Positions 1 to 64,000 of a stretch of 64,000 bases of DNA are shown one piece after another. The number at the start of each line of letters is the position of its first letter. The stretch's first letter is position 1. The DNA is taken from contig JADFKK010000005.1 of the NCBI GenBank assembly GCA_022564995.1, forward strand, positions 1,352 through 65,351. Direction: 5' to 3'. The position numbers and the translations under genes were made by a program. This DNA is from Planctomycetota bacterium (GTDB lineage Bacteria > Planctomycetota > Planctomycetia > Pirellulales > JADFKK01). Under the pieces are notes generated by a model. It was not told the origin of the DNA. It was given only the letters and a program-made list of their open reading frames with translations, and made no database searches.

Positions 1-6
1 ATCCTC

Positions 7-894
7 ATGCCCCAACTTGCTGCGTTTCCCAAGGCGTTTATGGATCAACTGGTGGTCGATGGCACGATGTCGCTGGCCGAGTGGATCGATCTGGCGGCTA
101 CGTTGGAAGTGGAGGGGCTGGAGTTTTATTTTGACTTTCTCGATCTGAAAGACCCGGCCACTTGGGGCGGGTATCGGCGGAGGGTTGAGGATCTGGGGAT
201 GACGATTCCGATGCTCTGCGCGTCGCCCGATTTTACGCATCCTGACGAGGCGTTTCGGCGGGAGCAGATCGACAAACAGCGCGGCTGCATCGACATGACG
301 GCCGAGTTGGGCGGGCAGTTTTGCCGAGTGTTGTCCGGGCAAAGGCGGCCGGAAGTGTCTCGCGAAGACGGATTGCGATACGCTGCCGAGTCGATTCAAG
401 CATGTATTCCGCACGCGCAGGATCGTGGCGTGACGCTGATTATCGAGAACCATTACAAGGACAATTACTGGACCTATCCCGAATTCGCCCAGCAGATGGA
501 CGTGTTCTGCGAATTGGTCGAGATGATCGACTCGCCTCATTTCGGCGTGAATTACGATCCCAGCAATACGATTCTGGCCGGGGAAGACCCGCTGGAACTT
601 CTGGAACGGGTCAAGCATCGCGTGGTGACCATGCACGCCAGCGATCGCTTTCTGAAAGAGGGCACGATCGAGGACTTGCGCAAGGAAGAAGACAGCCTCG
701 GTTACGCGAAGCGGCTCAGCCACGGCGAGATCGGCCAGGGCATGAACGACTACGACGCGATTTTCTCGACGCTCGCCGCCGTCGGCTTCGACGGCTGGAT
801 CAGCATCGAAGACGGCGTCGACGGCATGGAGCAACTCGCGCGCAGCGTCGTCTTTCTGCGCGAGAAGATCGCACAGCATTTTCCCGCGAAGTAG
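7..894 (+). CDS. sugar phosphate isomerase/epimerase (xylose isomerase-like TIM barrel)
   Basis: 295-aa ORF with ATG at 7. Shows blocks typical of the AP endonuclease 2/xylose isomerase-like TIM barrel family: LEVEGLEF, RVLSGQ, VTLIIENH, GVNYDPSN, WISIED. Confidence 0.8.
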   Translation: MPQLAAFPKAFMDQLVVDGTMSLAEWIDLAATLEVEGLEFYFDFLDLKDPATWGGYRRRVEDLGMTIPMLCASPDFTHPDEAFRREQIDKQRGCIDMTAELGGQFCRVLSGQRRPEVSREDGLRYAAESIQACIPHAQDRGVTLIIENHYKDNYWTYPEFAQQMDVFCELVEMIDSPHFGVNYDPSNTILAGEDPLELLERVKHRVVTMHASDRFLKEGTIEDLRKEEDSLGYAKRLSHGEIGQGMNDYDAIFSTLAAVGFDGWISIEDGVDGMEQLARSVVFLREKIAQHFPAK

Positions 895-903
895 AAGGGA
901 GAC

Positions 904-1006
904 GGAGCCGCCGTGTCCCCACGGCGATGCGGTTTGCGCCGCATAATTGTATCGCGACGGGGAATGGCGGCGCAACGTACATCGCCCTGGGGACAGGGCG
1001 GCTCTG
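904..1006. repeat. REPIN-like inverted pair of 37-nt REP elements (subtype 1 at 904-940, subtype 2 inverted at 970-1006)
   Basis: GGAGCCGCCGTGTCCCCACGGCGATGCGGTTTGCGCC faces the reverse complement of CAGAGCCGCCCTGTCCCCAGGGCGATGTACGTTGCGC. Each unit has its own 6-bp hairpin (GCCGTG-TCCC-CACGGC or GCCCTG-TCCC-CAGGGC). The same units recur at 1573-1803 and 2721-2794. Confidence 0.85.
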
Positions 1007-1064
1007 CATGAACATTTCTCTGTATGAACGTTTCGTAGTGTGAAACTCAATCAGAGCCGACATC

Positions 1065-1559
1065 ATGTCCGAACTTCCGCTCGCCTATCACATCACGTTC
1101 GGCACTTACGGCACGCGACTCCACGGCGACCCCAAGGGAACGGTCGACCGGACGCACAATCGTCCCGGCGATCCGATTCTCGGCCAGAACGACGCCTGGA
1201 TGCGCGAAGAACAATCGCGGATGCGGTTTGCCGCGATATTCTTGACGGACCAACAGCGACAATTCGTCGAAGGCGTGTTTCCTGAGCTTTGTGTCGAGTG
1301 CCAGTGGCAATATCACGTTGTCGCGGTCGCCCCCGACCACGTGCATGCTTTGCTGACAACGCGATTTGACGCAAAGGCCGTGCGGAAACTACTCAAACGC
1401 CGTCTTAGCCAAACGCTCAGCGAACGCTGGCCGCTCGTAGACGGGCAAGTTTGGTGGGCCAGCGGGGGGAGTATCAAGTGGATTTGGAACGAATCGTATT
1501 TGAGCAATGTGTACAATTACATCGAACGACAAAGGTTTACGCCCCCGGATGAATACTAA
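1065..1559 (+). CDS. REP-associated tyrosine transposase (RAYT; IS200/IS605-type HUH/Y1 TnpA-like)
   Basis: 164 aa. HUH motif H-V-H in VAPDHVHALLTT. C-terminal catalytic Tyr context YNYIERQ (Y-x3-Q). Size is typical of Y1 transposases. The gene is flanked on both sides by REP clusters. Confidence 0.8.
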   Translation: MSELPLAYHITFGTYGTRLHGDPKGTVDRTHNRPGDPILGQNDAWMREEQSRMRFAAIFLTDQQRQFVEGVFPELCVECQWQYHVVAVAPDHVHALLTTRFDAKAVRKLLKRRLSQTLSERWPLVDGQVWWASGGSIKWIWNESYLSNVYNYIERQRFTPPDEY

Positions 1560-1572
1560 AGTTCCGCAGGAC

Positions 1573-1803
1573 GGAGCCGCCGTGTCCCCACGGCGATGCG
1601 GTTTGCGCCGTCGTTCACCGTCCCGATAAGAAACGCAGAGCCGCCGTGTCCCCACGGCGATGCGGTATGCGCCACCGTTCACCGTCCCGATAAGAAAGGC
1701 GGAGCCGCCGTGTCCCCACGGCGATGCACTTTGCGCCGCAAGTTTGTATCGCGACGGGGAATAGCAGCGCAACGTACATCGCCCTGGGGACAGGGCGGCT
1801 CTG
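1573..1803. repeat. REP cluster: three direct subtype-1 copies with a 64-bp period (1573-1609, 1637-1673, 1701-1737) plus one inverted subtype-2 copy (1767-1803)
   Basis: Direct reading of the sequence. The linker TCGTTCACCGTCCCGATAAGAAA is also repeated. The last two units reproduce the 904-1006 architecture, including the spacer TGTATCGCGACGGGGAAT. Confidence 0.85.
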
Positions 1804-1865
1804 TACCTATCTCATGCTTCTGTTATGATTTCTCTTTTACTCTTTCCCGGAGCCTACGACACGCC

Positions 1866-2714
1866 ATGTCCCGACCTGCTTCTACCGGCGAGGAACTCCC
1901 CGATCCGACGATCGAGCCGACTGAAGGTTGGCATTGCAGCCATTTGTATTACAGTTTCGATCGCGCGGCGCTCAAGGCGCTGAGCGAAACCGAGCTGGCC
2001 GAGGGCCGCCGCGAGTTGATCGCGGCGCTCGATCCCGAAGGCGGCGAAGCCCCCGAGCGGCTGCAAACTTCCGTGGTCAGCGGAAACGAGGCCGACTTCG
2101 GGCTGATGATGCTCGATGCCAATCCGCTCAAGATCGACGCGGTGCATCAGCGGCTGATGTCTGGCCCGCTGGGCGTTGCGCTGCGGCCCGGCTATTCGTT
2201 TGTTTCGGTGACGGAGATCTCGGAGTATGTGCCGTCCATCGAACAGTATGCCGCGAGATTGATCGAAGAGGGCGAAGAGGAAGGCAGCCCCGCGCACGCC
2301 GCCAAGGTGAAGGCCTACGAAGGACGCTTGGGCGCGATGAACCGGCAGCGGCTCACGCCGGAATTTCCCGACTGGCAGTCCACCTGTTTCTATCCGATGA
2401 ACAAGAAACGTAAGGTCGGCGAAAACTGGTTTTTGCTCGATGCGAAAGAGCGTAACCGCATGATGAGCGAGCACGCCAAGAGCGGCATGAAGTTCGCCGG
2501 CAAGGCCACGCAGCTGATCACCGTCGGCCTCGGCTTCGACGATTGGGAATGGGGCGTCACGCTGTGGGGCCGCAGCCCGTCGTACTTGAAAGACATCGTC
2601 TACAAAATGCGTTTCGACGAAGCCAGCGCCCGTTACGCCGAGTTCGGTCCGTTCTACATCAGCTACGTGATGACGGCGAGTGAGATGTTGGCGCATTGTC
2701 GAATCGGAGATTAA
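1866..2714 (+). CDS. chlorite dismutase family protein (HemQ/ChdC-like coproheme decarboxylase candidate)
   Basis: 282 aa from ATG 1866 (MSRPAST...). Family-typical blocks: GWHCSHLYYSFD, DFGLMML, FYPMNKKR, NWFLL, RMMSEHA, FGPFY. The track ORF start at 1596 would translate through REP repeats and is not used. Confidence 0.8.
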   Translation: MSRPASTGEELPDPTIEPTEGWHCSHLYYSFDRAALKALSETELAEGRRELIAALDPEGGEAPERLQTSVVSGNEADFGLMMLDANPLKIDAVHQRLMSGPLGVALRPGYSFVSVTEISEYVPSIEQYAARLIEEGEEEGSPAHAAKVKAYEGRLGAMNRQRLTPEFPDWQSTCFYPMNKKRKVGENWFLLDAKERNRMMSEHAKSGMKFAGKATQLITVGLGFDDWEWGVTLWGRSPSYLKDIVYKMRFDEASARYAEFGPFYISYVMTASEMLAHCRIGD

Positions 2715-2720
2715 GGAATA

Positions 2721-2794
2721 CAGAGCCGCCCTGTCCCCAGGGCGATGTACGTTGCGCTACCAACATTCATCGCCGTGGGGACACGGCGGCTCTG
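2721..2794. repeat. REPIN-like back-to-back inverted REP pair (subtype 2 at 2721-2757, inverted subtype 1 with a diverged tail at 2758-2794)
   Basis: CAGAGCCGCCCTGTCCCCAGGGCGATGTACGTTGCGC is immediately followed by ...CATCGCCGTGGGGACACGGCGGCTCTG. Confidence 0.8.
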
Positions 2795-2862
2795 TTTCCC
2801 TCTGCATCCTCGCCGTTATCAGCCAAAAGCTAACAGCTAATCGCTAACGGCTCTCCTCCCCC

Positions 2863-3231
2863 ATGCCCCGCTTCGTCATTCTGCATCACGAGATGCCGCC
2901 GGACGGAAAGCGTTCGTCGCACTGGGACTTCATGCTCCAGTGGGAAGACGTGCTGAAGACTTGGGCGCTGGATGAGCGGCCGGAAACGGGAAAAACGACC
3001 GCAGCCACCGCGCTGGACGATCACCGCACGGCGTATCTCGATTACGAAGGGCCGATCTCGGACGACCGAGGAAGCGTCACTCGCTGGGACGCGGGCACGT
3101 ACCGGCTCGTGCGTCAGTCGGAGGAAGAATGGGTCATCGACTTGGCAGGCAACCGGCTAACGGGGCGAGTGACGCTCGTGCGGGCGAGTGACGGCGAGCG
3201 GCGTTGGTTGTTCACCCTCGCGGCCGATTGA
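2863..3231 (+). CDS. stand-alone LigD N-terminal 3'-phosphoesterase-like domain protein
   Basis: 122 aa. FVILHHE..HWDFMLQ..VLKTWAL...DDHRTAYLDYEGPI...GSVTRWDAGTY parallels the LigD phosphoesterase signature FVxQxH..HYDFRLE..VLKSWAV...DHPLxYxxFEGxI..G.V..WD.GT. Confidence 0.65.
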   Translation: MPRFVILHHEMPPDGKRSSHWDFMLQWEDVLKTWALDERPETGKTTAATALDDHRTAYLDYEGPISDDRGSVTRWDAGTYRLVRQSEEEWVIDLAGNRLTGRVTLVRASDGERRWLFTLAAD

Positions 3232-3941
3232 TCCAAGGGATACGGCTGCACATGGCCGCTTTCTCCGGCGGATCGATTTGCAGCGGTCGGGTCGATGCGG
3301 CCGGCGATATAGATCTTGCCCTCGTCGAGGCGTAGTTGTTCGATCCGCAGAAGCTGGTTCCCGTCGTCGCGCTGCGGCGGAATCGTAATCAACGCCACCG
3401 GGTCGCCGTCGGACTGCTTCCACTCGATCTTGAGTTCCATCGCCACCGCCGCCTCTTGTATGTACTCGATGACCTGGCTCATCGGCACCGGCAGCGCCCC
3501 GGCACGGGCGCTGTCGAGGCGCAGCCCGATGACGTTTTCCTCGGCAAGGTAGACGTCGAAGCTAACCGAAAGCACCGTGCTGAAGCTCTCGCCCTGGTAG
3601 CGGAAATAGAGCGTGATCGCCTCGGGGCTGATCGTCACACGGGGGTCGGTGACCTCTGCGGGCAGCAAGTCGGGATGATTGCGAACCATGTCGTCGGCCA
3701 GCCAGCCGTTCATTTGTTCGTCGGTGAAGAGTGCCTCCCAGGCGCCTTCCTTTTGCAGGTCGTTACGCAGGGTCGTGGCACGCTGCAGCATTTCGTCACT
3801 GCGCAAGGCTTGCGTGGCGGCGTCCACGTCGAGCGCCTCGCGATACAACGCATCGACTTGCTGGGTCGCGAAGTACCCGCTGCCCAACAGCACGGCCAGC
3901 AGTGCCACCAAGATGAATCCGAACAGAACCAGTTTGCTCAT
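3114..3941 (-). CDS. membrane-anchored hypothetical protein
   Basis: 275-aa ORF with an N-terminal TM helix (KLVLFGFILVALLAVLLGSGYF). No family recognised. The low-complexity 3' tail overlaps the convergent gene 2863-3231 by 118 nt. Confidence 0.55.
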   Translation of the reverse strand: MSKLVLFGFILVALLAVLLGSGYFATQQVDALYREALDVDAATQALRSDEMLQRATTLRNDLQKEGAWEALFTDEQMNGWLADDMVRNHPDLLPAEVTDPRVTISPEAITLYFRYQGESFSTVLSVSFDVYLAEENVIGLRLDSARAGALPVPMSQVIEYIQEAAVAMELKIEWKQSDGDPVALITIPPQRDDGNQLLRIEQLRLDEGKIYIAGRIDPTAANRSAGESGHVQPYPLDQSAARVNNQRRSPSLARTSVTRPVSRLPAKSMTHSSSD

Positions 3942-4087
3942 TTCACCGACCGCCCGATCGCGGTCCTCGTTTCAAGAGAAGAGTATCGGCCGAAGCAAGG
4001 CGAACATCGGCAGAAGCGGGGCGATAGAATAGTACGGAGATGCAACGTCCGAGTCAATGGGCTCCACCGGGCGCAACGGCCGAGTGT

Positions 4088-4198
4088 GCGGCAAGTTTTT
4101 CTGACAGGTAGCTGAATTCGCAAGAATTCAGCCCACCCGAGAATCGCTGAATTCTTGCGAATTCAGCTACTGCCGAGATTGCCAGAAAAACTCGCCGC
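4088..4198. repeat. nested long palindrome in a divergent intergenic region
   Basis: Perfect 25-nt arms GTAGCTGAATTCGCAAGAATTCAGC (4108-4132) and GCTGAATTCTTGCGAATTCAGCTAC (4146-4170). Outer arms GCGGCAAGTTTTTCTG (4088-4103) and CAGAAAAACTCGCCGC (4183-4198) carry 1 mismatch. Each inner arm is itself a hairpin (CTGAATTC-GCAA-GAATTCAG). Confidence 0.85.
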
Positions 4199-4338
4199 AT
4201 CACACGGTCGACGATCTCCCCCGTTGTCCGAGAAATCGTTCAATCCGGTTGATCCTACGCTCGCATCTCGACTAGAATGGAGTCCGGTTCCGCGGGGAGA
4301 TATGCCGCAAAGAACCGTGGGCTAGCGCCCAGCGGCTG

Positions 4339-7221
4339 ATGAGAAACACGAATCCAAGGTGTGTTGTGGTGATCACCATGCGAATTCATCGGCGCCGTTT
4401 CCGACGGATCTTGTGGCTAATCGTCGGCTGCGTGTTGTGGTCGCTATCGACTCCGGCGTTTGCCGCGCCGGCCAAAAAACCGACCGCCACGAACGATGCG
4501 TTCGAGCGCGAAATCGCCCCGCTGCTGGTCCGGCGCTGCATCGAGTGTCACAATCCGACCGAGGCTAAGGGCGAGTTAGACCTGACGACGCGCAGCGGGA
4601 TGCTCCAGGGCGGCGAGACGGGGCCAGCGGTTGTTCCGAGCAACACGGACGATAGTTTCTTGCTAGAGCAAATTCGCGACGGTGAGATGCCGCCGGAGGA
4701 GAAGGGCCCGCCGCTGACGAAGGCGGAAATCGCCAGCATCGCGTCGTGGATCAAGACGGGGGCCAGGTGGCCGAAGGATCGCACGCTCAGCACGGTCGAA
4801 AGCCGCCGCGATTGGTGGTCGCTCAAGCTGCCGGTCCGTCCCGCGGTGCCGCCCGTGAAGAATACGGTAAAGGACAGTCATTGGGTGCGCAATCCAATCG
4901 ACGCCTTTATTTCCCGGCGGTTGGCAAAGGCAGGTTTAGCGCCGTCGCCCGAGGCGGACCGCACTTCGCTCATTCGCCGCGCCACGCTGGACGTACATGG
5001 CCTGCCGCCCTTGTACGAAGAAATCCGTCGGTTCGCCGCTAGTAAATCGCCAGGCGCCTACGACAAACTGATCGAGCAATTGCTCGCCTCGCCACGTTAT
5101 GGCGAGCGCTGGGCCCGACATTGGCTTGACGTGGTGCGCTTCGCCGAGACCAACGGCTTCGAGACCAACACGCCGCGGCCGAATGCCTGGCGGTATCGCG
5201 ATTGGGTGATCGAGGCGCTCAACCGCGACCTGCCTTACGATCAGTTTGTCGTGGCCCAATTGGCCGGCGATGCGACCGGACACGACGCGGCGACCGGGTT
5301 TCTGGTGGCCGGGGCGTATGATACGGTCAAAAGCCCGGACGTGAACCTGACACTGATGCAGCGGCAAAACGAGTTGGCCGACATGGTCAACACAACCGGC
5401 ACGACGTTCCTGGCACTCACGGTCGGCTGTGCCCGTTGTCACGATCACAAATTCGACGCGATTGTGCAAACGGACTATTACGCGATGCAGGCCGTGTTTG
5501 CCGGAGTGAGACACGGCGATCGCGCGCTGCCGATGCCGCAGACGGCGGAGCAAAAGCAGCAGGCGGAAAAGTTACGGCAGCGGATCAAGAATATCAAAGC
5601 ACGTGTGGCCAAGTTCAAGAAAGCCGCCGGGCCGAAGCTGCGCGAGCCGGTTAATTCGCGGATCAACACGGAGCAGTTCCCGGCGGTCGAGGCTCGCTTC
5701 GTCCGCTTTACCATCATGGCGACCAACGCGTCGGAGCCGTGCATCGACGAGTTGGAGATCTTCGCGGTTACGGCGAATGGCGAAAAGCCGCGGAACGTCG
5801 CGCTTGCTACGGTCGGGGCGAAGGTCAGCAGCAGCGGCGATTACGTCGGCAACCCCTCGCACAAGCTCAAGCATGTCAACGACGGTGTCTACGGCAACGA
5901 GCGAAGTTGGATTTCCAATCAGAACGGCCGAGGCTGGGTGCAGATCGAGCTGGCCCGACTGACGCGGATCGACCGTATCGTCTGGGGCCGCGATCGTAAC
6001 GAAAGGTACAAAGACCGCACGGCGACCGTCTACACGATTCAGACGGCCATCGTGCCGGGCAAGTGGCAAACCGTGGCCAGTTCGGACGATCGTCTGCCGA
6101 CCGGCACCTCGCCGGAAGCGCAAATCGCCGCCGCCCTGGCGGGCCTTTCTCCGGCCGACAAGAAGCTGGCCCGCGCTCTGCTGGAAAAACTCAAGCCGCT
6201 CGAAGCACAACATGCGGTGCTGACCAATGCCGCGGTCGCCAAGGCCTACGCCGGCACATTCACACAACCCGGCGCGACGCACCGGCTGCATCGCGGCGAT
6301 CCAATGCAGAAGCGCGAGGTCGTGGCGCCGGGCGCGATCGAGGTCATCGGCAGGCTGGGGCTCAATACGAAAACGGCCGAACAAAAGCGCCGGCTGGCGC
6401 TGGCCCGTTGGATCGCCAGTGAAAAGAATCCGCTGACCGCGAGGGTGATCGTCAATCGGCTGTGGCATTATCACTTTGGCCGCGGGCTGGTGTCGACGCC
6501 GAGCGATTTCGGGCGGATGGGCACTCTGCCATCGCATCCGGAGTTGTTGGACTGGTTGGCCGTCGAACTGATCGAACACAATTGGTCGCTCAAGCACATT
6601 CACGCCTTGATTCTACGCTCGGCCACGTATCGGCAGTCGAGCCGGCCGCACGAGGCGGGGATGAAGGTCGACGCCATGAGCGAATTGCTGTGGCGCTATC
6701 CGCCGCGGCGGCTCGAGGCGGAGGCGATTCGCGACAGCATCTTGGTCACGACCGGCGTGCTCGACTTGCGGATGGGCGGCCCGGGCTACGATGTCTTCAA
6801 GCCGAATACGAACTACGTTCGCAACTACATCCCCAAGGACAAATTCGGCCCGGCCGAGTGGCGGCGGATGGTTTACATGGTTAAAGTTCGCATGGAGCAA
6901 GACGCCGTGTTCGGCACGTTCGATTGCCCCGATGCCGGCCAGCCCTCGCCCAAGCGCAGCCGCTCGACCACGGCCATTCAGGCGCTCAATCTGCTCAACA
7001 GCGGTTTCATGATCCAGCAGGCGGAGCTGTTCGCCGCGCGATTGAAACGCGAAGCCGGCGAAAAAACAGAAGCACAGGTCGAGCGAGCGTTTCAATTGGC
7101 ATTAGGACGGAAGCCGGCGGACGAAGAGCGGCCCGGCGCCATCGCCCTGGTCAAACAGCACGGGCTAGCCACCCTCTGCCGCAGCCTGCTCAACGCCAGC
7201 GAGTTTTTGTTCGTGCCGTAA
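4339..7221 (+). CDS. PSCyt1/PSCyt2(DUF1549)/F5-8 type C/PSD1(DUF1553) domain protein (planctomycete cytochrome-c-motif family)
   Basis: 960 aa. Signal/TM region RRFRRILWLIVGCVLWSLSTPAFA. CIECHN heme-binding-type motif. NPIDAFI and WARHWLDVVRFAETNG blocks (DUF1549). Discoidin-like RFVRFTIMATNASEPCIDELEIFA...WISNQNGRGWVQIEL. C-terminal NRLWHYHFGRGLV...FDCPD (DUF1553). Alternative start ATG 4378. Confidence 0.9.
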   Translation: MRNTNPRCVVVITMRIHRRRFRRILWLIVGCVLWSLSTPAFAAPAKKPTATNDAFEREIAPLLVRRCIECHNPTEAKGELDLTTRSGMLQGGETGPAVVPSNTDDSFLLEQIRDGEMPPEEKGPPLTKAEIASIASWIKTGARWPKDRTLSTVESRRDWWSLKLPVRPAVPPVKNTVKDSHWVRNPIDAFISRRLAKAGLAPSPEADRTSLIRRATLDVHGLPPLYEEIRRFAASKSPGAYDKLIEQLLASPRYGERWARHWLDVVRFAETNGFETNTPRPNAWRYRDWVIEALNRDLPYDQFVVAQLAGDATGHDAATGFLVAGAYDTVKSPDVNLTLMQRQNELADMVNTTGTTFLALTVGCARCHDHKFDAIVQTDYYAMQAVFAGVRHGDRALPMPQTAEQKQQAEKLRQRIKNIKARVAKFKKAAGPKLREPVNSRINTEQFPAVEARFVRFTIMATNASEPCIDELEIFAVTANGEKPRNVALATVGAKVSSSGDYVGNPSHKLKHVNDGVYGNERSWISNQNGRGWVQIELARLTRIDRIVWGRDRNERYKDRTATVYTIQTAIVPGKWQTVASSDDRLPTGTSPEAQIAAALAGLSPADKKLARALLEKLKPLEAQHAVLTNAAVAKAYAGTFTQPGATHRLHRGDPMQKREVVAPGAIEVIGRLGLNTKTAEQKRRLALARWIASEKNPLTARVIVNRLWHYHFGRGLVSTPSDFGRMGTLPSHPELLDWLAVELIEHNWSLKHIHALILRSATYRQSSRPHEAGMKVDAMSELLWRYPPRRLEAEAIRDSILVTTGVLDLRMGGPGYDVFKPNTNYVRNYIPKDKFGPAEWRRMVYMVKVRMEQDAVFGTFDCPDAGQPSPKRSRSTTAIQALNLLNSGFMIQQAELFAARLKREAGEKTEAQVERAFQLALGRKPADEERPGAIALVKQHGLATLCRSLLNASEFLFVP

Positions 7222-7234
7222 GGGCGATTTGATG

Positions 7235-7313
7235 GGGTGGCTGGTGGCAGAGTCATGGCGACGCCCCAGGCACTCAGCGTCTGGGGCTTCGCAAGCTCAG
7301 CCACCAGCCACCC
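7235..7313. repeat. composite palindrome just downstream of the PSCyt/PSD gene
   Basis: Outer arms GGGTGGCTGGTGGC (7235-7248) and GCCACCAGCCACCC (7300-7313). Inner hairpin GCCCCAG (7263-7269) and CTGGGGC (7281-7287). No U-tract. Confidence 0.7.
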
Positions 7314-7425
7314 AACGTGAATGTTAATCACCGCGGGCTTGATGTTCATTGGCGGGTCGGCTAAGTTCCACACATTGACATGCTGTCGAATGTTTTCCCC
7401 CAACGACGATTGAACGCGCCGCACC

Positions 7426-8424
7426 ATGAAGAACAATCCTCTTCCCCGATTGGATCGCGACGCCGCGTTGCGCGAGCGTTTGATGCCGTTTTGTCGACTG
7501 CGTCCGGGCGATGTCTGGAAAGACTCGGCGATGGGACACCGCATCGCTTGCGTCGACGCGTGTTCGGCGGACGGTATTGCGGCGCTGATGGGTGGCGAGA
7601 GAGCGCAATTGGCGGTTCACGATCCACCCTATAATCTCGTCGCCTTTGAGCAACAGGCGCTCGACGACTACATCGCCTGGTGCAAGGGTTGGATCGAGAC
7701 AACATTGCAACATTTGTGCGACGACGCTTCGCTGTATGTGTGGCTCGGTGCGGATCAGAACAACGGTTTTCAGCCGCTACCCGACTTTATGGTGATGATG
7801 AGGTCGGTTTCGCAGTTACGGCCGCGATCGTTCATCACGATGCGCAACCAGCGGGGCTACGGCACGCAGAAAAACTGGATGGCGGTCCGACAGGAGCTTT
7901 TGTACTACGTTCGCGGAAACCCGTCGTTTTCAACTCAATACACGGAAATACCAAAGATACTGCGGGGTTACTACAAGGAAGTCAACGGAGAGCGCAAGGA
8001 AAACTTGCAGCGCAGCCGTTCAAAAAACATTCGCCCGGGTAACGTCTGGGTCGACGTGCAGCAGGTGTTTTATCGAATGCAGGAAAATGTTGCCGGATGC
8101 TACGCGCAAAAGCCGCTGGCAGCGATCGACCGAATCGTATCGGCCAGTTCCGAAGCGGGCGACATCGTGATCGACTTTTTTGCACACTCCGGAACGACGC
8201 TGCTTAGTTGTGAGCGATTGCAGCGAAAGTGCTTCACCGCGGATATCGATCCAATTTACTGTGAGGTCGCGATTCGCCGTCTGGAAAGGTTTCGCCAAAC
8301 GGAACTGACAGGTTGGCAAAATGGCCATCCGTTTGAGCCGGAACTGGGTGACGAAGTCATGGCGGAAGAACGCGAAGACGCGCCGACGAATTCAGAGAAG
8401 GGTCGCCAGTATTCCCTCTTTTAA
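7426..8424 (+). CDS. site-specific DNA methyltransferase (N4/N6 family, DPPY motif)
   Basis: 332 aa. Motif IV HDPPYN precedes the AdoMet-binding-like block VIDFFAHSGTT (beta-class order). N-terminal GDVW..GHRIACVD is typical of this methylase family. Confidence 0.85.
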   Translation: MKNNPLPRLDRDAALRERLMPFCRLRPGDVWKDSAMGHRIACVDACSADGIAALMGGERAQLAVHDPPYNLVAFEQQALDDYIAWCKGWIETTLQHLCDDASLYVWLGADQNNGFQPLPDFMVMMRSVSQLRPRSFITMRNQRGYGTQKNWMAVRQELLYYVRGNPSFSTQYTEIPKILRGYYKEVNGERKENLQRSRSKNIRPGNVWVDVQQVFYRMQENVAGCYAQKPLAAIDRIVSASSEAGDIVIDFFAHSGTTLLSCERLQRKCFTADIDPIYCEVAIRRLERFRQTELTGWQNGHPFEPELGDEVMAEEREDAPTNSEKGRQYSLF

Positions 8425-8427
8425 CGG

Positions 8428-8970
8428 TTATTCGGTAAGCATCTCCAGAAACTCATCGTAGCTTAGCTGCCCTGCGAGGTGATGGTCCAGATGAAACTGC
8501 AAGTTCGTGTTCGTTATGTGAAACTGGCCCTCACCGATGTTTCCCTTGTGCTGCTTATCCGAGTATCCGATCTGTGAGCCGATGTCACCGCTCGCGATGC
8601 GGAAGATGGCGATTTGATCGGAGAAGAACAGCCCATAGTAAAGTATGTCGAATTCCGGGCGTTTGACCTGTTGAATGTTTGAGTCGAATGTCGACGTCTG
8701 CCAGGCGGAGAATGCGATCATCCGTTGCGAACTTGTCTCTTCCGCAATGCGTTGCAGCACGGTCGCTTCGGTGATCGGCGCGCGGTGCTTCTTGAGAACC
8801 GTCGAAAACTTTACTTCGACACGATGCTCCTGGGTATCGTCGAAAAGATCGTGAAAGAGCGTCTGTGATTTCTTCAGGCGGTATAACCGCTGCACGAGCA
8901 CCTCGGCAACCGTGCCAAATCGGCGAGTCCTCAGCGCGAAGATGCCGTCTCGTAATGTTTCACCATCCAT
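8428..8970 (-). CDS. putative type II restriction endonuclease (PD-(D/E)XK-like), partner of the 7426-8424 methyltransferase
   Basis: 180-aa ORF convergent with the methylase; the stops are 3 nt apart. Candidate nuclease triad E23 ... D41/D44/D45 ... E52-V-K54 (HDLFDDTQEHRVEVKFS). Spot counts give about 50% GC, lower than neighbouring genes. No family recognised. Confidence 0.45.
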   Translation of the reverse strand: MDGETLRDGIFALRTRRFGTVAEVLVQRLYRLKKSQTLFHDLFDDTQEHRVEVKFSTVLKKHRAPITEATVLQRIAEETSSQRMIAFSAWQTSTFDSNIQQVKRPEFDILYYGLFFSDQIAIFRIASGDIGSQIGYSDKQHKGNIGEGQFHITNTNLQFHLDHHLAGQLSYDEFLEMLTE

Positions 8971-9018
8971 GACGTATCCGCTGTTTTTCTTCGGTAGGTG
9001 TAGGAATCGCCTCCTACA

Positions 9019-10371
9019 TTACGCCGATTTCTCCAGCGCGCTGGCCTGATTCAGCTTGTTGTAGAGCGTCTTCAGGCTGATGCCGAGTTCTTCGGCGGCT
9101 TTGGGCTTGCTGTTGGCGTGGCGATCGAGGGTTTCTTTGATGACTTCCAACTCGATCTCGCGCAAGGTCCGTGGAGGGCCGGAAAGCTTGATCGACGGGC
9201 CGCGGCTGCGCCCGGCGGCGAACTTGCGCGGCAGATGCTCGGGCGCGATCGGACCCGAGTCGCAGAGAATCGTCGCGTGCTCGATGGCGTTGGCCAACTC
9301 GCGGACATTGCCGGGCCAGTCGTGCGCGCTGAGCGTCTGGAGCGCCTCGGGGGTAAACGACGTCTGATCTTGCGGCACGCCGCCACGAAACCGGGCGAGC
9401 AAATGTTCGGCCAACATGCCGATGTCCTCGCGCCGCTCGCGTAATGAGGGCAAATGAATTTCAAACGTGTTGACGCGAAACAGCAGATCCTCTCGGAAGT
9501 CCCCTTCCTCAACCATCAGTTCGAGATCGCGGTTCGTAGCGCATACAACCCGCACGTCGACGATGAACGACTCATTGTCTCCCACGCGGCGAATCTCGCC
9601 GTTTTCCAGGAATCGCAGCAGCTTGGCCTGCATCGCCTTGGGCAGTTCGCCGATCTCGTCTAAGAACAGCGTTCCGCCGTTGGCCACTTCGAACAGACCG
9701 ACGCGATGCTCGTTGGCGCCGGTGAAGCTGCCTTTGCGATGGCCGAACAATTCACTTTCGATCAGCGACTCGGGCAGCGCGCCGCAATTGACCGCGACGA
9801 ACGGCCGCTCGCTGCGCGGGCTTTGGTCGTGGACCGCGCGGGCGACCAATTCCTTGCCGGTTCCCGTGTCTCCGAGCACCAGCACGGTCGATCGGGTCGG
9901 GGCAACTTTGCTAATGAGTGTGCGGACCTGATGCATCGACTGCGCGTTGCCGATCAATTGCGACTTGCCCTCGAAGCGTTCCAGTCGCCGCTTGATCGCC
10001 CGATACTTGTTGGTGAGCTGCTTCTTTTCGGCCACGCGCTTGAGCAGCGATTCCAAATCAGCCAGCCGGCAGGGCTTGGTTAGATAATCGAATGCCCCGT
10101 GGCGCAGCGCGGCGACCGCCGTGTCGAGCGACGATTTGCCGGTCAATACGATCGCCTCGGTGTCGGGCGAGAGCTGCTTGGCCTTGGCGATGACGTCGAT
10201 TCCGGAGAGGCCCGGCATGTTCAAGTCGACCAGGATGCAGTCGTAGGTATTTTTTTCGAGCGCCGCGACGGCGGTCAGTCCGTCGGGGCAAACGGTCACC
10301 TCGTGACCCATGCGGGGCAGTTCGAGGCTCATTAGTCCTTGCAGCGACTCTTCGTCGTCGGCAAAGAGCAT
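9019..10371 (-). CDS. sigma-54-dependent response regulator (NtrC family)
   Basis: 450 aa. REC domain (ILVDLNMPGLSG, GAFDYLTKP). AAA+ sigma-54 interaction domain (GDTGTGKE Walker A, GSFTGA loop, ESELFGH). C-terminal Fis-type HTH (AAEELGISLKTLYNKL). Confidence 0.9.
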   Translation of the reverse strand: MLFADDEESLQGLMSLELPRMGHEVTVCPDGLTAVAALEKNTYDCILVDLNMPGLSGIDVIAKAKQLSPDTEAIVLTGKSSLDTAVAALRHGAFDYLTKPCRLADLESLLKRVAEKKQLTNKYRAIKRRLERFEGKSQLIGNAQSMHQVRTLISKVAPTRSTVLVLGDTGTGKELVARAVHDQSPRSERPFVAVNCGALPESLIESELFGHRKGSFTGANEHRVGLFEVANGGTLFLDEIGELPKAMQAKLLRFLENGEIRRVGDNESFIVDVRVVCATNRDLELMVEEGDFREDLLFRVNTFEIHLPSLRERREDIGMLAEHLLARFRGGVPQDQTSFTPEALQTLSAHDWPGNVRELANAIEHATILCDSGPIAPEHLPRKFAAGRSRGPSIKLSGPPRTLREIELEVIKETLDRHANSKPKAAEELGISLKTLYNKLNQASALEKSA

Positions 10372-10381
10372 CTTCAGGCGT

Positions 10382-12001
10382 TCATGCGGCTCGGTAGTGA
10401 TGTTGGCTCTCCTTGTGTTCTTCGGCTAACGCCAGCCGCACGCGAAACCGAGAGCCTTGCCCCGGCCCGTCGCTGCTGGCGATGATTTCTCCGTCGTGTT
10501 GTCGGACGATTTGGTAGGCGATTGACAGACCGAGGCCGGTCCCTTTGCCCGACTTGCTGTGTGTGAAAAACGGCTCGAACAGTTTTTCCAGCACCTCGTC
10601 GCTCATGCCGCAGCCGTTGTCGACGAAGCTCAACTCCGCCGTGTCGCCGTTCTGAGTGACCTCGACGTCGACTTGCCCTCCCGGTTCGAGGCTGTCCAGA
10701 GCGTTGGTCAACAAATTAAGCACGACCTGTTTGATCTCCTGCGCCGCAATGGCCGCCACAACCGAATCGCCACTGACAAGGCGGATCTGTTTATCGTGGT
10801 ATTTGTCGAGCGGGGCCACCATGTCGATTACGCCGCCGACCAAGGCCCGCAGTTCGGTTGGCTGTCGTTCCACGTCGCCCGATCGGGCAAAGTCGAGCAG
10901 CCGCTCGGTGATGTCTTTACAGCGAAACGCCTCGCTTTGGATCATCTTCAAGTATTTGCCCACCACGGCGTACTGCGGGTTGTCGTTGTCGATATCGACG
11001 CTCATGATTTCGGCGAGTCGGCTTTCGAGTGATTCGGCGCACATGGCAATCGACGCCAGCGGGTTGTTGATCTCGTGCGCTACGCCGGCGGCCAGGAAGC
11101 CCAAGCTGGCCAGCTTTTCGCTGCGCATGACCTGATTGGTTCGCTGCCGGACCTGGCTGTCCAAATCGTCGCGAATCGCCTGAAACCGTTCGGTCATGCC
11201 GTTCATCGCCGCGGCCAGTTCCGACATTTCATCGTGCGTGTCGATTTCAATGCGGTGATCGAACTCTCCGGCCGCCACCCGGCGCGAACCACGAATGAGC
11301 ACCCTCAACGGCCGGAAGACCCAACTGTGACCCAGTTTCAACAGCAGCACGACCAACAACCCCGAGGCAATGCTGGAAACCCAGGTCACCACGATCAACG
11401 CCCGGTATTCCAGCCGCACATCCGACTGCTGGTCCTGCATTCGCTTGTGCAGATGGCTAGGCAACTCAACGGTAAGCAATTGCAGATATTTCAGCTCAGC
11501 GGCCAACGCGTCGGTCTGCACCCTCTCGAACAGCCAATCTTCTTCGCGGTCGACTCGCTCGATTCGTTCCAGCGTCGTTTCGATTTTGGCCAGCGTGCGC
11601 CGCTCCCCGGTTGTGTCGCCGATGTTCGACTGTTGCTGCTCGTTCGTGTCGAGCCTCTGCCGATAGCGGGCGACCGTGTCTTGCACCGATTGAAATCGCT
11701 TGCGAAAATTCTCTCGCAGCCCGACACTCGTCACGTCGTCGCCGGCCAGCTCGAGTGGATACCGACCGATGCCCTGTGCCTGGCTGAGCGTGGCCCGCAG
11801 GTCGCTCACGTGACGGCTTAATTCGCTAGCCAGCGGCAGTTCGCCGGCTCGCTGCGAGAGGTTCTTGACCAGCCGGCGATACGAATAGACGCCGTGGAAA
11901 CCGCTGGCACTCAGCGTGCCGACGATCACCAGCAGCAGCGCGATGCCGATCAGCATCTTATATCGGATGGGCCAGGTAGACAGCAATCGAGCGACCTCCA
12001 T
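10382..12001 (-). CDS. sensor histidine kinase (HAMP-HisKA-HATPase_c)
   Basis: 539 aa. Two TM segments. H-box [12 protein letters not shown] boxes [23 protein letters not shown]. The stop lies 10 nt upstream of the response regulator start. Confidence 0.9.
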
Positions 12002-12269
12002 GTCGCAGCGCCGCGGCGAAATTCAAACGGCCGTCATGGCCACACCAGCACACCGGCGCAGGGTTCCAAACCAAGGCCCAGCAGTGTACCACCGATCGGC
12101 CTGTGAGGAAAAGATGAAACGGCCGATAGTCCGAAGTCGGGGTGCCACTAGCATGACAGCGCTGCTAGCAGCCTGGTGAAATAGTCTGTAGAAGGCGATT
12201 CCCGTCGCCGATTCCCGCTTGAGCCACCCGTTCTCCAATCTGGAGAGTTATTCTCCGGCCGCCCGTTGA

Positions 12270-14243
12270 CTACTTGAGCATTCCAATCACCGCTGCCGTG
12301 TCGGCGATTTTCTGCGGCACGGGCTTGGCCGCTGCCTTGGCCGAGGCTTGGGCCGACTTGGCCAACTCAAGGGCGGTCAGGCCCGTGCTTTGCTTGAGCG
12401 TGGCGTCGGCTTTGGCGGCCAACAACGCGGCCACCACACCCTGGTTACCGCGCCAGGCGGCTTTGTGCAGCGGCGTGTTACCGTCGGAGTCGCGAGCATT
12501 CACTTTGCCGCCGTGGGCGATGAGTGCTTTGGCCACTTCCGTTTTCCCTTGCCAGGCTGCGGCGTGCAGCGGGCTGTAGCTGCCGGAGGGCGTGTTGACT
12601 TTGGCGCCACCGGCCAGCAGCACGTCCAGCAATTTCAGATCGCCGTTCCAAGCCGCGGCGTGCATGGCGGTTTGCTTGGCCCCGTCGAGCGCGTCGGCGT
12701 CCGCCTCGCCGTCGAGCAGCAGCTTGACCACGCCCGTGTGCCCGTTCCAGGCGGCCGTGTGCAGGGCCGTGTCGCCGTCGGCGTTGCGGGCAGACAGATC
12801 CGCGTTCCGCTTGATGAGCGATCCGACGGCGCCGGCCAGCCCGTTGGTGGCGGCCCAGTGGAGCATCGTCTCGCCGCTGGCCGTTTTGAAGCTGACGTCG
12901 CGCGTCTTGGGCAGCAGCACGTCGGCGACGGCCGGGAAATTGTTCTCGACGGCCAGCCGCAACGGTGTGCGGCCTTTCTCGTCGGCCACGTTGGCGTTGG
13001 TGCCTCGACCGATCAATACATCGACGATCTTGGGATATCCCTGAGCCGCGGCGATCTGTAGCAGTTCGGTTGGCTTGGGCCGCGAGCCGCTTGTGCCCTT
13101 GGCGTTGAGCAGCATCAGCTTGGCCAGGTCTTTGGCGCCCGCCTGCTTCGCCCAGTCGGCCGAGGTCTTGCCGGTGCGATCCTTAATCGAGCCGTCGGCC
13201 CCGGCGCCGAGCAATAGATCGGCCATCGCCCGATTGCGCTGTTGGATGGTTAAACGCAGCGGGGTGTTACCATTCGTGTCGGTGGCGTTGACATTGGCCT
13301 TGGCGGCGATCAACAGCGCCGCCGTGTCGACTTTTTGCGACGAGACGGCCAGATGTAGCGGCGTGCGGCGGCTCTTATCCGCCGCGTTGACGTCCAGCTT
13401 TTCTTCCAGCAGCAGCTTGACCAGCGCTGGGCCGTTGCGATACGTCTGCGCGGCCAGATGCAAACACGTTTGTTGATACTTGGTGATTACCTTGGTGTCG
13501 GCCCCGCGATCGAGCAGCAGCTTGGCTGCTTCGATCTGGCCTTGCTGAATCGCCGCGAACAGCGGCGTGTAGCCGTTGTTGTCAGTAATATTTAGACGGG
13601 CGCCGGCCTTGAGCAGCGATTCCATCATGTCGACACGGTTGCTTTGGGATGCGTAGTGCAAGGCCGTGCGACCGCCTTTGTCCTTGGCGTCCGTATCGAG
13701 CTTCTTGGCCAGCAGCAGATCGACCACGTCCTTGTTGGCATGGTTGCACGCCACGTGCAGCAGCGACCGCTTGTAGCGATCGGTCACCTTGACGTCGGCG
13801 CCGGCGTCGATTAGCAACTGGACCAACTCCTTGCTGCGGCGCTGTACCGCGTAAAGCAGCGGTGAATAACCGTTCTTGTCCTTCGCGTCGACGTCGGCTT
13901 TCTTTTCCAGCAGCAACTTCGCCGCGTCGACGCGACCGTATATCGCGGCCCAGACCAACGCGGTGCGGCGATAGGTGTCGCGGGAGTCGACCTTGGCGCC
14001 CTTGTCGATCAGAAGCCGCATCATCGCCATCCGGTTGTTCCCGCCGTAATTCACCGCGTACAGCAGCGGAGTGTAATCGGCGTTGGCCTTCGACTCGACC
14101 AGCGACGGCTTCTCGGCCAGCAACTTGCGGGCCGTGGCTAGATCGCCCTGAATGACCGCGGTGTGAATGGCACCGGTCGGGGCGGCGGAGGCGATGGAGC
14201 AGAGCAGGAGGCCAAGGGTCGCGATGGGAATGCGTCGTTTCAT
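12270..14243 (-). CDS. secreted ankyrin-repeat protein (about 18-20 tandem ANK repeats)
   Basis: Start taken at ATG 14243 (MKRRIPIATLGLLLCSIASAAP, signal peptide). 33-aa ANK periodicity runs throughout (G.TPLH.AA..G...V.LLL..GA). The longer track ORF to 14378 runs into an inverted repeat. Confidence 0.85.
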   Translation of the reverse strand: MKRRIPIATLGLLLCSIASAAPTGAIHTAVIQGDLATARKLLAEKPSLVESKANADYTPLLYAVNYGGNNRMAMMRLLIDKGAKVDSRDTYRRTALVWAAIYGRVDAAKLLLEKKADVDAKDKNGYSPLLYAVQRRSKELVQLLIDAGADVKVTDRYKRSLLHVACNHANKDVVDLLLAKKLDTDAKDKGGRTALHYASQSNRVDMMESLLKAGARLNITDNNGYTPLFAAIQQGQIEAAKLLLDRGADTKVITKYQQTCLHLAAQTYRNGPALVKLLLEEKLDVNAADKSRRTPLHLAVSSQKVDTAALLIAAKANVNATDTNGNTPLRLTIQQRNRAMADLLLGAGADGSIKDRTGKTSADWAKQAGAKDLAKLMLLNAKGTSGSRPKPTELLQIAAAQGYPKIVDVLIGRGTNANVADEKGRTPLRLAVENNFPAVADVLLPKTRDVSFKTASGETMLHWAATNGLAGAVGSLIKRNADLSARNADGDTALHTAAWNGHTGVVKLLLDGEADADALDGAKQTAMHAAAWNGDLKLLDVLLAGGAKVNTPSGSYSPLHAAAWQGKTEVAKALIAHGGKVNARDSDGNTPLHKAAWRGNQGVVAALLAAKADATLKQSTGLTALELAKSAQASAKAAAKPVPQKIADTAAVIGMLK

Positions 14244-14314
14244 CGTATTGATCCTTTTTCGCGTGAGCGGATGGATGGCATAGAGATAGAGATGTTGTGG
14301 CGCCGGCATCCCTT

Positions 14315-14363
14315 GTGGCACCGGCGTCTCGCCGGTGATCCACGGGCGAGACGCCCGTGCCAC
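14315..14363. repeat. 19-nt inverted repeat (1 mismatch)
   Basis: GTGGCACCGGCGTCTCGCC (14315-14333) and GGCGAGACGCCCGTGCCAC (14345-14363) with an 11-nt loop, upstream of the ankyrin gene. Confidence 0.75.
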
Positions 14364-14512
14364 GAAGAAAATCGGCACAGGGAACCGTTTCTGAGACGAA
14401 CCGGCCGGGAGAAAAGTTCCGACCGCGGCGCTTCATCGTACCGTTTTTCTGCCGATTTACAGCCCCCGAAAAGCCGTTTTTGGGCCTTAAACCTCGCACG
14501 GTAATGAATGGC

Positions 14513-14597
14513 TCGTTTAACGGCAAGCCGCAGGCGACTGCGTTTCTAAGCCGGCGTCCATTCAATACGCAGTCGCCTGCGGCTTGCCGTTAAACGA
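14513..14597. repeat. 31-bp perfect inverted repeat with a 23-nt loop
   Basis: GTTTAACGGCAAGCCGCAGGCGACTGCGT (14515-14543) and its exact reverse complement (14567-14595), extended by 2 further pairs. Lies between the HemW-like gene and the ankyrin gene. Confidence 0.9.
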
Positions 14598-14612
14598 AAA
14601 AATGCGACATTT

Positions 14613-15761
14613 TCATCCGCGAGCCGTATATCTCTGGTCAGCCAGCAAGCTCGGCCAGAGACCGTCGCTGACGAACAAGCCCGCTCGGGTCAGGCGGATG
14701 CGGCCGTCGTGCTCTTCCAACATGCCATGCTTGACAAAGTCAGCCAACGCCGGGCCGGCCAATTCGTCCAACTCGAAGCCGGTCTGCTCGGCGAACTGGC
14801 GCCGGTCGACGCCCTCCAGCCGCCGCAGGGCGAAGACCAGCCGCTCGCGGGCTTTGTCTTCGGGGGGTAATTGCTCGGTTTCAGCCACCGGCGAATCGCC
14901 AGCCAGAACCCGCTTTAAGTAGGTCAGCGTGCTGCGATGATTGGTGCGCCGCACTCCGCCTGTGTGGCTGGCGGCGCCGGGGCCGACTGCGAAGTATTCT
15001 CCGCCCGTCCAATAGACCTCGTTATGCCGACAGCGGCGGCCCGGGGCGGCGAAGTTCGATACCTCGTAATGCTCCAGCCCGGCGGCCGTGAGCCGGTCAA
15101 TCGCCTCGGCGTACATGGCCCGCTCCAGTTCCTCGCCGGCCTGCCGCAGCTCGCCCCGTTTCAATCGGCTCCAGTACGTGGTGCCCTTCTCGAACGTCAG
15201 GCCGTAGGTCGAAACGTGGTCCGGCCGCAGGTCGATCGCCGTTTGTAGATCGGACTGCCAGATGTCGAGCGTCTCGTCGGGGACGGCAAAGATTAAGTCG
15301 AGACCGATGACGTCAACGGCGCCGCGCAATTGTTCGACGGCGCGATGAATCTCCTCCGGCGAGTGATCTCGCTCCAAGATCGCGAGCATCGCCGGATCGA
15401 ACGATTGCGCCCCCAAACTGACCCGGGTCACTCCGTGGCGCGAGAGCACGTCGACGATTGCCGGCCGGACGTCGCTGGGATTGGCCTCGATGCTGAACTC
15501 CCCGCCCTCGCTGAGCGGAAACCAACGAAGCACCGAGACCAGCAGCCGATCGAGCTGCCCGGGCGACAAGTGCGTCGGAGTTCCGCCGCCGAAAAACAGG
15601 GTGTCGACCGGGCGAGGCTGCCCGAGCCACGACAGTTCCTGCTCGATCGCCCGCAGGAAATCGTCGATCAAGTCGTCGCGGCCGGCCAGCAAAGTGAAGT
15701 TGCAATAGCCACAGCGATGACGACAGAACGGAACGTGGACGTAGGCGGCGCGGGGAGACAT
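14613..15761 (-). CDS. hemW: radical SAM family heme chaperone HemW-like (HemN-like, oxygen-independent coproporphyrinogen oxidase family)
   Basis: 382 aa. YVHVPFCRHRCGYCNF (CxxxCxxC) sits at the extreme N-terminus. GGGTPT and a HemN_C-like C-terminus are present. Size and the missing long HemN N-terminal region fit HemW. Confidence 0.8.
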   Translation of the reverse strand: MSPRAAYVHVPFCRHRCGYCNFTLLAGRDDLIDDFLRAIEQELSWLGQPRPVDTLFFGGGTPTHLSPGQLDRLLVSVLRWFPLSEGGEFSIEANPSDVRPAIVDVLSRHGVTRVSLGAQSFDPAMLAILERDHSPEEIHRAVEQLRGAVDVIGLDLIFAVPDETLDIWQSDLQTAIDLRPDHVSTYGLTFEKGTTYWSRLKRGELRQAGEELERAMYAEAIDRLTAAGLEHYEVSNFAAPGRRCRHNEVYWTGGEYFAVGPGAASHTGGVRRTNHRSTLTYLKRVLAGDSPVAETEQLPPEDKARERLVFALRRLEGVDRRQFAEQTGFELDELAGPALADFVKHGMLEEHDGRIRLTRAGLFVSDGLWPSLLADQRYTARG

Positions 15762-15794
15762 GGTGGGTGGCGTGTGTGACGGCGAACGCGGCGG

Positions 15795-16634
15795 CTACAA
15801 CCACAGGTGCAGGCGTCCATCGAGCATGTCGGGCAAGCGGCGGGCGACGGTTTGCTTGATCTGACTGTCGTGGTATCGCGTGCTGAAGTGGGAGGCGATG
15901 ATCAGCTCGTTCTTGAAGCGGTCCTTGCGCTCGACCACGTCGTCGAGGTGGATGTGACCATATTTGCGGATCGACTCCGGGCGATGTCCGGGGGCCACGA
16001 AGGTCATCTCCATGATCAGCACCTCGGCTTCGTACATCGCCGGGCAATCGTCCAAGCCGGCCGCCGCGCTGTCTCCCAGGTAAGCCAACCGGGGCCTGCG
16101 AGTCTCCAACGTGACCTCCTTGCCGGCGAGCCGTAGATCGCGGATTTGGTGGCCTTCGAGCCCTTGATACTCCGGCTTGAGTTTTCGACGACGCTCCCAA
16201 ACGACATATCCCAGCGAGGGCACCGTGTGTTTGGTGGCCGAGACGGTGACCACGGTCTCGCGAGACAGTTCGATCTCGTCGCCCGGTTTGGTGGGAATCA
16301 ATTCGCAAGGCAGCCGGCCACGATCGAGACGGCTGACCGCTTGCATCATCATGTTGACTCCGTCGATGGCCCCAGCCGGCAAATAAATCACCGGCGGTTC
16401 CATCTTCATCATCCGCCGCCGGGCGACATACACCGGCAGGGCCGCGATGTGGTCGAGATGCGTGTGCGAAACGAACCAAGTGTCGGTGCCCATGAACGAC
16501 CACGGCTGGGCGCCCAAATCGAAGCCGAGCTTGAGCTCCCCAATCCGCCAATAGGTTTGCACGGCCGCGCGCGAATAGCCCTCGATCGTCAGCCCGTTGT
16601 GGGTGATCGTTTTGACGGACATGTTGTCGATCAT
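15795..16634 (-). CDS. MBL-fold metallo-hydrolase (RNase Z-like)
   Basis: 279 aa. HxHxDH motif SHTHLDH. Later His/Asp ligands (ATKHTVPS, YLGDS, ASHFS). Short-form RNase Z-like length. Confidence 0.75.
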   Translation of the reverse strand: MIDNMSVKTITHNGLTIEGYSRAAVQTYWRIGELKLGFDLGAQPWSFMGTDTWFVSHTHLDHIAALPVYVARRRMMKMEPPVIYLPAGAIDGVNMMMQAVSRLDRGRLPCELIPTKPGDEIELSRETVVTVSATKHTVPSLGYVVWERRRKLKPEYQGLEGHQIRDLRLAGKEVTLETRRPRLAYLGDSAAAGLDDCPAMYEAEVLIMEMTFVAPGHRPESIRKYGHIHLDDVVERKDRFKNELIIASHFSTRYHDSQIKQTVARRLPDMLDGRLHLWL

Positions 16635-16657
16635 GGATTTGTTCCGACCTCGTCACC

Positions 16658-16715
16658 AAGCCACGACCGCCGGTCGCGCCGTGCTCGCCATAAAGCCGCG
16701 ACCGCTGGTCGCGCC
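16658..16715. repeat. two direct copies of a 23-nt palindromic unit
   Basis: AAGCCACGACCGCCGGTCGCGCC (16658-16680) and AAGCCGCGACCGCTGGTCGCGCC (16693-16715). Each contains a GCGACC/GGTCGC-type hairpin. Confidence 0.7.
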
Positions 16716-16907
16716 CTGAAAAGGGGCTTTTAGTCTAAAGATCGTCAACGGAGATGTAAAAGGGGGCGAAGGCCGGGAAAATCGAACCGAGGGACGTCAG
16801 CACGAATCCGACTTCACGACATGTCCGCAGATGGCGCAGATTTCGCAGATCAGAGGCGAACGCGACGGTTAGAGTTATCGCTGGAGGCGTTGGGGCCGCG
16901 ATCAACG

Positions 16908-16940
16908 AAAAAAGCCGCCGGATGGCGATCGTCCGGCGGC
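16908..16940 (-). terminator. rho-independent terminator of the EF-hand gene
   Basis: On the minus strand, the 9-bp perfect stem GCCGCCGGA/TCCGGCGGC (16914-16940) with a 9-nt loop is followed by a TTTTTT run (16908-16913). It lies 30 nt after the stop at 16970. Confidence 0.7.
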
Positions 16941-16969
16941 CCCTAGAGCATGTGGGTTGATGCTAAAAC

Positions 16970-17371
16970 TCAAGCGTCTTTTTTCTTCTTATTCTTCTCC
17001 TTCTTCTTCGATCCCCCCGCTTTCTTGGCCTTCTTCGACTTCTCGGCCTTCTTCGACTTCTTGGCCTTCTTTGGTTTCTTGGCCTTCTTTGGTTTCTTCT
17101 TGGCCGAGAATTCCGCCAACGTGAGGCTGCCGTCTCCGTCCTTGTCGCGCTTCTTGAATACCTTCGCGGCTCTTGCTTTTTTCTTGCCGTCTTTGCCAGC
17201 GGTAAACTCTTTCAGGCTGACCTTGCCGTCGCCGTTCGTGTCGCGTTTCTTGAACACCGCGGCGGGGTCTTTCTTTTTCTTTGCCTTGTCTTTCTTGGGC
17301 GCGGCCCATGCCGTATTCATTCCGCCCAGGGCCACCGCGACGCCCAGCATCAGCATCAATAGTCTCTTCAT
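16970..17371 (-). CDS. secreted EF-hand calcium-binding protein with poly-lysine tail
   Basis: Start at ATG 17371 (MKRLLMLMLGVAVALGGMNTAWA, signal peptide). Two canonical EF loops DTNGDGKVSLKEF and DKDGDGSLTLAEF. C-terminal roughly 45 aa are K-rich (KKPKKAKKPKKAKKSKK...). Confidence 0.75.
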   Translation of the reverse strand: MKRLLMLMLGVAVALGGMNTAWAAPKKDKAKKKKDPAAVFKKRDTNGDGKVSLKEFTAGKDGKKKARAAKVFKKRDKDGDGSLTLAEFSAKKKPKKAKKPKKAKKSKKAEKSKKAKKAGGSKKKEKNKKKKDA

Positions 17372-17506
17372 AGCCTGTTTCCCTTCCAAAAGAAGTTGCG
17401 CAATAAACACCGCTACCCGAAAGCCGTTTTCCGGGGCGGCTGGTCTATGAAGTACGATGCGCCAGGGCGGGAGATTATTTGGCCCGATGTGAGCTTGGAC
17501 GAGGGC

Positions 17507-20500
17507 TTACCGATTCCGACGGCTTGCTCTCGCTCGCCCGCTGCGGCTAGAGAGAGGGCCATCGAACACCGCATCGACCTCACCCGAACGCAGACGGTGG
17601 GCTGTGCGGCGATTCAACGTGTCGCTCGTTGTCGAGCTGCGATGGGCGCGACGGGCTTGCCGGCGGCTGCCGATCTGCTCAAACACCGCGTCGGTCGATT
17701 GCTGCGGAGAGCTGCCGGCGTCGTGTCGATCCGAATCGTCCGCAACCGTTATAGCCACTGCGGCCGCCAAGGGAGACGCCGCCGTGCCGGGTCCGGTCCA
17801 ATCGGACAGCAGCACCGTCAGGTCGCTGAAATCGACCTCGCTGCCGGCCGGGTCGACCAGATTTCCGTCGCTCGCCCCCACGTTTTGGTTCCAATGGGCC
17901 AGCAACATCGTCAGGTCCGCGAAGTCGACAAAGCCATCGCCGGTTAGGTCGGCGCTGTGCGGCGTGCTGACTTCGGTCCAATCAGAAAACTCCGATCCCA
18001 CGGCGTTGAATGCCTCGACCGACAACCAAACCAGAGTATCTGGCTTGAGACCAGAGAGCAAATGACTCGTCTCGTCGGCGCCCAACGCGGCGATTTCAAC
18101 GCCCCGTGTCCCGTCCCACTGATACAGCCGGTAACCGTCTTCGTATTGCGAATTGGTCCACGTAGCCAACACTTCGGTCGGCGAGAGGACCTCTAGCAGC
18201 AGCGACGCCGGCGAGGTGGGTGGGCTCGCGGGTGTAACGACTGCCTGCCATGGAGAAAACGCACTGCCGCTGTCGTTAAAGGCCTCGATCGAGTAGTGGT
18301 AACGGGTCGAACCGATAACGCCGGTGTGCGAAAACGCCGTTTCGTCCGCCGCCAGCGTGGCGATCAGCGTGGTTGTGCCGCCGACGTTGAGCCACACCTT
18401 GTAGCCCGCTTCGCCGGTCGAATCGATCCAAGAAACATCGACCTGATCGTGGGCTACCGGATTGAGAGTCATCGAACCGGGGCGGTTCGGGCGGGGTGTT
18501 GCGGGTGTGAGGGCCGCTTTCCACGACGAAAACGCGCTGCCGTCGCCGTTAAACGCTTCGATCGAGTAGCTGTATTGGGTCGAAGCGGCAACGCCCGTGT
18601 CGGAATACGTGGTTTCATTTTCGCCCAGCGTGGCGATCAGCACCGTTACGCCGCTGACGTTACGCCACACCTTGTAACCATCTTCGCCCAACGAATCGAT
18701 CCAGGAAACATCGACTTGATCGTGCGCGACCGGATCGAGCACGACTGAACCGGGCACGCTCGGGCGGAAAAATTCGGGCGGGCTGATCTCGACGAGAATT
18801 TCGTCGATGGCCCAGTCTGAGTTGTCGACAATCCGCAGCGCGAAGGAATGGAATTGACCGTCGCCAACAACCTGCACGTCAAACTCACTTGTCGAGCCGG
18901 AACACGCCTGAGCGACGCCGGAGAAGTTCTCAAACTGCACGCCGGGATCGGTCGAAATGACATTGACGTCAAACGACGTTGAGCATTGCCCGAGATAATC
19001 AAAGGAAACCGTCGTTCTGAACGCCTCGCCGGGGGCCAAGCTAACACGGATCTGTTCGGGGTTAACGGTCGAGACGATTTCGCCCGGGGCGATTGGCCCC
19101 GTCGCGGAGATGAACACCTCGAAAGTGCCAAGTTGCTGCGGAGCGACCGCGTTGCCGCTGATGTCGGTGACCTGGTTCGACTCGATATAAACCGTGTACG
19201 TGCCCGAGTCGACGGCATCCCAACTCCCACCCGGCGCCGAGACAAGGTAGTCGACCGCGAGTGAGACGCCCGACGACGCGCCGCTCGAAACAACCGCCGT
19301 GGCCAGTCTGCTAAAGCCATTCGGCCCGCTGATCCGCACGTCGAGGTTGTCGATGGACGAGGCGTCGACCGCTACGTTGTCGCGATAGTTGATCGTTAGC
19401 GCGCCGCTCGTGCCGCCGCCATGGGCGATGTGGGTGACTGAGCCCAGTTCAGCCTCGGGCGGCGTAGAATCCGCCACTCCGCCCAACAGGCTTAGCGTCA
19501 CGTCTGGATGATTGCCACTCAGACGCAAGTATCTTGCGTCGCCCAGCGTTCCTCGGACCGTTATCTCGGCCGCACCACTGGTTGCACTGTTCGAGGCCAA
19601 CACGTCGACGGTGTTGCTTGTCACGTCGAGCAACTCAATCGTCACATTGCCCGAGGCGGAGGCGGAGAGTTTCGCGGAGGCCGTCATGACCCCTTCCCAG
19701 CCCTCCGGCAGCGAGACCAGCACTTCGCCCGCCGTCAGATCCAACGACGAAAGCACCCCGCCGGGCATGGCGATTCCGCCCGGAGCGGAAGAGGCCAGAA
19801 AGACACGACCCGACAAGTCGAGCACGAAATTGGCCCGCAGCCCCAACTCGCCGAAGTTAAACTCGGTCGCGTCGTCTCCGCTGCCCATGATGATGTTGGT
19901 GAATTGGTCGTTTCCGACAACGACCGGATCGCTCGGCGGATTGGAGTTACCCGTGCCGAGCGCCTCGAGTCCGTCGATGAGGATGTCGGGCTGGACCGCG
20001 GTGATTTCATAGACGCCGGGCGGCACGATGTCGACGCCGGGCGTTTCTTCGAGCTTGTAAAAACCGTTCGCGTCGGTAAGCAGCGGTTTCGAGAACGTAA
20101 ACGACCCGTCGACTTTCGTAATGCGCACCAGCACGTCGCTGATGGGTAGTTCGTTGGGCTGGCGTATTCGATCGTTATTAAAATCGATGTAGGCATAACC
20201 GGAAATGGTAATCGGTTGACCGACGCGGACCGAAACCGTGGCTTCGTTGCTCGGCAGATCGCTCTCGCCCGGAATCGTCGATCCGTTGTCGAAGACGCGA
20301 TAGGTGAACGTATCAGCGCCGGCAAAGCCAAGATTAGGCGTGTAGGTAACGGTTCCATCGGCATTGGGAGTAGCGGTGCCGTCATTGGCCGGAGTGAGAA
20401 TCTCGATGCTGTCGAGCCGTAGCGAAGTTTCCGGATCGACGTCGATGTCGTTATCCAACACAGAGATGTCAAACGGCACGTCGATATCGTTACTGCTGGC

Positions 20501-23500
20501 AAAGTCATCCACCGCCACCGGCGAATCGTTCACGAAGAGAATAGTAATATCAACGGTGGCGACGTTCGACGTCGAGCCGTCAAGATCGGCAACCGTGTAG
20601 GTGAACGAATCGGAACCGTTGAATTCCGGATTGGAGAGGTAGGTCACTTCGCCGGTGACCGCGTTGATCGACGTAATCACGCCGCTCGTCGGCTGACTGA
20701 CGATCGTTACCGTGCTGGCGTCGAGCCCGCCAAAGGGCGGCGGATCGGGGTCGAAGTCGTTGCCCAACACGTCGATCACCACCGACACGTCTTCGTCGGT
20801 CGTCGGGGTATCGCCCACAGCCGTGGGCGGCGCATTGACGCGCACGTCGACGGTGGCCGGCGCCGAAGTCAACGGCGGCGTGTCGGTATCGCTGACTCGA
20901 TAGGTAAACGAGTCCATCCCCGTGAATCCCGCGTTGGGCACATACGTGATGGTGCCGTCGGGATTGGCGGTCGCGGTGCCGTTTCCGGCCGACGAGACAA
21001 TCACGGTCGAGGGGTCGATGACGTTCAGCGGGTCGTCCGGATCGAAGGCGCTGGTCAATACGTCAATCGTGATCGACTCGTCCATGTCGGTCACAACCGA
21101 TGCTTCAAACGTCACCGGCGGATCGGGCAGATTCATCACGAAGATGGTAACGGATGCATTGTTCGACGTGCCGCCGATGGAGTTGCCGACGTTGTAGCGG
21201 AACGTATCAGTTCCGAAGAAATTCAAATCAGGCGTATACGTGGCGACCCCGGCCGCGTTGACCGTGACCGAGCCGTTGGTCGGCTGTCCGGCGATCTGCA
21301 CGCTGCTCGGAACAATCACATCGTCGCCCGGGTCGTCGTTGTTCAAAAGGTCGATGGTCACCGCCACTTCTTCGTTGGTCGTGGCCTGATCGTCTCGTGC
21401 CCGAGGCGGTTCGGGAAACAGAATCCGCAGTTCGTACGAACCCAACTCGCCCAGCTCGCCTTGGGACGAGACCTCGACCAAATAATTGTCGCGGCGCACG
21501 AGGTCGAGCATGATTTCGGAGTCGAAAGCGCCGACGGGACTCGATTGGCCGAGCAGTTCCCCGCTGTCGGCGTCGAACACGCGCAGCTGCGTGTCGAGAT
21601 TGTTGATGTATTCGTTGACGTCGACCTTGATCGTCACCGGGCCGTCGCGATTGACCTGAAACTGGAAGTAATCAAGGTCCGCCAGTTCGGAAATCACGCC
21701 CTCGACCGACGCCGATTGACTCAATCGCCCCAGGGTGCTCGGTCCCAACAACGGGTCGGAAATGTGATCGTCCAATCGGAAATCGATCGAATTTTCGACG
21801 GCAACTCCGCCGCCCTGGTCTTCCGGGTCATTGCGGCCGACGACCCGCGCCACGTCGTTCTGAACGCGGTTGGGATCGGCCAGCGACTCCCAGTCGCAAG
21901 GCCGGCCCTGTCCCCAGGTAACGCGATTAAGGCCCATCGTCAGGCGGTGGGGCATGTCCGGTCCGCCTTCCCAGGGCACGCTCCGGAACGGAGTCCAAGG
22001 GTTGATGGGATTGTCGTGCGGTCGCCAAGTGCCGCCGTCGACAATCTCACCGGTTGACCCGCCGCTGGTGCAAGCCCAGTCGTGAGCAATCGGGAAGGGA
22101 GGGTGGAGCCACCGATCACCCCGGTCATGTATTCCCGGAGCGAAGGTCTCCTGCATGATGAAGTTATTGCGTGGCCCGTCGAGTAGGAATTTTCGCATTC
22201 CCAAGGCCTGGCCGAACTGCATCGAGATCGTGTTGGCGATCTGCACCGGCTGAGCCATGATACGGCCCGAGTTGGGCGTGTCGCCAAAGTTCAGATCGGT
22301 GAAGGTGTTGTGATTGTTGGCGAAGATATAGCCAAGTTGATCGTTGCGCTGGGCGTTGGGGCCGCGCCAAACATCGTCGCCCCCTTCTGCCCAGGAGTCG
22401 AACGCCGCGGCGCCCATCAACGTGGGCGCTCTGATATTGCAGTCGTGACAAGTCACGTCTTCATCAAATCCTATGCTGAATTCGTCGTCCTCATCGATGC
22501 CGTTCGGCCAATTGAAATTTTCCGGACTGTACGAAGTGACCAGCATTCGGAACGACTCGCCGTCGCGGAAGACGCCGCCGGTCAGATCCTCGGTCGTCAC
22601 GTTGATGTCGAACGGCTTGAAATCCTCAGCCACGATCGACCAAATGTTCTTGATCGCCAATCGTTCGGCGGGTGAAAACAGCGGGCGCGACTTCCGGTCT
22701 TTGGATGTGAAATAGTCCTGGCCCTCTTGTAGAACCTCGCCCGTAAACGGGTCGATGATCTCGGGGATCTCGTCGTAAGCACCGGCGTTGAGTCGGTCGT
22801 CGAAGTTGAACGAGAAAAAGTCATTCGGCTCTGCACGGCGATCGAACTCGCCGAAGAAGTCGAGATAGAGCAAATTCGTGTTCGGCGGATCGATGCCCGC
22901 GGGTGGCGAGACGGGATTGCCGTCGGGGCGCACCAAACTGTTAAGCGCGGGCGGCAGAGCGGTAAAGTTTCGGTCGGCGAGAATCCGCAGTTCGTAAGGT
23001 CCGGTGCTGTCACCGACACTTTCGACTTGAATCGCGTAATCTCCCCGTTCCAACTCGACATACATCGACGAGTCCAAAACATTTTTGCTGCCCGACTGTC
23101 CCAAAACTTGCGAACTCCTTAGCGCCGTTCCTCCTGGATTGGGACCGATGTCGACGTAATCCGGAATGGTCGGCGTGATGAATCCCTCGAAGTCGTAACC
23201 GTCGTCGTTTTGGGCGATCTGCACCCACACGTCGTCGTCGTCGAGTTTGAAGAGCGTGATCTGCGTATCGAGAGTGTTGCCGGGAACGAATTCGGGAGTT
23301 GGCGTGTTGATCAGCTGCGCGTCGATGTCGAAAAACACGCCGGCGACTGTGCCGCGAGTCAATTCGAACGTGAAGAAGTCGACGTCCCCGGCCGTAGTGA
23401 TCTCGCCTTCGATGGCGGTCCAATCGTCGTGCTCGGCAACCAGGATGTCCTCGACGACGACAGCACCTAAGTCAGTCGCCGTCTCGAGCGTGTTGTTCGG

Positions 23501-23746
23501 TTCGATTTCCAGACCCACGGCAAGCATCTGCCGCAACTCCAGCGGCTCGAACGAGCGACCCGCCCGTCGGCGGCGAAGCGGTCGCGAATCTCGTGACACC
23601 GGGTAGATCCAACGCTCCGCCAAATTGGCCGCGAGCGCCGCAATCGGGCTCAACAAGCCAACGCGCGGTTGGACCGCGATACTCGTCTTGTGACGGCGAC
23701 CCGTTATGGTCCGACCACTGCTCTTCTGCTGTTTGCGTTTGCGCAT
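17507..23746 (-). CDS. giant secreted multidomain protein (PPC domains, degenerate metzincin-like domain, cadherin/Ig-like repeats, Cna-B/SdrD-like domain, 3x FN3, dockerin-like C-terminus)
   Basis: 2079 aa. N-terminal RRRRAGRSFEPLELRQMLA motif. NNTLETATDLG...DVDFFTFEL (pre-peptidase C-terminal-type). Repeats of the type DDxAT(T/D)xEDVxVxIDVLxND. ISGYAYIDFNNDRIRQ (SdrD B-like). Three FN3 units (about 18000-18770). DLTGDGFVDFADLTMLLAHW...VDFSDLTVLLSDW (dockerin/EF-hand-like pair, 17792-17950). Confidence 0.9.
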   Translation of the reverse strand: MRKRKQQKSSGRTITGRRHKTSIAVQPRVGLLSPIAALAANLAERWIYPVSRDSRPLRRRRAGRSFEPLELRQMLAVGLEIEPNNTLETATDLGAVVVEDILVAEHDDWTAIEGEITTAGDVDFFTFELTRGTVAGVFFDIDAQLINTPTPEFVPGNTLDTQITLFKLDDDDVWVQIAQNDDGYDFEGFITPTIPDYVDIGPNPGGTALRSSQVLGQSGSKNVLDSSMYVELERGDYAIQVESVGDSTGPYELRILADRNFTALPPALNSLVRPDGNPVSPPAGIDPPNTNLLYLDFFGEFDRRAEPNDFFSFNFDDRLNAGAYDEIPEIIDPFTGEVLQEGQDYFTSKDRKSRPLFSPAERLAIKNIWSIVAEDFKPFDINVTTEDLTGGVFRDGESFRMLVTSYSPENFNWPNGIDEDDEFSIGFDEDVTCHDCNIRAPTLMGAAAFDSWAEGGDDVWRGPNAQRNDQLGYIFANNHNTFTDLNFGDTPNSGRIMAQPVQIANTISMQFGQALGMRKFLLDGPRNNFIMQETFAPGIHDRGDRWLHPPFPIAHDWACTSGGSTGEIVDGGTWRPHDNPINPWTPFRSVPWEGGPDMPHRLTMGLNRVTWGQGRPCDWESLADPNRVQNDVARVVGRNDPEDQGGGVAVENSIDFRLDDHISDPLLGPSTLGRLSQSASVEGVISELADLDYFQFQVNRDGPVTIKVDVNEYINNLDTQLRVFDADSGELLGQSSPVGAFDSEIMLDLVRRDNYLVEVSSQGELGELGSYELRILFPEPPRARDDQATTNEEVAVTIDLLNNDDPGDDVIVPSSVQIAGQPTNGSVTVNAAGVATYTPDLNFFGTDTFRYNVGNSIGGTSNNASVTIFVMNLPDPPVTFEASVVTDMDESITIDVLTSAFDPDDPLNVIDPSTVIVSSAGNGTATANPDGTITYVPNAGFTGMDSFTYRVSDTDTPPLTSAPATVDVRVNAPPTAVGDTPTTDEDVSVVIDVLGNDFDPDPPPFGGLDASTVTIVSQPTSGVITSINAVTGEVTYLSNPEFNGSDSFTYTVADLDGSTSNVATVDITILFVNDSPVAVDDFASSNDIDVPFDISVLDNDIDVDPETSLRLDSIEILTPANDGTATPNADGTVTYTPNLGFAGADTFTYRVFDNGSTIPGESDLPSNEATVSVRVGQPITISGYAYIDFNNDRIRQPNELPISDVLVRITKVDGSFTFSKPLLTDANGFYKLEETPGVDIVPPGVYEITAVQPDILIDGLEALGTGNSNPPSDPVVVGNDQFTNIIMGSGDDATEFNFGELGLRANFVLDLSGRVFLASSAPGGIAMPGGVLSSLDLTAGEVLVSLPEGWEGVMTASAKLSASASGNVTIELLDVTSNTVDVLASNSATSGAAEITVRGTLGDARYLRLSGNHPDVTLSLLGGVADSTPPEAELGSVTHIAHGGGTSGALTINYRDNVAVDASSIDNLDVRISGPNGFSRLATAVVSSGASSGVSLAVDYLVSAPGGSWDAVDSGTYTVYIESNQVTDISGNAVAPQQLGTFEVFISATGPIAPGEIVSTVNPEQIRVSLAPGEAFRTTVSFDYLGQCSTSFDVNVISTDPGVQFENFSGVAQACSGSTSEFDVQVVGDGQFHSFALRIVDNSDWAIDEILVEISPPEFFRPSVPGSVVLDPVAHDQVDVSWIDSLGEDGYKVWRNVSGVTVLIATLGENETTYSDTGVAASTQYSYSIEAFNGDGSAFSSWKAALTPATPRPNRPGSMTLNPVAHDQVDVSWIDSTGEAGYKVWLNVGGTTTLIATLAADETAFSHTGVIGSTRYHYSIEAFNDSGSAFSPWQAVVTPASPPTSPASLLLEVLSPTEVLATWTNSQYEDGYRLYQWDGTRGVEIAALGADETSHLLSGLKPDTLVWLSVEAFNAVGSEFSDWTEVSTPHSADLTGDGFVDFADLTMLLAHWNQNVGASDGNLVDPAGSEVDFSDLTVLLSDWTGPGTAASPLAAAVAITVADDSDRHDAGSSPQQSTDAVFEQIGSRRQARRAHRSSTTSDTLNRRTAHRLRSGEVDAVFDGPLSSRSGRARASRRNR

Positions 23747-24155
23747 CGTAAGAACGTCCCATGCCGTGCGGTTTTATGCCTCTGAACTAAATAAGGACCA
23801 CCCACTCTCAGTGCGTTTCGGCCTCGGTCGTTGGACGCATCGAAGGGGGGGAATGTTTCCGGAAAACCGGAAATCCCAGTATATTTAATGTAATTGCAAT
23901 GGCTCCCGAAATCAACAAAATCGGCAGCTTCATTACAATTTTACGCCGAGGCAAAATGCTCCCGGAACGGGGGGTGAATGTGGCGAGGCGCCGGGACCGT
24001 TCGGCCGCTACGCTGCCCACGCCCCATCGGCCCGCCAGAGAAAGACACCGTGAGCCGTTTCTGCGACGGCCGGTGAGCGAGCCGAATCCGCCCCGCTGCT
24101 ACCCATCATGTCAGTCGTAACACTTTACATAGCAATAGGTTACGATGGTCCTTTT

Positions 24156-25316
24156 CTATTCCACCGGCGGGCACTTAGCGTACGAACCGAGCACTTCCAG
24201 CCGAGTGGCCTTTTTTTCCAGCGAGGCGATGGCCCGGCGGACCTTCAGGTCGCTCTCGTGGCCTTCAAATTCGACGAAAAACAGATAGCCGCCGTCTGAG
24301 CCGGGAATCGGGAACGATTCGATCCAGGTCAGGTTCAGCCGGCTGCGCTTGAAAATCGCCATCACATCGGCCAGCGAGCCGGCCCGATGCGGGATGCCGT
24401 ACATCAACGCCGTTTTGTCGTTGCGGGTTTTCTTGGCCGATGTGTCGCCCAGCACCGCAAATCGGGTGACGTTTTCGGGATTGTCTTCGATGCTCGATGC
24501 CAACACCTGCAGGCCGTAATGCACACCGGCCTGCATGCTGGCGATGGCCGCCACGCCTGGCTTGTCGTGGGCAAGCTGCGCCGCGGTCGAGGTGCTGGTG
24601 ACTTCGATCACCCGCGCGCCCGGCAAATGACGGCTAAGCCAGTTACGACACTGCGAGACGGCCTGCGGCTTGCTGTAAACTTCCTGCACTTCGCTGCGCC
24701 GGCAGCGGCCAAGCAGGTGATGGTGAATCGCTAGCTGTACCTCGCCACAGATGCGGACCGGCAGCCTTGTGAACATGTCGAGCGTGTCGACGACGCGCCC
24801 ATCGGTCGAGTTTTCGATCGGCACGACGCCGTAATCGGCCTGTCCACGGTTAACTTCCTCGAACACCGCGCGGATGCTGCCGACCGGAACCAACTCAACA
24901 CTTTCGCCGAAGCGCTCGATGGCCGCCAGATGCGTGTAGCTGTATTCGGGGCCGAGGTAACAGGCCCGGATGCGCCGCTCCAGTGATCGCGATCCGCTGA
25001 TCAACTCACGAAACACGGCCCGCACACAACGGTCCGGCAACGGGCCTTTGCTCGATCCGACCGCCTGGGCAAGCACCTCGCTCTCGCGCCCCGGATCGTA
25101 AGCGTCGTCTCCGGCGGAATCCTTGAGCTTGCCGACCTCCAGAGCAAGCTTGGCCCGCTCGTTGGCCAAACCGACCAGTTCGCGGTCGATCTTGTCGATC
25201 TGTGTGCGCAGCGCAGCGATGCTCGGCGAGCGCGCAGCGGGAACAGCGGCCTTCTTGGCCTTCTTCTTTACGGCCGGCTTTTTCTTGGCCGGCTTGGTGG
25301 CTTTCTTTTTGGACAT
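24156..25316 (-). CDS. pheA: bifunctional chorismate mutase / prephenate dehydratase (P-protein) with lysine-rich N-terminal extension
   Basis: 386 aa from ATG 25316. CM_2 helix region (LRTQIDKIDRELVGLANERAKLA). PDT domain (YLGPEYSYTHLAA, IENSTDGRV). ACT domain with ESFP-type motif (TWIESFPIPG). The track ORF extension to 25448 is not used. Confidence 0.9.
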   Translation of the reverse strand: MSKKKATKPAKKKPAVKKKAKKAAVPAARSPSIAALRTQIDKIDRELVGLANERAKLALEVGKLKDSAGDDAYDPGRESEVLAQAVGSSKGPLPDRCVRAVFRELISGSRSLERRIRACYLGPEYSYTHLAAIERFGESVELVPVGSIRAVFEEVNRGQADYGVVPIENSTDGRVVDTLDMFTRLPVRICGEVQLAIHHHLLGRCRRSEVQEVYSKPQAVSQCRNWLSRHLPGARVIEVTSTSTAAQLAHDKPGVAAIASMQAGVHYGLQVLASSIEDNPENVTRFAVLGDTSAKKTRNDKTALMYGIPHRAGSLADVMAIFKRSRLNLTWIESFPIPGSDGGYLFFVEFEGHESDLKVRRAIASLEKKATRLEVLGSYAKCPPVE

Positions 25317-25772
25317 CTGGATCAATTGTAGCGTTCGGTGGTACGTTGTGAGAGTGACCCCGCTGTGCGGTAGTGGTACAGTTTGAATCAATGTTAGGAA
25401 AAAATGGCCAGGATCGTTATTGCCCGGCGAGCCGCATTCTGCGAACATCCCGCCCCATCCCAGACAACCTTCATCGCGCAGAGATAGCCAGTCAGTAAAG
25501 GACGACGCCCGTAGCTGGGAGGTAAAAGAGCAGATCGTTCAAGATGAAGTCACTGGGCTAACTTGTATTCGTCGAGCAATTCTTTCTCGCGTGCTATGGG
25601 CCGGCCGCCAAGACGCGGGCCACTCTGCCTGCAACGGAACAGAATGTGGCAAGTCGTGAGCCAGTGTAGAGCGATAAAGAGAACAGAAGGTTCGGGCGTC
25701 ATGCCTGTTTATTGGCGATGTGCCCGTGTACAATATCCATATTCTCCTCACCCCCATTGCTAGGTGCCTCAA

Positions 25773-26612
25773 ATGGCGATTGACCACAACGATCGCTTGA
25801 AAGTCCAGATCACTAGCACGCGCGATAACGTGAACGCGGATGCTTTCCTGGAGGTTTTTCAGAATACGCTTGCGTTGCTAAAGTCCATCAACAGGCAGCA
25901 ATCGGAATTCGGAAGCGAGGACGTCGAGTGGGAAATTGCTGATGCTGGGCTAAACAGCCCGATTTTTGCGGACATCACGGGTGTCGAAAAGACTTCGCGC
26001 AACGGCAGTTCTGCGCCAGAGGTGATTGGTGCGCTTCTTCAAGGAATGCAACACCTGGAAACCAATAATACCTGCCCAAAGTTCTTCGGGGAGGAGTCGC
26101 TGACCTATGCGACAAATCTCGTTCACGCATTTGCCCGTGGTGTCACCGACATTCGGTATTCTGCGGGGACGCTAGAATCGCACGCGACGCACAGCATGTC
26201 TCAGAATGCGAATCATGCGATACAAACTCTCGAACAGCGCCGAGCCAAGAAATCCGGCCAGTATATAGAAGTCGGCACTATCGAGGGCAGGTTGCGGGGG
26301 GCCACCGAATTTAAGCGCAGGGACAAGATTGACATTGTCGATGCGCTGACTGGTGACACCACCCCATGCTATTGCGAAGGCGAACGCCTGGACGCCCTTG
26401 TGCGAAAAGCCTGGAAGCACCGCGTGTCTGTCAGCGGAAAAATCACGGTAGACCGCTACACCGGAAAGCCGACAAAAATGATCGTTGAAGATATTCGCAT
26501 CCTTGGCGAAGGGGATCTTCCTAAGATGGAAGATTTGCACGGCATTGATATTACCCACGGCGTTGAATCTTCCGATTACGTCAGGGATTTGCGCAATGCC
26601 GAAGAAGCCTGA
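25773..26612 (+). CDS. hypothetical protein, upstream partner of the PIN toxin gene
   Basis: About 279 aa from ATG 25773 (the track ORF begins at GTG 25764). The 3' end overlaps the PIN gene start by 17 nt. No family or DNA-binding motif recognised. AT-richer than flanking genes. Confidence 0.55.
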   Translation: MAIDHNDRLKVQITSTRDNVNADAFLEVFQNTLALLKSINRQQSEFGSEDVEWEIADAGLNSPIFADITGVEKTSRNGSSAPEVIGALLQGMQHLETNNTCPKFFGEESLTYATNLVHAFARGVTDIRYSAGTLESHATHSMSQNANHAIQTLEQRRAKKSGQYIEVGTIEGRLRGATEFKRRDKIDIVDALTGDTTPCYCEGERLDALVRKAWKHRVSVSGKITVDRYTGKPTKMIVEDIRILGEGDLPKMEDLHGIDITHGVESSDYVRDLRNAEEA

Positions 26613-27099
26613 GCGAATCTACTGGGACAGTTGCGTTTATATTTCGTGCATCGAAAAAACGCCCGGGCGATATCCAGTTCTGCGGGACATCCTGGATGAT
26701 GCCGAGTCCGGCAAAGTGCTATTCGTTGCCTCTGCATTCATTATCGCCGAAGTAAACAAATTCGACGACCCAACAGCGTCCGCAGCAGAGCAAGCCGAGA
26801 AACTTAGAAAGTTTTTCGAGAACGACTATATCGAGATTCGCGCGATGGATCGGCGTACCGCGGAATTGGCCGCGGACATAAGCAGGACTCATCGCATTAA
26901 GCCGCCGGATGCCGTCCATGTCGCAACGGCGATTCTATCCCAGTGCTCGTGCTTGCAAACGTATGACGGCGACAAGGGCGAGGCCAGAAAACTCTTGGCA
27001 TTCAATGCCAAAATAGGAAGTCCGCCCTTGACTATCGAGGTTCCGCAAGTCCGGTCCAATCCAGACCAGTCGATACTGCCAGGCATGGACGAAAAGTAG
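26596..27099 (+). CDS. PIN-domain ribonuclease (VapC-like toxin)
   Basis: 167 aa from ATG 26596. Four conserved acidic positions in PIN spacing: D10 (YWDSCV), E51 (IIAEV), D104 (PPDAVHVATA), D123 (QTYDGD). Confidence 0.8.
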   Translation: MPKKPERIYWDSCVYISCIEKTPGRYPVLRDILDDAESGKVLFVASAFIIAEVNKFDDPTASAAEQAEKLRKFFENDYIEIRAMDRRTAELAADISRTHRIKPPDAVHVATAILSQCSCLQTYDGDKGEARKLLAFNAKIGSPPLTIEVPQVRSNPDQSILPGMDEK

Positions 27100-27228
27100 C
27101 CCTTCCCCTCCCCCGCCCCGGACAAGATAGCGGCAGCTTTTCAAACTTCCCGCCGCTTCTCTCTAGCAACGGCTGAAACGGTATCACTACCCGCTGTGCT
27201 TCACGAATTTCTTGATCGATTTCAACGC

Positions 27229-28560
27229 ATGAAAACACTGATCCAAGGCGCGACCGTCGTTCTCCCCGAGGGGACGGCGAAGACCAACGTCCTTATCGAC
27301 GGCGAGAAAATCGTCGAGATCGACCCGGCCGCGCAAATCACGGCCGACGAAGTGATCGACGCGACCGGGCTGCATCTGCTGCCGGGGGTGATCGACGATC
27401 AGGTCCATTTCCGCGATCCCGGCCTGACCCACAAAGAAGACCTGCACACCGGCAGCCGGGCCTGCGTGAAGGGCGGAGTGACCACGTTTCTGGAGATGCC
27501 CAACACGGCGCCGGCTACGATCAGCGCGGAGCGGCTGGCCGAGAAGCTGGCCCTGGCGGCGACCAAGTGCGTGGTCAATTACGGTTTTTACATCGGTGCC
27601 ACGCCAGAGAATGTCGAAGAGCTGAAAGCCGCAAGTCGAACGCCGGGAATCAAAATCTTCATCGGCTCCAGCACGGGCGATCTGTTGGTCGACGATCAAG
27701 ACGCCCTGGAACGGATCTTCGCCGAGACGACCCTGCCCATCACGGCCCATTGTGAAGACGAAACCACGGTGCGGCGGAACACGGCGGAACTGGCCGGCAC
27801 CAGCGACGTGGCCGATCACTCACGCATTCGCGACCACGAAGCGGCGATCATCGCCACCGCCCGAGCGATCGATTTGGCCTTTCGCCACGATCACCGTTTT
27901 CACGTGCTGCACGTTTCGACCGCCGCCGAGACGAATCTCATCGCCGATCACCGCGAGTTGATCACGGCCGAGGCTTGTCCGCATCATTTGTTTTTCAACG
28001 TCGATGACTACGCCCGGCTGGGCACGCTGGTGCAGATGAATCCGTCGATCAAAACGGTCGACGACAATCGCCGGCTGTGGCGGGCGCTATTGGACGGCAC
28101 GATTCAAGTCATCGCCACCGATCATGCCCCGCATACGCTGGCGGAAAAACAAGTCGATTATCCTAAATCACCCTCCGGCCTGCCGGCCGTCGAAAACTCG
28201 CTGGCGTTGCTGCTCGATCAAGTCCATCGCGGCCATTGCACCATCGAGCAAGTCGTCGCCTGGATGTGCGACGCCCCGGCTCGTGTTTGGGACTTAGTCA
28301 ACAAAGGCCGCATCGAGCGCGGCTATGACGCCGATCTGGTGCTGGTCGATTTGAACAAGACCGCGACGATCCACAACGCCGAGCAGGAAACCAAGAGCAA
28401 GTGGAGCCCTTGGGACGGCGAGACCCTGACCGGCTGGCCCGTGCGAACCTGGGTCATGGGACGCGAGGTGTTCCGCGACGGAACGATCGACGACGACGCC
28501 CGCGGGAAAGAAGCCCAATTCGACCACGCCCGCGGCGGATTTTGGAAAACGCGAGCGTAG
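27229..28560 (+). CDS. pyrC: dihydroorotase (amidohydrolase superfamily, multifunctional-complex type)
   Basis: 443 aa from ATG 27229 ([11 protein letters not shown]). [15 protein letters not shown] (HxH-type metal site). [20 protein letters not shown]. Typical C-terminal beta-sandwich. Confidence 0.85.
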
Positions 28561-28593
28561 GCCGCGCGAATTGCCGTCGTTCAAATGTCGCCT

Positions 28594-29892
28594 CTACTTT
28601 TTCGGCCCGATGCAGTAGAGGTGTTCGTGGCCGCGGATGAACAGGCTGCCGTGACTGATGGCGGGTGAGCTGGAACAGCGTTCGCCGAGTTTGCATTCGG
28701 CCACTTTGTCCAGCTTGCGGCCCGGGCGAATGATCGTCGTGTCGCCCTGGTCGGACGTGTAATAGACCAAACCGCCGGCCGTGACGGGCGAGGCCCAATA
28801 TCGCGGGCCGATCCGCTCCATCCAGTGTCGCTTGCCGCTGGCGGCGTCGAAGCAGCTAAGAATTCCGCCGTCGGAGACGACCAGCATGTACTCTCCCACG
28901 ACGATCGGCGAAGGAACATAAGCCGCGCCGCGACGGGTTCGCCAGGCGACGTGCGTCTTGGTTACGTCGCCGCGGCCATCGGGGCGAATCGCCATGATGT
29001 GATGATCGGGGTAGCCGGCGGTGAGGAAGAACAGCTTGCCGTCGAACACCATTGAGGCCACGAATTGCTCGGTCGGCCCCTTCATCCGCCAGTGTTGATC
29101 GCCCGTGCGGGGATCGTAGCTGACCACCGACTCGCTGCCCGAGAGGACCATTTGTGTGCGGTCGCCGATCTGCCGAATGATCGGAGTGACGTAGCTGCGG
29201 ATGCCGTTTTCGCGGCGGACCCGCCAGCGCTGTCTTCCGGTGTCGCGATCGAGGGCCACGATGTAGCCTTTGCCGTCGTGGTCGCCGTTGATAATCACCA
29301 GATCCTCAAACAACAGCGGGTTACTGCAAAACCCGTGGGCGCTGATAAACTCGCCGACCTTGACCTTCCATTTCTCGCGGCCCTCGACGTCGTAAGCGGC
29401 CACCACGATCTCGCCGGGCGTAATCGGCCGCGGCGTGCCGACGTTTGGCGCCGGGATCGTGCGGCCGTCGACCTGGAGCATCGCGACGAAGACGAGCTTT
29501 CCGTCGGTGGCCGGCGTGCTCGACGCGCGGCTGTTCAGCCCGTGCTTCGTTTCGAGTTTCGAGCGCAACACGGTCCGCTGCCAGAGCGTCTTGCCGCTGC
29601 GGCGATCGAGACAGATCAGCACCCGCTCTTCGCGCTCCGGCAGACACGAAGCAAGAAAGACGCGATCTTCCCAGACGATCGGCGAGGCATGGCCTTTGCC
29701 GGGGATTTTCACTTTCCAAACAACGCCCTTGCCGGCCGGCGCGTCCCAGGCGGTCGAGATGCCTTTCTCGTCGCTCGTTCCGTCTCCGCGCGGCCCCCGC
29801 CATCCGCCCCAATTTTCGGCAAGAGCGGGCGTGGAAAGCACCGCGGCGGAAACGAGCAACGGCAACCAACCGTTGAGTAACGCTAGACGCAT
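28594..29892 (-). CDS. PQQ-like beta-propeller repeat protein (secreted)
   Basis: 432 aa from ATG 29892 (MRLALLNGWLPLLVSAAVLSTPALA). WGGWRGPRGDG start and recurring W-containing blade motifs (TGKTLW, TGRQRW, TGDQHW, SGKRHW), as in BamB/PQQ-propeller families. Confidence 0.8.
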   Translation of the reverse strand: MRLALLNGWLPLLVSAAVLSTPALAENWGGWRGPRGDGTSDEKGISTAWDAPAGKGVVWKVKIPGKGHASPIVWEDRVFLASCLPEREERVLICLDRRSGKTLWQRTVLRSKLETKHGLNSRASSTPATDGKLVFVAMLQVDGRTIPAPNVGTPRPITPGEIVVAAYDVEGREKWKVKVGEFISAHGFCSNPLLFEDLVIINGDHDGKGYIVALDRDTGRQRWRVRRENGIRSYVTPIIRQIGDRTQMVLSGSESVVSYDPRTGDQHWRMKGPTEQFVASMVFDGKLFFLTAGYPDHHIMAIRPDGRGDVTKTHVAWRTRRGAAYVPSPIVVGEYMLVVSDGGILSCFDAASGKRHWMERIGPRYWASPVTAGGLVYYTSDQGDTTIIRPGRKLDKVAECKLGERCSSSPAISHGSLFIRGHEHLYCIGPKK

Positions 29893-30145
29893 GGAACACC
29901 TCTTGGGGAAGTTCTCGCTCGAATTCGATAAAAAGCAGTGTAACCCAAGCCTCTGGCGAAGGAAACTGTAACGGCGAGACCGGGTGCGCGGAAGTTGCAA
30001 GAGATTGGGGTTACGGTTGAGAGCGACACCAAGGATCACCACTACGTCACACGGGCAGCGCAGCATGCTACAATCGCGACACGGCGAGAAGGGTCAGTTT
30101 CGCCCCACAACTTGATTGGAAAATGTCAGTGGAAGGAACTGGTGC

Positions 30146-30775
30146 ATGATGCGAAGCGCGTGGCCAACGTATGAAGCGGCGGGGCGACAGAGCCGTCTTT
30201 CGTTGCTGGCCGATACTCCGGGTTGGACGGGGACATTTGAACTGGCCACACTGCTGGCGGCCGGATGCGGCGCCGCGATGGCGACCGGTTTTTTGGATCT
30301 GGGGTTGCGAATCCCCGGCCATGCGATCATCCGCGCCGTGTTTCCAATGGCGTTCGGCTTGGCGGCCGCGCCGCGACGAGGGGCCGGGTGTGTGATGGGC
30401 GGATCGGCCCTGGCGTCGGCGGCTTGCATTCACTTCGGTGGTTTCGCATCGATCGGCGTCGGGGCGGTGACCAGTCTCTGCGTGACCGGCCCTCTGCTCG
30501 ATCTGGCCGTTTGTTCGTTACGGCCCGGCCGATCGTTGTGGCTCAGATTGGGATTGGCCGGGATGATGAGCAACACGGTCGCCTTTATGGTGCGGGGAGG
30601 AGTGAAGTTGGCGGGGGCGGACCATGCGACCGGCCGGCCGTTTGCCGCCTGGTGGCCGCAGGCCGCCTGGACGTATTTGCTGTGCGGACTGTTGGCCGGG
30701 CTGCTGAGCGCCGCGGTCTGGTTCCGTTTTCAAGCGGATCGAGACAGCGAAGCAGACCGGGAGGAACTACGGTGA
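30146..30775 (+). CDS. Gly/Ala-rich polytopic membrane protein (hypothetical)
   Basis: About 209 aa from ATG 30146 (the track ORF starts at TTG 30116). About 5-6 hydrophobic segments. The stop TGA overlaps the GTG start of the next gene (GTGA at 30772-30775). Confidence 0.55.
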   Translation: MMRSAWPTYEAAGRQSRLSLLADTPGWTGTFELATLLAAGCGAAMATGFLDLGLRIPGHAIIRAVFPMAFGLAAAPRRGAGCVMGGSALASAACIHFGGFASIGVGAVTSLCVTGPLLDLAVCSLRPGRSLWLRLGLAGMMSNTVAFMVRGGVKLAGADHATGRPFAAWWPQAAWTYLLCGLLAGLLSAAVWFRFQADRDSEADREELR

Positions 30776-31473
30776 TTTACGTCGGCATCGACGACACCGA
30801 CAACATCGACTCGCCCGGCACGAATCAATTGGCCCGCAAGTTGGTGGCGCGCACGGCCGATCGCTTTCGCTGCCGATTGATCGTGCGTCACCAGTTGCTG
30901 CTCGATCCACGCGTGCCCTACACGAGCAAGAATAGTTCCGCGGCGCTGCTGTTCGATTCACCGGCCGACGCCGACGTGGATGATCTGATCGACGACTTGC
31001 GGAAAGGATTGCGCGAGCTTTCGGCCACAGGGAGCGATCCCGGCTTGTGCGTTGTGACCGAGCGAGCCCCCGAGGAAGTCATTCAGTTTGGCCGCCGCTG
31101 CCAGCAACATGTCGTCTGCCAGCAGGACGCGCTGGGCGTGGCCGCGGAACATCAAATTCACTTAGAAGGCCTCGGCGGGACGAACGACGGCCTCATCGGC
31201 GCGCTGGCGGCCGTCGGACTCAGTTCGACCGGCGACGACGGACGTGTGGTACACATTGCCCAATGGCCGGACGATTTAGCGGGAGCCCAGTGCATCAGTC
31301 GACTGCATGAGCGCCGCGTAGAGGTTCGCAGGATCGATACAAACCAACGCATAACCGACGGGATCGTAGACGTCGGCAAGCACCTGCGGCCGAACTATCG
31401 CGATGAGAAGGTCGTGCTGTTCGTTGAGCCGGGTGATTCGCCAGAGAGTTGGTCTGCGGTGCGGCTGTTGTAG
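30772..31473 (+). CDS. TiaS N-terminal (Thr18-Cyt34 kinase domain)-like protein
   Basis: 233 aa from GTG 30772. VIYVGIDDTDNIDSPGTNQLA, LLLDPRVPYTSKNSSAALLF and NDGLIGALAAVGLS parallel the archaeal TiaS N-terminal blocks (V/I)GIDDTDS..GMCTTYLA, RLNP.IPYKTRGNGA and GRGLIGALAAVG, as recalled from memory. The upstream part of track ORF 30265-31473 overlaps the membrane gene and is rejected. Confidence 0.55.
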   Translation: MIYVGIDDTDNIDSPGTNQLARKLVARTADRFRCRLIVRHQLLLDPRVPYTSKNSSAALLFDSPADADVDDLIDDLRKGLRELSATGSDPGLCVVTERAPEEVIQFGRRCQQHVVCQQDALGVAAEHQIHLEGLGGTNDGLIGALAAVGLSSTGDDGRVVHIAQWPDDLAGAQCISRLHERRVEVRRIDTNQRITDGIVDVGKHLRPNYRDEKVVLFVEPGDSPESWSAVRLL

Positions 31474-31566
31474 CCGCGGACCTGATTCTGCGATTTCCCC
31501 GCACACAATGGCGCTGCGGTTAGGCCACCGTTTGGTGTATGATGCCGGCTGAAGGATCCACGCCCC

Positions 31567-31842
31567 ATGACCACACATAGCGACACACTGCGGCTCTTTT
31601 CTGACTTGCGGCCGGGAGACCAGGTCGAGCTGACGCACGAGGTGAAGGTCGGCTTTCGCAGTTGGACCGCCACGACCGCCGGCGAAGTCGTGCGAACCGA
31701 CCGGCAACGCCACGGGCTGCATCATCGTCGCAATCGCGACGAGGGGGCCTACTCCGACATTATCGTACTGCGCAAGGACGACGGCGAGTTGACGACCGTC
31801 ACGCTCGATGAGTTTTCGCAGCTTAAGCGAGTGAGCATGTAG
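31567..31842 (+). CDS. small hypothetical protein
   Basis: 91-aa ORF with genome-typical GC3-rich codons. No recognisable family. Its stop lies inside the left arm of the 31839-31913 palindrome. Confidence 0.4.
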   Translation: MTTHSDTLRLFSDLRPGDQVELTHEVKVGFRSWTATTAGEVVRTDRQRHGLHHRRNRDEGAYSDIIVLRKDDGELTTVTLDEFSQLKRVSM

Positions 31843-31913
31843 GTTATGCTTCAGCATAACAACATTGATGTCATGTGCCCGCGGTGTTGATGTTATGCTA
31901 AAGCATAACCTAC
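31839..31913. repeat. nested palindrome (arms are themselves hairpins)
   Basis: GTAGGTTATGCTTCAGCATAAC (31839-31860) and GTTATGCTAAAGCATAACCTAC (31892-31913), 1 mismatch. Each arm folds as GTTATGC-tetraloop-GCATAAC. Confidence 0.8.
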
Positions 31914-31945
31914 GGGCTGCGTTAACCTTCCAGGGGAGAACCACC

Positions 31946-32410
31946 ATGCTACGCCAATTCGTCTTATGTGTCGTCACCACACTCGTATTGTTCTCGTCGA
32001 CATCCGCCCTCGCCCGGCGGCCGAACGTGTCGTTGATCTACACGGACGATCAGGGCAGCGTCGACGTGAACTGTTACGGGGCGAAAGACTTGATTACGCC
32101 GCACATGGATTCGCTGGCCAAGCGGGGCGTGCGGTTTACGCAGTTCTATGCGGCCGCGCCGGTCTGTTCGCCGTCGCGGGCCGCTTTGATGACGGGGCGG
32201 TTTCCGCAGCGGGCCGGAGTGCCGGGCAATGTCTCTTCGGCCAAGGGCAACGCCGGAATGCCGGCCGCGCAGGTCACGTTCGCCGAGATGATGAAGGCCG
32301 GCGGATAGATCACGGGGCACGTCGGCAAGTGGCACCTCGGTTTTACGAAAGAGACGATGCCCAATGGCCAGGGCTTCGGCAGCTCGTTCGGCCACATGGG
32401 CGGCTTGCCC
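31946..32410 (+). pseudogene. arylsulfatase-family gene remnant (in-frame TAG plus 3' truncation)
   Basis: RBS-like AGGGGAGA, then ATG 31946. Signal peptide, then sulfatase signature IYTDDQG...CSPSRAALMTGR. TAG at 32306-32308 sits where family members have Tyr (MKAGG*ITGHVGKWHLG). Similarity ends near 32405 after about 150 of the expected 450+ residues. Confidence 0.75.
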
Positions 32411-32443
32411 GCCCTTGCGCGACAGGACATTTACATCTGGCCG

Positions 32444-32668
32444 TTAAAACAGCGTGTAAATAAACGGCGCCGCGGCCGTGCCGCCGAGGAAGATGAGCGT
32501 CCCTACGAGCAGCAGCACGAGCAGGATCGGGGTGAGCCACCACTTTTTGTTGTAACGTAGAAAGTCGACGAACTCGCGGATGATGCCGGGCGAGGACTGC
32601 TCGGCCTGATCGGCGAAGTCGCCGTCGGTGTTGCCGTCGCTTCGGTTTGGGTCTTGATCGTCTGTCAC
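32444..32668 (-). CDS. DUF5989 family small membrane protein
   Basis: 74 aa. C-terminal KKWWLTPILLVLLLVGTLIFLGGTAAAPFIYTLF matches the DUF5989 signature (KKWWL.P......APFIYTLF) usually found beside SxtJ and carbamoyltransferase genes. Confidence 0.75.
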   Translation of the reverse strand: MTDDQDPNRSDGNTDGDFADQAEQSSPGIIREFVDFLRYNKKWWLTPILLVLLLVGTLIFLGGTAAAPFIYTLF

Positions 32669-32695
32669 GTGGTTGGCGCCTCGAATTACGAGATT

Positions 32696-33112
32696 TTAGA
32701 ATTGGCGAAAGTAGCGGTCCGAGTCGGTGCGTTCCTGATGCGGAATCCAGTAAGTCGACGCCGTGGGGTCAATCTTTCGCCGCATCGGATCGCGCCCGAA
32801 CAGCCGCATGGCAACCCCCAGCGGCGTGAACAGCAGATAATACGTCGCTCCCAGCACCAGATGGGAAATCGTCCAGCCCATCGGAAAGGCCGCGTACATC
32901 CAGCCAACGTAGACATAACGAAACCACGTCGGCCGCACAACGCCAACGGCGCCCGCTGCGAATGCGGCAGCCAGCACATAGACGGCCGACGTTACATCGG
33001 ACAACTGCCAAACCCAATAACTGATGACGACCGCCAAGGCGGGAAACCAGATGCCGGCAAACTGCCGCAGTTCTCGTCGGCTGGGGTTGTGATTGATTTC
33101 GATCAGGGCCAT
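32696..33112 (-). CDS. SxtJ family membrane protein
   Basis: 138 aa from ATG 33112 (MALIEINHNPSRRELRQFAG...). Two or three TM segments. Sits between the carbamoyltransferase and DUF5989 genes, as in the conserved triad. Confidence 0.7.
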   Translation of the reverse strand: MALIEINHNPSRRELRQFAGIWFPALAVVISYWVWQLSDVTSAVYVLAAAFAAGAVGVVRPTWFRYVYVGWMYAAFPMGWTISHLVLGATYYLLFTPLGVAMRLFGRDPMRRKIDPTASTYWIPHQERTDSDRYFRQF

Positions 33113-33305
33113 GGTGGTTTTCGTCGCCGGTTCGCATCGTTCGAGAAATAAGTGTCTCACGAAACGGCACTCGGCGAGCGGAGGCCGTTAGGCCGCCGGT
33201 GATTCCTCGCTGGGCGTCGAGCTCTTCGTGTGCAGTTGTATTACCCCCGAGCTAACGCTCGGGGCTCGCCATGAAAAAATGCGACACTCGTTTCTCGAAC
33301 GATGC

Positions 33306-35144
33306 TTAGTCGAGTTGAAACTGTGCCAAATACTCGTCTCGCCGATTCGTTTCGGCGTCGGGCTGCTCTTTCTTCAAGAGTACGAAATTCTCCAGCACCA
33401 ACACATCCATGTCCGTGGCCATGAAACAGCGGTAGGCGTCTGCCGGCGTGCAGACAATCGGCTCGCCGCGGACGTTAAAACTTGTGTTGATTAAAATCGG
33501 ACAGCCCGTCTTCTCCGCGAAGCGTTTGATCAGCCGGTAGTATTGCCCATGCCGCTCGGGATCGACCGTTTGTACGCGGGCCGAATAGTCGACGTGCGTA
33601 ATGGCCGGCACTTCGGAGCGGCAGGCCTTCAGCTTGTCGAGGCCGATCAGCCCGGACGCCTCTCCGTTCAAATCCGCTCGCTTCGACTCCTGGACGTCGG
33701 CCACCATCAGCATGTACGGGCTCTGTTCGTGAGGCCGCATTTCGAAATACTCGTCGACCCGCTCTTCGAGGATCGAGGGAGCAAACGGCCGGAACGATTC
33801 ACGAAACTTGATCTTCAGGTTCATCACCGACTGCATTTTGCGGCTGCGGGCGTCGCCCAGTATGCTGCGCGCGCCGAGAGCCCGGGGCCCGAACTCCATG
33901 CGGCCTTGCATCCAACCGACGACCTTTTCATCGGCCAGCAGCTCGGCAACTCGATCGCAAAGATCGTCATCGCCGTCGCTGCGGCAATACACCGCACCGG
34001 TCTCGTCGAGAAACTGTCGAATTTCGTCATCGGAAAACTGCGGCCCCAGCAGCGATCCGCTTTGGCTGTCGAGCGGTCCGCATTCGCGCGGCTTGTCGAG
34101 CAATTGATGCCAGATGAACAGGGCCACGCCCAACGCGCCGCCGGCGTCGCCCGCGGCCGGTTGAATCCAGACGTTCTCGAAAGGTCCCTCGCGAAGAATG
34201 CGGCCGTTGCCCACGCAGTTCAGCGCGACACCGCCGGCCAGGCACAGATTCGACATGCCGGTTTCGGCATGAACGTGCCGGGCGATTCGCAGCATGACCT
34301 CCTCGGTGACCAACTGGATCGAAGCGGCGATGTCCATTTCGCGCTGGGTAATCGGCGATTCGCTTTTTCGCGGCGGTCCGCCGAACAGCCGGTCGAACTT
34401 TCGCGAGGTCATCGTTAACCCCTGCGGATAATTGAAATACGACATGTCGAGGCGAAACGATCCGTCGTCCTTAATGTCGATCAGTTTCTCGCGAATCAAC
34501 TCGGCGTATTTCGGCTCGCCATAGGGCGCCAGGCCCATCAGCTTGTACTCGCCCGAATTGACGCGAAAGCCGGTGAAGTAGGTCAGGGCCGAATACAGCA
34601 GCCCCAGCGAATGGGGAAAGTGAATTTCGTGCGTCAGGTGGATCTTATTGCCGCGGCCGTAGCCGAAGCTGGTGGTCGCCCACTCTCCAACACCATCGAG
34701 CGTGAGAATGGCCGCCTCTTCAAACGGCGAAGGGAAAAACGCACTGGCGGCGTGCGACTCGTGATGCTCGGTGAAGACGAAGCGCCGCTTGTAAGCCCCG
34801 TCTAAACTCTTCGACATTTCGCGCGGCAGATGCAGCTTCTGCTTGAGCCACAGCGGCATCGCCTTGAGAAACGAGCGAAATCCGGCCGGCGCGTAGGCCA
34901 AGTAAGTCTCCAGCAGCCGCTCGAACTTCAACAGCGGCTTGTCGTAAAAGCCGACATAATCGAGCTGCTCCGGCCGCAGCCCCGCCTCGGCAAGGCAATA
35001 CTCGACCGCCTGCTGCGGAAAAGCGAAATCGTGCTTCTTGCGCGTAAACCGCTCCTCCTGCGCCGCCGCCACAATCCGTCCGTCAACCACCAGGGCCGCG
35101 GCCGAATCGTGATAAAAAGCGGAGATACCGAGAATTGCGGTCAT
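33306..35144 (-). CDS. carbamoyltransferase (NodU/CmcH family)
   Basis: 612 aa. ILGISAFYHDSAAALV start. HHESHAASAF. LCLAGGVALNCVGNG. C-terminal INTSFNVRGEPIVCTPADA. Confidence 0.9.
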   Translation of the reverse strand: MTAILGISAFYHDSAAALVVDGRIVAAAQEERFTRKKHDFAFPQQAVEYCLAEAGLRPEQLDYVGFYDKPLLKFERLLETYLAYAPAGFRSFLKAMPLWLKQKLHLPREMSKSLDGAYKRRFVFTEHHESHAASAFFPSPFEEAAILTLDGVGEWATTSFGYGRGNKIHLTHEIHFPHSLGLLYSALTYFTGFRVNSGEYKLMGLAPYGEPKYAELIREKLIDIKDDGSFRLDMSYFNYPQGLTMTSRKFDRLFGGPPRKSESPITQREMDIAASIQLVTEEVMLRIARHVHAETGMSNLCLAGGVALNCVGNGRILREGPFENVWIQPAAGDAGGALGVALFIWHQLLDKPRECGPLDSQSGSLLGPQFSDDEIRQFLDETGAVYCRSDGDDDLCDRVAELLADEKVVGWMQGRMEFGPRALGARSILGDARSRKMQSVMNLKIKFRESFRPFAPSILEERVDEYFEMRPHEQSPYMLMVADVQESKRADLNGEASGLIGLDKLKACRSEVPAITHVDYSARVQTVDPERHGQYYRLIKRFAEKTGCPILINTSFNVRGEPIVCTPADAYRCFMATDMDVLVLENFVLLKKEQPDAETNRRDEYLAQFQLD

Positions 35145-35557
35145 GGAACAGTATCTGAAACCAAGCAGGGGGACGCCGGTTTGCGTGCAGCGGAATCACG
35201 TGGGCTGTCGGCAACACGAGAGCAAACCTTAGATATTGTTGGCCGAACCTTCCCACGGTAATTCAAGATACCTCCCTAGCACATTAAAAGCAAATCGTGG
35301 CCAACATTTGCAACGGGCGAAGTCGGCAGCTGAGATGAGTCTCTCCGAACGGCACCAACTCGCGTTCCGGATTGAACGGTCATGCTGTCTCGGTAAATGA
35401 GGAGGATTTTTTCGGTTCCAGTGAGTTTTCCTCCGCCTCGCTGGCGGTCCGGCGGACACCACTGCGGTGATGTTATAGGACCACCGGGCCACCGGCGTCG
35501 GCACACGACTCCAGACGGAATGAGGATCGGCGGGGAGAGATCAACGTATCGCTCGAT

Positions 35558-35587
35558 TTGCTTTTCGGCGGGTTACCATGGTACAAT
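35558..35587 (+). promoter_or_regulatory. possible sigma-70-type promoter of the selenoprotein-candidate gene
   Basis: TTGCTT (35558-35563), an 18-nt spacer, then TACAAT (35582-35587), about 50 nt upstream of ATG 35635. Consensus match only. Confidence 0.25.
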
Positions 35588-35634
35588 TTGCCCAGGTGTA
35601 TCTCATTTCGTTTGTTCCGCACGAGGATTCCGCC

Positions 35635-36909
35635 ATGGTCACGAGAATTAGCGTCACGAGAATCAGCGTTGTCGTTCTAGCCGTTCTCTCGCTGGTTGCG
35701 AGCGTCCAAATGGGCACGGCGGCGGAGCGGATTTCGAAAATCCCAATGCGCGACTTTCAGCGGTTGCATTCGATGATGAAACCGCAGTTTGGCGAAAGTC
35801 CTTGGCGTGAGGTTTCATGGCTAACCAATATCACCGAAGCACGACGCCGCGCGTTGGCTGAGGATAAGCCGCTCGTGATTTTCACGGCCGCCGACGGTAG
35901 CCCGCTCTGTCGCACGTGAGGGGCTTGCACGTCGAACCGCGCTCGCTGGTTCACCGGTGCTCAGGTTGAGCCCAAATACATCAACAAGCACTTCATCGCA
36001 GTTGCTCTGGATTCCTACTTTCGCGGCAACTCGCATGACGTGGCGTTCTGCAAGAAGGTGGGCGCTGGCGGAAACCACTTGGTCGCGACGACCGCCTCCG
36101 GCCACAGGCTGGGCGGGAAAGCGCATTTGCGTTTGCGAAAAAGAGAACTCGCCGCCGTGCTTGTCGAGTACCGAAAACTTCCCACAGCCGAACGCACTCC
36201 GAAGCTGGAGGATCCTAGTAAAGCAACTCCGCCGCGACGCGCCGTGCCCAAGTCGCCACCAGGCGGCTTGATTCTGCGAGGATTCTGCACCTATCTGCGC
36301 CGTGACGCCGCCCGTAAGATCGCGCGTTCCAAGGAATACTACTACAAGGAAAACCCGATCCACTGGGCCGCCGAAACTCAGAGTGACATGTTGTGGTTGA
36401 CCGAAGCCGAATGGAAGTCGCTCGTTCCCGCCGATCCGAAGCCGGGTGACCACGTGGAAGTGGCGACCGCAATCCAGCGGCGGTTCTTTAGCACCATCGG
36501 CATCGACTACATGCAAGGTAGCGTCAGGTCTCTCCCACCGCGTGAAATCTCCATGACGTTGACGGTCGAGCGGGTCACAACCGGTGGGATCACGATGCGG
36601 CTTGATGGATACGGTCGGATGGGTAAAGAATTTGATAAAACGCTGCGAACGGAGGCGCACGGCCGCGGCTGTGAGGTCCGCGTGCTTGGGCTGCTTAACT
36701 ACAATACCAAATCGAAAACATTTGACCGATTCGACATCGTTGGCGTCGGCGACGCGTGGGGTAAGCGGCCTCGGGAGATCCGCATCAAGAATTACCCGTG
36801 GAAGTACGGAATCGCCTGCGAACTGGTGACAGGCGATGCGCCCATCGACCGCATTCCGCCGTACAACCTGTTGCACTATAATGAGGCCGGCCCGTACTTT
36901 GCGAAGTGA
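35635..36909 (+). CDS. candidate selenoprotein: secreted thioredoxin-fold protein with in-frame TGA (35917-35919) in a CxxUxxC motif, plus uncharacterised C-terminal domain
   Basis: Track ORFs 35578-35919 and 36040-36909 share one frame and are separated only by this TGA. No other stop and no ATG occurs in the 120 nt after it. Read-through gives KPLVIFTAADGSPLCRT-U-GACTSNRARWF...FIAVALD (thioredoxin-like layout). Start chosen at ATG 35635 after GAGGA (signal peptide MVTRISVTRISVVVLAVLSLVASVQMGTA). If Sec is not decoded, this is two ORFs or a pseudogene. Confidence 0.55.
35920..35973 (+). promoter_or_regulatory. SECIS-like stem-loop immediately 3' of the in-frame TGA
   Basis: Three helices are stacked. 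GGGCT (35921-25) pairs with AGCCC (35969-73). GCAC (35927-30) pairs with GTGC (35957-60). GAACC (35934-38) pairs with GGTTC (35948-52). The apical region is GCGCUCGCU, which can add 2 bp to leave a GCUC tetraloop and a bulged U. The loop starts 21 nt after the TGA and begins with G. Confidence 0.4.
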
Positions 36910-36974
36910 GCGTTGCGGATCTAGGCAAACATGCTCCGAGTTTCGGCCAGAAGACCGTCACGAAAGCGCTGCCC

Positions 36975-38012
36975 TCATTCCACCTCTGGAGTGACGACTC
37001 GATGACCCAATTCGGAAGACAGAACCTGCGCCAACTGCCGAGCCATGCGGTCATTTGCCTCGCGATTGGGATGGCCGTCGAAGAGACCGTTTCTGAATCG
37101 AGAGAGGTTCTCCGCCGGTTCAAAGGCGTCGCCGAGGTCGACGTATGAGACATCGAGTTCCGAGCAGATTTTCGTAAGTTCTTCGACGATCTCGGCATAC
37201 GGATTTGCGTCTCGATGAAACATGGCAGGAGCGCGGGCAACCATGAATCGCACTTTTCGTTTGTCACAATCCTGTCGCATCGCCGAGATTGCTTCCTTCA
37301 GACGGTCCCGGCCGCCTTCGTGGAAGTTTCGAAGCTCACTCGAGACATAACCTTCTCCCAAGTCCATGCCCAAGGCGCGGGAAAGTCCGGCGATTCGACT
37401 AGACGACCATCTTAGGAATGCGGACCGACATGGACACAACCGACGGAATTCGAAAACGGAATCTGGATCGACGTCTTGCGGAATGGTCGGATCCGGTTGC
37501 GGAGTGTCATTAAAACAGAAGACGTAAATGACGATGTCGGGTTCAAATTCCAACACCCGATTGTGGAGCATAATGGCGACGTGATCGGCGCTATAGCCAG
37601 GTATTCCGCAGTTCAGTACCTCAGCATCGCCGCCGGCCTCGGAGATCCACTGTTCGACGCGCACCGGCAGCGTGTCTTCCGATGCGACGAGTCCGAATGT
37701 GAACGAGTCCCCGACGAGCGCGATCCTCATTCCTTGCGGCGACTTCGAGAATTCGCGGCCCCGGAAACCAAGGCTGTTGATGTGCAGTTCGTGATTAAAA
37801 TAAAGGGTGTCGAAGTCGGGACGTAACTCGTAGGGGACGGCACCGCTTGTCGATGTTCGAAAGGGCGTGAGACCGTTTCGCGGAATATGAAAACTGAAGA
37901 AGATCTCCAACGCAACGAAGACGGCGACCGCTGAACAGAGCAACAGAACGAGGCGGGCGATCAGGGGATACTTGCGGCGCAAACGATTCGGCCGTTCTTT
38001 GGACGTCGTCAT
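36975..38012 (-). CDS. SGNH/GDSL-type hydrolase, membrane-anchored
   Basis: 345 aa. N-terminal TM (LIARLVLLLCSAVAVFVALEIFF). Block I GDSFTFG. Block III-like FCFND. C-terminal D..H-type block (LFDGHPN). Confidence 0.7.
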   Translation of the reverse strand: MTTSKERPNRLRRKYPLIARLVLLLCSAVAVFVALEIFFSFHIPRNGLTPFRTSTSGAVPYELRPDFDTLYFNHELHINSLGFRGREFSKSPQGMRIALVGDSFTFGLVASEDTLPVRVEQWISEAGGDAEVLNCGIPGYSADHVAIMLHNRVLEFEPDIVIYVFCFNDTPQPDPTIPQDVDPDSVFEFRRLCPCRSAFLRWSSSRIAGLSRALGMDLGEGYVSSELRNFHEGGRDRLKEAISAMRQDCDKRKVRFMVARAPAMFHRDANPYAEIVEELTKICSELDVSYVDLGDAFEPAENLSRFRNGLFDGHPNREANDRMARQLAQVLSSELGHRVVTPEVE

Positions 38013-38652
38013 CGAGAATTACCTGAGCGGAGTCGTTGAAGGGAGGTTGTTTTCCGTGATAGATCGGAACCGATCAGAATTTCTCATCATCGTTCCAAGC
38101 TTGCTTCTGCCCAATTTCTAGGGCCATACCTAGTATACACCGCGTCCTCCTGTCAAGAACGATCAGACGGATCGAAGGCCTACGGTCCTCGGTCGGTGGG
38201 CTGTTTTTCGCCCCCGACTGGAGAAAAATCGCCTGCCTGGGCGAAAAAAATGACGTAGGGTTCATTCGGCAGGTGGTTTTCCGCCGCCTGCGACATTTCC
38301 CTGTAACGTCCGATTCCGGACCGTCAGGTTTCGTCTGGTGGGGATTTCGCTTGTCTGCTATACGACACGCTGAAGACAGACCTTTTCAGGATGAGCGATT
38401 CTGCTCACTCACTGCGTCCCCCCAAAGTGCGGACCGGGTGATCGGTCACGACAACGGCTGCATTGATAGCCGATCCACTGCCGATATGATGAATGGCCCG
38501 GATGGTATCGGGTCTCTCAAACGCATCAGTTTTCATTCATGTGAGTTGTGTCCCCTTCCCGTTTCGTCAAGGCCCCACGTTCTAGTCAGCGACCACCAAG
38601 ATTCAGACTTGCTTTATTTCCGTCACGTGTCGATCGAAATGGAAGAACCAAC

Positions 38653-41600
38653 ATGGGAACCACGCGCAGCACGCAGGATTTGTTGTACCGGCCGAAGTTT
38701 GAGAACTGCGAGCCTCGGCTTTTGATGGCAACCGATGCGGTCGGCGAGATTCCGATCGGACAATTCTCCGGCAGCGAATCTGGCGACCGACAGATCGCGA
38801 TGTTCGCTGAGCCGGGGCAGTACGTGCCCACGATGATGGATCCGTGGATGCCCAATCCGGTGTACGGCTCGACGTTTCGCTCGGCACTCGGTGGCGGAAC
38901 TGGTTTATGGAGCGACGCGAGCACTTGGTCGGCCGGCCGGGCGCCCATGGCAGGTGACCGCGTGATCATCGCTGCCGGCGATGAGGTGCTGATTCAGGAT
39001 ACTGGCGCGATTGCTCACAGCATTGGAGTGTACGAAGGCGGGAAGCTGCGCTTCGCTACGAACGTGAACACCGAGTTGAAAGTGGTGACTCTGCTGGTGC
39101 TGGGCGAGTTGGAGATTGGCACCGCGGCCAATCCAATCGACGCCGGCGTCACGGCCACGCTGACCATTCGCGACGTGCCGTTTGATTTTCAGGAGGACCC
39201 GGGACAGTATGGTCATGGTCTAGTGGCCACCCAGAACGCCAAGGTGCGGATTCATGGGCGAGCCCTGTCGGAGACGTTCGTGCGGCTTGCGAGTGAGCCG
39301 CGCGCGGGAGATACGACGCTGGTGATGGAAAATGGGGTGACAGGTTGGCGGGTGGGCGACCAGATCTTGATTCCAGACACGAGGCAACTACGTTCATCTC
39401 AGAATCCGTGGCTGGGCGGAACCTATAATCCAGAGTGGGAAGAGTTGACGATCGCCAACATCAGCGGCACTACGATCACGCTCTCTAGCCCGTTGACGTT
39501 CGACCATTTGGGTGCCCGTGACGGCGACGGAATTCTTGACTTCTTGCCGCACGTGGTCAATCGCACGCGCAACGTGGTGATTCAGTCCGAAAATCCCAAC
39601 GGCGTGCGCGGGCATACACTCTACGGCAATCGCTCGGACATCGACATCCGCTACGCCCAATTCAAGGACATGGGGAGGACGAAAAACCTTGCATTGGACA
39701 ACACGACGTTCGATGAAAATGGCAATGCGACGCACATCGGCACGAATCAAATCGCTCGTTACGCAGTTCACACTCACCATCTGATCGGTCCCACCAGCGC
39801 GCAATCCAACGGTTATCAATTCACACTTGTCGGCAATTCGATCGACGGCGGCACCCAAGACAACAACCAAAAATGGGCGATCACGATCCACGGATCACAC
39901 TACGGTCTGATCCAAGCAAACGTCGTTTACAACATTTCCGGCGGAGGGATCGTCACCGAAGATGGCAACGAGAGTTTCAACGTGTTCGACGGCAACTTCG
40001 TCATGCGCTCAAAGAGCATCGGCAGTGGATGGCGAATCAGCGGATCGGAGAAAAACCCGGACGGTCGCTCGGCGACGGGATTCTGGTTTCGCGGGCTGAA
40101 CAACTACATCCGTAACAATGTCGCGACGAACATCCTTTCCTACGATGAGGCAGAAACGGGCTACGGCTATAAATTTTTGAACAACTTCGTCGGTGATAAG
40201 ACGATTCCCGCATTCCAGGGGGCCAACCCCAACGAGAATGGCGTCACGGTCAATATGTATGAAACCGCGATTCCGCAGTTCGAGAACAACGAGGCTTACG
40301 GAGCGATCGAATCGGCCTTAACTTACTGGTGGATTGGAACGCATTATCAAACTCCGGAGCCGGACGCGGGCACGACGGTAATTAAGGATTTCAAGGTATG
40401 GCACACTTTTGGAGCCGGCATTTATCACTATCCGTCAGCCAACGTGCTCCTTGACGGACTCGTTATGCGAGGTGACGGATCGGGCACGAAAACGAATGTC
40501 GGACTGATGTTTGGCGATTATATGGCGCAAGACGTGATCATACGCGACGCCGATATTCAGGGATTCGGAGCTGGAATCAAACTCACGGAGTTCGGGATTG
40601 GCGCTACCGTAATTGAAAACTCCTTCCTGCGCACCAAGTTTAGGAACATTGAAGTAGAAACGCACCGCAGCACCAGTGGTACGCATGTACTGAAAGCGAA
40701 AAGCGCAATCATTCGAAATGTTCGATTTGATTCTTGGGGCAGCGAAGCCACCGTCAACATTAAAACCGACTACGTCTCTCTCTCTTACGAAAAATCAGAT
40801 GTCATTCTTCTCGATGAAATCTTTGTCTACGACTACAACGGGGTAAGCGGCGACGACTTCCAGGTATTCTACCTCGAGCAGGCACCAGATTTCATCGTCC
40901 CACAATCGACGAGCCTTTCCGTTGGCTCTCCCGAGGCGGGGCTCACGAATCAACAGAACTGGGATACCTATGGCATTGCCATTGCAGGCGCTGTTGCTCC
41001 AACAACGGCCACCCGCGCTGGAATCGACGGATTTGTGCTGACGCTGTCCACGCCGGCTCCAACCGCACCCACTGGCGTCACCGCCAGTCCCGTCTCCAGC
41101 ACCCGAATCGATCTCTCCTGGAACGACGTCTCCGGCGAAGACGGCTATCGAATCTATCAATGGATGGGCTCGGAAAGCCAGATGGTCGGGTCCGTCGGCG
41201 CCAACCAGACCAGTTTCTCCGTGACCGGCCTTTCGCCCGGACAGAGCTACTCGTTCACGGTCGAGGCTTACAACGGGGCCGGATCGGCGTTTAGTTCCTG
41301 GCAGTCGGCTGATACGCTGTTCGCCGCGCCGACGCAAATAGGCTCGGTAACGGCCGCCGGAGTTTCGGCGTCGCAGATCGACCTCTCCTGGAACGACGTC
41401 TCCGGCGAAGACGGCTATCGAATCTATCAATGGATGGGCTCGGGAAGCCAAATGGTCGGCTCCGTCGGCGCCAATCAGACCAGCTTCTCCGTGACCGGCC
41501 TTTCGCCCGCGCAGACATACTCGTTCACGGTCGGAGCCCACAACGGCGCCGGATCGACATGGAGTTCGTGGCAGTCGGCCGAAACGCTGTCTGCCACGCC

Positions 41601-42441
41601 GACGCAAATCGGTTCCGTGACGGCCATCGGCGTTTCGGCGTCGCAGATCGACTTGTCGTGGAGCGACGTGCAGTATGAAACGGAATACCGCGTCTACCAG
41701 TGGACCAGCGGCGGCAGTCAATTGATTGGCACCGCAGGGGCCGACGCGACCAGCTATTCGGTGACCGGCCTGTCGACGCAGCAAACCTATTGGTTTACGA
41801 TCGGGGCCTACAACAGCGCCGGATCGACATGGAGTTCGTGGCAGTCGGCTGAAACGCTGCTCGCTCCAACCCCGATGGGCTCCGTGACGGCCACCGGCGT
41901 TTCGGCGTCGCAGATCGACTTGTCGTGGAGCGACGTGCAGTATGAAACGGAGTACCGCATCTACCAGTGGACTGGCAGCGGCAGTCAAATGATTGGTACC
42001 ACCGGGGCCAACGTGACCAGCTTCTCGGTGACCGGTCTGTCCTCCCAGCAAACTTATTGGTTCACGATCGGAGCCCACAACGGCGCCGGATCGACATGGA
42101 GTTCGTGGAGTAGCGCCACCACGCTCGCCGCCGCCAAAACAGGTCGGTCGGAACTCTCCGAAGAGGGCGGGCAACTGCTAGACGTCGTCGCGCTGAAAAA
42201 GCTACTCGGCAAGGCGACCGAGCAGGCGCTGGGAGAGTCCATCGACACAACGAAGGAAAAGGGCCTGCCTCTGCTGGCCCGCGCCGTTGATGACGCCATG
42301 GAGCACATCAAGGCGCTGTCGACGATGGTCGGCGGAGACGAGTCGGACGTACCCGAACTGCGCAGTCCTGAAGACGACGACGTCGAGGCCCATCGAGAGA
42401 TCGTCGACCGGCTGCACGAGACATCACGCTCGTTCGCCTAG
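38653..42441 (+). CDS. giant secreted G8-domain / parallel beta-helix protein with four C-terminal FN3 repeats
   Basis: Start taken at ATG 38653 after GGAAG; the track ORF begins at 38548 in an AT-richer stretch. N-terminal RPKFENCEPRLLMA motif. G8-like LWSDASTWSAGRAPMAGDRVIIAAGDEVLIQD. Beta-helix repeats (NRTRNVVIQS, GNSIDGG, NNVATN). Four FN3 units at 41065-42129. Confidence 0.85.
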   Translation: MGTTRSTQDLLYRPKFENCEPRLLMATDAVGEIPIGQFSGSESGDRQIAMFAEPGQYVPTMMDPWMPNPVYGSTFRSALGGGTGLWSDASTWSAGRAPMAGDRVIIAAGDEVLIQDTGAIAHSIGVYEGGKLRFATNVNTELKVVTLLVLGELEIGTAANPIDAGVTATLTIRDVPFDFQEDPGQYGHGLVATQNAKVRIHGRALSETFVRLASEPRAGDTTLVMENGVTGWRVGDQILIPDTRQLRSSQNPWLGGTYNPEWEELTIANISGTTITLSSPLTFDHLGARDGDGILDFLPHVVNRTRNVVIQSENPNGVRGHTLYGNRSDIDIRYAQFKDMGRTKNLALDNTTFDENGNATHIGTNQIARYAVHTHHLIGPTSAQSNGYQFTLVGNSIDGGTQDNNQKWAITIHGSHYGLIQANVVYNISGGGIVTEDGNESFNVFDGNFVMRSKSIGSGWRISGSEKNPDGRSATGFWFRGLNNYIRNNVATNILSYDEAETGYGYKFLNNFVGDKTIPAFQGANPNENGVTVNMYETAIPQFENNEAYGAIESALTYWWIGTHYQTPEPDAGTTVIKDFKVWHTFGAGIYHYPSANVLLDGLVMRGDGSGTKTNVGLMFGDYMAQDVIIRDADIQGFGAGIKLTEFGIGATVIENSFLRTKFRNIEVETHRSTSGTHVLKAKSAIIRNVRFDSWGSEATVNIKTDYVSLSYEKSDVILLDEIFVYDYNGVSGDDFQVFYLEQAPDFIVPQSTSLSVGSPEAGLTNQQNWDTYGIAIAGAVAPTTATRAGIDGFVLTLSTPAPTAPTGVTASPVSSTRIDLSWNDVSGEDGYRIYQWMGSESQMVGSVGANQTSFSVTGLSPGQSYSFTVEAYNGAGSAFSSWQSADTLFAAPTQIGSVTAAGVSASQIDLSWNDVSGEDGYRIYQWMGSGSQMVGSVGANQTSFSVTGLSPAQTYSFTVGAHNGAGSTWSSWQSAETLSATPTQIGSVTAIGVSASQIDLSWSDVQYETEYRVYQWTSGGSQLIGTAGADATSYSVTGLSTQQTYWFTIGAYNSAGSTWSSWQSAETLLAPTPMGSVTATGVSASQIDLSWSDVQYETEYRIYQWTGSGSQMIGTTGANVTSFSVTGLSSQQTYWFTIGAHNGAGSTWSSWSSATTLAAAKTGRSELSEEGGQLLDVVALKKLLGKATEQALGESIDTTKEKGLPLLARAVDDAMEHIKALSTMVGGDESDVPELRSPEDDDVEAHREIVDRLHETSRSFA
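41065..42129 (+). repeat. four tandem ~270-bp (267-270 bp) coding repeats (FN3 modules) with long near-identical DNA stretches
   Basis: Unit starts are 41065, 41326 (261 bp after unit 1), 41596 (270 bp) and 41863 (267 bp). Units 1 and 2 share CTCCTGGAACGACGTCTCCGGCGAAGACGGCTATCGAATCTATCAATGGATGGGCTCGG. Units 3 and 4 share TCGCAGATCGACTTGTCGTGGAGCGACGTGCAGTATGAAACGGA. Confidence 0.9.
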
Positions 42442-42518
42442 GTGAATATAGCAGCGATCGTTTTCGCCTTATACGGCGCGGGTTCGGCGCCGCATTCGTT
42501 CACGTCGTGCCGCCGCGT

Positions 42519-45500
42519 TCAAAAGACGTTCAAACGCATCGACGCGGTTGAGTCCTGATCGACAGCCACGGCCTGAAAACGCCCGAGCGTGGAATCCGTC
42601 GGCCCAGGCAATTCTCGACGTGCGGCGCCGCCGCTATCGCTCCGCCGAGATTCGTGGTACATCGCGTCCGTCTTGCCGATGCGGTGAAAGACTTCTGTCT
42701 TGGCACGAATGCGGTCTTCGTCCGAAATGGACGATCTGGCCGCCGTGGCTTCCTGGTGTGGCGAGCCTGCCGGCGCTGGCCCTGTCCAGTTGGCCAAGAG
42801 AACGGTCAAGTCCTCGAAGTTCACCGGGGTGTTGGCCGCGTCGACGAGATTGCCCTGGGTGGCCGCTACGTCTTGATTCCAACTGGCCAACAACACCGTC
42901 AAATCCTCGAAGTCGACAAATCCGTTACAAGTCAGGTCGGCCACCACGCAGTGACGTGCGACGACCTCTACGACAAACGCGGTCGCGGCACCGCTCTCGT
43001 TGCCAGCCACGTCTCGGGCAATTGCCGAAAAACTATAAGTCCCGTCCGCCAGTATCGTGCTCGTGGCATCAACGATCCACTCCCCCGCCTCATTGGTCGT
43101 CGCCACGCCCAGCATACCGAGCTCTGGTTCGCTTAGAGTGACGGTGCTATCAGGCTCCGCCGTGCCGGAGAAAACCAGCGTCGCATCGCTGGTCACCGCG
43201 TCGCTATCACTTGCTCCGTCGTCCGCGTCGATGGAAACAACGACCGGGGCCACGGGTGCCACTGTGTCGATTTCGACGATCAACTCCGCAGAGACAGCAC
43301 TGAAAATTCCGAACGCGTTCTCGGCGGTCGCCGAGAAAACGTAGCTTCCGTCAGGCAGCACCGTCCCTGTTGCGTCGATCGACCAATCGCCCGTGGCGCT
43401 GGCCGCCGCCGTGCCGACGGTGCCCAGGCTCAACTCGCGGAGCGTTACATTGCTGCCGGCTTCCGCTGTGCCGAAAAACACCAGCGTGTTGTCCCCGGTG
43501 ATGCCATCGGCGACGGCCGTGTCTTGGTCGATGCCGACAATCAGCGGCACGGGTGGCGGCGTGATGGAGTTGGCTCCGGCGAAAAAATTCTGTCTTGTCT
43601 CGTCGAGCGATAAGGCCCGGCTGTAAATTGCCACAAGGTGCATTTCGCCCGTCCACGGTCGGTTGGCTGTAATCTCGTTGGCCAGCGCGAACCGGAAGTT
43701 GGGATTCCAACTTGACGTGTCACCGCCGACGAGCGAACTGGCGACCATGACGCCGTCAACGTAGGTGCGAGCGTTGCCGTCTGCGTCTCGCGTGTAGACG
43801 ACGTGTGCGAGCTGCGCGGTTTGAACCAGACCGGGCGTCACCAAGGCAGGCTGCCCGCCGGCATTCGTCGTCGTCGTCCGTAAACGGTTCACATACGTGT
43901 CGGTCTGTTGGCCAAACATGAAGTTCTGTTCGGATTTGTCCTTTGAGAACGACACGATCCGAGCGGGGCCTGAAAGATCGAGCGATGCTGGACGAATCCA
44001 CGCCTCGATGGTGATGGCATTGCTGGCGGTGATCGCGTTGTAGATTTTCGTGGCCGGCACAATCGACGAAATGATCGTCGACGTGTCTACGGTCAATCCT
44101 CCGTCGATCCACGTCACGGCCGCAATGTTTGAAATGCTCAAGTCGAAAGGCGTTCCAAAACCGGATGTGTCGTGGACTACATCGCCTGAGTTCTCTTCTA
44201 ATTCATAGAGAACCACCAGGCCGTCGCCAACGCGCGCCCGGCGCGTGAAGTTGACCTGAACGCCATCTTGTGGGAGCCGACCGCCGCCGGTTCCCATCAG
44301 GCCCGTGACGAGGAGACCATACGCTTGACCGTCCGTGAGATTCGACGTGGACAAGATGACGGTCATTTCGTCGTCGGCCACCACGGCGCCCAGAATCGAA
44401 AACCCCGAGGTCTCGTAGTTCTCCAACTTTTCGGCCGCCTGGTGATCGAGTGGCTCACTGAATACAACGCGGACGCTGTTTTCGTTTTCTGCCCGAACGG
44501 CGTCAATCGTCAGTATCGCGACGGAAAAGGAATCGCTACGATTGCCTTCGGCGCCGTCCACGTTTTCGGCAGATACCTGGTACGTGTAAGACGTTGCCGG
44601 CTCAACTGTAAGATCGGCAAAGGCGGTTGTCGCCGAGCTGCCGAGCTCGACTCCGTTGCGATAGATGCGATATCGCTTGATGCCGGTTTCAGGGTCCGAT
44701 GCCGCATCCCACGCCAGATCGATGCGGGCTTCCGACACGACGATCCCCCGGAGATTCGCCGGCGCGTCAGGAGGCGTGACGTCCAACACGATGTTGGCGG
44801 CGCCCGGCGTTCCGCCGGTCGTGCCTGGCCCCCAATGCGATGCGTCGTTGACGAAAGCCACCGGAGCAAGGCGCGATAGCGAAGAACCGACGCCGTCCGC
44901 CTGATCACTCCACGGTGCCCGATCATTATACTTGACGCGCTCCACCAGAATCTGCGGCACGGTCATGTCGGCCGCCGGAGGTGCCGGCATGTAGATCGCG
45001 ACGGTTTCGCCGCTGTTGTCGAGTTGGCCGACATACGGCCCGAGAATGACCACGCTCTGGGGCACATCGTGGGCCAATCGGAATTCGGCCGGATCGATGC
45101 CGACAACGAGCAAATACTCCCCGGCATCGAGCGTGATTCCGGTTGGGAAACCAAATCTCACGCCATTGCCAAAACGCCACGTATTGGCCGGATGGTCTGG
45201 ATCGAAGAGCGCTACGGGCGAATCACTTCGATTGAAGAGTTCGATGAATTCCGCGCCCCCGTCCGGCGGGTTGTACATGATCTCGTTGATGATTACGTCC
45301 GGGATGCGTGGCGGCGCGTTTGCTGCGCCGAGTGTTGGCGAGTCGGTTGCCACGAAATCCACGTCGCCAAACGAATTGACGTGGCGGCCGAGCGTCGCGT
45401 CGAGTTCGGTCGCGTCGAACGATACGCCTTCCCGGTAACCTCCCGCTTGCCCTGTATTCGGATCGACCGACGTGAGCCGAACCGTTCCACCCTGCTCATT

Positions 45501-48500
45501 CAGTGCGAAGATCGCACGCGCTCCGGAATCGGCAGGATTTCCGAAGTGCATTTCTTCCGTAAACGCGACGAAACCGTTTGCAGGGATTTGCGTTCCGGCG
45601 GGAAGTTTGTACTTCGTGAGATCCGCCGCGTCGTCGCTGAGAAACCATCCGCCAACGTCGATTGGCTCCGAAGTCGTGTTGAACAATTCGATCCAGTCGC
45701 CCGTAGGCGCTTCGGAGTGGGCCAGAATCTCGTTGATCACGATGGCGCCAGCCGGTGGTCCGTTATCCGCGGCGCCCGGCGTGCCGCCAAACGTCGCTCC
45801 CGGCCGCCAACCTTCGGCAATACTCCAGGCGTCGAGGTCGGCCTGCTCATCGACGATCACCAGCGAGAATCCCCGTCCGTCCGTTACGCGATACCAATCG
45901 TCGTCGTAGGTGAATTGCTGGATCAACTGCCCCAGGCGAGTATCGAGGCGGATCAGCTCGCCGCCATTGTCCAGCCGCGTATCGCCAGAGAATTCGCCCG
46001 CCACCGACAGGTCATCGCCATATCGCGAAACGAACGCCGCGGTGTTTCGCACAATGACAACTCGCTCGGCAGGAGCCAGACTCGCGATATTCCCCATGGC
46101 GAAGTTGAATTCGACACCGGCGCTAAACCGCACTTCTTCAAGAAGAATCGTCTGCTCACCGGTATTCATCAGTTCGATGAACTCAAACTGATCGTTCCCA
46201 ACATCCGATTCACCGCCTGCGACGTCGGCGCGCGGCGGATTGTACATGATCTCCGTGATTCGCAGCGACGCAGGCTCCCCGACGATGAAAGTTACTTCGA
46301 TCAACGGACTCCACTGTCCGTCAAGCAGCACGCGAGCTTTGATGGTGGTGCTGGCGTTGAGCGCGATTGGTTCACCGTCGAATAGCTGGGCACTGTCCGC
46401 GTTGAGGGCGCCTCCAACCAATCGCGGATCGGAATCGTCCGTTGTGTAGTAAACCGTTCCCGCTGCGTTTTGGTTGTCAAAGTCAAGAAGAAACCCGACG
46501 CTGACTTGGCCGCCATGCTGATTTAATTCGGGCGCCTGAATCGAAGGAAAAAAACCGGTACGCTTGAGCTGGCCTAATACTTCGTTCGTGCGACGGGGGA
46601 AATAGTTGGCAAACAATTCGCTTTGCACTGCCAGCCAGTCGGTTCGCGTATAGGGCTGGCTCCGCCCGTTGTCTCCCCAACGGGCAGACTCGGCGGTGAT
46701 GGCGCGATCGATCTCGTCAACGAGCTTGCGGTAAACGGCGCTGGCGCCCTCGGGAGACATCACTCCGGCGTTGAAAAAATGTTGTTGAACGCGGTCGGCG
46801 AAGAGGAGTCGATATTCGACGTTTGAACTTAGTGCCCGATGAATGTTCGAGGGCGCACCGGGGCGAAAAACACCTGTCACGTCGATCCCCACATCCGTCA
46901 GCACGCCTTCGGCGTCCCAGCTATGAAAGCGCCATCGACCGTCGAGGGCCTCGCGGTTGAACGTGGCATACCAATTGTGTCGATCCCAATCGAAGTTACC
47001 GGCATAGAAATTGGCGACCATGTAGTCAGCCAAGCTCACCAAATCGACGACGCCGGCGACCGCTTGGTAGTTTTCGTCGATCGACAAGTCTCGGCCTACC
47101 AGATCGAGCATCGCGGCGTAATTGTCCCCAGAGCCGCTGACCAACGTGAATTGGCTGTGTTTCAGTACATCGTAGTCTTCCTTTTTCCCTCCGAAATAGC
47201 TTGATGCGAATGATTCGTCCGGCCGCTCGTGAACATTATACAAACCCCAATACAATCCATTAATGTAGACGTGATGAAACCGTCCGTGAGGGCCGACACC
47301 ACTCATGAGATTCTGCAGATTCGCGACGAATTGGTCTTGGATATATTTGGAGTTGTCTGCCCAAGTTGGTCTTTTCCATTCGACGAACGTATAGTTATAG
47401 AGTGCGTCGAGAATCAGCGTGTCGAAGCGGTCCGTCGCCTCGTCACCAAAAATCGGATAGTCGAGCTTGGTTCGACCGGGACGTTTGAATTTCAGCCGCA
47501 TCGAAAGCTTGTCGACTTCCCAGCGATTGGTGCTGGAACCTCCTTGAATCTCCACGGTCCCATCAATCTGAAACGCGGAACTGCCGTCGGTGTTGATTCG
47601 TTCAACCGACACGGCCCGCTCGATCCCCGAGCCCTGAATGTAAATCCCCTGGCCGCCTGCGCCGAACATGTCCTCCCATGGCAGCACCAGCGAGAGCGTC
47701 GGAATACTTTGCAGATCGTCGGTCGTCAGGCGGTTGTCCAGGTTGCCACTCTCGACGATTTCTGGGTCGATTTCCCAATCGGGACCCGCGTGGCCCCAGT
47801 CGGCAAAACTCGGCAGACCAGCGGCGTCCTGCCGCAACACGTCGCTTAAGAAGAGATAGGTTTGCGTGTCGACGTTAGTAGGAAGAAAGCCGGGCCTAAA
47901 CGCCGCGGCCCGCAGCGTGGTCGTCGTGGTGATGTCGATGGGGACACTGAAAACCGCGCCGCGCGTGGCGGTCGGTCGGCTGCCGTCGAGCGTGTATCGA
48001 ATCTCTGCGCCGGCGGTTTCCGTCGCGATCTCGACTTGAAACGCTTCGGAAAAAAAACCGCGATCGACACTGAATTTGGTGTCCTGCACAACGCCCAACG
48101 CGCCCTCGACATTGGCTTCACCCGGCGTCGGCGCCAGGAAATACTGGCGAGGTCCGACCGTGGTGACTTCCGCCACCAGTTCGGGCACGACAAGAAACTC
48201 ACCGCTCGACGGTGTATCGTTCAGCGCATGAATCGCCAGAACATTGCTGCCGGCGCGCAGCGCGCCGACGTAAGGGGTAACATCGATCGTCTCGATAACC
48301 AACGCTTCGCTCGTCGGCCGGTCCGCTGTCGAAGTCGAGTCAAAATCGAGCTCGGCCGGCACGTTGCGCTCGGCGATCTGTCGTCCGTTCAGATAGGCGA
48401 CGAATCCGTCGTCAAACTTCATCCGCAACGTCAAGGTGTTGACGACTCCAGGTTGATCTAGATCGAACGGCAGGCGTACATACGCGGTGCCGTTTTGACC

Positions 48501-49283
48501 CAGCATAATGTCCTCGACGTCGGTCTCGATCAGCGAGGCAAGGGGGCTGTTGGGATCGAGCGCGTAGCCAATCCCTGTGATCCCGGAGGTCCAAGACGAA
48601 TCGTCAAACGGCTCGTCGGTCGCGGCGCCGGTCCAGGTGTCGCCGAGTCCATCATCGACGGGCACAAAGACACGAGCCGCAGCAGCCTCGCCCACAAATA
48701 TCTGGCTTGTAACCGTAGCCTCGCGAATTCCGTACGAGACGTCAGCAAGCTGTTGGGGAAACCCGCCGACATACTCATGGGCCACCGTAACTCCATCCGG
48801 CATCACGAGCGCCAAGTATTCACCATCTCCGTCAAGTTTGAAATTCACATGCAGCTCGGTGCCGGCCACCGCCCGATCTTTCTGGGAGGCGAACAAGAGA
48901 AGATATTCGCCAGGCCCGATGGTCGCGTTCGGGAAGGTCCACTTTCCGAAATCCTGGTCATCGTCGGTAAGATGCCATCCGCCCAGTTGGACTTGCGAAT
49001 CGGTCGGGTTGTAGATTTCGATCCAGTCCGAAGCGTCGCCATCTTCATCCAGCGGCACCGAGTTATTGATGGCCATTAACTCGCTGATGACCAGCCCCGT
49101 CAGGAGCGTCCGGCATTCCAATCGCTCGAATTGCCGGCCGCGAAGCCGTCGCTTTCGCGCGACATGCCAGTGTCCTGTCGTCAAGAGGCTGCCCATTTTC
49201 GTGGTCGGGCTGGTGACGCGCCGAATCGTGGAGTAGCCGACGCGAAGGCAGCGACCTACCCGGTTTCGAACGGATCGCAACAT
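42519..49283 (-). CDS. giant secreted CotH-domain / lamin-tail-domain (LTD) protein with FN3, LamG-like, Ig-like and dockerin-like modules
   Basis: Start at ATG 49283, 8 nt after AGGAGG (the track ORF starts at GTG 49292). FERLECRTLLTG motif. LTD signatures ISELMA..., ITEIMYNPP, VINEILAHS, IINEIMYNPP. CotH blocks (HHVYINGLYWGLYNVHERPDESF; DWDRHNWY...FHSWDAEG, about 46880-47530). LamG-like (WTGEMHLVAIYSRALS). C-terminal DLTCNGFVDFEDLTVLLASW...VNFEDLTVLLANW (42780-42938). Confidence 0.9.
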   Translation of the reverse strand: MLRSVRNRVGRCLRVGYSTIRRVTSPTTKMGSLLTTGHWHVARKRRLRGRQFERLECRTLLTGLVISELMAINNSVPLDEDGDASDWIEIYNPTDSQVQLGGWHLTDDDQDFGKWTFPNATIGPGEYLLLFASQKDRAVAGTELHVNFKLDGDGEYLALVMPDGVTVAHEYVGGFPQQLADVSYGIREATVTSQIFVGEAAAARVFVPVDDGLGDTWTGAATDEPFDDSSWTSGITGIGYALDPNSPLASLIETDVEDIMLGQNGTAYVRLPFDLDQPGVVNTLTLRMKFDDGFVAYLNGRQIAERNVPAELDFDSTSTADRPTSEALVIETIDVTPYVGALRAGSNVLAIHALNDTPSSGEFLVVPELVAEVTTVGPRQYFLAPTPGEANVEGALGVVQDTKFSVDRGFFSEAFQVEIATETAGAEIRYTLDGSRPTATRGAVFSVPIDITTTTTLRAAAFRPGFLPTNVDTQTYLFLSDVLRQDAAGLPSFADWGHAGPDWEIDPEIVESGNLDNRLTTDDLQSIPTLSLVLPWEDMFGAGGQGIYIQGSGIERAVSVERINTDGSSAFQIDGTVEIQGGSSTNRWEVDKLSMRLKFKRPGRTKLDYPIFGDEATDRFDTLILDALYNYTFVEWKRPTWADNSKYIQDQFVANLQNLMSGVGPHGRFHHVYINGLYWGLYNVHERPDESFASSYFGGKKEDYDVLKHSQFTLVSGSGDNYAAMLDLVGRDLSIDENYQAVAGVVDLVSLADYMVANFYAGNFDWDRHNWYATFNREALDGRWRFHSWDAEGVLTDVGIDVTGVFRPGAPSNIHRALSSNVEYRLLFADRVQQHFFNAGVMSPEGASAVYRKLVDEIDRAITAESARWGDNGRSQPYTRTDWLAVQSELFANYFPRRTNEVLGQLKRTGFFPSIQAPELNQHGGQVSVGFLLDFDNQNAAGTVYYTTDDSDPRLVGGALNADSAQLFDGEPIALNASTTIKARVLLDGQWSPLIEVTFIVGEPASLRITEIMYNPPRADVAGGESDVGNDQFEFIELMNTGEQTILLEEVRFSAGVEFNFAMGNIASLAPAERVVIVRNTAAFVSRYGDDLSVAGEFSGDTRLDNGGELIRLDTRLGQLIQQFTYDDDWYRVTDGRGFSLVIVDEQADLDAWSIAEGWRPGATFGGTPGAADNGPPAGAIVINEILAHSEAPTGDWIELFNTTSEPIDVGGWFLSDDAADLTKYKLPAGTQIPANGFVAFTEEMHFGNPADSGARAIFALNEQGGTVRLTSVDPNTGQAGGYREGVSFDATELDATLGRHVNSFGDVDFVATDSPTLGAANAPPRIPDVIINEIMYNPPDGGAEFIELFNRSDSPVALFDPDHPANTWRFGNGVRFGFPTGITLDAGEYLLVVGIDPAEFRLAHDVPQSVVILGPYVGQLDNSGETVAIYMPAPPAADMTVPQILVERVKYNDRAPWSDQADGVGSSLSRLAPVAFVNDASHWGPGTTGGTPGAANIVLDVTPPDAPANLRGIVVSEARIDLAWDAASDPETGIKRYRIYRNGVELGSSATTAFADLTVEPATSYTYQVSAENVDGAEGNRSDSFSVAILTIDAVRAENENSVRVVFSEPLDHQAAEKLENYETSGFSILGAVVADDEMTVILSTSNLTDGQAYGLLVTGLMGTGGGRLPQDGVQVNFTRRARVGDGLVVLYELEENSGDVVHDTSGFGTPFDLSISNIAAVTWIDGGLTVDTSTIISSIVPATKIYNAITASNAITIEAWIRPASLDLSGPARIVSFSKDKSEQNFMFGQQTDTYVNRLRTTTTNAGGQPALVTPGLVQTAQLAHVVYTRDADGNARTYVDGVMVASSLVGGDTSSWNPNFRFALANEITANRPWTGEMHLVAIYSRALSLDETRQNFFAGANSITPPPVPLIVGIDQDTAVADGITGDNTLVFFGTAEAGSNVTLRELSLGTVGTAAASATGDWSIDATGTVLPDGSYVFSATAENAFGIFSAVSAELIVEIDTVAPVAPVVVSIDADDGASDSDAVTSDATLVFSGTAEPDSTVTLSEPELGMLGVATTNEAGEWIVDATSTILADGTYSFSAIARDVAGNESGAATAFVVEVVARHCVVADLTCNGFVDFEDLTVLLASWNQDVAATQGNLVDAANTPVNFEDLTVLLANWTGPAPAGSPHQEATAARSSISDEDRIRAKTEVFHRIGKTDAMYHESRRSDSGGAARRELPGPTDSTLGRFQAVAVDQDSTASMRLNVF

Positions 49284-49800
49284 GGATGCCACCTCCTGAT
49301 GCGAACCGATGGTTCACGCTTTTCGTCCCGTCGCCAATGCTAATCCTGGAACACCGCCGCGTCTCGCGAAGCGTGAGATGTTCGATAGCACCTGCGGCAT
49401 CTGATACTGTAAACGCCGCCAAGAGGCGGCGCGAAATCTTTCTGCGCGAGTCGGCCAATGGCCTGATTGTACGCTCGCAATTCAGATGAGTCACGGAAAT
49501 GGGGCCATATTTGTGGAAAATGCGCTGAAAACTGGCCTATAACGCCCGAAAAAATGCAGATCGCCAGCCCAGCGGCCGGCTGGCCTCTCGGAGAGGCACT
49601 ACTGACCGAGATGCGTGGCCAATTGCGAAAAATTCGCGATTAGCACAGAAACATATGCATTTTTGTTGCAATCGCTGGAAAACTTGTCATACTCAGAACG
49701 AGTCTTGTCGGGAAAGGATTTTTGTGTTTTCCCGGAATTGATAACAACAGGCATCGAGGCTATGCAAGTTGGCCTCGTCAACGTGGAGAGGAGTAAGCTC

Positions 49801-50499
49801 ATGAGCGGAACAACAAACCGTGCGATGCTGGCAACCGCGATCGTGGTGTTTCTCACGGTTTCCAACGGTAGCGTTCGCGCCGACATTTCCATATCTAGTC
49901 CCGCGGATTTCTCTTCCAGCGCGATCGACCTCGGTTTCGATAATCTGCCGATTGGCACGGAAGTGACCGATCACTTCCAGGCAAGGGGCGTGATCTTTGA
50001 AGCGATTGATGGTATTGGCGACCCACGTATTGTGATCAACAATGATGGCAACGGCGGTCAGGCCATTCACGGTGGCCAAGCCGACCTGACCATCTTCACC
50101 TCTGGCAATCGAAACGACGACGCTCATCTGCTCATCAAGTTTGTCGATCCCAGCACCGGGCAGCCGAGCGGCACTTCGGCAGCCGGTCTGACGTTTGTCG
50201 ACATCGCGACTCCGATCGGCAAGGCATTCTTTTTCGATACCCAGGGCGAGTTGATACGCGAGTTCGTCCATGTCGCGCCGGGGCGAGCGTTTTGGGGCAT
50301 CGAAGTTGAACCGGGTGAGAACCGCATCGGGTCTATCTTGGTGGAGAGTCTCATTACCCCGACCCTCACCGAATCTTATTCCATCGATCAACTCATCTTC
50401 GAGCCGATTCCGGAACCCAGCGCGCTAATCCTTGCCGCGATTGGCCTGATCGCTCTTGGATGCTCCCGCTTGGGTCGTTGGCGTCGGGCCACTGCTTGA
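49801..50499 (+). CDS. PEP-CTERM sorting-domain protein
   Basis: 232 aa from ATG 49801 after GGAGAGGA. Signal peptide. C-terminal FEPIPEPSALILAAIGLIALGCSRLGRWRR, i.e. PEP motif, TM segment and basic tail. Confidence 0.8.
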   Translation: MSGTTNRAMLATAIVVFLTVSNGSVRADISISSPADFSSSAIDLGFDNLPIGTEVTDHFQARGVIFEAIDGIGDPRIVINNDGNGGQAIHGGQADLTIFTSGNRNDDAHLLIKFVDPSTGQPSGTSAAGLTFVDIATPIGKAFFFDTQGELIREFVHVAPGRAFWGIEVEPGENRIGSILVESLITPTLTESYSIDQLIFEPIPEPSALILAAIGLIALGCSRLGRWRRATA

Positions 50500-50511
50500 A
50501 CGAGTTGGGCC

Positions 50512-51903
50512 ATGCTAAGATTCATGCCGCTGGGGATACTACTATTCGGCATCGGTCCGCCACATGCGGTCGCCGCTCGCCCGCAGGCTCCTTACAAGGC
50601 AAGCGGGGTCATCCGTGACGTCTCGTTCGACTTTTCGACTTTGCGACGCTTGGCACCGGGCAGCGATAATTGGCCGATCACCTGGGCGGATGACGACCAT
50701 CAATACACGTCGTGGGGCGACGGAGGCGGTTTTGGTGGAACCAACGAACGCGGGCGCGCCAGTCTCGGTTTCGCCCGCGTCGAAGGTTCCAGCAAGAACC
50801 ATCGCGGCATCAATATTTGGGGAGGCCATCGGCCCGCCGTGCCGGCCCGTTTTGGAGGGAAAAGCTACGGTATTCTGTCGGTCGATGGTGTGCTGTACGC
50901 TTGGTGGGGGCGCGGATCGGGCGCCGAGTTCGTAGCGGAAACGCGCGTTCTGCGGTCGACCGACCGCGGTAAGACTTGGACGCCCAGCAGATGGCGATTC
51001 ACGAAAGACGATTCGCTCTATGCCGGCACGTTCTGCAACTTTGGCAAAGACTACGCCGGCGCGCGAGATTCATACGTCTATTGCTATTTTCCGCGCGGAA
51101 CGAAATGGGCCATCAACAAGCCGGGACGCGTCGATCTGGCACGCGTTCCAAAGTCGCGGATCATGAATCGCGAAGCGTACGAGTTTTTCGCCGGCGCAAC
51201 CGCCCAGGGCAAGCCCACGTGGAGCCGCGACATCGCCGCGCGAAGACCGGTTTTTGAAGATCCCAACGGACTACGCACGGCGAGCGTCAGCTACAACGCC
51301 GGATTGAAGCGGTACTTGCTTACAAGCGAGCACACGGAAGCCGCTCGCGGCAATCTGGCTATCTTTGATGCGCCCGAGCCGTGGGGCCCCTGGACAACCA
51401 TCGCTTACGAGAAAAACTGGGGGAAAACCCAAGGGACCATCTCATTTTACTTTTCCAACAAATGGACCAACAAGAACGGCAGAGACTTTACCATGGTATT
51501 CACCGACCGTGACCACTGGGCGACGGTGCGAGGGCGGTTTCATGTTCGCGCAGAGAGGCGCAATGCGGGTCAACCAGCTAGGGCAGGCAAGCTGCCCAAT
51601 GGCCCCCGTGAACAAACCGGGTTAGAGACGGCGGCCCGCCCACGCTCCCACGATTGCGCCCAGAACATTCGCAATCCAATCCCCGGTCGAGGGTACGTGA
51701 AACGGAGCGAAGAGTTGCGCCGTTTCCACCAGCAAACTGACGAGCGCACAAAAGAGAACGGCGCCGCAGGGCCGCTGTGGAGTGGTCGATGCGGCCAAGA
51801 CCATGCCCAGCGGAATGAAAGCAAGAAGATTCAGCAGCGCGTCGATCTGCCCTTCGCGATTCCGCAAGAGGTAAGGCAGGTGAACCAGCGAGTGATAATA
51901 TAG
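50512..51903 (+). CDS. secreted BNR/Asp-box (sialidase-like beta-propeller) protein; 3' end uncertain
   Basis: Signal peptide MLRFMPLGILLFGIGPPHAVAA. Canonical Asp-box STDRGKTW. Conserved-looking sequence ends near WATVRGRFHV (about 51540). The remaining Arg-rich tail overlaps the convergent gene by 282 nt. Confidence 0.6.
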   Translation: MLRFMPLGILLFGIGPPHAVAARPQAPYKASGVIRDVSFDFSTLRRLAPGSDNWPITWADDDHQYTSWGDGGGFGGTNERGRASLGFARVEGSSKNHRGINIWGGHRPAVPARFGGKSYGILSVDGVLYAWWGRGSGAEFVAETRVLRSTDRGKTWTPSRWRFTKDDSLYAGTFCNFGKDYAGARDSYVYCYFPRGTKWAINKPGRVDLARVPKSRIMNREAYEFFAGATAQGKPTWSRDIAARRPVFEDPNGLRTASVSYNAGLKRYLLTSEHTEAARGNLAIFDAPEPWGPWTTIAYEKNWGKTQGTISFYFSNKWTNKNGRDFTMVFTDRDHWATVRGRFHVRAERRNAGQPARAGKLPNGPREQTGLETAARPRSHDCAQNIRNPIPGRGYVKRSEELRRFHQQTDERTKENGAAGPLWSGRCGQDHAQRNESKKIQQRVDLPFAIPQEVRQVNQRVII

Positions 51904-52623
51904 ACCGCGCCAGAATTCCTCGGGAACATCACACACGTCGGAAGCTAGCAGATCGAATTCCACTTCTTCAATAATGACTGTGGCCGAGGCGATCTGGCCA
52001 ACCCAAGGACGTCCGCCGGTCGTTTCATTTCCCAGCACCGTGTCCATGTATGGATTCCAATTGGCCAGCGGGTGATCCGGAAGACGATCCGTCAACACAA
52101 CTTGATCGTTTTGCGTTACTGTGAGGCGCCCCGGCTCAATCGAGATGGTGAATTCTTGCCAGCCGACCTTGTCGAACGCTCCGGCCACAGTATAAGCAGG
52201 CGTTCCGTTGGCTGAGGTTTCCGGAGTTCGCAGGCGGAGTACCAGATCGGACCCCTCTTGGACGACGGTCAAGTTGCGCAAATAACGCCCGTTGGAAATC
52301 GAAAAGATGCGAGCCGGCCCGTGTTGGTGGGAACCGAGAGAGTCGACGCGGAGACGGAGTTGCAGCGATTGACTCTCGATGGCACGGTCGAGAAACAAAG
52401 AACGAGGACGGACCCACGCCAATCCGGGCCCTTCGAAAAGAAGCGTGCCCTCGCCAGTCATGACGGCCTCGTTCCGCACCCGCTCAGGAAGCGCCCACCC
52501 GAACGGCCATAACGCGACGCTCACGTAGATGATTAGCCCCGCCACAGCCAATACGCGCGCGCGCTTTACCGTCAACCAGTCTCGCAGCATTTTCCTCGTC
52601 GAACCAGATCGTCTCAGCGGCAT
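51622..52623 (-). CDS. LamG-like (concanavalin A-like) plus VanZ-like membrane protein
   Basis: 333 aa from ATG 52623, 8 nt after the upstream stop. One TM, then a LamG-like block (RIFSISNGRYLRNLTVVQEGSDLVLRLR...PWVGQIASATV). VanZ-like C-terminus (LLNLLAFIPLG...ETAQLF...STGDWIANVLGAIVG). Confidence 0.7.
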   Translation of the reverse strand: MPLRRSGSTRKMLRDWLTVKRARVLAVAGLIIYVSVALWPFGWALPERVRNEAVMTGEGTLLFEGPGLAWVRPRSLFLDRAIESQSLQLRLRVDSLGSHQHGPARIFSISNGRYLRNLTVVQEGSDLVLRLRTPETSANGTPAYTVAGAFDKVGWQEFTISIEPGRLTVTQNDQVVLTDRLPDHPLANWNPYMDTVLGNETTGGRPWVGQIASATVIIEEVEFDLLASDVCDVPEEFWRGLYYHSLVHLPYLLRNREGQIDALLNLLAFIPLGMVLAASTTPQRPCGAVLFCALVSLLVETAQLFAPFHVPSTGDWIANVLGAIVGAWAGRRL

Positions 52624-52631
52624 GGGGCACC

Positions 52632-54344
52632 CTAGATGATGGCTGCGCGGGAGGGGCGCAGGTTCGGTGAGGCACTTCGTCCGGTATAATACTCTTCCAT
52701 CTGGTCGCACTCGCGCTCGATGCGCGAGTCGTCCCAATCGAGTTCGGCGGCTATGAGACCGGCGCATTGCTTCAGCGTGTCTCGGCCAATCACCTCACCC
52801 GTCCCCAATTCCGTTCTCCGCAGAACGACGTCGGCGAGGGTTTGCGCCATCTCCTCTCGCACTGCATGAACCACTTCCGCCTGAATGACCTTGGTGTGGC
52901 CCAGCCGGTTGGCCCATTCGGGCTGTTCACTCAAATACGCAAGAACGTCGGTGTGGGAGGTTCCGTAGTTTTCCAGCAGCCGTTGCATGACGTCCGGCGA
53001 CAGCGCCTGCGGACACGCCTTAAGTGTGCGTTCTAGAAAATCTCCGAAGTGATCGATGTTTCCTCCGAACACGGGCGCATGCAACGTGGTGGACCGAGGA
53101 GGCCGGCGGCCCAGTTTGCGAAAAGTCATGTCGACGACCTTCTGTGCGGCACCGCGCGCCGTGGTAAAGCGCACTCCAACGAGGCTGATCAGTCCCTGCA
53201 GTCCCGACTCGACTTGATGATCGACAATCCGCGACCGCTTGCCGTAACTTAGATTCTCCGCTTGCGGCTTATTTTCGCCGAAAAGGACGAGGCCCGCGTT
53301 CCACATCGAGATGTCGTCTAGGCTAAGGTTGAGCCCTGAGTATGCGCCGTTGACCTCATCCAAATAGGACTGCAACTCCCGCTCGTTGACGGTGAACTTG
53401 TCGGGATCGCCCTCGTAGACGACGTGCCACACGCCGATCAACGTGTAATCGCGCCACGGCACGACGAACAGATGCCGGCGCGCCCTGCTCATCAGAGCGT
53501 CCGGGTCTTTGGTTTCGCCCAGCACCGCGACCGCTTTGTCGCCGATTAAGCGTCGCGGCACGATAAAGCAGGTGTCGCGAGAAAACGTCAGCGGCGGCTT
53601 GACCGGGGCATCGAGATACTTTGATAGAAGTCCTGGAGCCCACGCCCCCGCGGCATTGAGCACCACCTTGCCTCGCACGTCGAACGTACGCCCGCTCAAC
53701 GTGTCGCGCGCCCGCACGCCCACGATGCGGCGATCATTTTGCAGGAAGTCGACGGCTTCAACGTAGTTTGCCGCCACGGCTCCGCGCTCGACGGCGCCGC
53801 GGAGAAAGGACAGGACAAGCCGGGGTGGATTGTGAAACTGCGCGTCATAAAACAGAACGCCGCCCGTGAGCCGATCCTTCTCAAGGCCCGGAAACTCCGT
53901 CAAACACTCCTCGCGTGACAAGCCCCGAACCCACGGTATGCGCTGGGCGGGATCTCCGATCCCGCGATTTCGGTCGAGGGTGAGCAGATCGTAAAGCAGG
54001 CAGCCGGTTCTCAGAATCGCCTTGCCCTGCATGCCGTACCCGTACGTAGGGATAACGATCGGCAGCGGTTTGACCAGGTGGGGAGCGACGCGGAGCAGCG
54101 CGGTTCGCTCGCGGCTCGATTCGCGAATGCGTTTGACGTCGAGGTGTTGAATGTAACGAATTCCGCCATGCACGATCTTGAATGAGTTTGCCGACGTCGC
54201 ATGCGCAAAGTCACCGCGCTCGATCAAGGCGACCGATAGCCCTCGAAGCGTGGCATCCCAGGCAGCGCAGACGCCAAAGATTCCGCCGCCGACGACGACC
54301 AGATCGAATTGCTGGTTTTCTAATGCACCGAGGTCTCGTTTCAC
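52632..54344 (-). CDS. FAD-dependent glycerol-3-phosphate dehydrogenase/oxidase-like oxidoreductase
   Basis: Start assigned to GTG 54344, which overlaps the upstream stop as GTGA. FDLVVVGGGIFG dinucleotide fold. SANSFKIVHGGIRY. GlpD-like C-terminal region. Confidence 0.8.
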   Translation of the reverse strand: MKRDLGALENQQFDLVVVGGGIFGVCAAWDATLRGLSVALIERGDFAHATSANSFKIVHGGIRYIQHLDVKRIRESSRERTALLRVAPHLVKPLPIVIPTYGYGMQGKAILRTGCLLYDLLTLDRNRGIGDPAQRIPWVRGLSREECLTEFPGLEKDRLTGGVLFYDAQFHNPPRLVLSFLRGAVERGAVAANYVEAVDFLQNDRRIVGVRARDTLSGRTFDVRGKVVLNAAGAWAPGLLSKYLDAPVKPPLTFSRDTCFIVPRRLIGDKAVAVLGETKDPDALMSRARRHLFVVPWRDYTLIGVWHVVYEGDPDKFTVNERELQSYLDEVNGAYSGLNLSLDDISMWNAGLVLFGENKPQAENLSYGKRSRIVDHQVESGLQGLISLVGVRFTTARGAAQKVVDMTFRKLGRRPPRSTTLHAPVFGGNIDHFGDFLERTLKACPQALSPDVMQRLLENYGTSHTDVLAYLSEQPEWANRLGHTKVIQAEVVHAVREEMAQTLADVVLRRTELGTGEVIGRDTLKQCAGLIAAELDWDDSRIERECDQMEEYYTGRSASPNLRPSRAAII

Positions 54345-55255
54345 CGCATCGCTCCTTCGTTCGTATCGCCCGGGCGAAAACCAAGCCAGGGCCTGCACCA
54401 GTATAGCACGACCGCGATAAGGCCGATGATCGAAGCAACATTGCGCCATTGGCCAAAGTGCTCGTGAAGACGATCAATACGCACCGTGCCAGAATCGACA
54501 AACACGGCATGAACCGACACGGTCGCGTCGTGCCCGAGGACGCTCTGCTCGACGGTGAGCTCCTCGCCCACATAGGTCCGCAGCCGATCACCATCGTCCC
54601 GGGCAAGATAGCGCACACGATCGAGCTGAATAGGGCGGCCGGTTCGATTATTCGGGTCGCGCAACGTGCGCACATTGAGATTGTTTGCCCGCTCGACCGA
54701 AGCGAGAAAGAACAAGGGCAGCATGAGGTAGGCGGCGCCAAGCGCAGCAGCCGTGGCCAGTCGATGCCGTTGGGGCACGGTCACAACGCAGCGGTCCTCG
54801 CGTGACCGCCAGGCCAACGCATAGAGCGCGGCACCTGCCAACGTCAGCAGGGCCGTGATGATCGATTCCGGCCAGAACAGCCCGAAGTTCCAGACTTTCC
54901 ACGAGATCGGTGCGATCAGATGAACGCCGTTGCCCCACTTGGTCTGAGCGGCGTCGAGCAGCAAGTGGATCAGGCAGTTTAGCGTCAAAACGGCGAAAAC
55001 AATTCGCGGCGCCTTGGAGATCGCCGCCAGAGCGCCGGCGAGCAAGAGAGTCACCAGCAGCGAACTTTGGGCGACCGCGTAAAGTCGCAGATCATACGGA
55101 TCGACGCCCGTCGGCAGAGCAGAGAGAACGCGACGCGCGATCCAGGGGAGATCCGGCAGAATGCAGCCGAGATAGATCCATTTGCGTTCGGCTTTGGGCA
55201 GCAGACGCCGCGTCAGAAGCTCGCCGACGCCGAGATGAGCAATGGTATTGGGCAT
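54341..55255 (-). CDS. polytopic membrane protein, possible metal-dependent hydrolase (YdjM/DUF4184-like, weak)
   Basis: 304 aa. MPNTIAHLGVG N-terminus and His-containing TM segments. First gene of a three-gene minus-strand operon. Confidence 0.5.
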   Translation of the reverse strand: MPNTIAHLGVGELLTRRLLPKAERKWIYLGCILPDLPWIARRVLSALPTGVDPYDLRLYAVAQSSLLVTLLLAGALAAISKAPRIVFAVLTLNCLIHLLLDAAQTKWGNGVHLIAPISWKVWNFGLFWPESIITALLTLAGAALYALAWRSREDRCVVTVPQRHRLATAAALGAAYLMLPLFFLASVERANNLNVRTLRDPNNRTGRPIQLDRVRYLARDDGDRLRTYVGEELTVEQSVLGHDATVSVHAVFVDSGTVRIDRLHEHFGQWRNVASIIGLIAVVLYWCRPWLGFRPGDTNEGAMR

Positions 55256-55813
55256 CCGTAGAACTCCAGCATCGATCCGCTGGAATTAGGAATTAGCGGT
55301 GACGTGGTCAACGGGAGCCCAGGCCGGCGACAAAGATGCCGGCCTTCTAAGGCCCAGTAATTTCCAGGGTGTAAAAGCACCAATCGCACCGCTTGAGGCC
55401 ACTCACGGCGATTTTGGGGCGTCGTTTGCCGCCGAGTTTTGCAAAACCTGCGAAGAACCACAAAGCCGGCCCGCCCGTTCCTTCGACGCTGCTGCCAAAT
55501 TGCGTCAATCTGCACAAAGCCACAAAGAATGCTGGTCGCCACACTTCCACTCGATTGACCCTCAGAAGTCGATTGCATCTGGCCACCGGGGTGGTACAAT
55601 GTTGATTTTGGAGCTCCAAGTAGCTTGCTCAAATAGGTTGCTCTTATAAATTCAATGACTGTTTAACGTAGAGTTTCATGCGAGATTGAGTTTTGTGTTT
55701 TCGTGCTTCCTGATGTTTGTGGGATCGTTGATAGTGCTTGGTCCGACAGGCGCTGCACCGCTCAGTTACACAATTCTTACGATCGCAGAGATTCTATCGC
55801 GCCGGAGAACAGA

Positions 55814-57145
55814 ATGTCTGAGCGACTTGCAACGAAGAAATCTTGCCGCACCGCCTGCGCATTCACCTTTAGTTGGGTTGCGGCGGTTGTCGTCATTTGG
55901 CTCTTTGGTGCGTACCAATTGCGTGCAGAACCCCCTCAGCTATTAGGTCTGACTGTGATGGCTTACCTCGCATGCTGGGCGCCGTTTTTCGTGGTATCAA
56001 GGCAAAACAAACGTATGCAAGCGATACGTTTTGTCGTCGCTAATCTATCGCTACTGCTGGCCCTGGCCGTTGTCGAGCTGGCCGCACTCACCAATTTGGT
56101 AGACTACCGCCTCGTTTTTGGTAATTACATTTACCCTAGGGACAATCCAACAAACATGCTGGATAGTGAACTCATACATATACATCCGCCGTACCTTCAT
56201 GAAAAGGGGCAATTAATGGGTGGAGATCTGGCACGGTTGGCGAGACGGCATGATTTCGTTGTAACCACACGGCCTTACGATGTGCGGTACGATCGCAATG
56301 GCTTTCGAAACGACGTGGATTATGATACCGCAAACTGCATTGTCATCGGAGATTCGTTTGTTGAAGGGGGAAACGTGTCTTCTGACGAACTTCTAACTCA
56401 TCAAATCGCAGAAATTCTGGGGATTTCCGTCGTCAATCTTGGCCAATCGATGTATGGGCCGCAACAGGAATTGAAAGTCTTTGAGAGATTTGGCAAAGAT
56501 TTGCATCCAAACGTCTGCGTGTGGGTATTTTTTGAGGGCAATGACCTGGGGGATGTTTGGTCATATCGAGGCATTGTAAGAGATTGGCCCAACCACACGT
56601 GGAAGGGAAAAACATTTGCGAGAAATGCATTCGTCTGGCTGAGCGCGAAGCTTGAAACCTTCGCACCACGTGTGGACAAATCGGGTTTGTTTACGTCGAG
56701 TGATGGTAGACAACGACTATTGTTTGGATATGCTGGCGATAAATTGTCGGCGCGGGATATTGAGGCGTTGGAGATTGCGACGGCGTCAATTGCGGACGCA
56801 CATGCGTCTTGCGTAAAGAGCGACATCCAGCTCGTCGTGGTCTTCGCTCCCACGAAGTTCAGGGTCTACAGCGATTTCTGCAGCTTCGCAGAGGACTCAC
56901 CGATTCGAGACTGGGAGTTGAACGATCTGCCTAGGAAGTTGTCGCAATCCATCCAAGGAGTCTCTAGTGAAATCGGTTTTTTGGATTTAACAACCGAACT
57001 CAAGCAAAGTGCGAAGAACGGGGTGATTCTGTACTATCCAGACGACACTCATTGGTCGCCAGAGGGACACGAAGTAGCAGGGCGCACCATCTCTCAATTT
57101 CTTCAGGCGAATTACAACGGTCTGTTGAATCGAGATTTGAAGTAG
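55814..57145 (+). CDS. AlgX/AlgJ-like SGNH-fold protein (polysaccharide O-acyl modification family), membrane-anchored
   Basis: About 443 aa from ATG 55814 after GGAGA. TM segments. IVIGDSFVEGG block I. FFEGNDL. C-terminal PDDTHWSPEGH (DxxH-type block as in AlgJ/AlgX). Visibly AT-richer than neighbouring genes. Confidence 0.65.
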   Translation: MSERLATKKSCRTACAFTFSWVAAVVVIWLFGAYQLRAEPPQLLGLTVMAYLACWAPFFVVSRQNKRMQAIRFVVANLSLLLALAVVELAALTNLVDYRLVFGNYIYPRDNPTNMLDSELIHIHPPYLHEKGQLMGGDLARLARRHDFVVTTRPYDVRYDRNGFRNDVDYDTANCIVIGDSFVEGGNVSSDELLTHQIAEILGISVVNLGQSMYGPQQELKVFERFGKDLHPNVCVWVFFEGNDLGDVWSYRGIVRDWPNHTWKGKTFARNAFVWLSAKLETFAPRVDKSGLFTSSDGRQRLLFGYAGDKLSARDIEALEIATASIADAHASCVKSDIQLVVVFAPTKFRVYSDFCSFAEDSPIRDWELNDLPRKLSQSIQGVSSEIGFLDLTTELKQSAKNGVILYYPDDTHWSPEGHEVAGRTISQFLQANYNGLLNRDLK

Positions 57146-57261
57146 GGCAAGATCGACAGAGAAGGTGGGCCAGCAGGATGCCCCGTCGATTTCGTGGTCC
57201 GTCGACCGGGCAGACAACGACTCCTCTGAATGACGGCCGAAGCCCGCGGGCGGTCAGCGCG

Positions 57262-57291
57262 CGAGGGCCGGTTCGAATCCTGTCCCATCCG
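57262..57291 (+). other. tRNA 3'-end-like fragment (T-arm plus acceptor-like strand), not an intact tRNA
   Basis: GCCGG-TTCGAAT-CCTGT-CCCATCC-G contains the canonical GGTTCGAATCC T-loop box (57270-57280). There is one T-stem mismatch. No convincing D or anticodon arms lie upstream. Confidence 0.25.
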
Positions 57292-57302
57292 CTTTGTTTC
57301 TC

Positions 57303-57335
57303 GACGTTTCCCCCAGTTTTCTCGGGGGAAACGTC
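57303..57335. terminator. strong hairpin between convergent genes (possible terminator, no U-tract)
   Basis: 12-bp perfect stem GACGTTTCCCCC/GGGGGAAACGTC with a 9-nt loop. Confidence 0.35.
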
Positions 57336-57438
57336 ATCACGGCTGCCGGCCGAACCGCTTGCTTTCACGGCATCGGATTGCACCGGATTGCCCTCTTCTG
57401 CGCCGTTTGGTGCCACGCAGAGCGCCACACTGTTTTGG

Positions 57439-57987
57439 TCACCTGCCGGCGGTGCGATGCGGCCATACGTGCCGAACGTCGGGTCCACGGGAGTCTTCGT
57501 ATCGATTCGCCCGAAATCCCCGATCGTGGCGTCGCGTCATGGGCCCATCGTGATTGTTAAAGGACATTCCGTTCCAGTAGATTGCGCGCAGGGCCACTTC
57601 GCCCACAACAAAGAACACGACAAGCGAAAGTAGAACACGGGGAACCGCTCGCTTGGCGTAACGAACTAGCCGATCCGCCGTAGTGGGGGAGCAGCGGCGA
57701 ATGGTCGCCAAGGCTAGTATTACAAGCAGTCCGAGCCCGCCAAGCTGAATAAAGGCGTCCCGTTGGAATGGGAACAGGTACGTCGAAAGATGCTCATTGC
57801 CAATTGCGTGCTCCAAGGCACCGATGATAACAAGAGCCGCAAGGATAATGGCCGGTTTCCGCATCAAACGGAAAGCCCCGGAGAGGCGCGTCGATGAAGC
57901 AGTTTTGATCGAAGTCGGATGCGACCCCGCTTCTTCGGCTACGTGGGAGTTATGTTTTTCTGCCATCAATGAATGGCCCCTATTCAT
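57439..57987 (-). CDS. hypothetical membrane protein
   Basis: 182-aa ORF with three hydrophobic segments and no recognised family. The C-terminal part (ALRAIYWNG...NRYEDSRGPD) resembles the pre-catalytic region of the SGNH gene at 36975-38012, so it may be a truncated paralogue. Confidence 0.35.
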   Translation of the reverse strand: MNRGHSLMAEKHNSHVAEEAGSHPTSIKTASSTRLSGAFRLMRKPAIILAALVIIGALEHAIGNEHLSTYLFPFQRDAFIQLGGLGLLVILALATIRRCSPTTADRLVRYAKRAVPRVLLSLVVFFVVGEVALRAIYWNGMSFNNHDGPMTRRHDRGFRANRYEDSRGPDVRHVWPHRTAGR

Positions 57988-58058
57988 CTCTATTCATCTA
58001 TGTCTGTGGGGTCGAATTCTGGAGAATGATGGCTGCTAGCGGGCGCATGAGTTAGCCA

Positions 58059-59237
58059 TCAGCAGACAGCTTCGCCCATCGCGAGATCCCGGCTCGATAG
58101 CAGTTCTTCGAAAACTGCCAGGTACTGTGCAGCACATTGCTCGACGGTGAATTTCTGTGACAACTCGAGGTTATATCGTCCGTATTCGTCGCGAAGCATT
58201 TCGCTCCGAAGCAGCCGATTAACACACTCCTGAAACCGCTTGCGATCATTGAGCTTCACCAGAAATCCGGTCTTGCCATCCTCCAAGAAGTCGCTTTGGC
58301 CGCCGTGGTCGTAGGTCACAATCGGCAGTCCGCAGAACATCGCCTCGACAAACATCAGGCCGAAGCCTTCGTGCATCGTCGTCGACGCAAACACGTCGGC
58401 CGCCTGAAGATACTCAAGTTTCTGCTGCTCACTCACAAAGCCGGGGAGAAAGACTCGGTCTCGGACGTTTAGCTCTTGGGCCAGCGATTCCAATCGCTGT
58501 CGCTCGGGGCCTTCGCCGAGTAACACCAAGGCCGCAGGCGCCGAATCGATCCGGGCCAACATCTCGATAAGCTGGTGATTTGCCTTCCGCGAGACGAGCC
58601 GTCCTACCGAGATCATGACGAAAGCGTCTTCGGGCAGCCCCAACTCGGCGCGGGCAAACGCGGGAAGCTCCGGACGCTTTAGGCCGTGTGGAATGATCGT
58701 GATCGGTCGCTGATATCCATATATGTCTCGCGCGTTGGCCGCGGTGTTTTCCGATTGGGCGAGCACCCGGTCGGTTCGCCGCAGAACCCAGCGGACGACG
58801 TTGCGTAGTCCGGGAATTCGGTGGGGAGAAAGACGTTTAGACGGGTCGTAGATGTCGCCGCCGTGGATACAAAGCGCGTGAGGAATTTTGTTTCGCCGGG
58901 CCAGCAGCACGGAGGAAGGACCGGTCGGCACGGCAAAGTGCGCGTTGATGATGTCGGGCCGGAACTGGTCGATCAGCGCTTGTCCTTTCCGCATCGATGC
59001 CGGGAAAAAGCTCAGCATCGACCTCATGCTCGCGGTCGACTTCGCGTTACGCCCCAGCACGTTAACTCGGTGAACGTCGACGCCGCCGACCGTTTCGCGG
59101 GCAGGCAGATCGCGGCAGCCCGACGTAAGCACGACGACTTCGTGGCGGTTCGACAATTCCTCAACGATATGCTGATGGATAACGCCGCCGCCGCCGCCGA
59201 GTGGCGGATATTCGTAGTTGATGGTGAGAATTCTCAC
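58059..59237 (-). CDS. glycosyltransferase family 4 (GT-B, group 1)
   Basis: 392 aa from GTG 59237, preceded by AGGAG/AAGGA. RILTINYEYPPLGGGGG N-terminus. EGFGLMFVEAMFCGLPIV (E-x7-E). Confidence 0.85.
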   Translation of the reverse strand: MRILTINYEYPPLGGGGGVIHQHIVEELSNRHEVVVLTSGCRDLPARETVGGVDVHRVNVLGRNAKSTASMRSMLSFFPASMRKGQALIDQFRPDIINAHFAVPTGPSSVLLARRNKIPHALCIHGGDIYDPSKRLSPHRIPGLRNVVRWVLRRTDRVLAQSENTAANARDIYGYQRPITIIPHGLKRPELPAFARAELGLPEDAFVMISVGRLVSRKANHQLIEMLARIDSAPAALVLLGEGPERQRLESLAQELNVRDRVFLPGFVSEQQKLEYLQAADVFASTTMHEGFGLMFVEAMFCGLPIVTYDHGGQSDFLEDGKTGFLVKLNDRKRFQECVNRLLRSEMLRDEYGRYNLELSQKFTVEQCAAQYLAVFEELLSSRDLAMGEAVC

Positions 59238-59254
59238 GATGTCGTCCTTACTCC

Positions 59255-60013
59255 TTAACCTTTCGGCCTGATACAAACCGCGCCGATTTTCTTGGTGAAC
59301 GTTTTGTTGTTTTTTCCGTAGAGTTTGAACAAGATGCGAAACACAAGATGAAGACATCCGGTCACGGCCATCCCGACATAATTGAGCGGATTCTTGTAAA
59401 ACACGTACAAATTGAGCGGCATGACGCGAATCTCTTTGAAATCCGCCAATTCCAGAGCCTGAGCGAGGCTGTACTCGGTGAACGTGTTAAAGTGATCGAG
59501 ATTCTGGGCGAAGGCCTCCGCGCCGGTGATCGGGTTGGCGCCGTTCAGCCCATAGACGAAAAGCGTTCCGCCGGGCCGAAGGCTGTTGTGGCAAAGTTTC
59601 AAGAAGTCGATCATCTCGTCCTTCGTGAGATGATTCAGTTCCTGCTCGCAGATAATTATGTCATACGACTCCGGCCGTTCGGCCAGAAAACCAAAGGCCT
59701 CGGCCACGCGACAATTAAGACCGCGCTCGTCGGCATATTTAACCTTCTCGGGGTCGGAGTCGATGCCCAGAACTTTGTCGTAACCCACGTCGTTGAGCAG
59801 CGACACGAAATATCCCGGCCCACAGCTCACGATGAGCGTTTCGGAGCCGCGATCTTCCGGCATGTACTTGAGGTAATTGCTGCGATAATACTGACGGAAC
59901 GACGCGTAGCCCTGCTCGATGTTGTCCGGCGCTTGCCAGTACGAGTCGAATGGCTCGAGCCGGGCAGCAAGCTGGCGCCGAGTTGGCATTTCGGTTTCCT
60001 TTCGCGGTAGCAT
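59255..60013 (-). CDS. class I SAM-dependent methyltransferase
   Basis: ATG 60013 overlaps the upstream TGA by 1 nt. Motif I-like LIVSCGPGYF. Motif II DIIICEQ. LRPGGTLFV. Confidence 0.8.
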   Translation of the reverse strand: MLPRKETEMPTRRQLAARLEPFDSYWQAPDNIEQGYASFRQYYRSNYLKYMPEDRGSETLIVSCGPGYFVSLLNDVGYDKVLGIDSDPEKVKYADERGLNCRVAEAFGFLAERPESYDIIICEQELNHLTKDEMIDFLKLCHNSLRPGGTLFVYGLNGANPITGAEAFAQNLDHFNTFTEYSLAQALELADFKEIRVMPLNLYVFYKNPLNYVGMAVTGCLHLVFRILFKLYGKNNKTFTKKIGAVCIRPKG

Positions 60014-61005
60014 CAATTGAGCAATCCTTCTTCAGCGTACCAATGGGCGGTTCTCTTCGCGCCTTCATCGAAGTCAACCTGCGGCTCAAAGCCGATAGCC
60101 AACCGCGCGTCTTCTCCGGAGAAGGCGAAAGACAGAATGAAAAAGTTGAGCCGGCGACGATGCAGGGGCGGCTGAATACCGATTCGCCCCAATGTCTGCT
60201 CCATTCCGATGGCGGTCCACCAGAACAATGCCATCGGAAAACGTCGCGTTGGGGCGCGCATCTCAAGCGCCGCGGCAGTGGCCGCCACCATGTCGCGGGT
60301 TGCCGTCGGAGAAGGGCCGGCGAGCACGAATGTTTGGCCGACCGCGTTGTCGATTCGAGCCGACCGCATGAGCCCTTCGATCAAGTCGTCGATGTAAATC
60401 GGGTGATGTAAATTCGACCCATCTCCGACGAGAAAGAACTTGCCGCGTTTGACGCCCCTGAACAGCTTGAGCAATCGGCCATCGCCTGGCCCATAAGTTT
60501 CGGAGATCCTGACGATGACACAGGAGAGCCGGTCGCGATAGCCCCGCACGACGTTTTCGGCCTCCAGCTTCGTGGTTCCGTAGATATTCGTCGGCGTCGT
60601 GGGCGAATCGTCATGCACGGTCACGCCCTTGGTCCCGCCGTAGACGCCGATCGTGCTGCCGTGAACGAATCGCGGCACGCCGGCATCGGCGGCGGCCTCT
60701 AAAAGGTTTTTCGTGCCGGTCACGTTGACGTCCCAAAACCGCTGATCGCCAACATTGGCCTCGTGCTGGGCCGCAGCCAAATGAAAAACGACTACCACGC
60801 CGTCCACTGCCCGCCGCACGGCGTCGATGTCGGTGACCGATCCCAAAACAACCTCGACGCCCTGGTCTTGAAGCAGCTTAGCGTTGGCCTCTTCGGCAGG
60901 ATTATTGGCCTGTGTAAACACGCGCACCGCATGACCTTCGCCAATCGCCGAAAGCGCAAGCCGACAGCCGATAAATCCCGTGCCGCCCGTGATGAGCATC
61001 TTCAT
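60013..61005 (-). CDS. NAD-dependent epimerase/dehydratase (SDR family)
   Basis: 330 aa from ATG 61005 (MKMLITGGTGFIG). Catalytic YGTTK (YxxxK). Confidence 0.85.
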   Translation of the reverse strand: MKMLITGGTGFIGCRLALSAIGEGHAVRVFTQANNPAEEANAKLLQDQGVEVVLGSVTDIDAVRRAVDGVVVVFHLAAAQHEANVGDQRFWDVNVTGTKNLLEAAADAGVPRFVHGSTIGVYGGTKGVTVHDDSPTTPTNIYGTTKLEAENVVRGYRDRLSCVIVRISETYGPGDGRLLKLFRGVKRGKFFLVGDGSNLHHPIYIDDLIEGLMRSARIDNAVGQTFVLAGPSPTATRDMVAATAAALEMRAPTRRFPMALFWWTAIGMEQTLGRIGIQPPLHRRRLNFFILSFAFSGEDARLAIGFEPQVDFDEGAKRTAHWYAEEGLLN

Positions 61006-61046
61006 GGTGTTCAATGGTTTCCTTTGGTCGCACCGAGCATCGTGAT

Positions 61047-61931
61047 TCACTTCGTGTGAGCCTTGTTTCCGATCACAACGGCGTGCCAACCGAACGGTCG
61101 TATGACACACTCCGGCATGAACCCGTAGCATGGCACGAACACGCGGTTAAACAAAGCTCCGAGCGCCCCTTTGCGAACCGTCGGCGACGGGCGAAAGTGC
61201 TCCATGGTGATCTTTAAGTCGGTCGCCGTCCGAAAGAGTTGACGCAACTGTCCCTTAGAAAAAGTCCGAATGATCGGCGCGTCCGCGTCGGCGAATTCAA
61301 CATTCGTGCGTGTGAGTTTGGACAACAGATTGAACCATGAATACCGATGATACAAAATGATCACCAGCGTCCCGCCAGGGCGAAGAACCCGGAGAATCTC
61401 GGCCGCGGCTGCCTTGATGTTGGGCGTATGCTGAATCACGCCGGACGAATAGACGATGTCAAAAGAATCGCTGGCGAACGGAAGATCCTCGCAATTGGCC
61501 CTCATCACGGTTGCCTTCAGATCGCGAGACGCCAAATGCTGCTGGGCGAGTTCCACGGCGCGGGGCGCAATGTCGATCCCTGTGGCATCCAGCCCACGGC
61601 GGGCGATCTGACAAAGGTCGTTTCCCAATCCACAACCGATCTCCAAGAGCTTACCACCGGGCAATTGGGCGATATGGTCGAACAATCCGGCCTTGTAAGG
61701 AAATCGCTCGAAGCCGGCCTCGATTTCGGCGAAGAATTCGGGCGATCCCTCCTCTATCGGCGAATCGCCCAGGAACTGAGTCGAGTTGAGGTGCGCATTC
61801 CAATAATCGACAACCTGTTCTAGCTCGCCGTTGACACCGTTATTGGAATCGGGTGGCAACTCGCTGACCACGGTCGCGTCGTCACGCTTTTCAATGCCAG
61901 GCGTCTCGCGAAAATTGGATGGAGTCATCAT
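61047..61931 (-). CDS. class I SAM-dependent methyltransferase
   Basis: 294 aa. LLEIGCGLGND (motif I). FDIVYSSGVIQH. LRPGGTLVI. Confidence 0.8.
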   Translation of the reverse strand: MMTPSNFRETPGIEKRDDATVVSELPPDSNNGVNGELEQVVDYWNAHLNSTQFLGDSPIEEGSPEFFAEIEAGFERFPYKAGLFDHIAQLPGGKLLEIGCGLGNDLCQIARRGLDATGIDIAPRAVELAQQHLASRDLKATVMRANCEDLPFASDSFDIVYSSGVIQHTPNIKAAAAEILRVLRPGGTLVIILYHRYSWFNLLSKLTRTNVEFADADAPIIRTFSKGQLRQLFRTATDLKITMEHFRPSPTVRKGALGALFNRVFVPCYGFMPECVIRPFGWHAVVIGNKAHTK

Positions 61932-62029
61932 TTGTTACGTTTCTTGGGTCATGGCGATGGTTCGGACAGAACACGGCCCGCCGCGGAACATTCGGCTTGC
62001 CGGGCGCTCCATGCGGTTAGATTCGGTGT

Positions 62030-63088
62030 TTATTGGCGAACCCTTGAATCGGCGCTCAATTCTGGGCTGGTCACTTCAATATCACGATCGGCCGACCAAT
62101 CGCTGATGCCTGCCGCATTACGTTGGCGTCGCTGCATGAATGCAATCCCACCAGGAAGCGCGTAAGTGTAATAAAGGATTAGGCGGACGATGGAGATACC
62201 CAAAGCGATGTCGGGGGAGACCCCAATCAGCGAAAACAGGTATACATCGCCAGCTTGAGTTAAACCCAGGCCGCCAAGGCTGATTGGTATCAGCAATAAT
62301 AGACAGATAAGCGATTGGATGGTAATCGCTTCGACGAGTGAAATATCGACGGAAAACGCGACGCAAATATAGAATAACGCAACACCCCCACACAAGTAAA
62401 ACAGGAACGAGTGAGCCAGTGCCACGAGGATCGATCGCCGCGGAAACTCCCGAAATGTCCGGTTCAGGTGATATGCCAGTCGAGTGCATCGGCCGAGCAG
62501 CGAGCGTCGAGTTCGGAACCTTAGGTTGACGATGAGGCGACGGTTGAGCGCGATTGCCATTCCGCCCACCGCCACGACCGTTATTCCGCCACAAAGCGCC
62601 AAAATCGGACGCGTCGCAAACCGCTGCCAGCCAAATGCGACCACCAACAGGCACAGAATGACCAACGATACGACGCCCAGCGCACGTTCAGCCAGGATCG
62701 TCGCTCCAACTTTGAGTCGTTTGCCGGTGACATTACCAGCCATGTGCCAGCGGACTACATCGCCGCCTACGATTCCGGGAAGGCACGCACTAACAAACAG
62801 TCCGATCAAGTACAGCCTGAGCAGAGTCCATCCGTTGACGACAATGCCGAGTCCATGAAGTAGAACGTGCCATTTGTACGTCGAGACGATAACCATTAGC
62901 CCGGTCGACACGAGAGCTACGACGAGCCAAACGCTGAGCGATTCATACAGCGTAGCAGCCCAGCCCGTAAGATCGACACGAGAAAAGAGAAAGCCAAGAA
63001 TTGCCGTGGTGACGGCCACCCGCCCTGCGACAGCCCAGCGACTCCCGCTGTTCTTGGTTGTTCTCGGCCTGTCTTGCATTGCATTCAC
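62030..63088 (-). CDS. flippase-like / lysylphosphatidylglycerol-synthase TM-domain family membrane protein (UPF0104)
   Basis: 352 aa with about 8 TM segments. Family-typical GIVGGDVVRW block. Start is GTG 63088 or ATG 63079. Confidence 0.7.
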   Translation of the reverse strand: MNAMQDRPRTTKNSGSRWAVAGRVAVTTAILGFLFSRVDLTGWAATLYESLSVWLVVALVSTGLMVIVSTYKWHVLLHGLGIVVNGWTLLRLYLIGLFVSACLPGIVGGDVVRWHMAGNVTGKRLKVGATILAERALGVVSLVILCLLVVAFGWQRFATRPILALCGGITVVAVGGMAIALNRRLIVNLRFRTRRSLLGRCTRLAYHLNRTFREFPRRSILVALAHSFLFYLCGGVALFYICVAFSVDISLVEAITIQSLICLLLLIPISLGGLGLTQAGDVYLFSLIGVSPDIALGISIVRLILYYTYALPGGIAFMQRRQRNAAGISDWSADRDIEVTSPELSADSRVRQ

Positions 63089-63144
63089 GGTCGATTGATT
63101 CTAACGCTCTTGCGAGTCCAGTCCGGTCGTTCGATGCCAGCCGC

Positions 63145-63801
63145 CTACTTGAGTCCTTTGACGATCATCGCCGAGCCGAAGACTTTCTTGCCGTGGAAGA
63201 GCCGGTCCTGCTTGTAGACCAATTCGACGTCGCGGTAGCGGGCATCGTTGAACATCTTGGTGAGTTCCGGGGGCGTGAGATATCGCACATGCCCCGGCTC
63301 AAACCAACGGAAATACAAATCCCACAAGCTGTAGATCCCAAAGAAACTACGCCGGTTGTTATCCAGAACAAAAAAAGGCGCACCCGGCCGCAGGACGCGG
63401 AGGACTTCGCCCAGCGCGGTTAAGGGCGACGAATAGTGGTGGAACGAAAACGTACACATGGCTCCGTCGAACGAATCGTCGTCGAACGGGAGATTCTCCG
63501 CGTCGGCAATTTGAAAGTCGATGTTCGCGTGCTCGCCGCGCCGCTCACGTGCTTTTTCGATCATGCCGCCGGACAGGTCCACTCCGACGCCGAAACCGAC
63601 ACCGCAACGCTGCGTTGCGTGTTCGACCGCCCAGCCCGTGCCGCAGCCGACGTCCAAAAGACGATCGTTTGCGCCCAGGTCGAGATACTCGACGACCATC
63701 GACTGCATCTCCTGGAAAAAACCGGAGATACGGTCCTTCTCAAAAGTCTCCGACCAACGGTCGAATACGGGAACCGTGCGGCTATTAGCTTGTTGGCCCA
63801 T
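63145..63801 (-). CDS. class I SAM-dependent methyltransferase (Methyltransf_11-like)
   Basis: 218 aa. LLDVGCGTGW (motif I). FDGAMCTFSFHH. LRPGAPFFV. Confidence 0.8.
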   Translation of the reverse strand: MGQQANSRTVPVFDRWSETFEKDRISGFFQEMQSMVVEYLDLGANDRLLDVGCGTGWAVEHATQRCGVGFGVGVDLSGGMIEKARERRGEHANIDFQIADAENLPFDDDSFDGAMCTFSFHHYSSPLTALGEVLRVLRPGAPFFVLDNNRRSFFGIYSLWDLYFRWFEPGHVRYLTPPELTKMFNDARYRDVELVYKQDRLFHGKKVFGSAMIVKGLK

Positions 63802-63814
63802 GTTGTTTCTTCTT

Positions 63815-64000
63815 TCAGTTCTGCGCCTCGCCGGCGGTCGCGTTGGTGGCGCCTGCCATATCTCTGCTGGCCACAGCGCGCGCCCGGTCCGAGGCTCCGG
63901 TTGGGTTTTTCAAGATGTATTTGCCAATGGCAAGATAGTCCAAATGTCCGATGTCGAATGCCCGCAGCGCGTCGGCCGGCGAGCAGACAATCGGTTCTTC
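63815..64000 (-). CDS. carbamoyltransferase, C-terminal fragment (gene continues beyond the window)
   Basis: My own translation of the minus strand gives EEPIVCSPADALRAFDIGHLDYLAIGKYILKN...AQN-stop (TGA at 63815-63817). It is parallel to the C-terminus GEPIVCTPADAYRCFMATDMDVLVLENFVLLK of the 33306-35144 enzyme. It is absent from the ORF track because its start is outside the window. Confidence 0.7.
   Translation of the reverse strand, partial: EEPIVCSPADALRAFDIGHLDYLAIGKYILKNPTGASDRARAVASRDMAGATNATAGEAQN

What the first reader, a model, noticed from the sequence alone, without database searches (positions are those of the whole stretch)
35635..36909. In-frame TGA inside a CxxUxxC-type redox motif of a thioredoxin-fold ORF: candidate selenoprotein
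Seen: ORFs 35578-35919 and 36040-36909 are in the same frame. The only stop between them is TGA 35917-35919. The 120 nt after it contain no stop and no ATG; the second track ORF merely begins at an internal GTG. Read-through gives ...KPLVIFTAADGSPLCRT-[TGA]-GACTSNRARWFTGAQVEPKYINKHFIAVALD... That is a beta strand, then C-R-T-U-G-A-C, then a helix and a hydrophobic strand ending in D, the position where thioredoxin-like domains carry CxxC.
Known: bacterial selenocysteine is encoded by UGA and nearly always replaces a redox Cys. CxxU and UxxC thioredoxin-fold selenoproteins form a large class.
Inference: this is one secreted protein of about 424 aa containing Sec, rather than two genes or a fresh pseudogene.
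Basis: partly seen in the sequence, partly recalled or inferred. Interest (0 to 1): 0.8.

Follow-up and report, generated by a model that had tools for sequence, protein, structure and literature searches.

The report
New secreted thioredoxin-fold selenoprotein family
The in-frame TGA at 35917 almost certainly encodes selenocysteine in the active site of an exported thioredoxin-fold protein, and the same TGA is kept in 69 of 70 related genes, all of which public annotation splits into two "hypothetical proteins".

Summary
A single in-frame TGA (35917-35919) joins ORFs 35635-35916 and 35920-36909 into a 424-codon gene with a Shine-Dalgarno-like site and a signal peptide.

The TGA sits at the same codon in 64 of 65 related loci (54-70% identity) and in 5 of 5 more distant subfamily representatives (30-42%). 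Protein sequence is conserved on both sides of it. Database gene calls for relatives are always split at this point.

A profile of the region aligns the TGA column with the first Cys of the CHWC motif of a DUF255 thioredoxin-like structure (3ira). An AlphaFold model of a 67%-identical homologue's domain (pLDDT 85.5) matches AGR2, ERp19, DsbD-gamma and DsbH folds. Two distant full-length homologues carry Cys at that column.

The conserved motif is U-G-A-C (UxxC). The Cys three residues upstream of U is not conserved.

A SECIS-like hairpin lies 17-42 nt downstream, but the statistical support for it is only modest.

The window holds no Sec machinery, so that could not be tested.

The C-terminal beta-rich domain has no Pfam or PDB match.

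The family is absent from NCBIfam and from a 2026 inventory of 119 prokaryotic selenoprotein families. I rate it a new member of a known kind.

The parts
35623..35627 (+). Shine-Dalgarno-like GAGGA, 7 nt upstream of ATG 35635
   Evidence: Read directly from the sequence. It supports 35635 rather than 35578 as the start. Homologues also start about 25-30 residues before the conserved 'IP..DF.RL' block.
35635..36909 (+). Complete selenoprotein gene: 424 codons including one UGA = Sec (codon 95), plus its own TGA stop at 36907-36909
   Evidence: for the frame. for conservation across the TGA.
35635..35715 (+). Predicted Sec-type signal peptide, about residues 1-27 (MVTRISVTRISVVVLAVLSLVASVQMGTA). 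The exact end is inferred.
   Evidence: Basic n-region followed by a hydrophobic stretch. It is modelled as a lone helix at residues 7-23. Equivalent hydrophobic N-termini occur in all homologues. In fused paralogues the module lies behind a TM segment.
35743..36189 (+). Thioredoxin-fold domain (Thioredoxin_7 / DUF255 / DsbD-gamma-like), about residues 37-185, interrupted in annotation by the UGA
   Evidence: Profile A5 against PDB: 3ira E=7e-4. 17 of 22 members hit PF13899 weakly. The AF2 model of homologue P0390 has pLDDT 85.5. Foldseek finds AGR2, ERp19, 3ira, DsbD-gamma and DsbH at probability 1.0.
35908..35910 (+). Cys at -3 from Sec (TGT); not conserved (S/G/A/C in relatives)
35917..35919 (+). 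UGA read as selenocysteine (residue 95), at the position of the nucleophilic Cys of a thioredoxin CxxC motif
   Evidence: TGA in 64 of 65 close loci and 5 of 5 distant loci. Cys occupies this column in P0254 and P0354. The column aligns to the first Cys of CHWC in 3ira.
35926..35928 (+). Cys at +3 (TGC), the presumed resolving residue of the U-G-A-C motif
   Evidence: TGC or TGT in 45 of 45 aligned close relatives. It is absent in four of the five distant Sec subfamilies sampled (L084, L085, L087, L088) and present in L086. It is therefore subfamily-specific.
35934..35952 (+). Best SECIS-like hairpin in the window: GAACCGC-GCUC-GC(U)GGUUC, 7 bp with a bulged U, loop 22-25 nt after the UGA, -6.7 kcal/mol
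   Evidence: The outer stem pairs in 39 of 56 unique relatives. All sequences in which hairpin A falls to 5 or fewer of its 7 pairs (the window and five relatives with Arg+9 = CGC) have this hairpin complete with its inner stem.
35944..35959 (+). Alternative register of the hairpin (CGCUGG-UUCA-CCGGUG, -6.2 kcal/mol). It lies where most relatives form CCCGGUG-GUU-CACCGGG over codons A-R-W-F-T-G.
   Evidence: At least 6 of 7 pairs form in 48 of 56 unique sequences. Synonymous sites in the stem are unusually fixed: Arg+9 CGG 35/45, Phe+11 TTC 35/35, Thr+12 ACC 39/43.
36268..36906 (+). C-terminal beta-rich domain of unknown fold class, about residues 212-424. Motifs: WLTEAEWKSL, RFD.VG.G.AWG, YGIACELV, IPPYNLLHY.
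   Evidence: pLDDT above 90 over residues 250-410. No Pfam hit, no PDB sequence hit and no PDB fold hit. Highly conserved in alignment A1.

Best explanation
Window 35635-36909 is one gene for an exported protein of about 46 kDa. Codon 95 (UGA 35917-35919) is decoded as selenocysteine.

Sec occupies the nucleophilic position of the redox motif of a Thioredoxin_7 / DsbD-gamma / DUF255-type thioredoxin fold. It lies right after strand beta-1 (PLVIFTA), at the start of the first helix, and Cys98 three residues later completes a U-G-A-C motif.

The likely chemistry (inferred) is as follows. The selenolate attacks an oxidised substrate outside the cytoplasm, such as a disulfide, sulfenate or peroxide. 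Cys98 then resolves the intermediate into a selenenylsulfide, which a periplasmic reductant re-reduces.

The conserved beta-rich C-terminal domain probably supplies substrate or partner binding (inferred).

Recoding is presumably directed by a SelB-binding hairpin within the 17-42 nt downstream of the UGA. That stretch overlaps the highly conserved codons S-N-R-A-R-W-F-T-G.

Shown here: one continuous conserved reading frame, TGA conservation, the thioredoxin fold, and the alignment of the Sec column with catalytic Cys. Inferred: actual Se incorporation, export, redox chemistry and substrate.
For: - The frame and motif are present as described.
- All 120 best C-terminal homologues are 285-337 aa calls that begin just after the TGA. 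All 120 best N-terminal homologues are 75-119 aa calls that end at it.
- In the DNA, TGA occupies the column in 64 of 65 loci at 54-70% identity. It also does so in 5 of 5 representatives at 30-42% identity, whose flanking residues differ: PLGPV-U-GQGY, PLGRN-U-GQNT, PLGHT-U-GGCH, FLGTT-U-GGAN, AAGC-U-NAGR.
- Distant full-length homologues carry Cys at or next to the column. P0254 and P0354 carry it exactly there.
- TGA is an ordinary stop elsewhere, including at this gene's own end at 36907-36909. This is therefore local recoding, not a reassigned code.
- Thioredoxin fold: 3ira E=7e-4 with U aligned to the first Cys of CHWC; PF13899 weak hits in 17 of 22 members; Foldseek probability 1.0, E=2e-4 to 1e-3, to AGR2, ERp19, 3ira and AGR3, with DsbD-gamma and DsbH at probability 0.98-0.99, E=4e-3 to 7e-3.
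- RNA: 54 of 56 unique sequences have one of two hairpins at +18 to +42, and the remaining two have their own. L055 has an 8-bp stem with a GGUC loop despite changed amino acids.
- Distant subfamilies have hairpins starting at +15 to +19 with loops CGUGU, GGC, GGUU and CGUGA.
- Synonymous diversity is among the lowest in the gene at codons +3 to +12 (ratio 0.58-0.64 against a mean of 0.87; two other 10-codon windows are as low).
- The 36-nt window after the UGA is more stable than the gene median in 52 of 52 genes.
- Planctomycetes including Gemmata obscuriglobus are reported to carry selA, selB, selC and selD (PMC4807772).
Against: - No selA, selB, selD or tRNA-Sec lies in the window. The organism's ability to decode Sec is therefore unverified.
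- The window's own downstream RNA is not significantly more stable than shuffles (z=+0.59) or than synonymous recodings (z=-0.89, p=0.2).
- The family-wide recoding z averages only -0.8.
- The hairpin register differs between clades, so no single SECIS model could be fixed.
- No Rfam hit.
- Pfam thioredoxin hits are all below gathering thresholds.
- The active-site loop is the least confident part of the model (pLDDT 54-63).
- No close Cys orthologue exists. Cys forms are only 24-33% identical.
- One locus has TTA (L028).
- There is no experimental evidence of Se incorporation, and the substrate is unknown.
Confidence: 0.87

Rival explanations
1. These are two separate genes. A small secreted peptide (35635-35919) ends at a genuine TGA stop, and an independent downstream protein starts at GTG 36040.
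For: This is how every public gene caller has annotated the relatives. The window's RNA structure is statistically unremarkable.
Against: - The 40 codons between TGA and GTG 36040 are the most conserved protein segment of the region (GACTSNRARWFTG.QVEP...). They stay in frame in every locus.
- The stop is TGA in 69 of 70 loci and never TAA or TAG.
- Gene callers pick different internal starts in different relatives (V, M or none).
- A single thioredoxin fold spans the TGA, with beta-1 before it and alpha-1 and beta-2 to beta-4 after it.
- Distant homologues are uninterrupted proteins.
Confidence: 0.03
2. This is a recently inactivated pseudogene of a Cys-containing thioredoxin-like protein, in which TGC or TGT mutated to TGA.
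For: TGA is one mutation from a Cys codon. Distant homologues have Cys there.
Against: The same TGA is present in 69 of 70 loci from soil, marine and freshwater metagenomes and from MAGs of Gemmataceae, other Planctomycetes and Verrucomicrobiales. These loci diverge down to 30% identity, yet the reading frames on both sides remain intact and under amino-acid conservation.
Confidence: 0.01
3. The UGA is read through, but with a standard amino acid (Trp, Cys or Gly by near-cognate or suppressor decoding) rather than selenocysteine.
For: Sec machinery was not seen in the window. One database fragment shows W at the column (P0055). The SECIS statistics are weak.
Against: - The codon lies exactly at the catalytic Cys position of a thioredoxin fold, the classic Sec site.
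- Cys, not Trp or Gly, is found there in uninterrupted homologues.
- TGA is a normal stop for this gene and its neighbours.
- Synonymous-site constraint and hairpins lie immediately downstream, as expected for a bacterial SECIS.
- P0055 has no contig, and its W is what a code-4-style translation of TGA would give.
- Sec machinery is documented in related Planctomycetes (PMC4807772).
Confidence: 0.07

Closest known systems
VPGUxxT family thioredoxin-like (seleno)proteins, types 1 and 2 (NCBIfam NF041382 / NF041383; 'hypothetical protein OS_HP5')
   Same: Both are Thioredoxin_7-like folds with Sec at the first redox position. These are the best, though still weak, NCBIfam hits to the Trx-like region: E=0.027 for the window and 9.4e-4 for the best family member. 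Type 1 is also a longer protein, with a profile of 349 positions.
   Different: Scores of 11-14 bits fall far below the 350-bit cut-off. The motif here is (S/G)RT-U-GAC or PLGxx-U-G, not VPG-U-xx-T. The match covers only profile positions 21-105. The C-terminal domain is unmatched.
Trx7/PDZ domain-containing (seleno)protein (NF041199)
   Same: A Thioredoxin_7-type selenoprotein with an added C-terminal domain. Two of 22 members hit it weakly (E=0.06).
   Different: That family has a CxxU motif, with Sec in the second position, and a PDZ domain. Here the motif is UxxC and the C-terminal beta-rich domain has no PDZ or other Pfam match.
DUF255 / Thioredox_DsbH / Thioredoxin_7 fold: 3ira (M. mazei), DsbD-gamma, DsbH, AGR2/AGR3, ERp18/19
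   Same: The fold and the position of the redox motif match. The profile aligns 'W..EA..kA..e.KP(i/l)..', beta-1, the redox motif and '..F....v...(i/l)...FV.V..D' to 3ira. Foldseek gives probability 1.0. These proteins are extracytoplasmic or ER-lumenal, like this one.
   Different: Those proteins use Cys (CxxC or CxxS). This family has a 6-residue insertion (DGSPLx) before the motif. It uses Sec almost without exception and carries a distinct C-terminal domain of about 210 residues. Pfam scores stay below the gathering thresholds.
Classical UxxC thioredoxin, glutaredoxin and DsbA-like bacterial selenoproteins (PF00085, PF00462, PF01323 forms listed in PMC13188914 Table 1)
   Same: All have Sec replacing the N-terminal Cys of CxxC in a thioredoxin fold, encoded by UGA followed by a hairpin inside the coding region.
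   Different: In those families the Sec forms are a minority among abundant Cys orthologues. Here every relative above about 35% identity that was examined has TGA, and Cys forms appear only among distant paralogues. Some of those paralogues are fused to Ser/Thr kinases or to an ECF sigma factor.

Membership tests
Bacterial selenoprotein (UGA-Sec recoding) | In-frame UGA conserved at the same codon in orthologues, with coding conservation on both sides | tested here: met
   TGA in 64 of 65 close loci and 5 of 5 distant loci. The flanks KPLVIFTAADGSPL.RT and GACTSNRARWFTG are conserved.
Bacterial selenoprotein (UGA-Sec recoding) | Homologues with Cys aligned to the UGA | tested here: met
   P0254 (PLGCT-C-KAA) and P0354 (PLGCT-C-PGG) have Cys in the U column. 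Other distant forms have Cys at -1 or -2. These are only 24-33% identical, and no close Cys orthologue was found.
Bacterial selenoprotein (UGA-Sec recoding) | SECIS stem-loop shortly downstream of the UGA | tested here: inconclusive
   Hairpins at +17 to +42 occur in all 56 unique close sequences and in most of the 5 distant ones (L087 only outside its MFE fold). Synonymous constraint is present there. However, the window's z-scores are not significant, the register differs between clades, and Rfam gives no hit.
Bacterial selenoprotein (UGA-Sec recoding) | selA, selB, selC (tRNA-Sec) and selD present in the genome | not testable with these tools
   None lies in the 64-kb window: ARAGORN finds 0 tRNAs, Rfam finds 0 families, and a Pfam scan of candidate-sized ORFs finds none. 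The literature reports full sets in Gemmata obscuriglobus, Isosphaera pallida and two other Planctomycetes (PMC4807772).
Bacterial selenoprotein (UGA-Sec recoding) | Selenium physically incorporated at the UGA position | not testable with these tools
   This needs 75Se labelling or mass spectrometry.
Thioredoxin fold, Thioredoxin_7 / DUF255 / DsbD-gamma group | Pfam HMM score at or above the gathering threshold (PF13899 or PF03190, 27 bits) | tested here: not met
   The window protein scores 13-16 bits (E=0.013-0.11). 17 of 22 family members give weak PF13899 hits, the best at E=9.5e-4.
Thioredoxin fold, Thioredoxin_7 / DUF255 / DsbD-gamma group | Thioredoxin-fold three-dimensional structure | tested here: met
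   The AF2 model of 67%-identical homologue P0390 has pLDDT 85.5 and pTM 0.78. All top Foldseek PDB hits are thioredoxin-fold proteins (AGR2, ERp19, 3ira, AGR3, ERp18, DsbD-gamma, DsbH), probability 0.96-1.00. The window protein's own full-length model was poor in this region.
Thioredoxin fold, Thioredoxin_7 / DUF255 / DsbD-gamma group | Redox motif after beta-1, at the N-terminus of alpha-1 | tested here: met
   The profile alignment to 3ira puts the U column on the first Cys of CHWC and the +3 Cys on the second. The model shows a helical turn at G-A-C directly after the U-equivalent residue.
VPGUxxT thioredoxin-like selenoproteins (NF041382 / NF041383) | HMM score at or above the curated cut-off, and the VPG-U-xx-T motif | tested here: not met
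   11-14 bits against a cut-off of 350. The motif here is RT-U-GAC-T.
Trx7/PDZ selenoprotein (NF041199) | HMM score at or above the cut-off, a CxxU motif and a PDZ domain | tested here: not met
   E=0.06 at best, in 2 of 22 members. The motif is UxxC and there is no PDZ domain.

The most novel reading that the evidence does not exclude
The two-domain module (Sec or Cys thioredoxin-like domain plus the unmatched beta-rich domain) may be an extracytoplasmic sensing or ligand-handling unit of Planctomycetes and Verrucomicrobia, rather than a generic disulfide oxidoreductase.

Its non-Sec paralogues form the ectodomains of membrane Ser/Thr kinases and of an ECF-sigma fusion protein. The stand-alone form has become almost obligately dependent on selenocysteine, even in subfamilies that lack any resolving Cys.

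That would point to a new selenium-dependent chemistry, or to a redox, metal or metalloid sensing function, carried out with a C-terminal domain of a new fold.
Probability: 0.2. Interest if true: 0.75.

Novelty: new member of a known kind. Interest (0 to 1): 0.58.

Why it matters
Thioredoxin-fold UxxC selenoproteins are a well-known class, so the recoding mechanism itself is not new.

What is new is the family:

- It is large. There are 762 representatives at 50% clustering with E<=1e-3, found in soil, freshwater and marine metagenomes.
- In every database entry seen, it is annotated as two unrelated hypothetical proteins.
- It is absent from NCBIfam release 20 and from the May-2026 inventory of 119 prokaryotic selenoprotein families.

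The family is unusual in using Sec almost without exception across 30-95% identity, whereas in most families Sec forms are a minority among Cys orthologues.

It also links an uncharacterised, confidently folded domain to redox chemistry outside the cytoplasm, and to kinase and sigma-factor signalling paralogues.

Recognising it would correct hundreds of gene models. It would extend the known selenoproteome of Planctomycetota and Verrucomicrobiota. It would also give a tractable target for asking why some proteins cannot replace Sec with Cys.

Tried and rejected
- **Machinery and RNA families.** The ARAGORN and Rfam scans of the window for tRNA-Sec or SECIS families found nothing.
- **Sec genes in the window.** A Pfam scan of ten ORFs of selA/selB/selD-like size found only unrelated families: a sigma-54 activator, PheA, an amidohydrolase, a PQQ propeller, a DAO oxidoreductase, SGNH hydrolases and a GT4 glycosyltransferase.
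- **Other selenoprotein genes in the window.** A scan for in-frame TGA with at least 70 open codons on each side found only this site with a Cys-containing context. The 49615/50512 pair is two adjacent genes.
- **Global RNA-folding statistics.** The shuffle z was +0.59 for the window. Synonymous recoding gave a mean z of -0.8. RNAalifold on the ungapped alignment gave only a weak consensus of -4.5 kcal/mol. I therefore do not claim a proven SECIS.
- **Conserved neighbours.** All-against-all comparison of flanking ORFs in 35 loci found no recurrent partner gene.
- **Fold of the C-terminal domain.** Foldseek against PDB found nothing with E<=0.001. The profile against PDB sequences found nothing. 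Pfam found nothing.
- **Structure with U replaced by C.** The full-length model with X at the Sec position was poor over residues 84-248. The thioredoxin fold was therefore tested on the close homologue P0390 instead.
- **Close Cys orthologues.** None was found in three homology searches and one exhaustive search.
- **Global TGA reassignment.** Considered and rejected, because TGA terminates this gene itself.
Full report
**1. The observation**

- ORF 35578-35919 and ORF 36040-36909 share a frame, and the only stop between them is TGA 35917-35919.
- The next 40 codons have no stop and no ATG. The downstream ORF in the mechanical list simply starts at the first in-frame GTG (36040).
- The likely start is ATG 35635. 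It has a GAGGA seven bases upstream (35623-35627). It gives an N-terminus with two Arg followed by a hydrophobic stretch (MVTRISVTRISVVVLAVLSLVASVQMGTA), which looks like a Sec-type signal peptide.
- Read-through gives 424 codons, with ...KPLVIFTAADGSPLCRT-U-GACTSNRARWFTGAQVEPKYINKHFIAVALD....
- The gene ends with its own TGA (36907-36909). TGA is therefore an ordinary stop in this organism.

**2. Comparative test of the TGA**

*Database gene calls.* A homology search with the read-through product returned 384 proteins. All 120 listed are 285-337 aa and cover only the C-terminal 66-76% of the query. A search with the 94 residues before the TGA returned 302 proteins. All 120 listed are 75-119 aa. 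Every public gene call for a relative is therefore cut at this point.

*The DNA itself.* I fetched DNA for 4 genome loci and 79 metagenome loci.

- Among the 65 loci that cover the site, the aligned codon is TGA in 64 and TTA in one (L028).
- The flanks are nearly invariant: KP(L/I)VIFTAADGSPL(S/G/C/A)RT-U-GACT(S/A/G)NRARWFTG.
- The Cys three residues before U in the window is not conserved. The Cys three residues after U is conserved, as TGC or TGT in 45 of 45 sequences.
- The subfamily motif is therefore UxxC (U-G-A-C).

*Wider family.* An exhaustive phmmer search of 1.84 billion cluster representatives found 762 relatives with E<=1e-3. Most are again about 290-350 aa and start near query residue 105-120.

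I looked up the DNA for five of these, at 30-42% identity. All five have an in-frame TGA in the same column, preceded by a small "gene" of 71-95 codons. Their contexts are AADGSPLGPV-U-GQGYGSR, AADGHPLGRN-U-GQNTFNR, SANGHPLGHT-U-GGCHCGR, TAAYPFLGTT-U-GGANAIR and GSGGAPAAGC-U-NAGRLGR. Sec is thus conserved well beyond the window's subfamily, while the +3 Cys is not.

*Uninterrupted homologues.* A few distant relatives (24-33% identity) span the site without a stop.

- P0254 and P0354 have Cys exactly in the U column (PLGCT-C-...).
- P0272, P0368, P0266, P0287 and P0275 have Cys one or two residues earlier.
- P0287 and P0354 carry an N-terminal Ser/Thr kinase domain and a hydrophobic segment before the module.
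- P0272 carries ECF-type sigma-70 regions 2 and 4.

*What this excludes.*

- A pseudogene is excluded by the same stop persisting across this much divergence.
- Two independent genes are excluded, because the stop is never TAA or TAG, the frame never shifts, and the best-conserved residues lie between the TGA and the callers' arbitrary starts.
- A reassigned genetic code is excluded, because TGA ends the gene itself.

**3. What the protein is**

*N-terminal domain.* Pfam and NCBIfam give only sub-threshold hits for the window protein: Thioredoxin_7 E=0.11, DUF255/DsbH E=0.24, and the VPGUxxT selenoprotein family type 1 E=0.21.

I built a profile of the 155-residue region around the Sec column. 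It used 15 Sec forms, with U written as C, and 7 uninterrupted forms (A5).

- Its best hit among PDB sequences is 3ira, a DUF255 thioredoxin-like domain, at E=7e-4. The U column falls on the first Cys of CHWC and the +3 Cys on the second.
- 17 of 22 members hit Thioredoxin_7 individually, the best at E=9.5e-4.

The full-length AlphaFold model was poor across the active-site region, because the usable alignment rows break at the TGA. A database fragment 67% identical to the window's domain (P0390, with Ser at the Sec column) modelled well, at pLDDT 85.5 and pTM 0.78. It shows the order helix, beta-1, loop and turn, helix, beta-2, helix, beta-3, beta-4, helix. Foldseek then returned only thioredoxin-fold proteins of the AGR2/AGR3, ERp18/19, 3ira, DsbD-gamma and DsbH group, at probability 0.96-1.00.

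*C-terminal domain.* Residues 250-410 are confidently modelled (pLDDT above 90) as long antiparallel strands with two helices. This half has no significant match in the PDB by fold or by sequence, and no Pfam family.

*Genomic context.* No neighbouring gene is conserved across loci. In the window the gene sits alone between a carbamoyltransferase (33306-35144, minus strand) and an SGNH hydrolase (36975-38012, minus strand). The surrounding region holds surface-protein and glycan-modification genes.

**4. The recoding signal**

Bacterial Sec insertion needs a SelB-binding hairpin just downstream of the UGA (established knowledge).

*Hairpins found.*

- In 48 of 56 unique close sequences, codons A-R-W-F-T-G form CCCGGUG-GUU-CACCGGG at positions 26-42 from the U of UGA, with at least 6 of 7 pairs (hairpin A).
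- In the window and five relatives where A falls to 5 or fewer pairs (all six have Arg+9 = CGC rather than CGG), a second hairpin is complete with its inner stem instead. In the window it is GAACCGC-GCUC-GC(U)GGUUC, positions 18-36, coordinates 35934-35952, -6.7 kcal/mol (hairpin B).
- Together these two forms cover 54 of 56 sequences.
- The remaining two have their own hairpins. L055 has different amino acids here (R-S-C-T-G) yet forms an 8-bp stem with a GGUC loop.
- The five distant subfamilies, whose protein sequence differs here, mostly have hairpins starting 15-19 nt after the UGA, with loops CGUGU, GGC, GGUU and CGUGA; for L087 such a hairpin appears only outside its minimum-energy fold.

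*Statistical support.*

- Synonymous-site diversity is among the lowest in the gene at codons +3 to +12 (0.58-0.64 of expectation against a mean of 0.87; two other 10-codon windows reach 0.55-0.56). Phe+11 is TTC in 35 of 35, Thr+12 is ACC in 39 of 43, and Arg+9 is CGG in 35 of 45.
- The 36 nt after the UGA fold more stably than the gene median in 52 of 52 genes. The median percentile, however, is only 0.14.
- Against this, the window's own segment is not more stable than shuffles (z=+0.59) or than synonymous recodings (p=0.2).
- The sequences are phylogenetically related, so these counts are not independent.
- Rfam has no match.

I therefore treat the SECIS as plausible and located, but not proven.

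**5. What could not be tested**

The window contains no tRNA, no Rfam family and no selA, selB or selD among ORFs of suitable size. It contains no other candidate selenoprotein gene. The organism's Sec machinery thus remains unverified.

The named relatives are Planctomycetes, Gemmataceae and Verrucomicrobiales MAGs. A published genome analysis reports complete selA/selB/selC/selD sets in Gemmata obscuriglobus, Isosphaera pallida and two other Planctomycetes (PMC4807772). Sec decoding in this lineage is therefore credible.

**6. Mechanism**

*Shown:* one gene, a conserved in-frame UGA at the nucleophilic position of a thioredoxin-fold redox motif, a Cys at +3 in this subfamily, and an N-terminal hydrophobic leader.

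*Inferred:*

- The protein is exported.
- The selenolate of Sec95 attacks an oxidised substrate.
- Cys98 resolves the adduct to a selenenylsulfide.
- An envelope reductant recycles the protein.
- The C-terminal domain binds the substrate or a partner.

Two observations leave room for a different role. Subfamilies without the +3 Cys keep Sec. Non-Sec paralogues serve as the outer domains of kinases and of a sigma-factor fusion. The alternative roles these suggest are single-selenol chemistry, or a sensing or ligand-handling function.

**7. Comparison with what is known, and novelty**

- The class is well known: UGA-encoded Sec replacing the first Cys of CxxC in a thioredoxin fold.
- The nearest named selenoprotein families are the VPGUxxT thioredoxin-like proteins and the Trx7/PDZ protein. 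They match only at noise-level scores and differ in motif and architecture.
- None of the 119 families in the May-2026 inventory (PMC13188914, Table 1) corresponds to this family.
- No NCBIfam release-20 model recognises it.
- Sources name its fragments only as "hypothetical protein".

I therefore rate it a new member of a known kind. Its unusual features are near-obligate Sec use, a C-terminal domain with no structural match, and signalling-protein paralogues.

**8. Verdict**

My confidence that this is a genuine selenoprotein gene is about 0.87. The specific redox function and its substrate remain inferred.

Noticed in passing
L028 position 614-616: This is the only one of 70 loci with a sense codon (TTA, Leu) at the Sec column. 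The rest of the gene is intact. It could be a sequencing error in a 1.7-kb metagenome contig, or a real loss of Sec.
   Followed up: no
P0055, P0390 (database fragments, no contig on record): Two 'src' protein fragments span the Sec column, with W (P0055) and S (P0390). W is what a code-4-style translation of TGA would give. P0390 has further odd substitutions nearby (TPHR for TSNR), which suggests read errors.
   Followed up: partly
P0287, P0354, P0272 (distant homologues): In these proteins the whole two-domain module, without Sec, lies behind a hydrophobic segment. In P0287 and P0354 it follows an N-terminal Ser/Thr protein kinase. In P0272 it follows ECF sigma-70 regions 2 and 4. This suggests the module can act as an extracytoplasmic sensor domain.
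   Followed up: partly
L084-L088 (distant subfamilies): Four of the five distant Sec-containing subfamilies lack the +3 Cys (U-GQGY, U-GQNT, U-GGAN, U-NAGR). L086 (U-GGCH) retains it. L088 has Cys immediately before Sec (C-U). The UxxC motif is therefore not universal in the superfamily.
   Followed up: partly
window 49615-50499 and 50512-51903 (+): Two long ORFs share a frame and are separated only by TGA 50497-50499 and 12 nt. There is no Cys near the TGA. The second ORF has its own ATG and a DUF4185 domain, and the first has no Pfam hit. They look like two adjacent genes, not a selenoprotein.
   Followed up: partly
window 17507-23746 (-), 38548-42441 (+), 42519-49292 (-): There are three giant predicted surface proteins. 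The first has 2079 aa with Big_9 and cadherin-like repeats. The second has 1297 aa with G8, CEMIP beta-helix and fn3 domains. The third has 2257 aa with lamin-tail domains, a CotH kinase domain, a LamG domain and Ig-like domains.
   Followed up: partly
window 33306-35144 (-), 36975-38012 (-), 55703-57145 (+), 58059-59357 (-): The selenoprotein gene lies in a region rich in glycan and surface modification genes: a NodU/CmcH-type carbamoyltransferase, two SGNH/GDSL hydrolases (one AlgX-like) and a GT4 glycosyltransferase. None of these neighbours is conserved next to the homologues elsewhere.
   Followed up: partly
L001, L004 (CAYYUU01, CAZPPD01): These MAG records are titled 'uncultured Alcaligenaceae'. 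Every other named relative is from Planctomycetes, Gemmataceae or Verrucomicrobiales. The contigs may be mis-binned.
   Followed up: no
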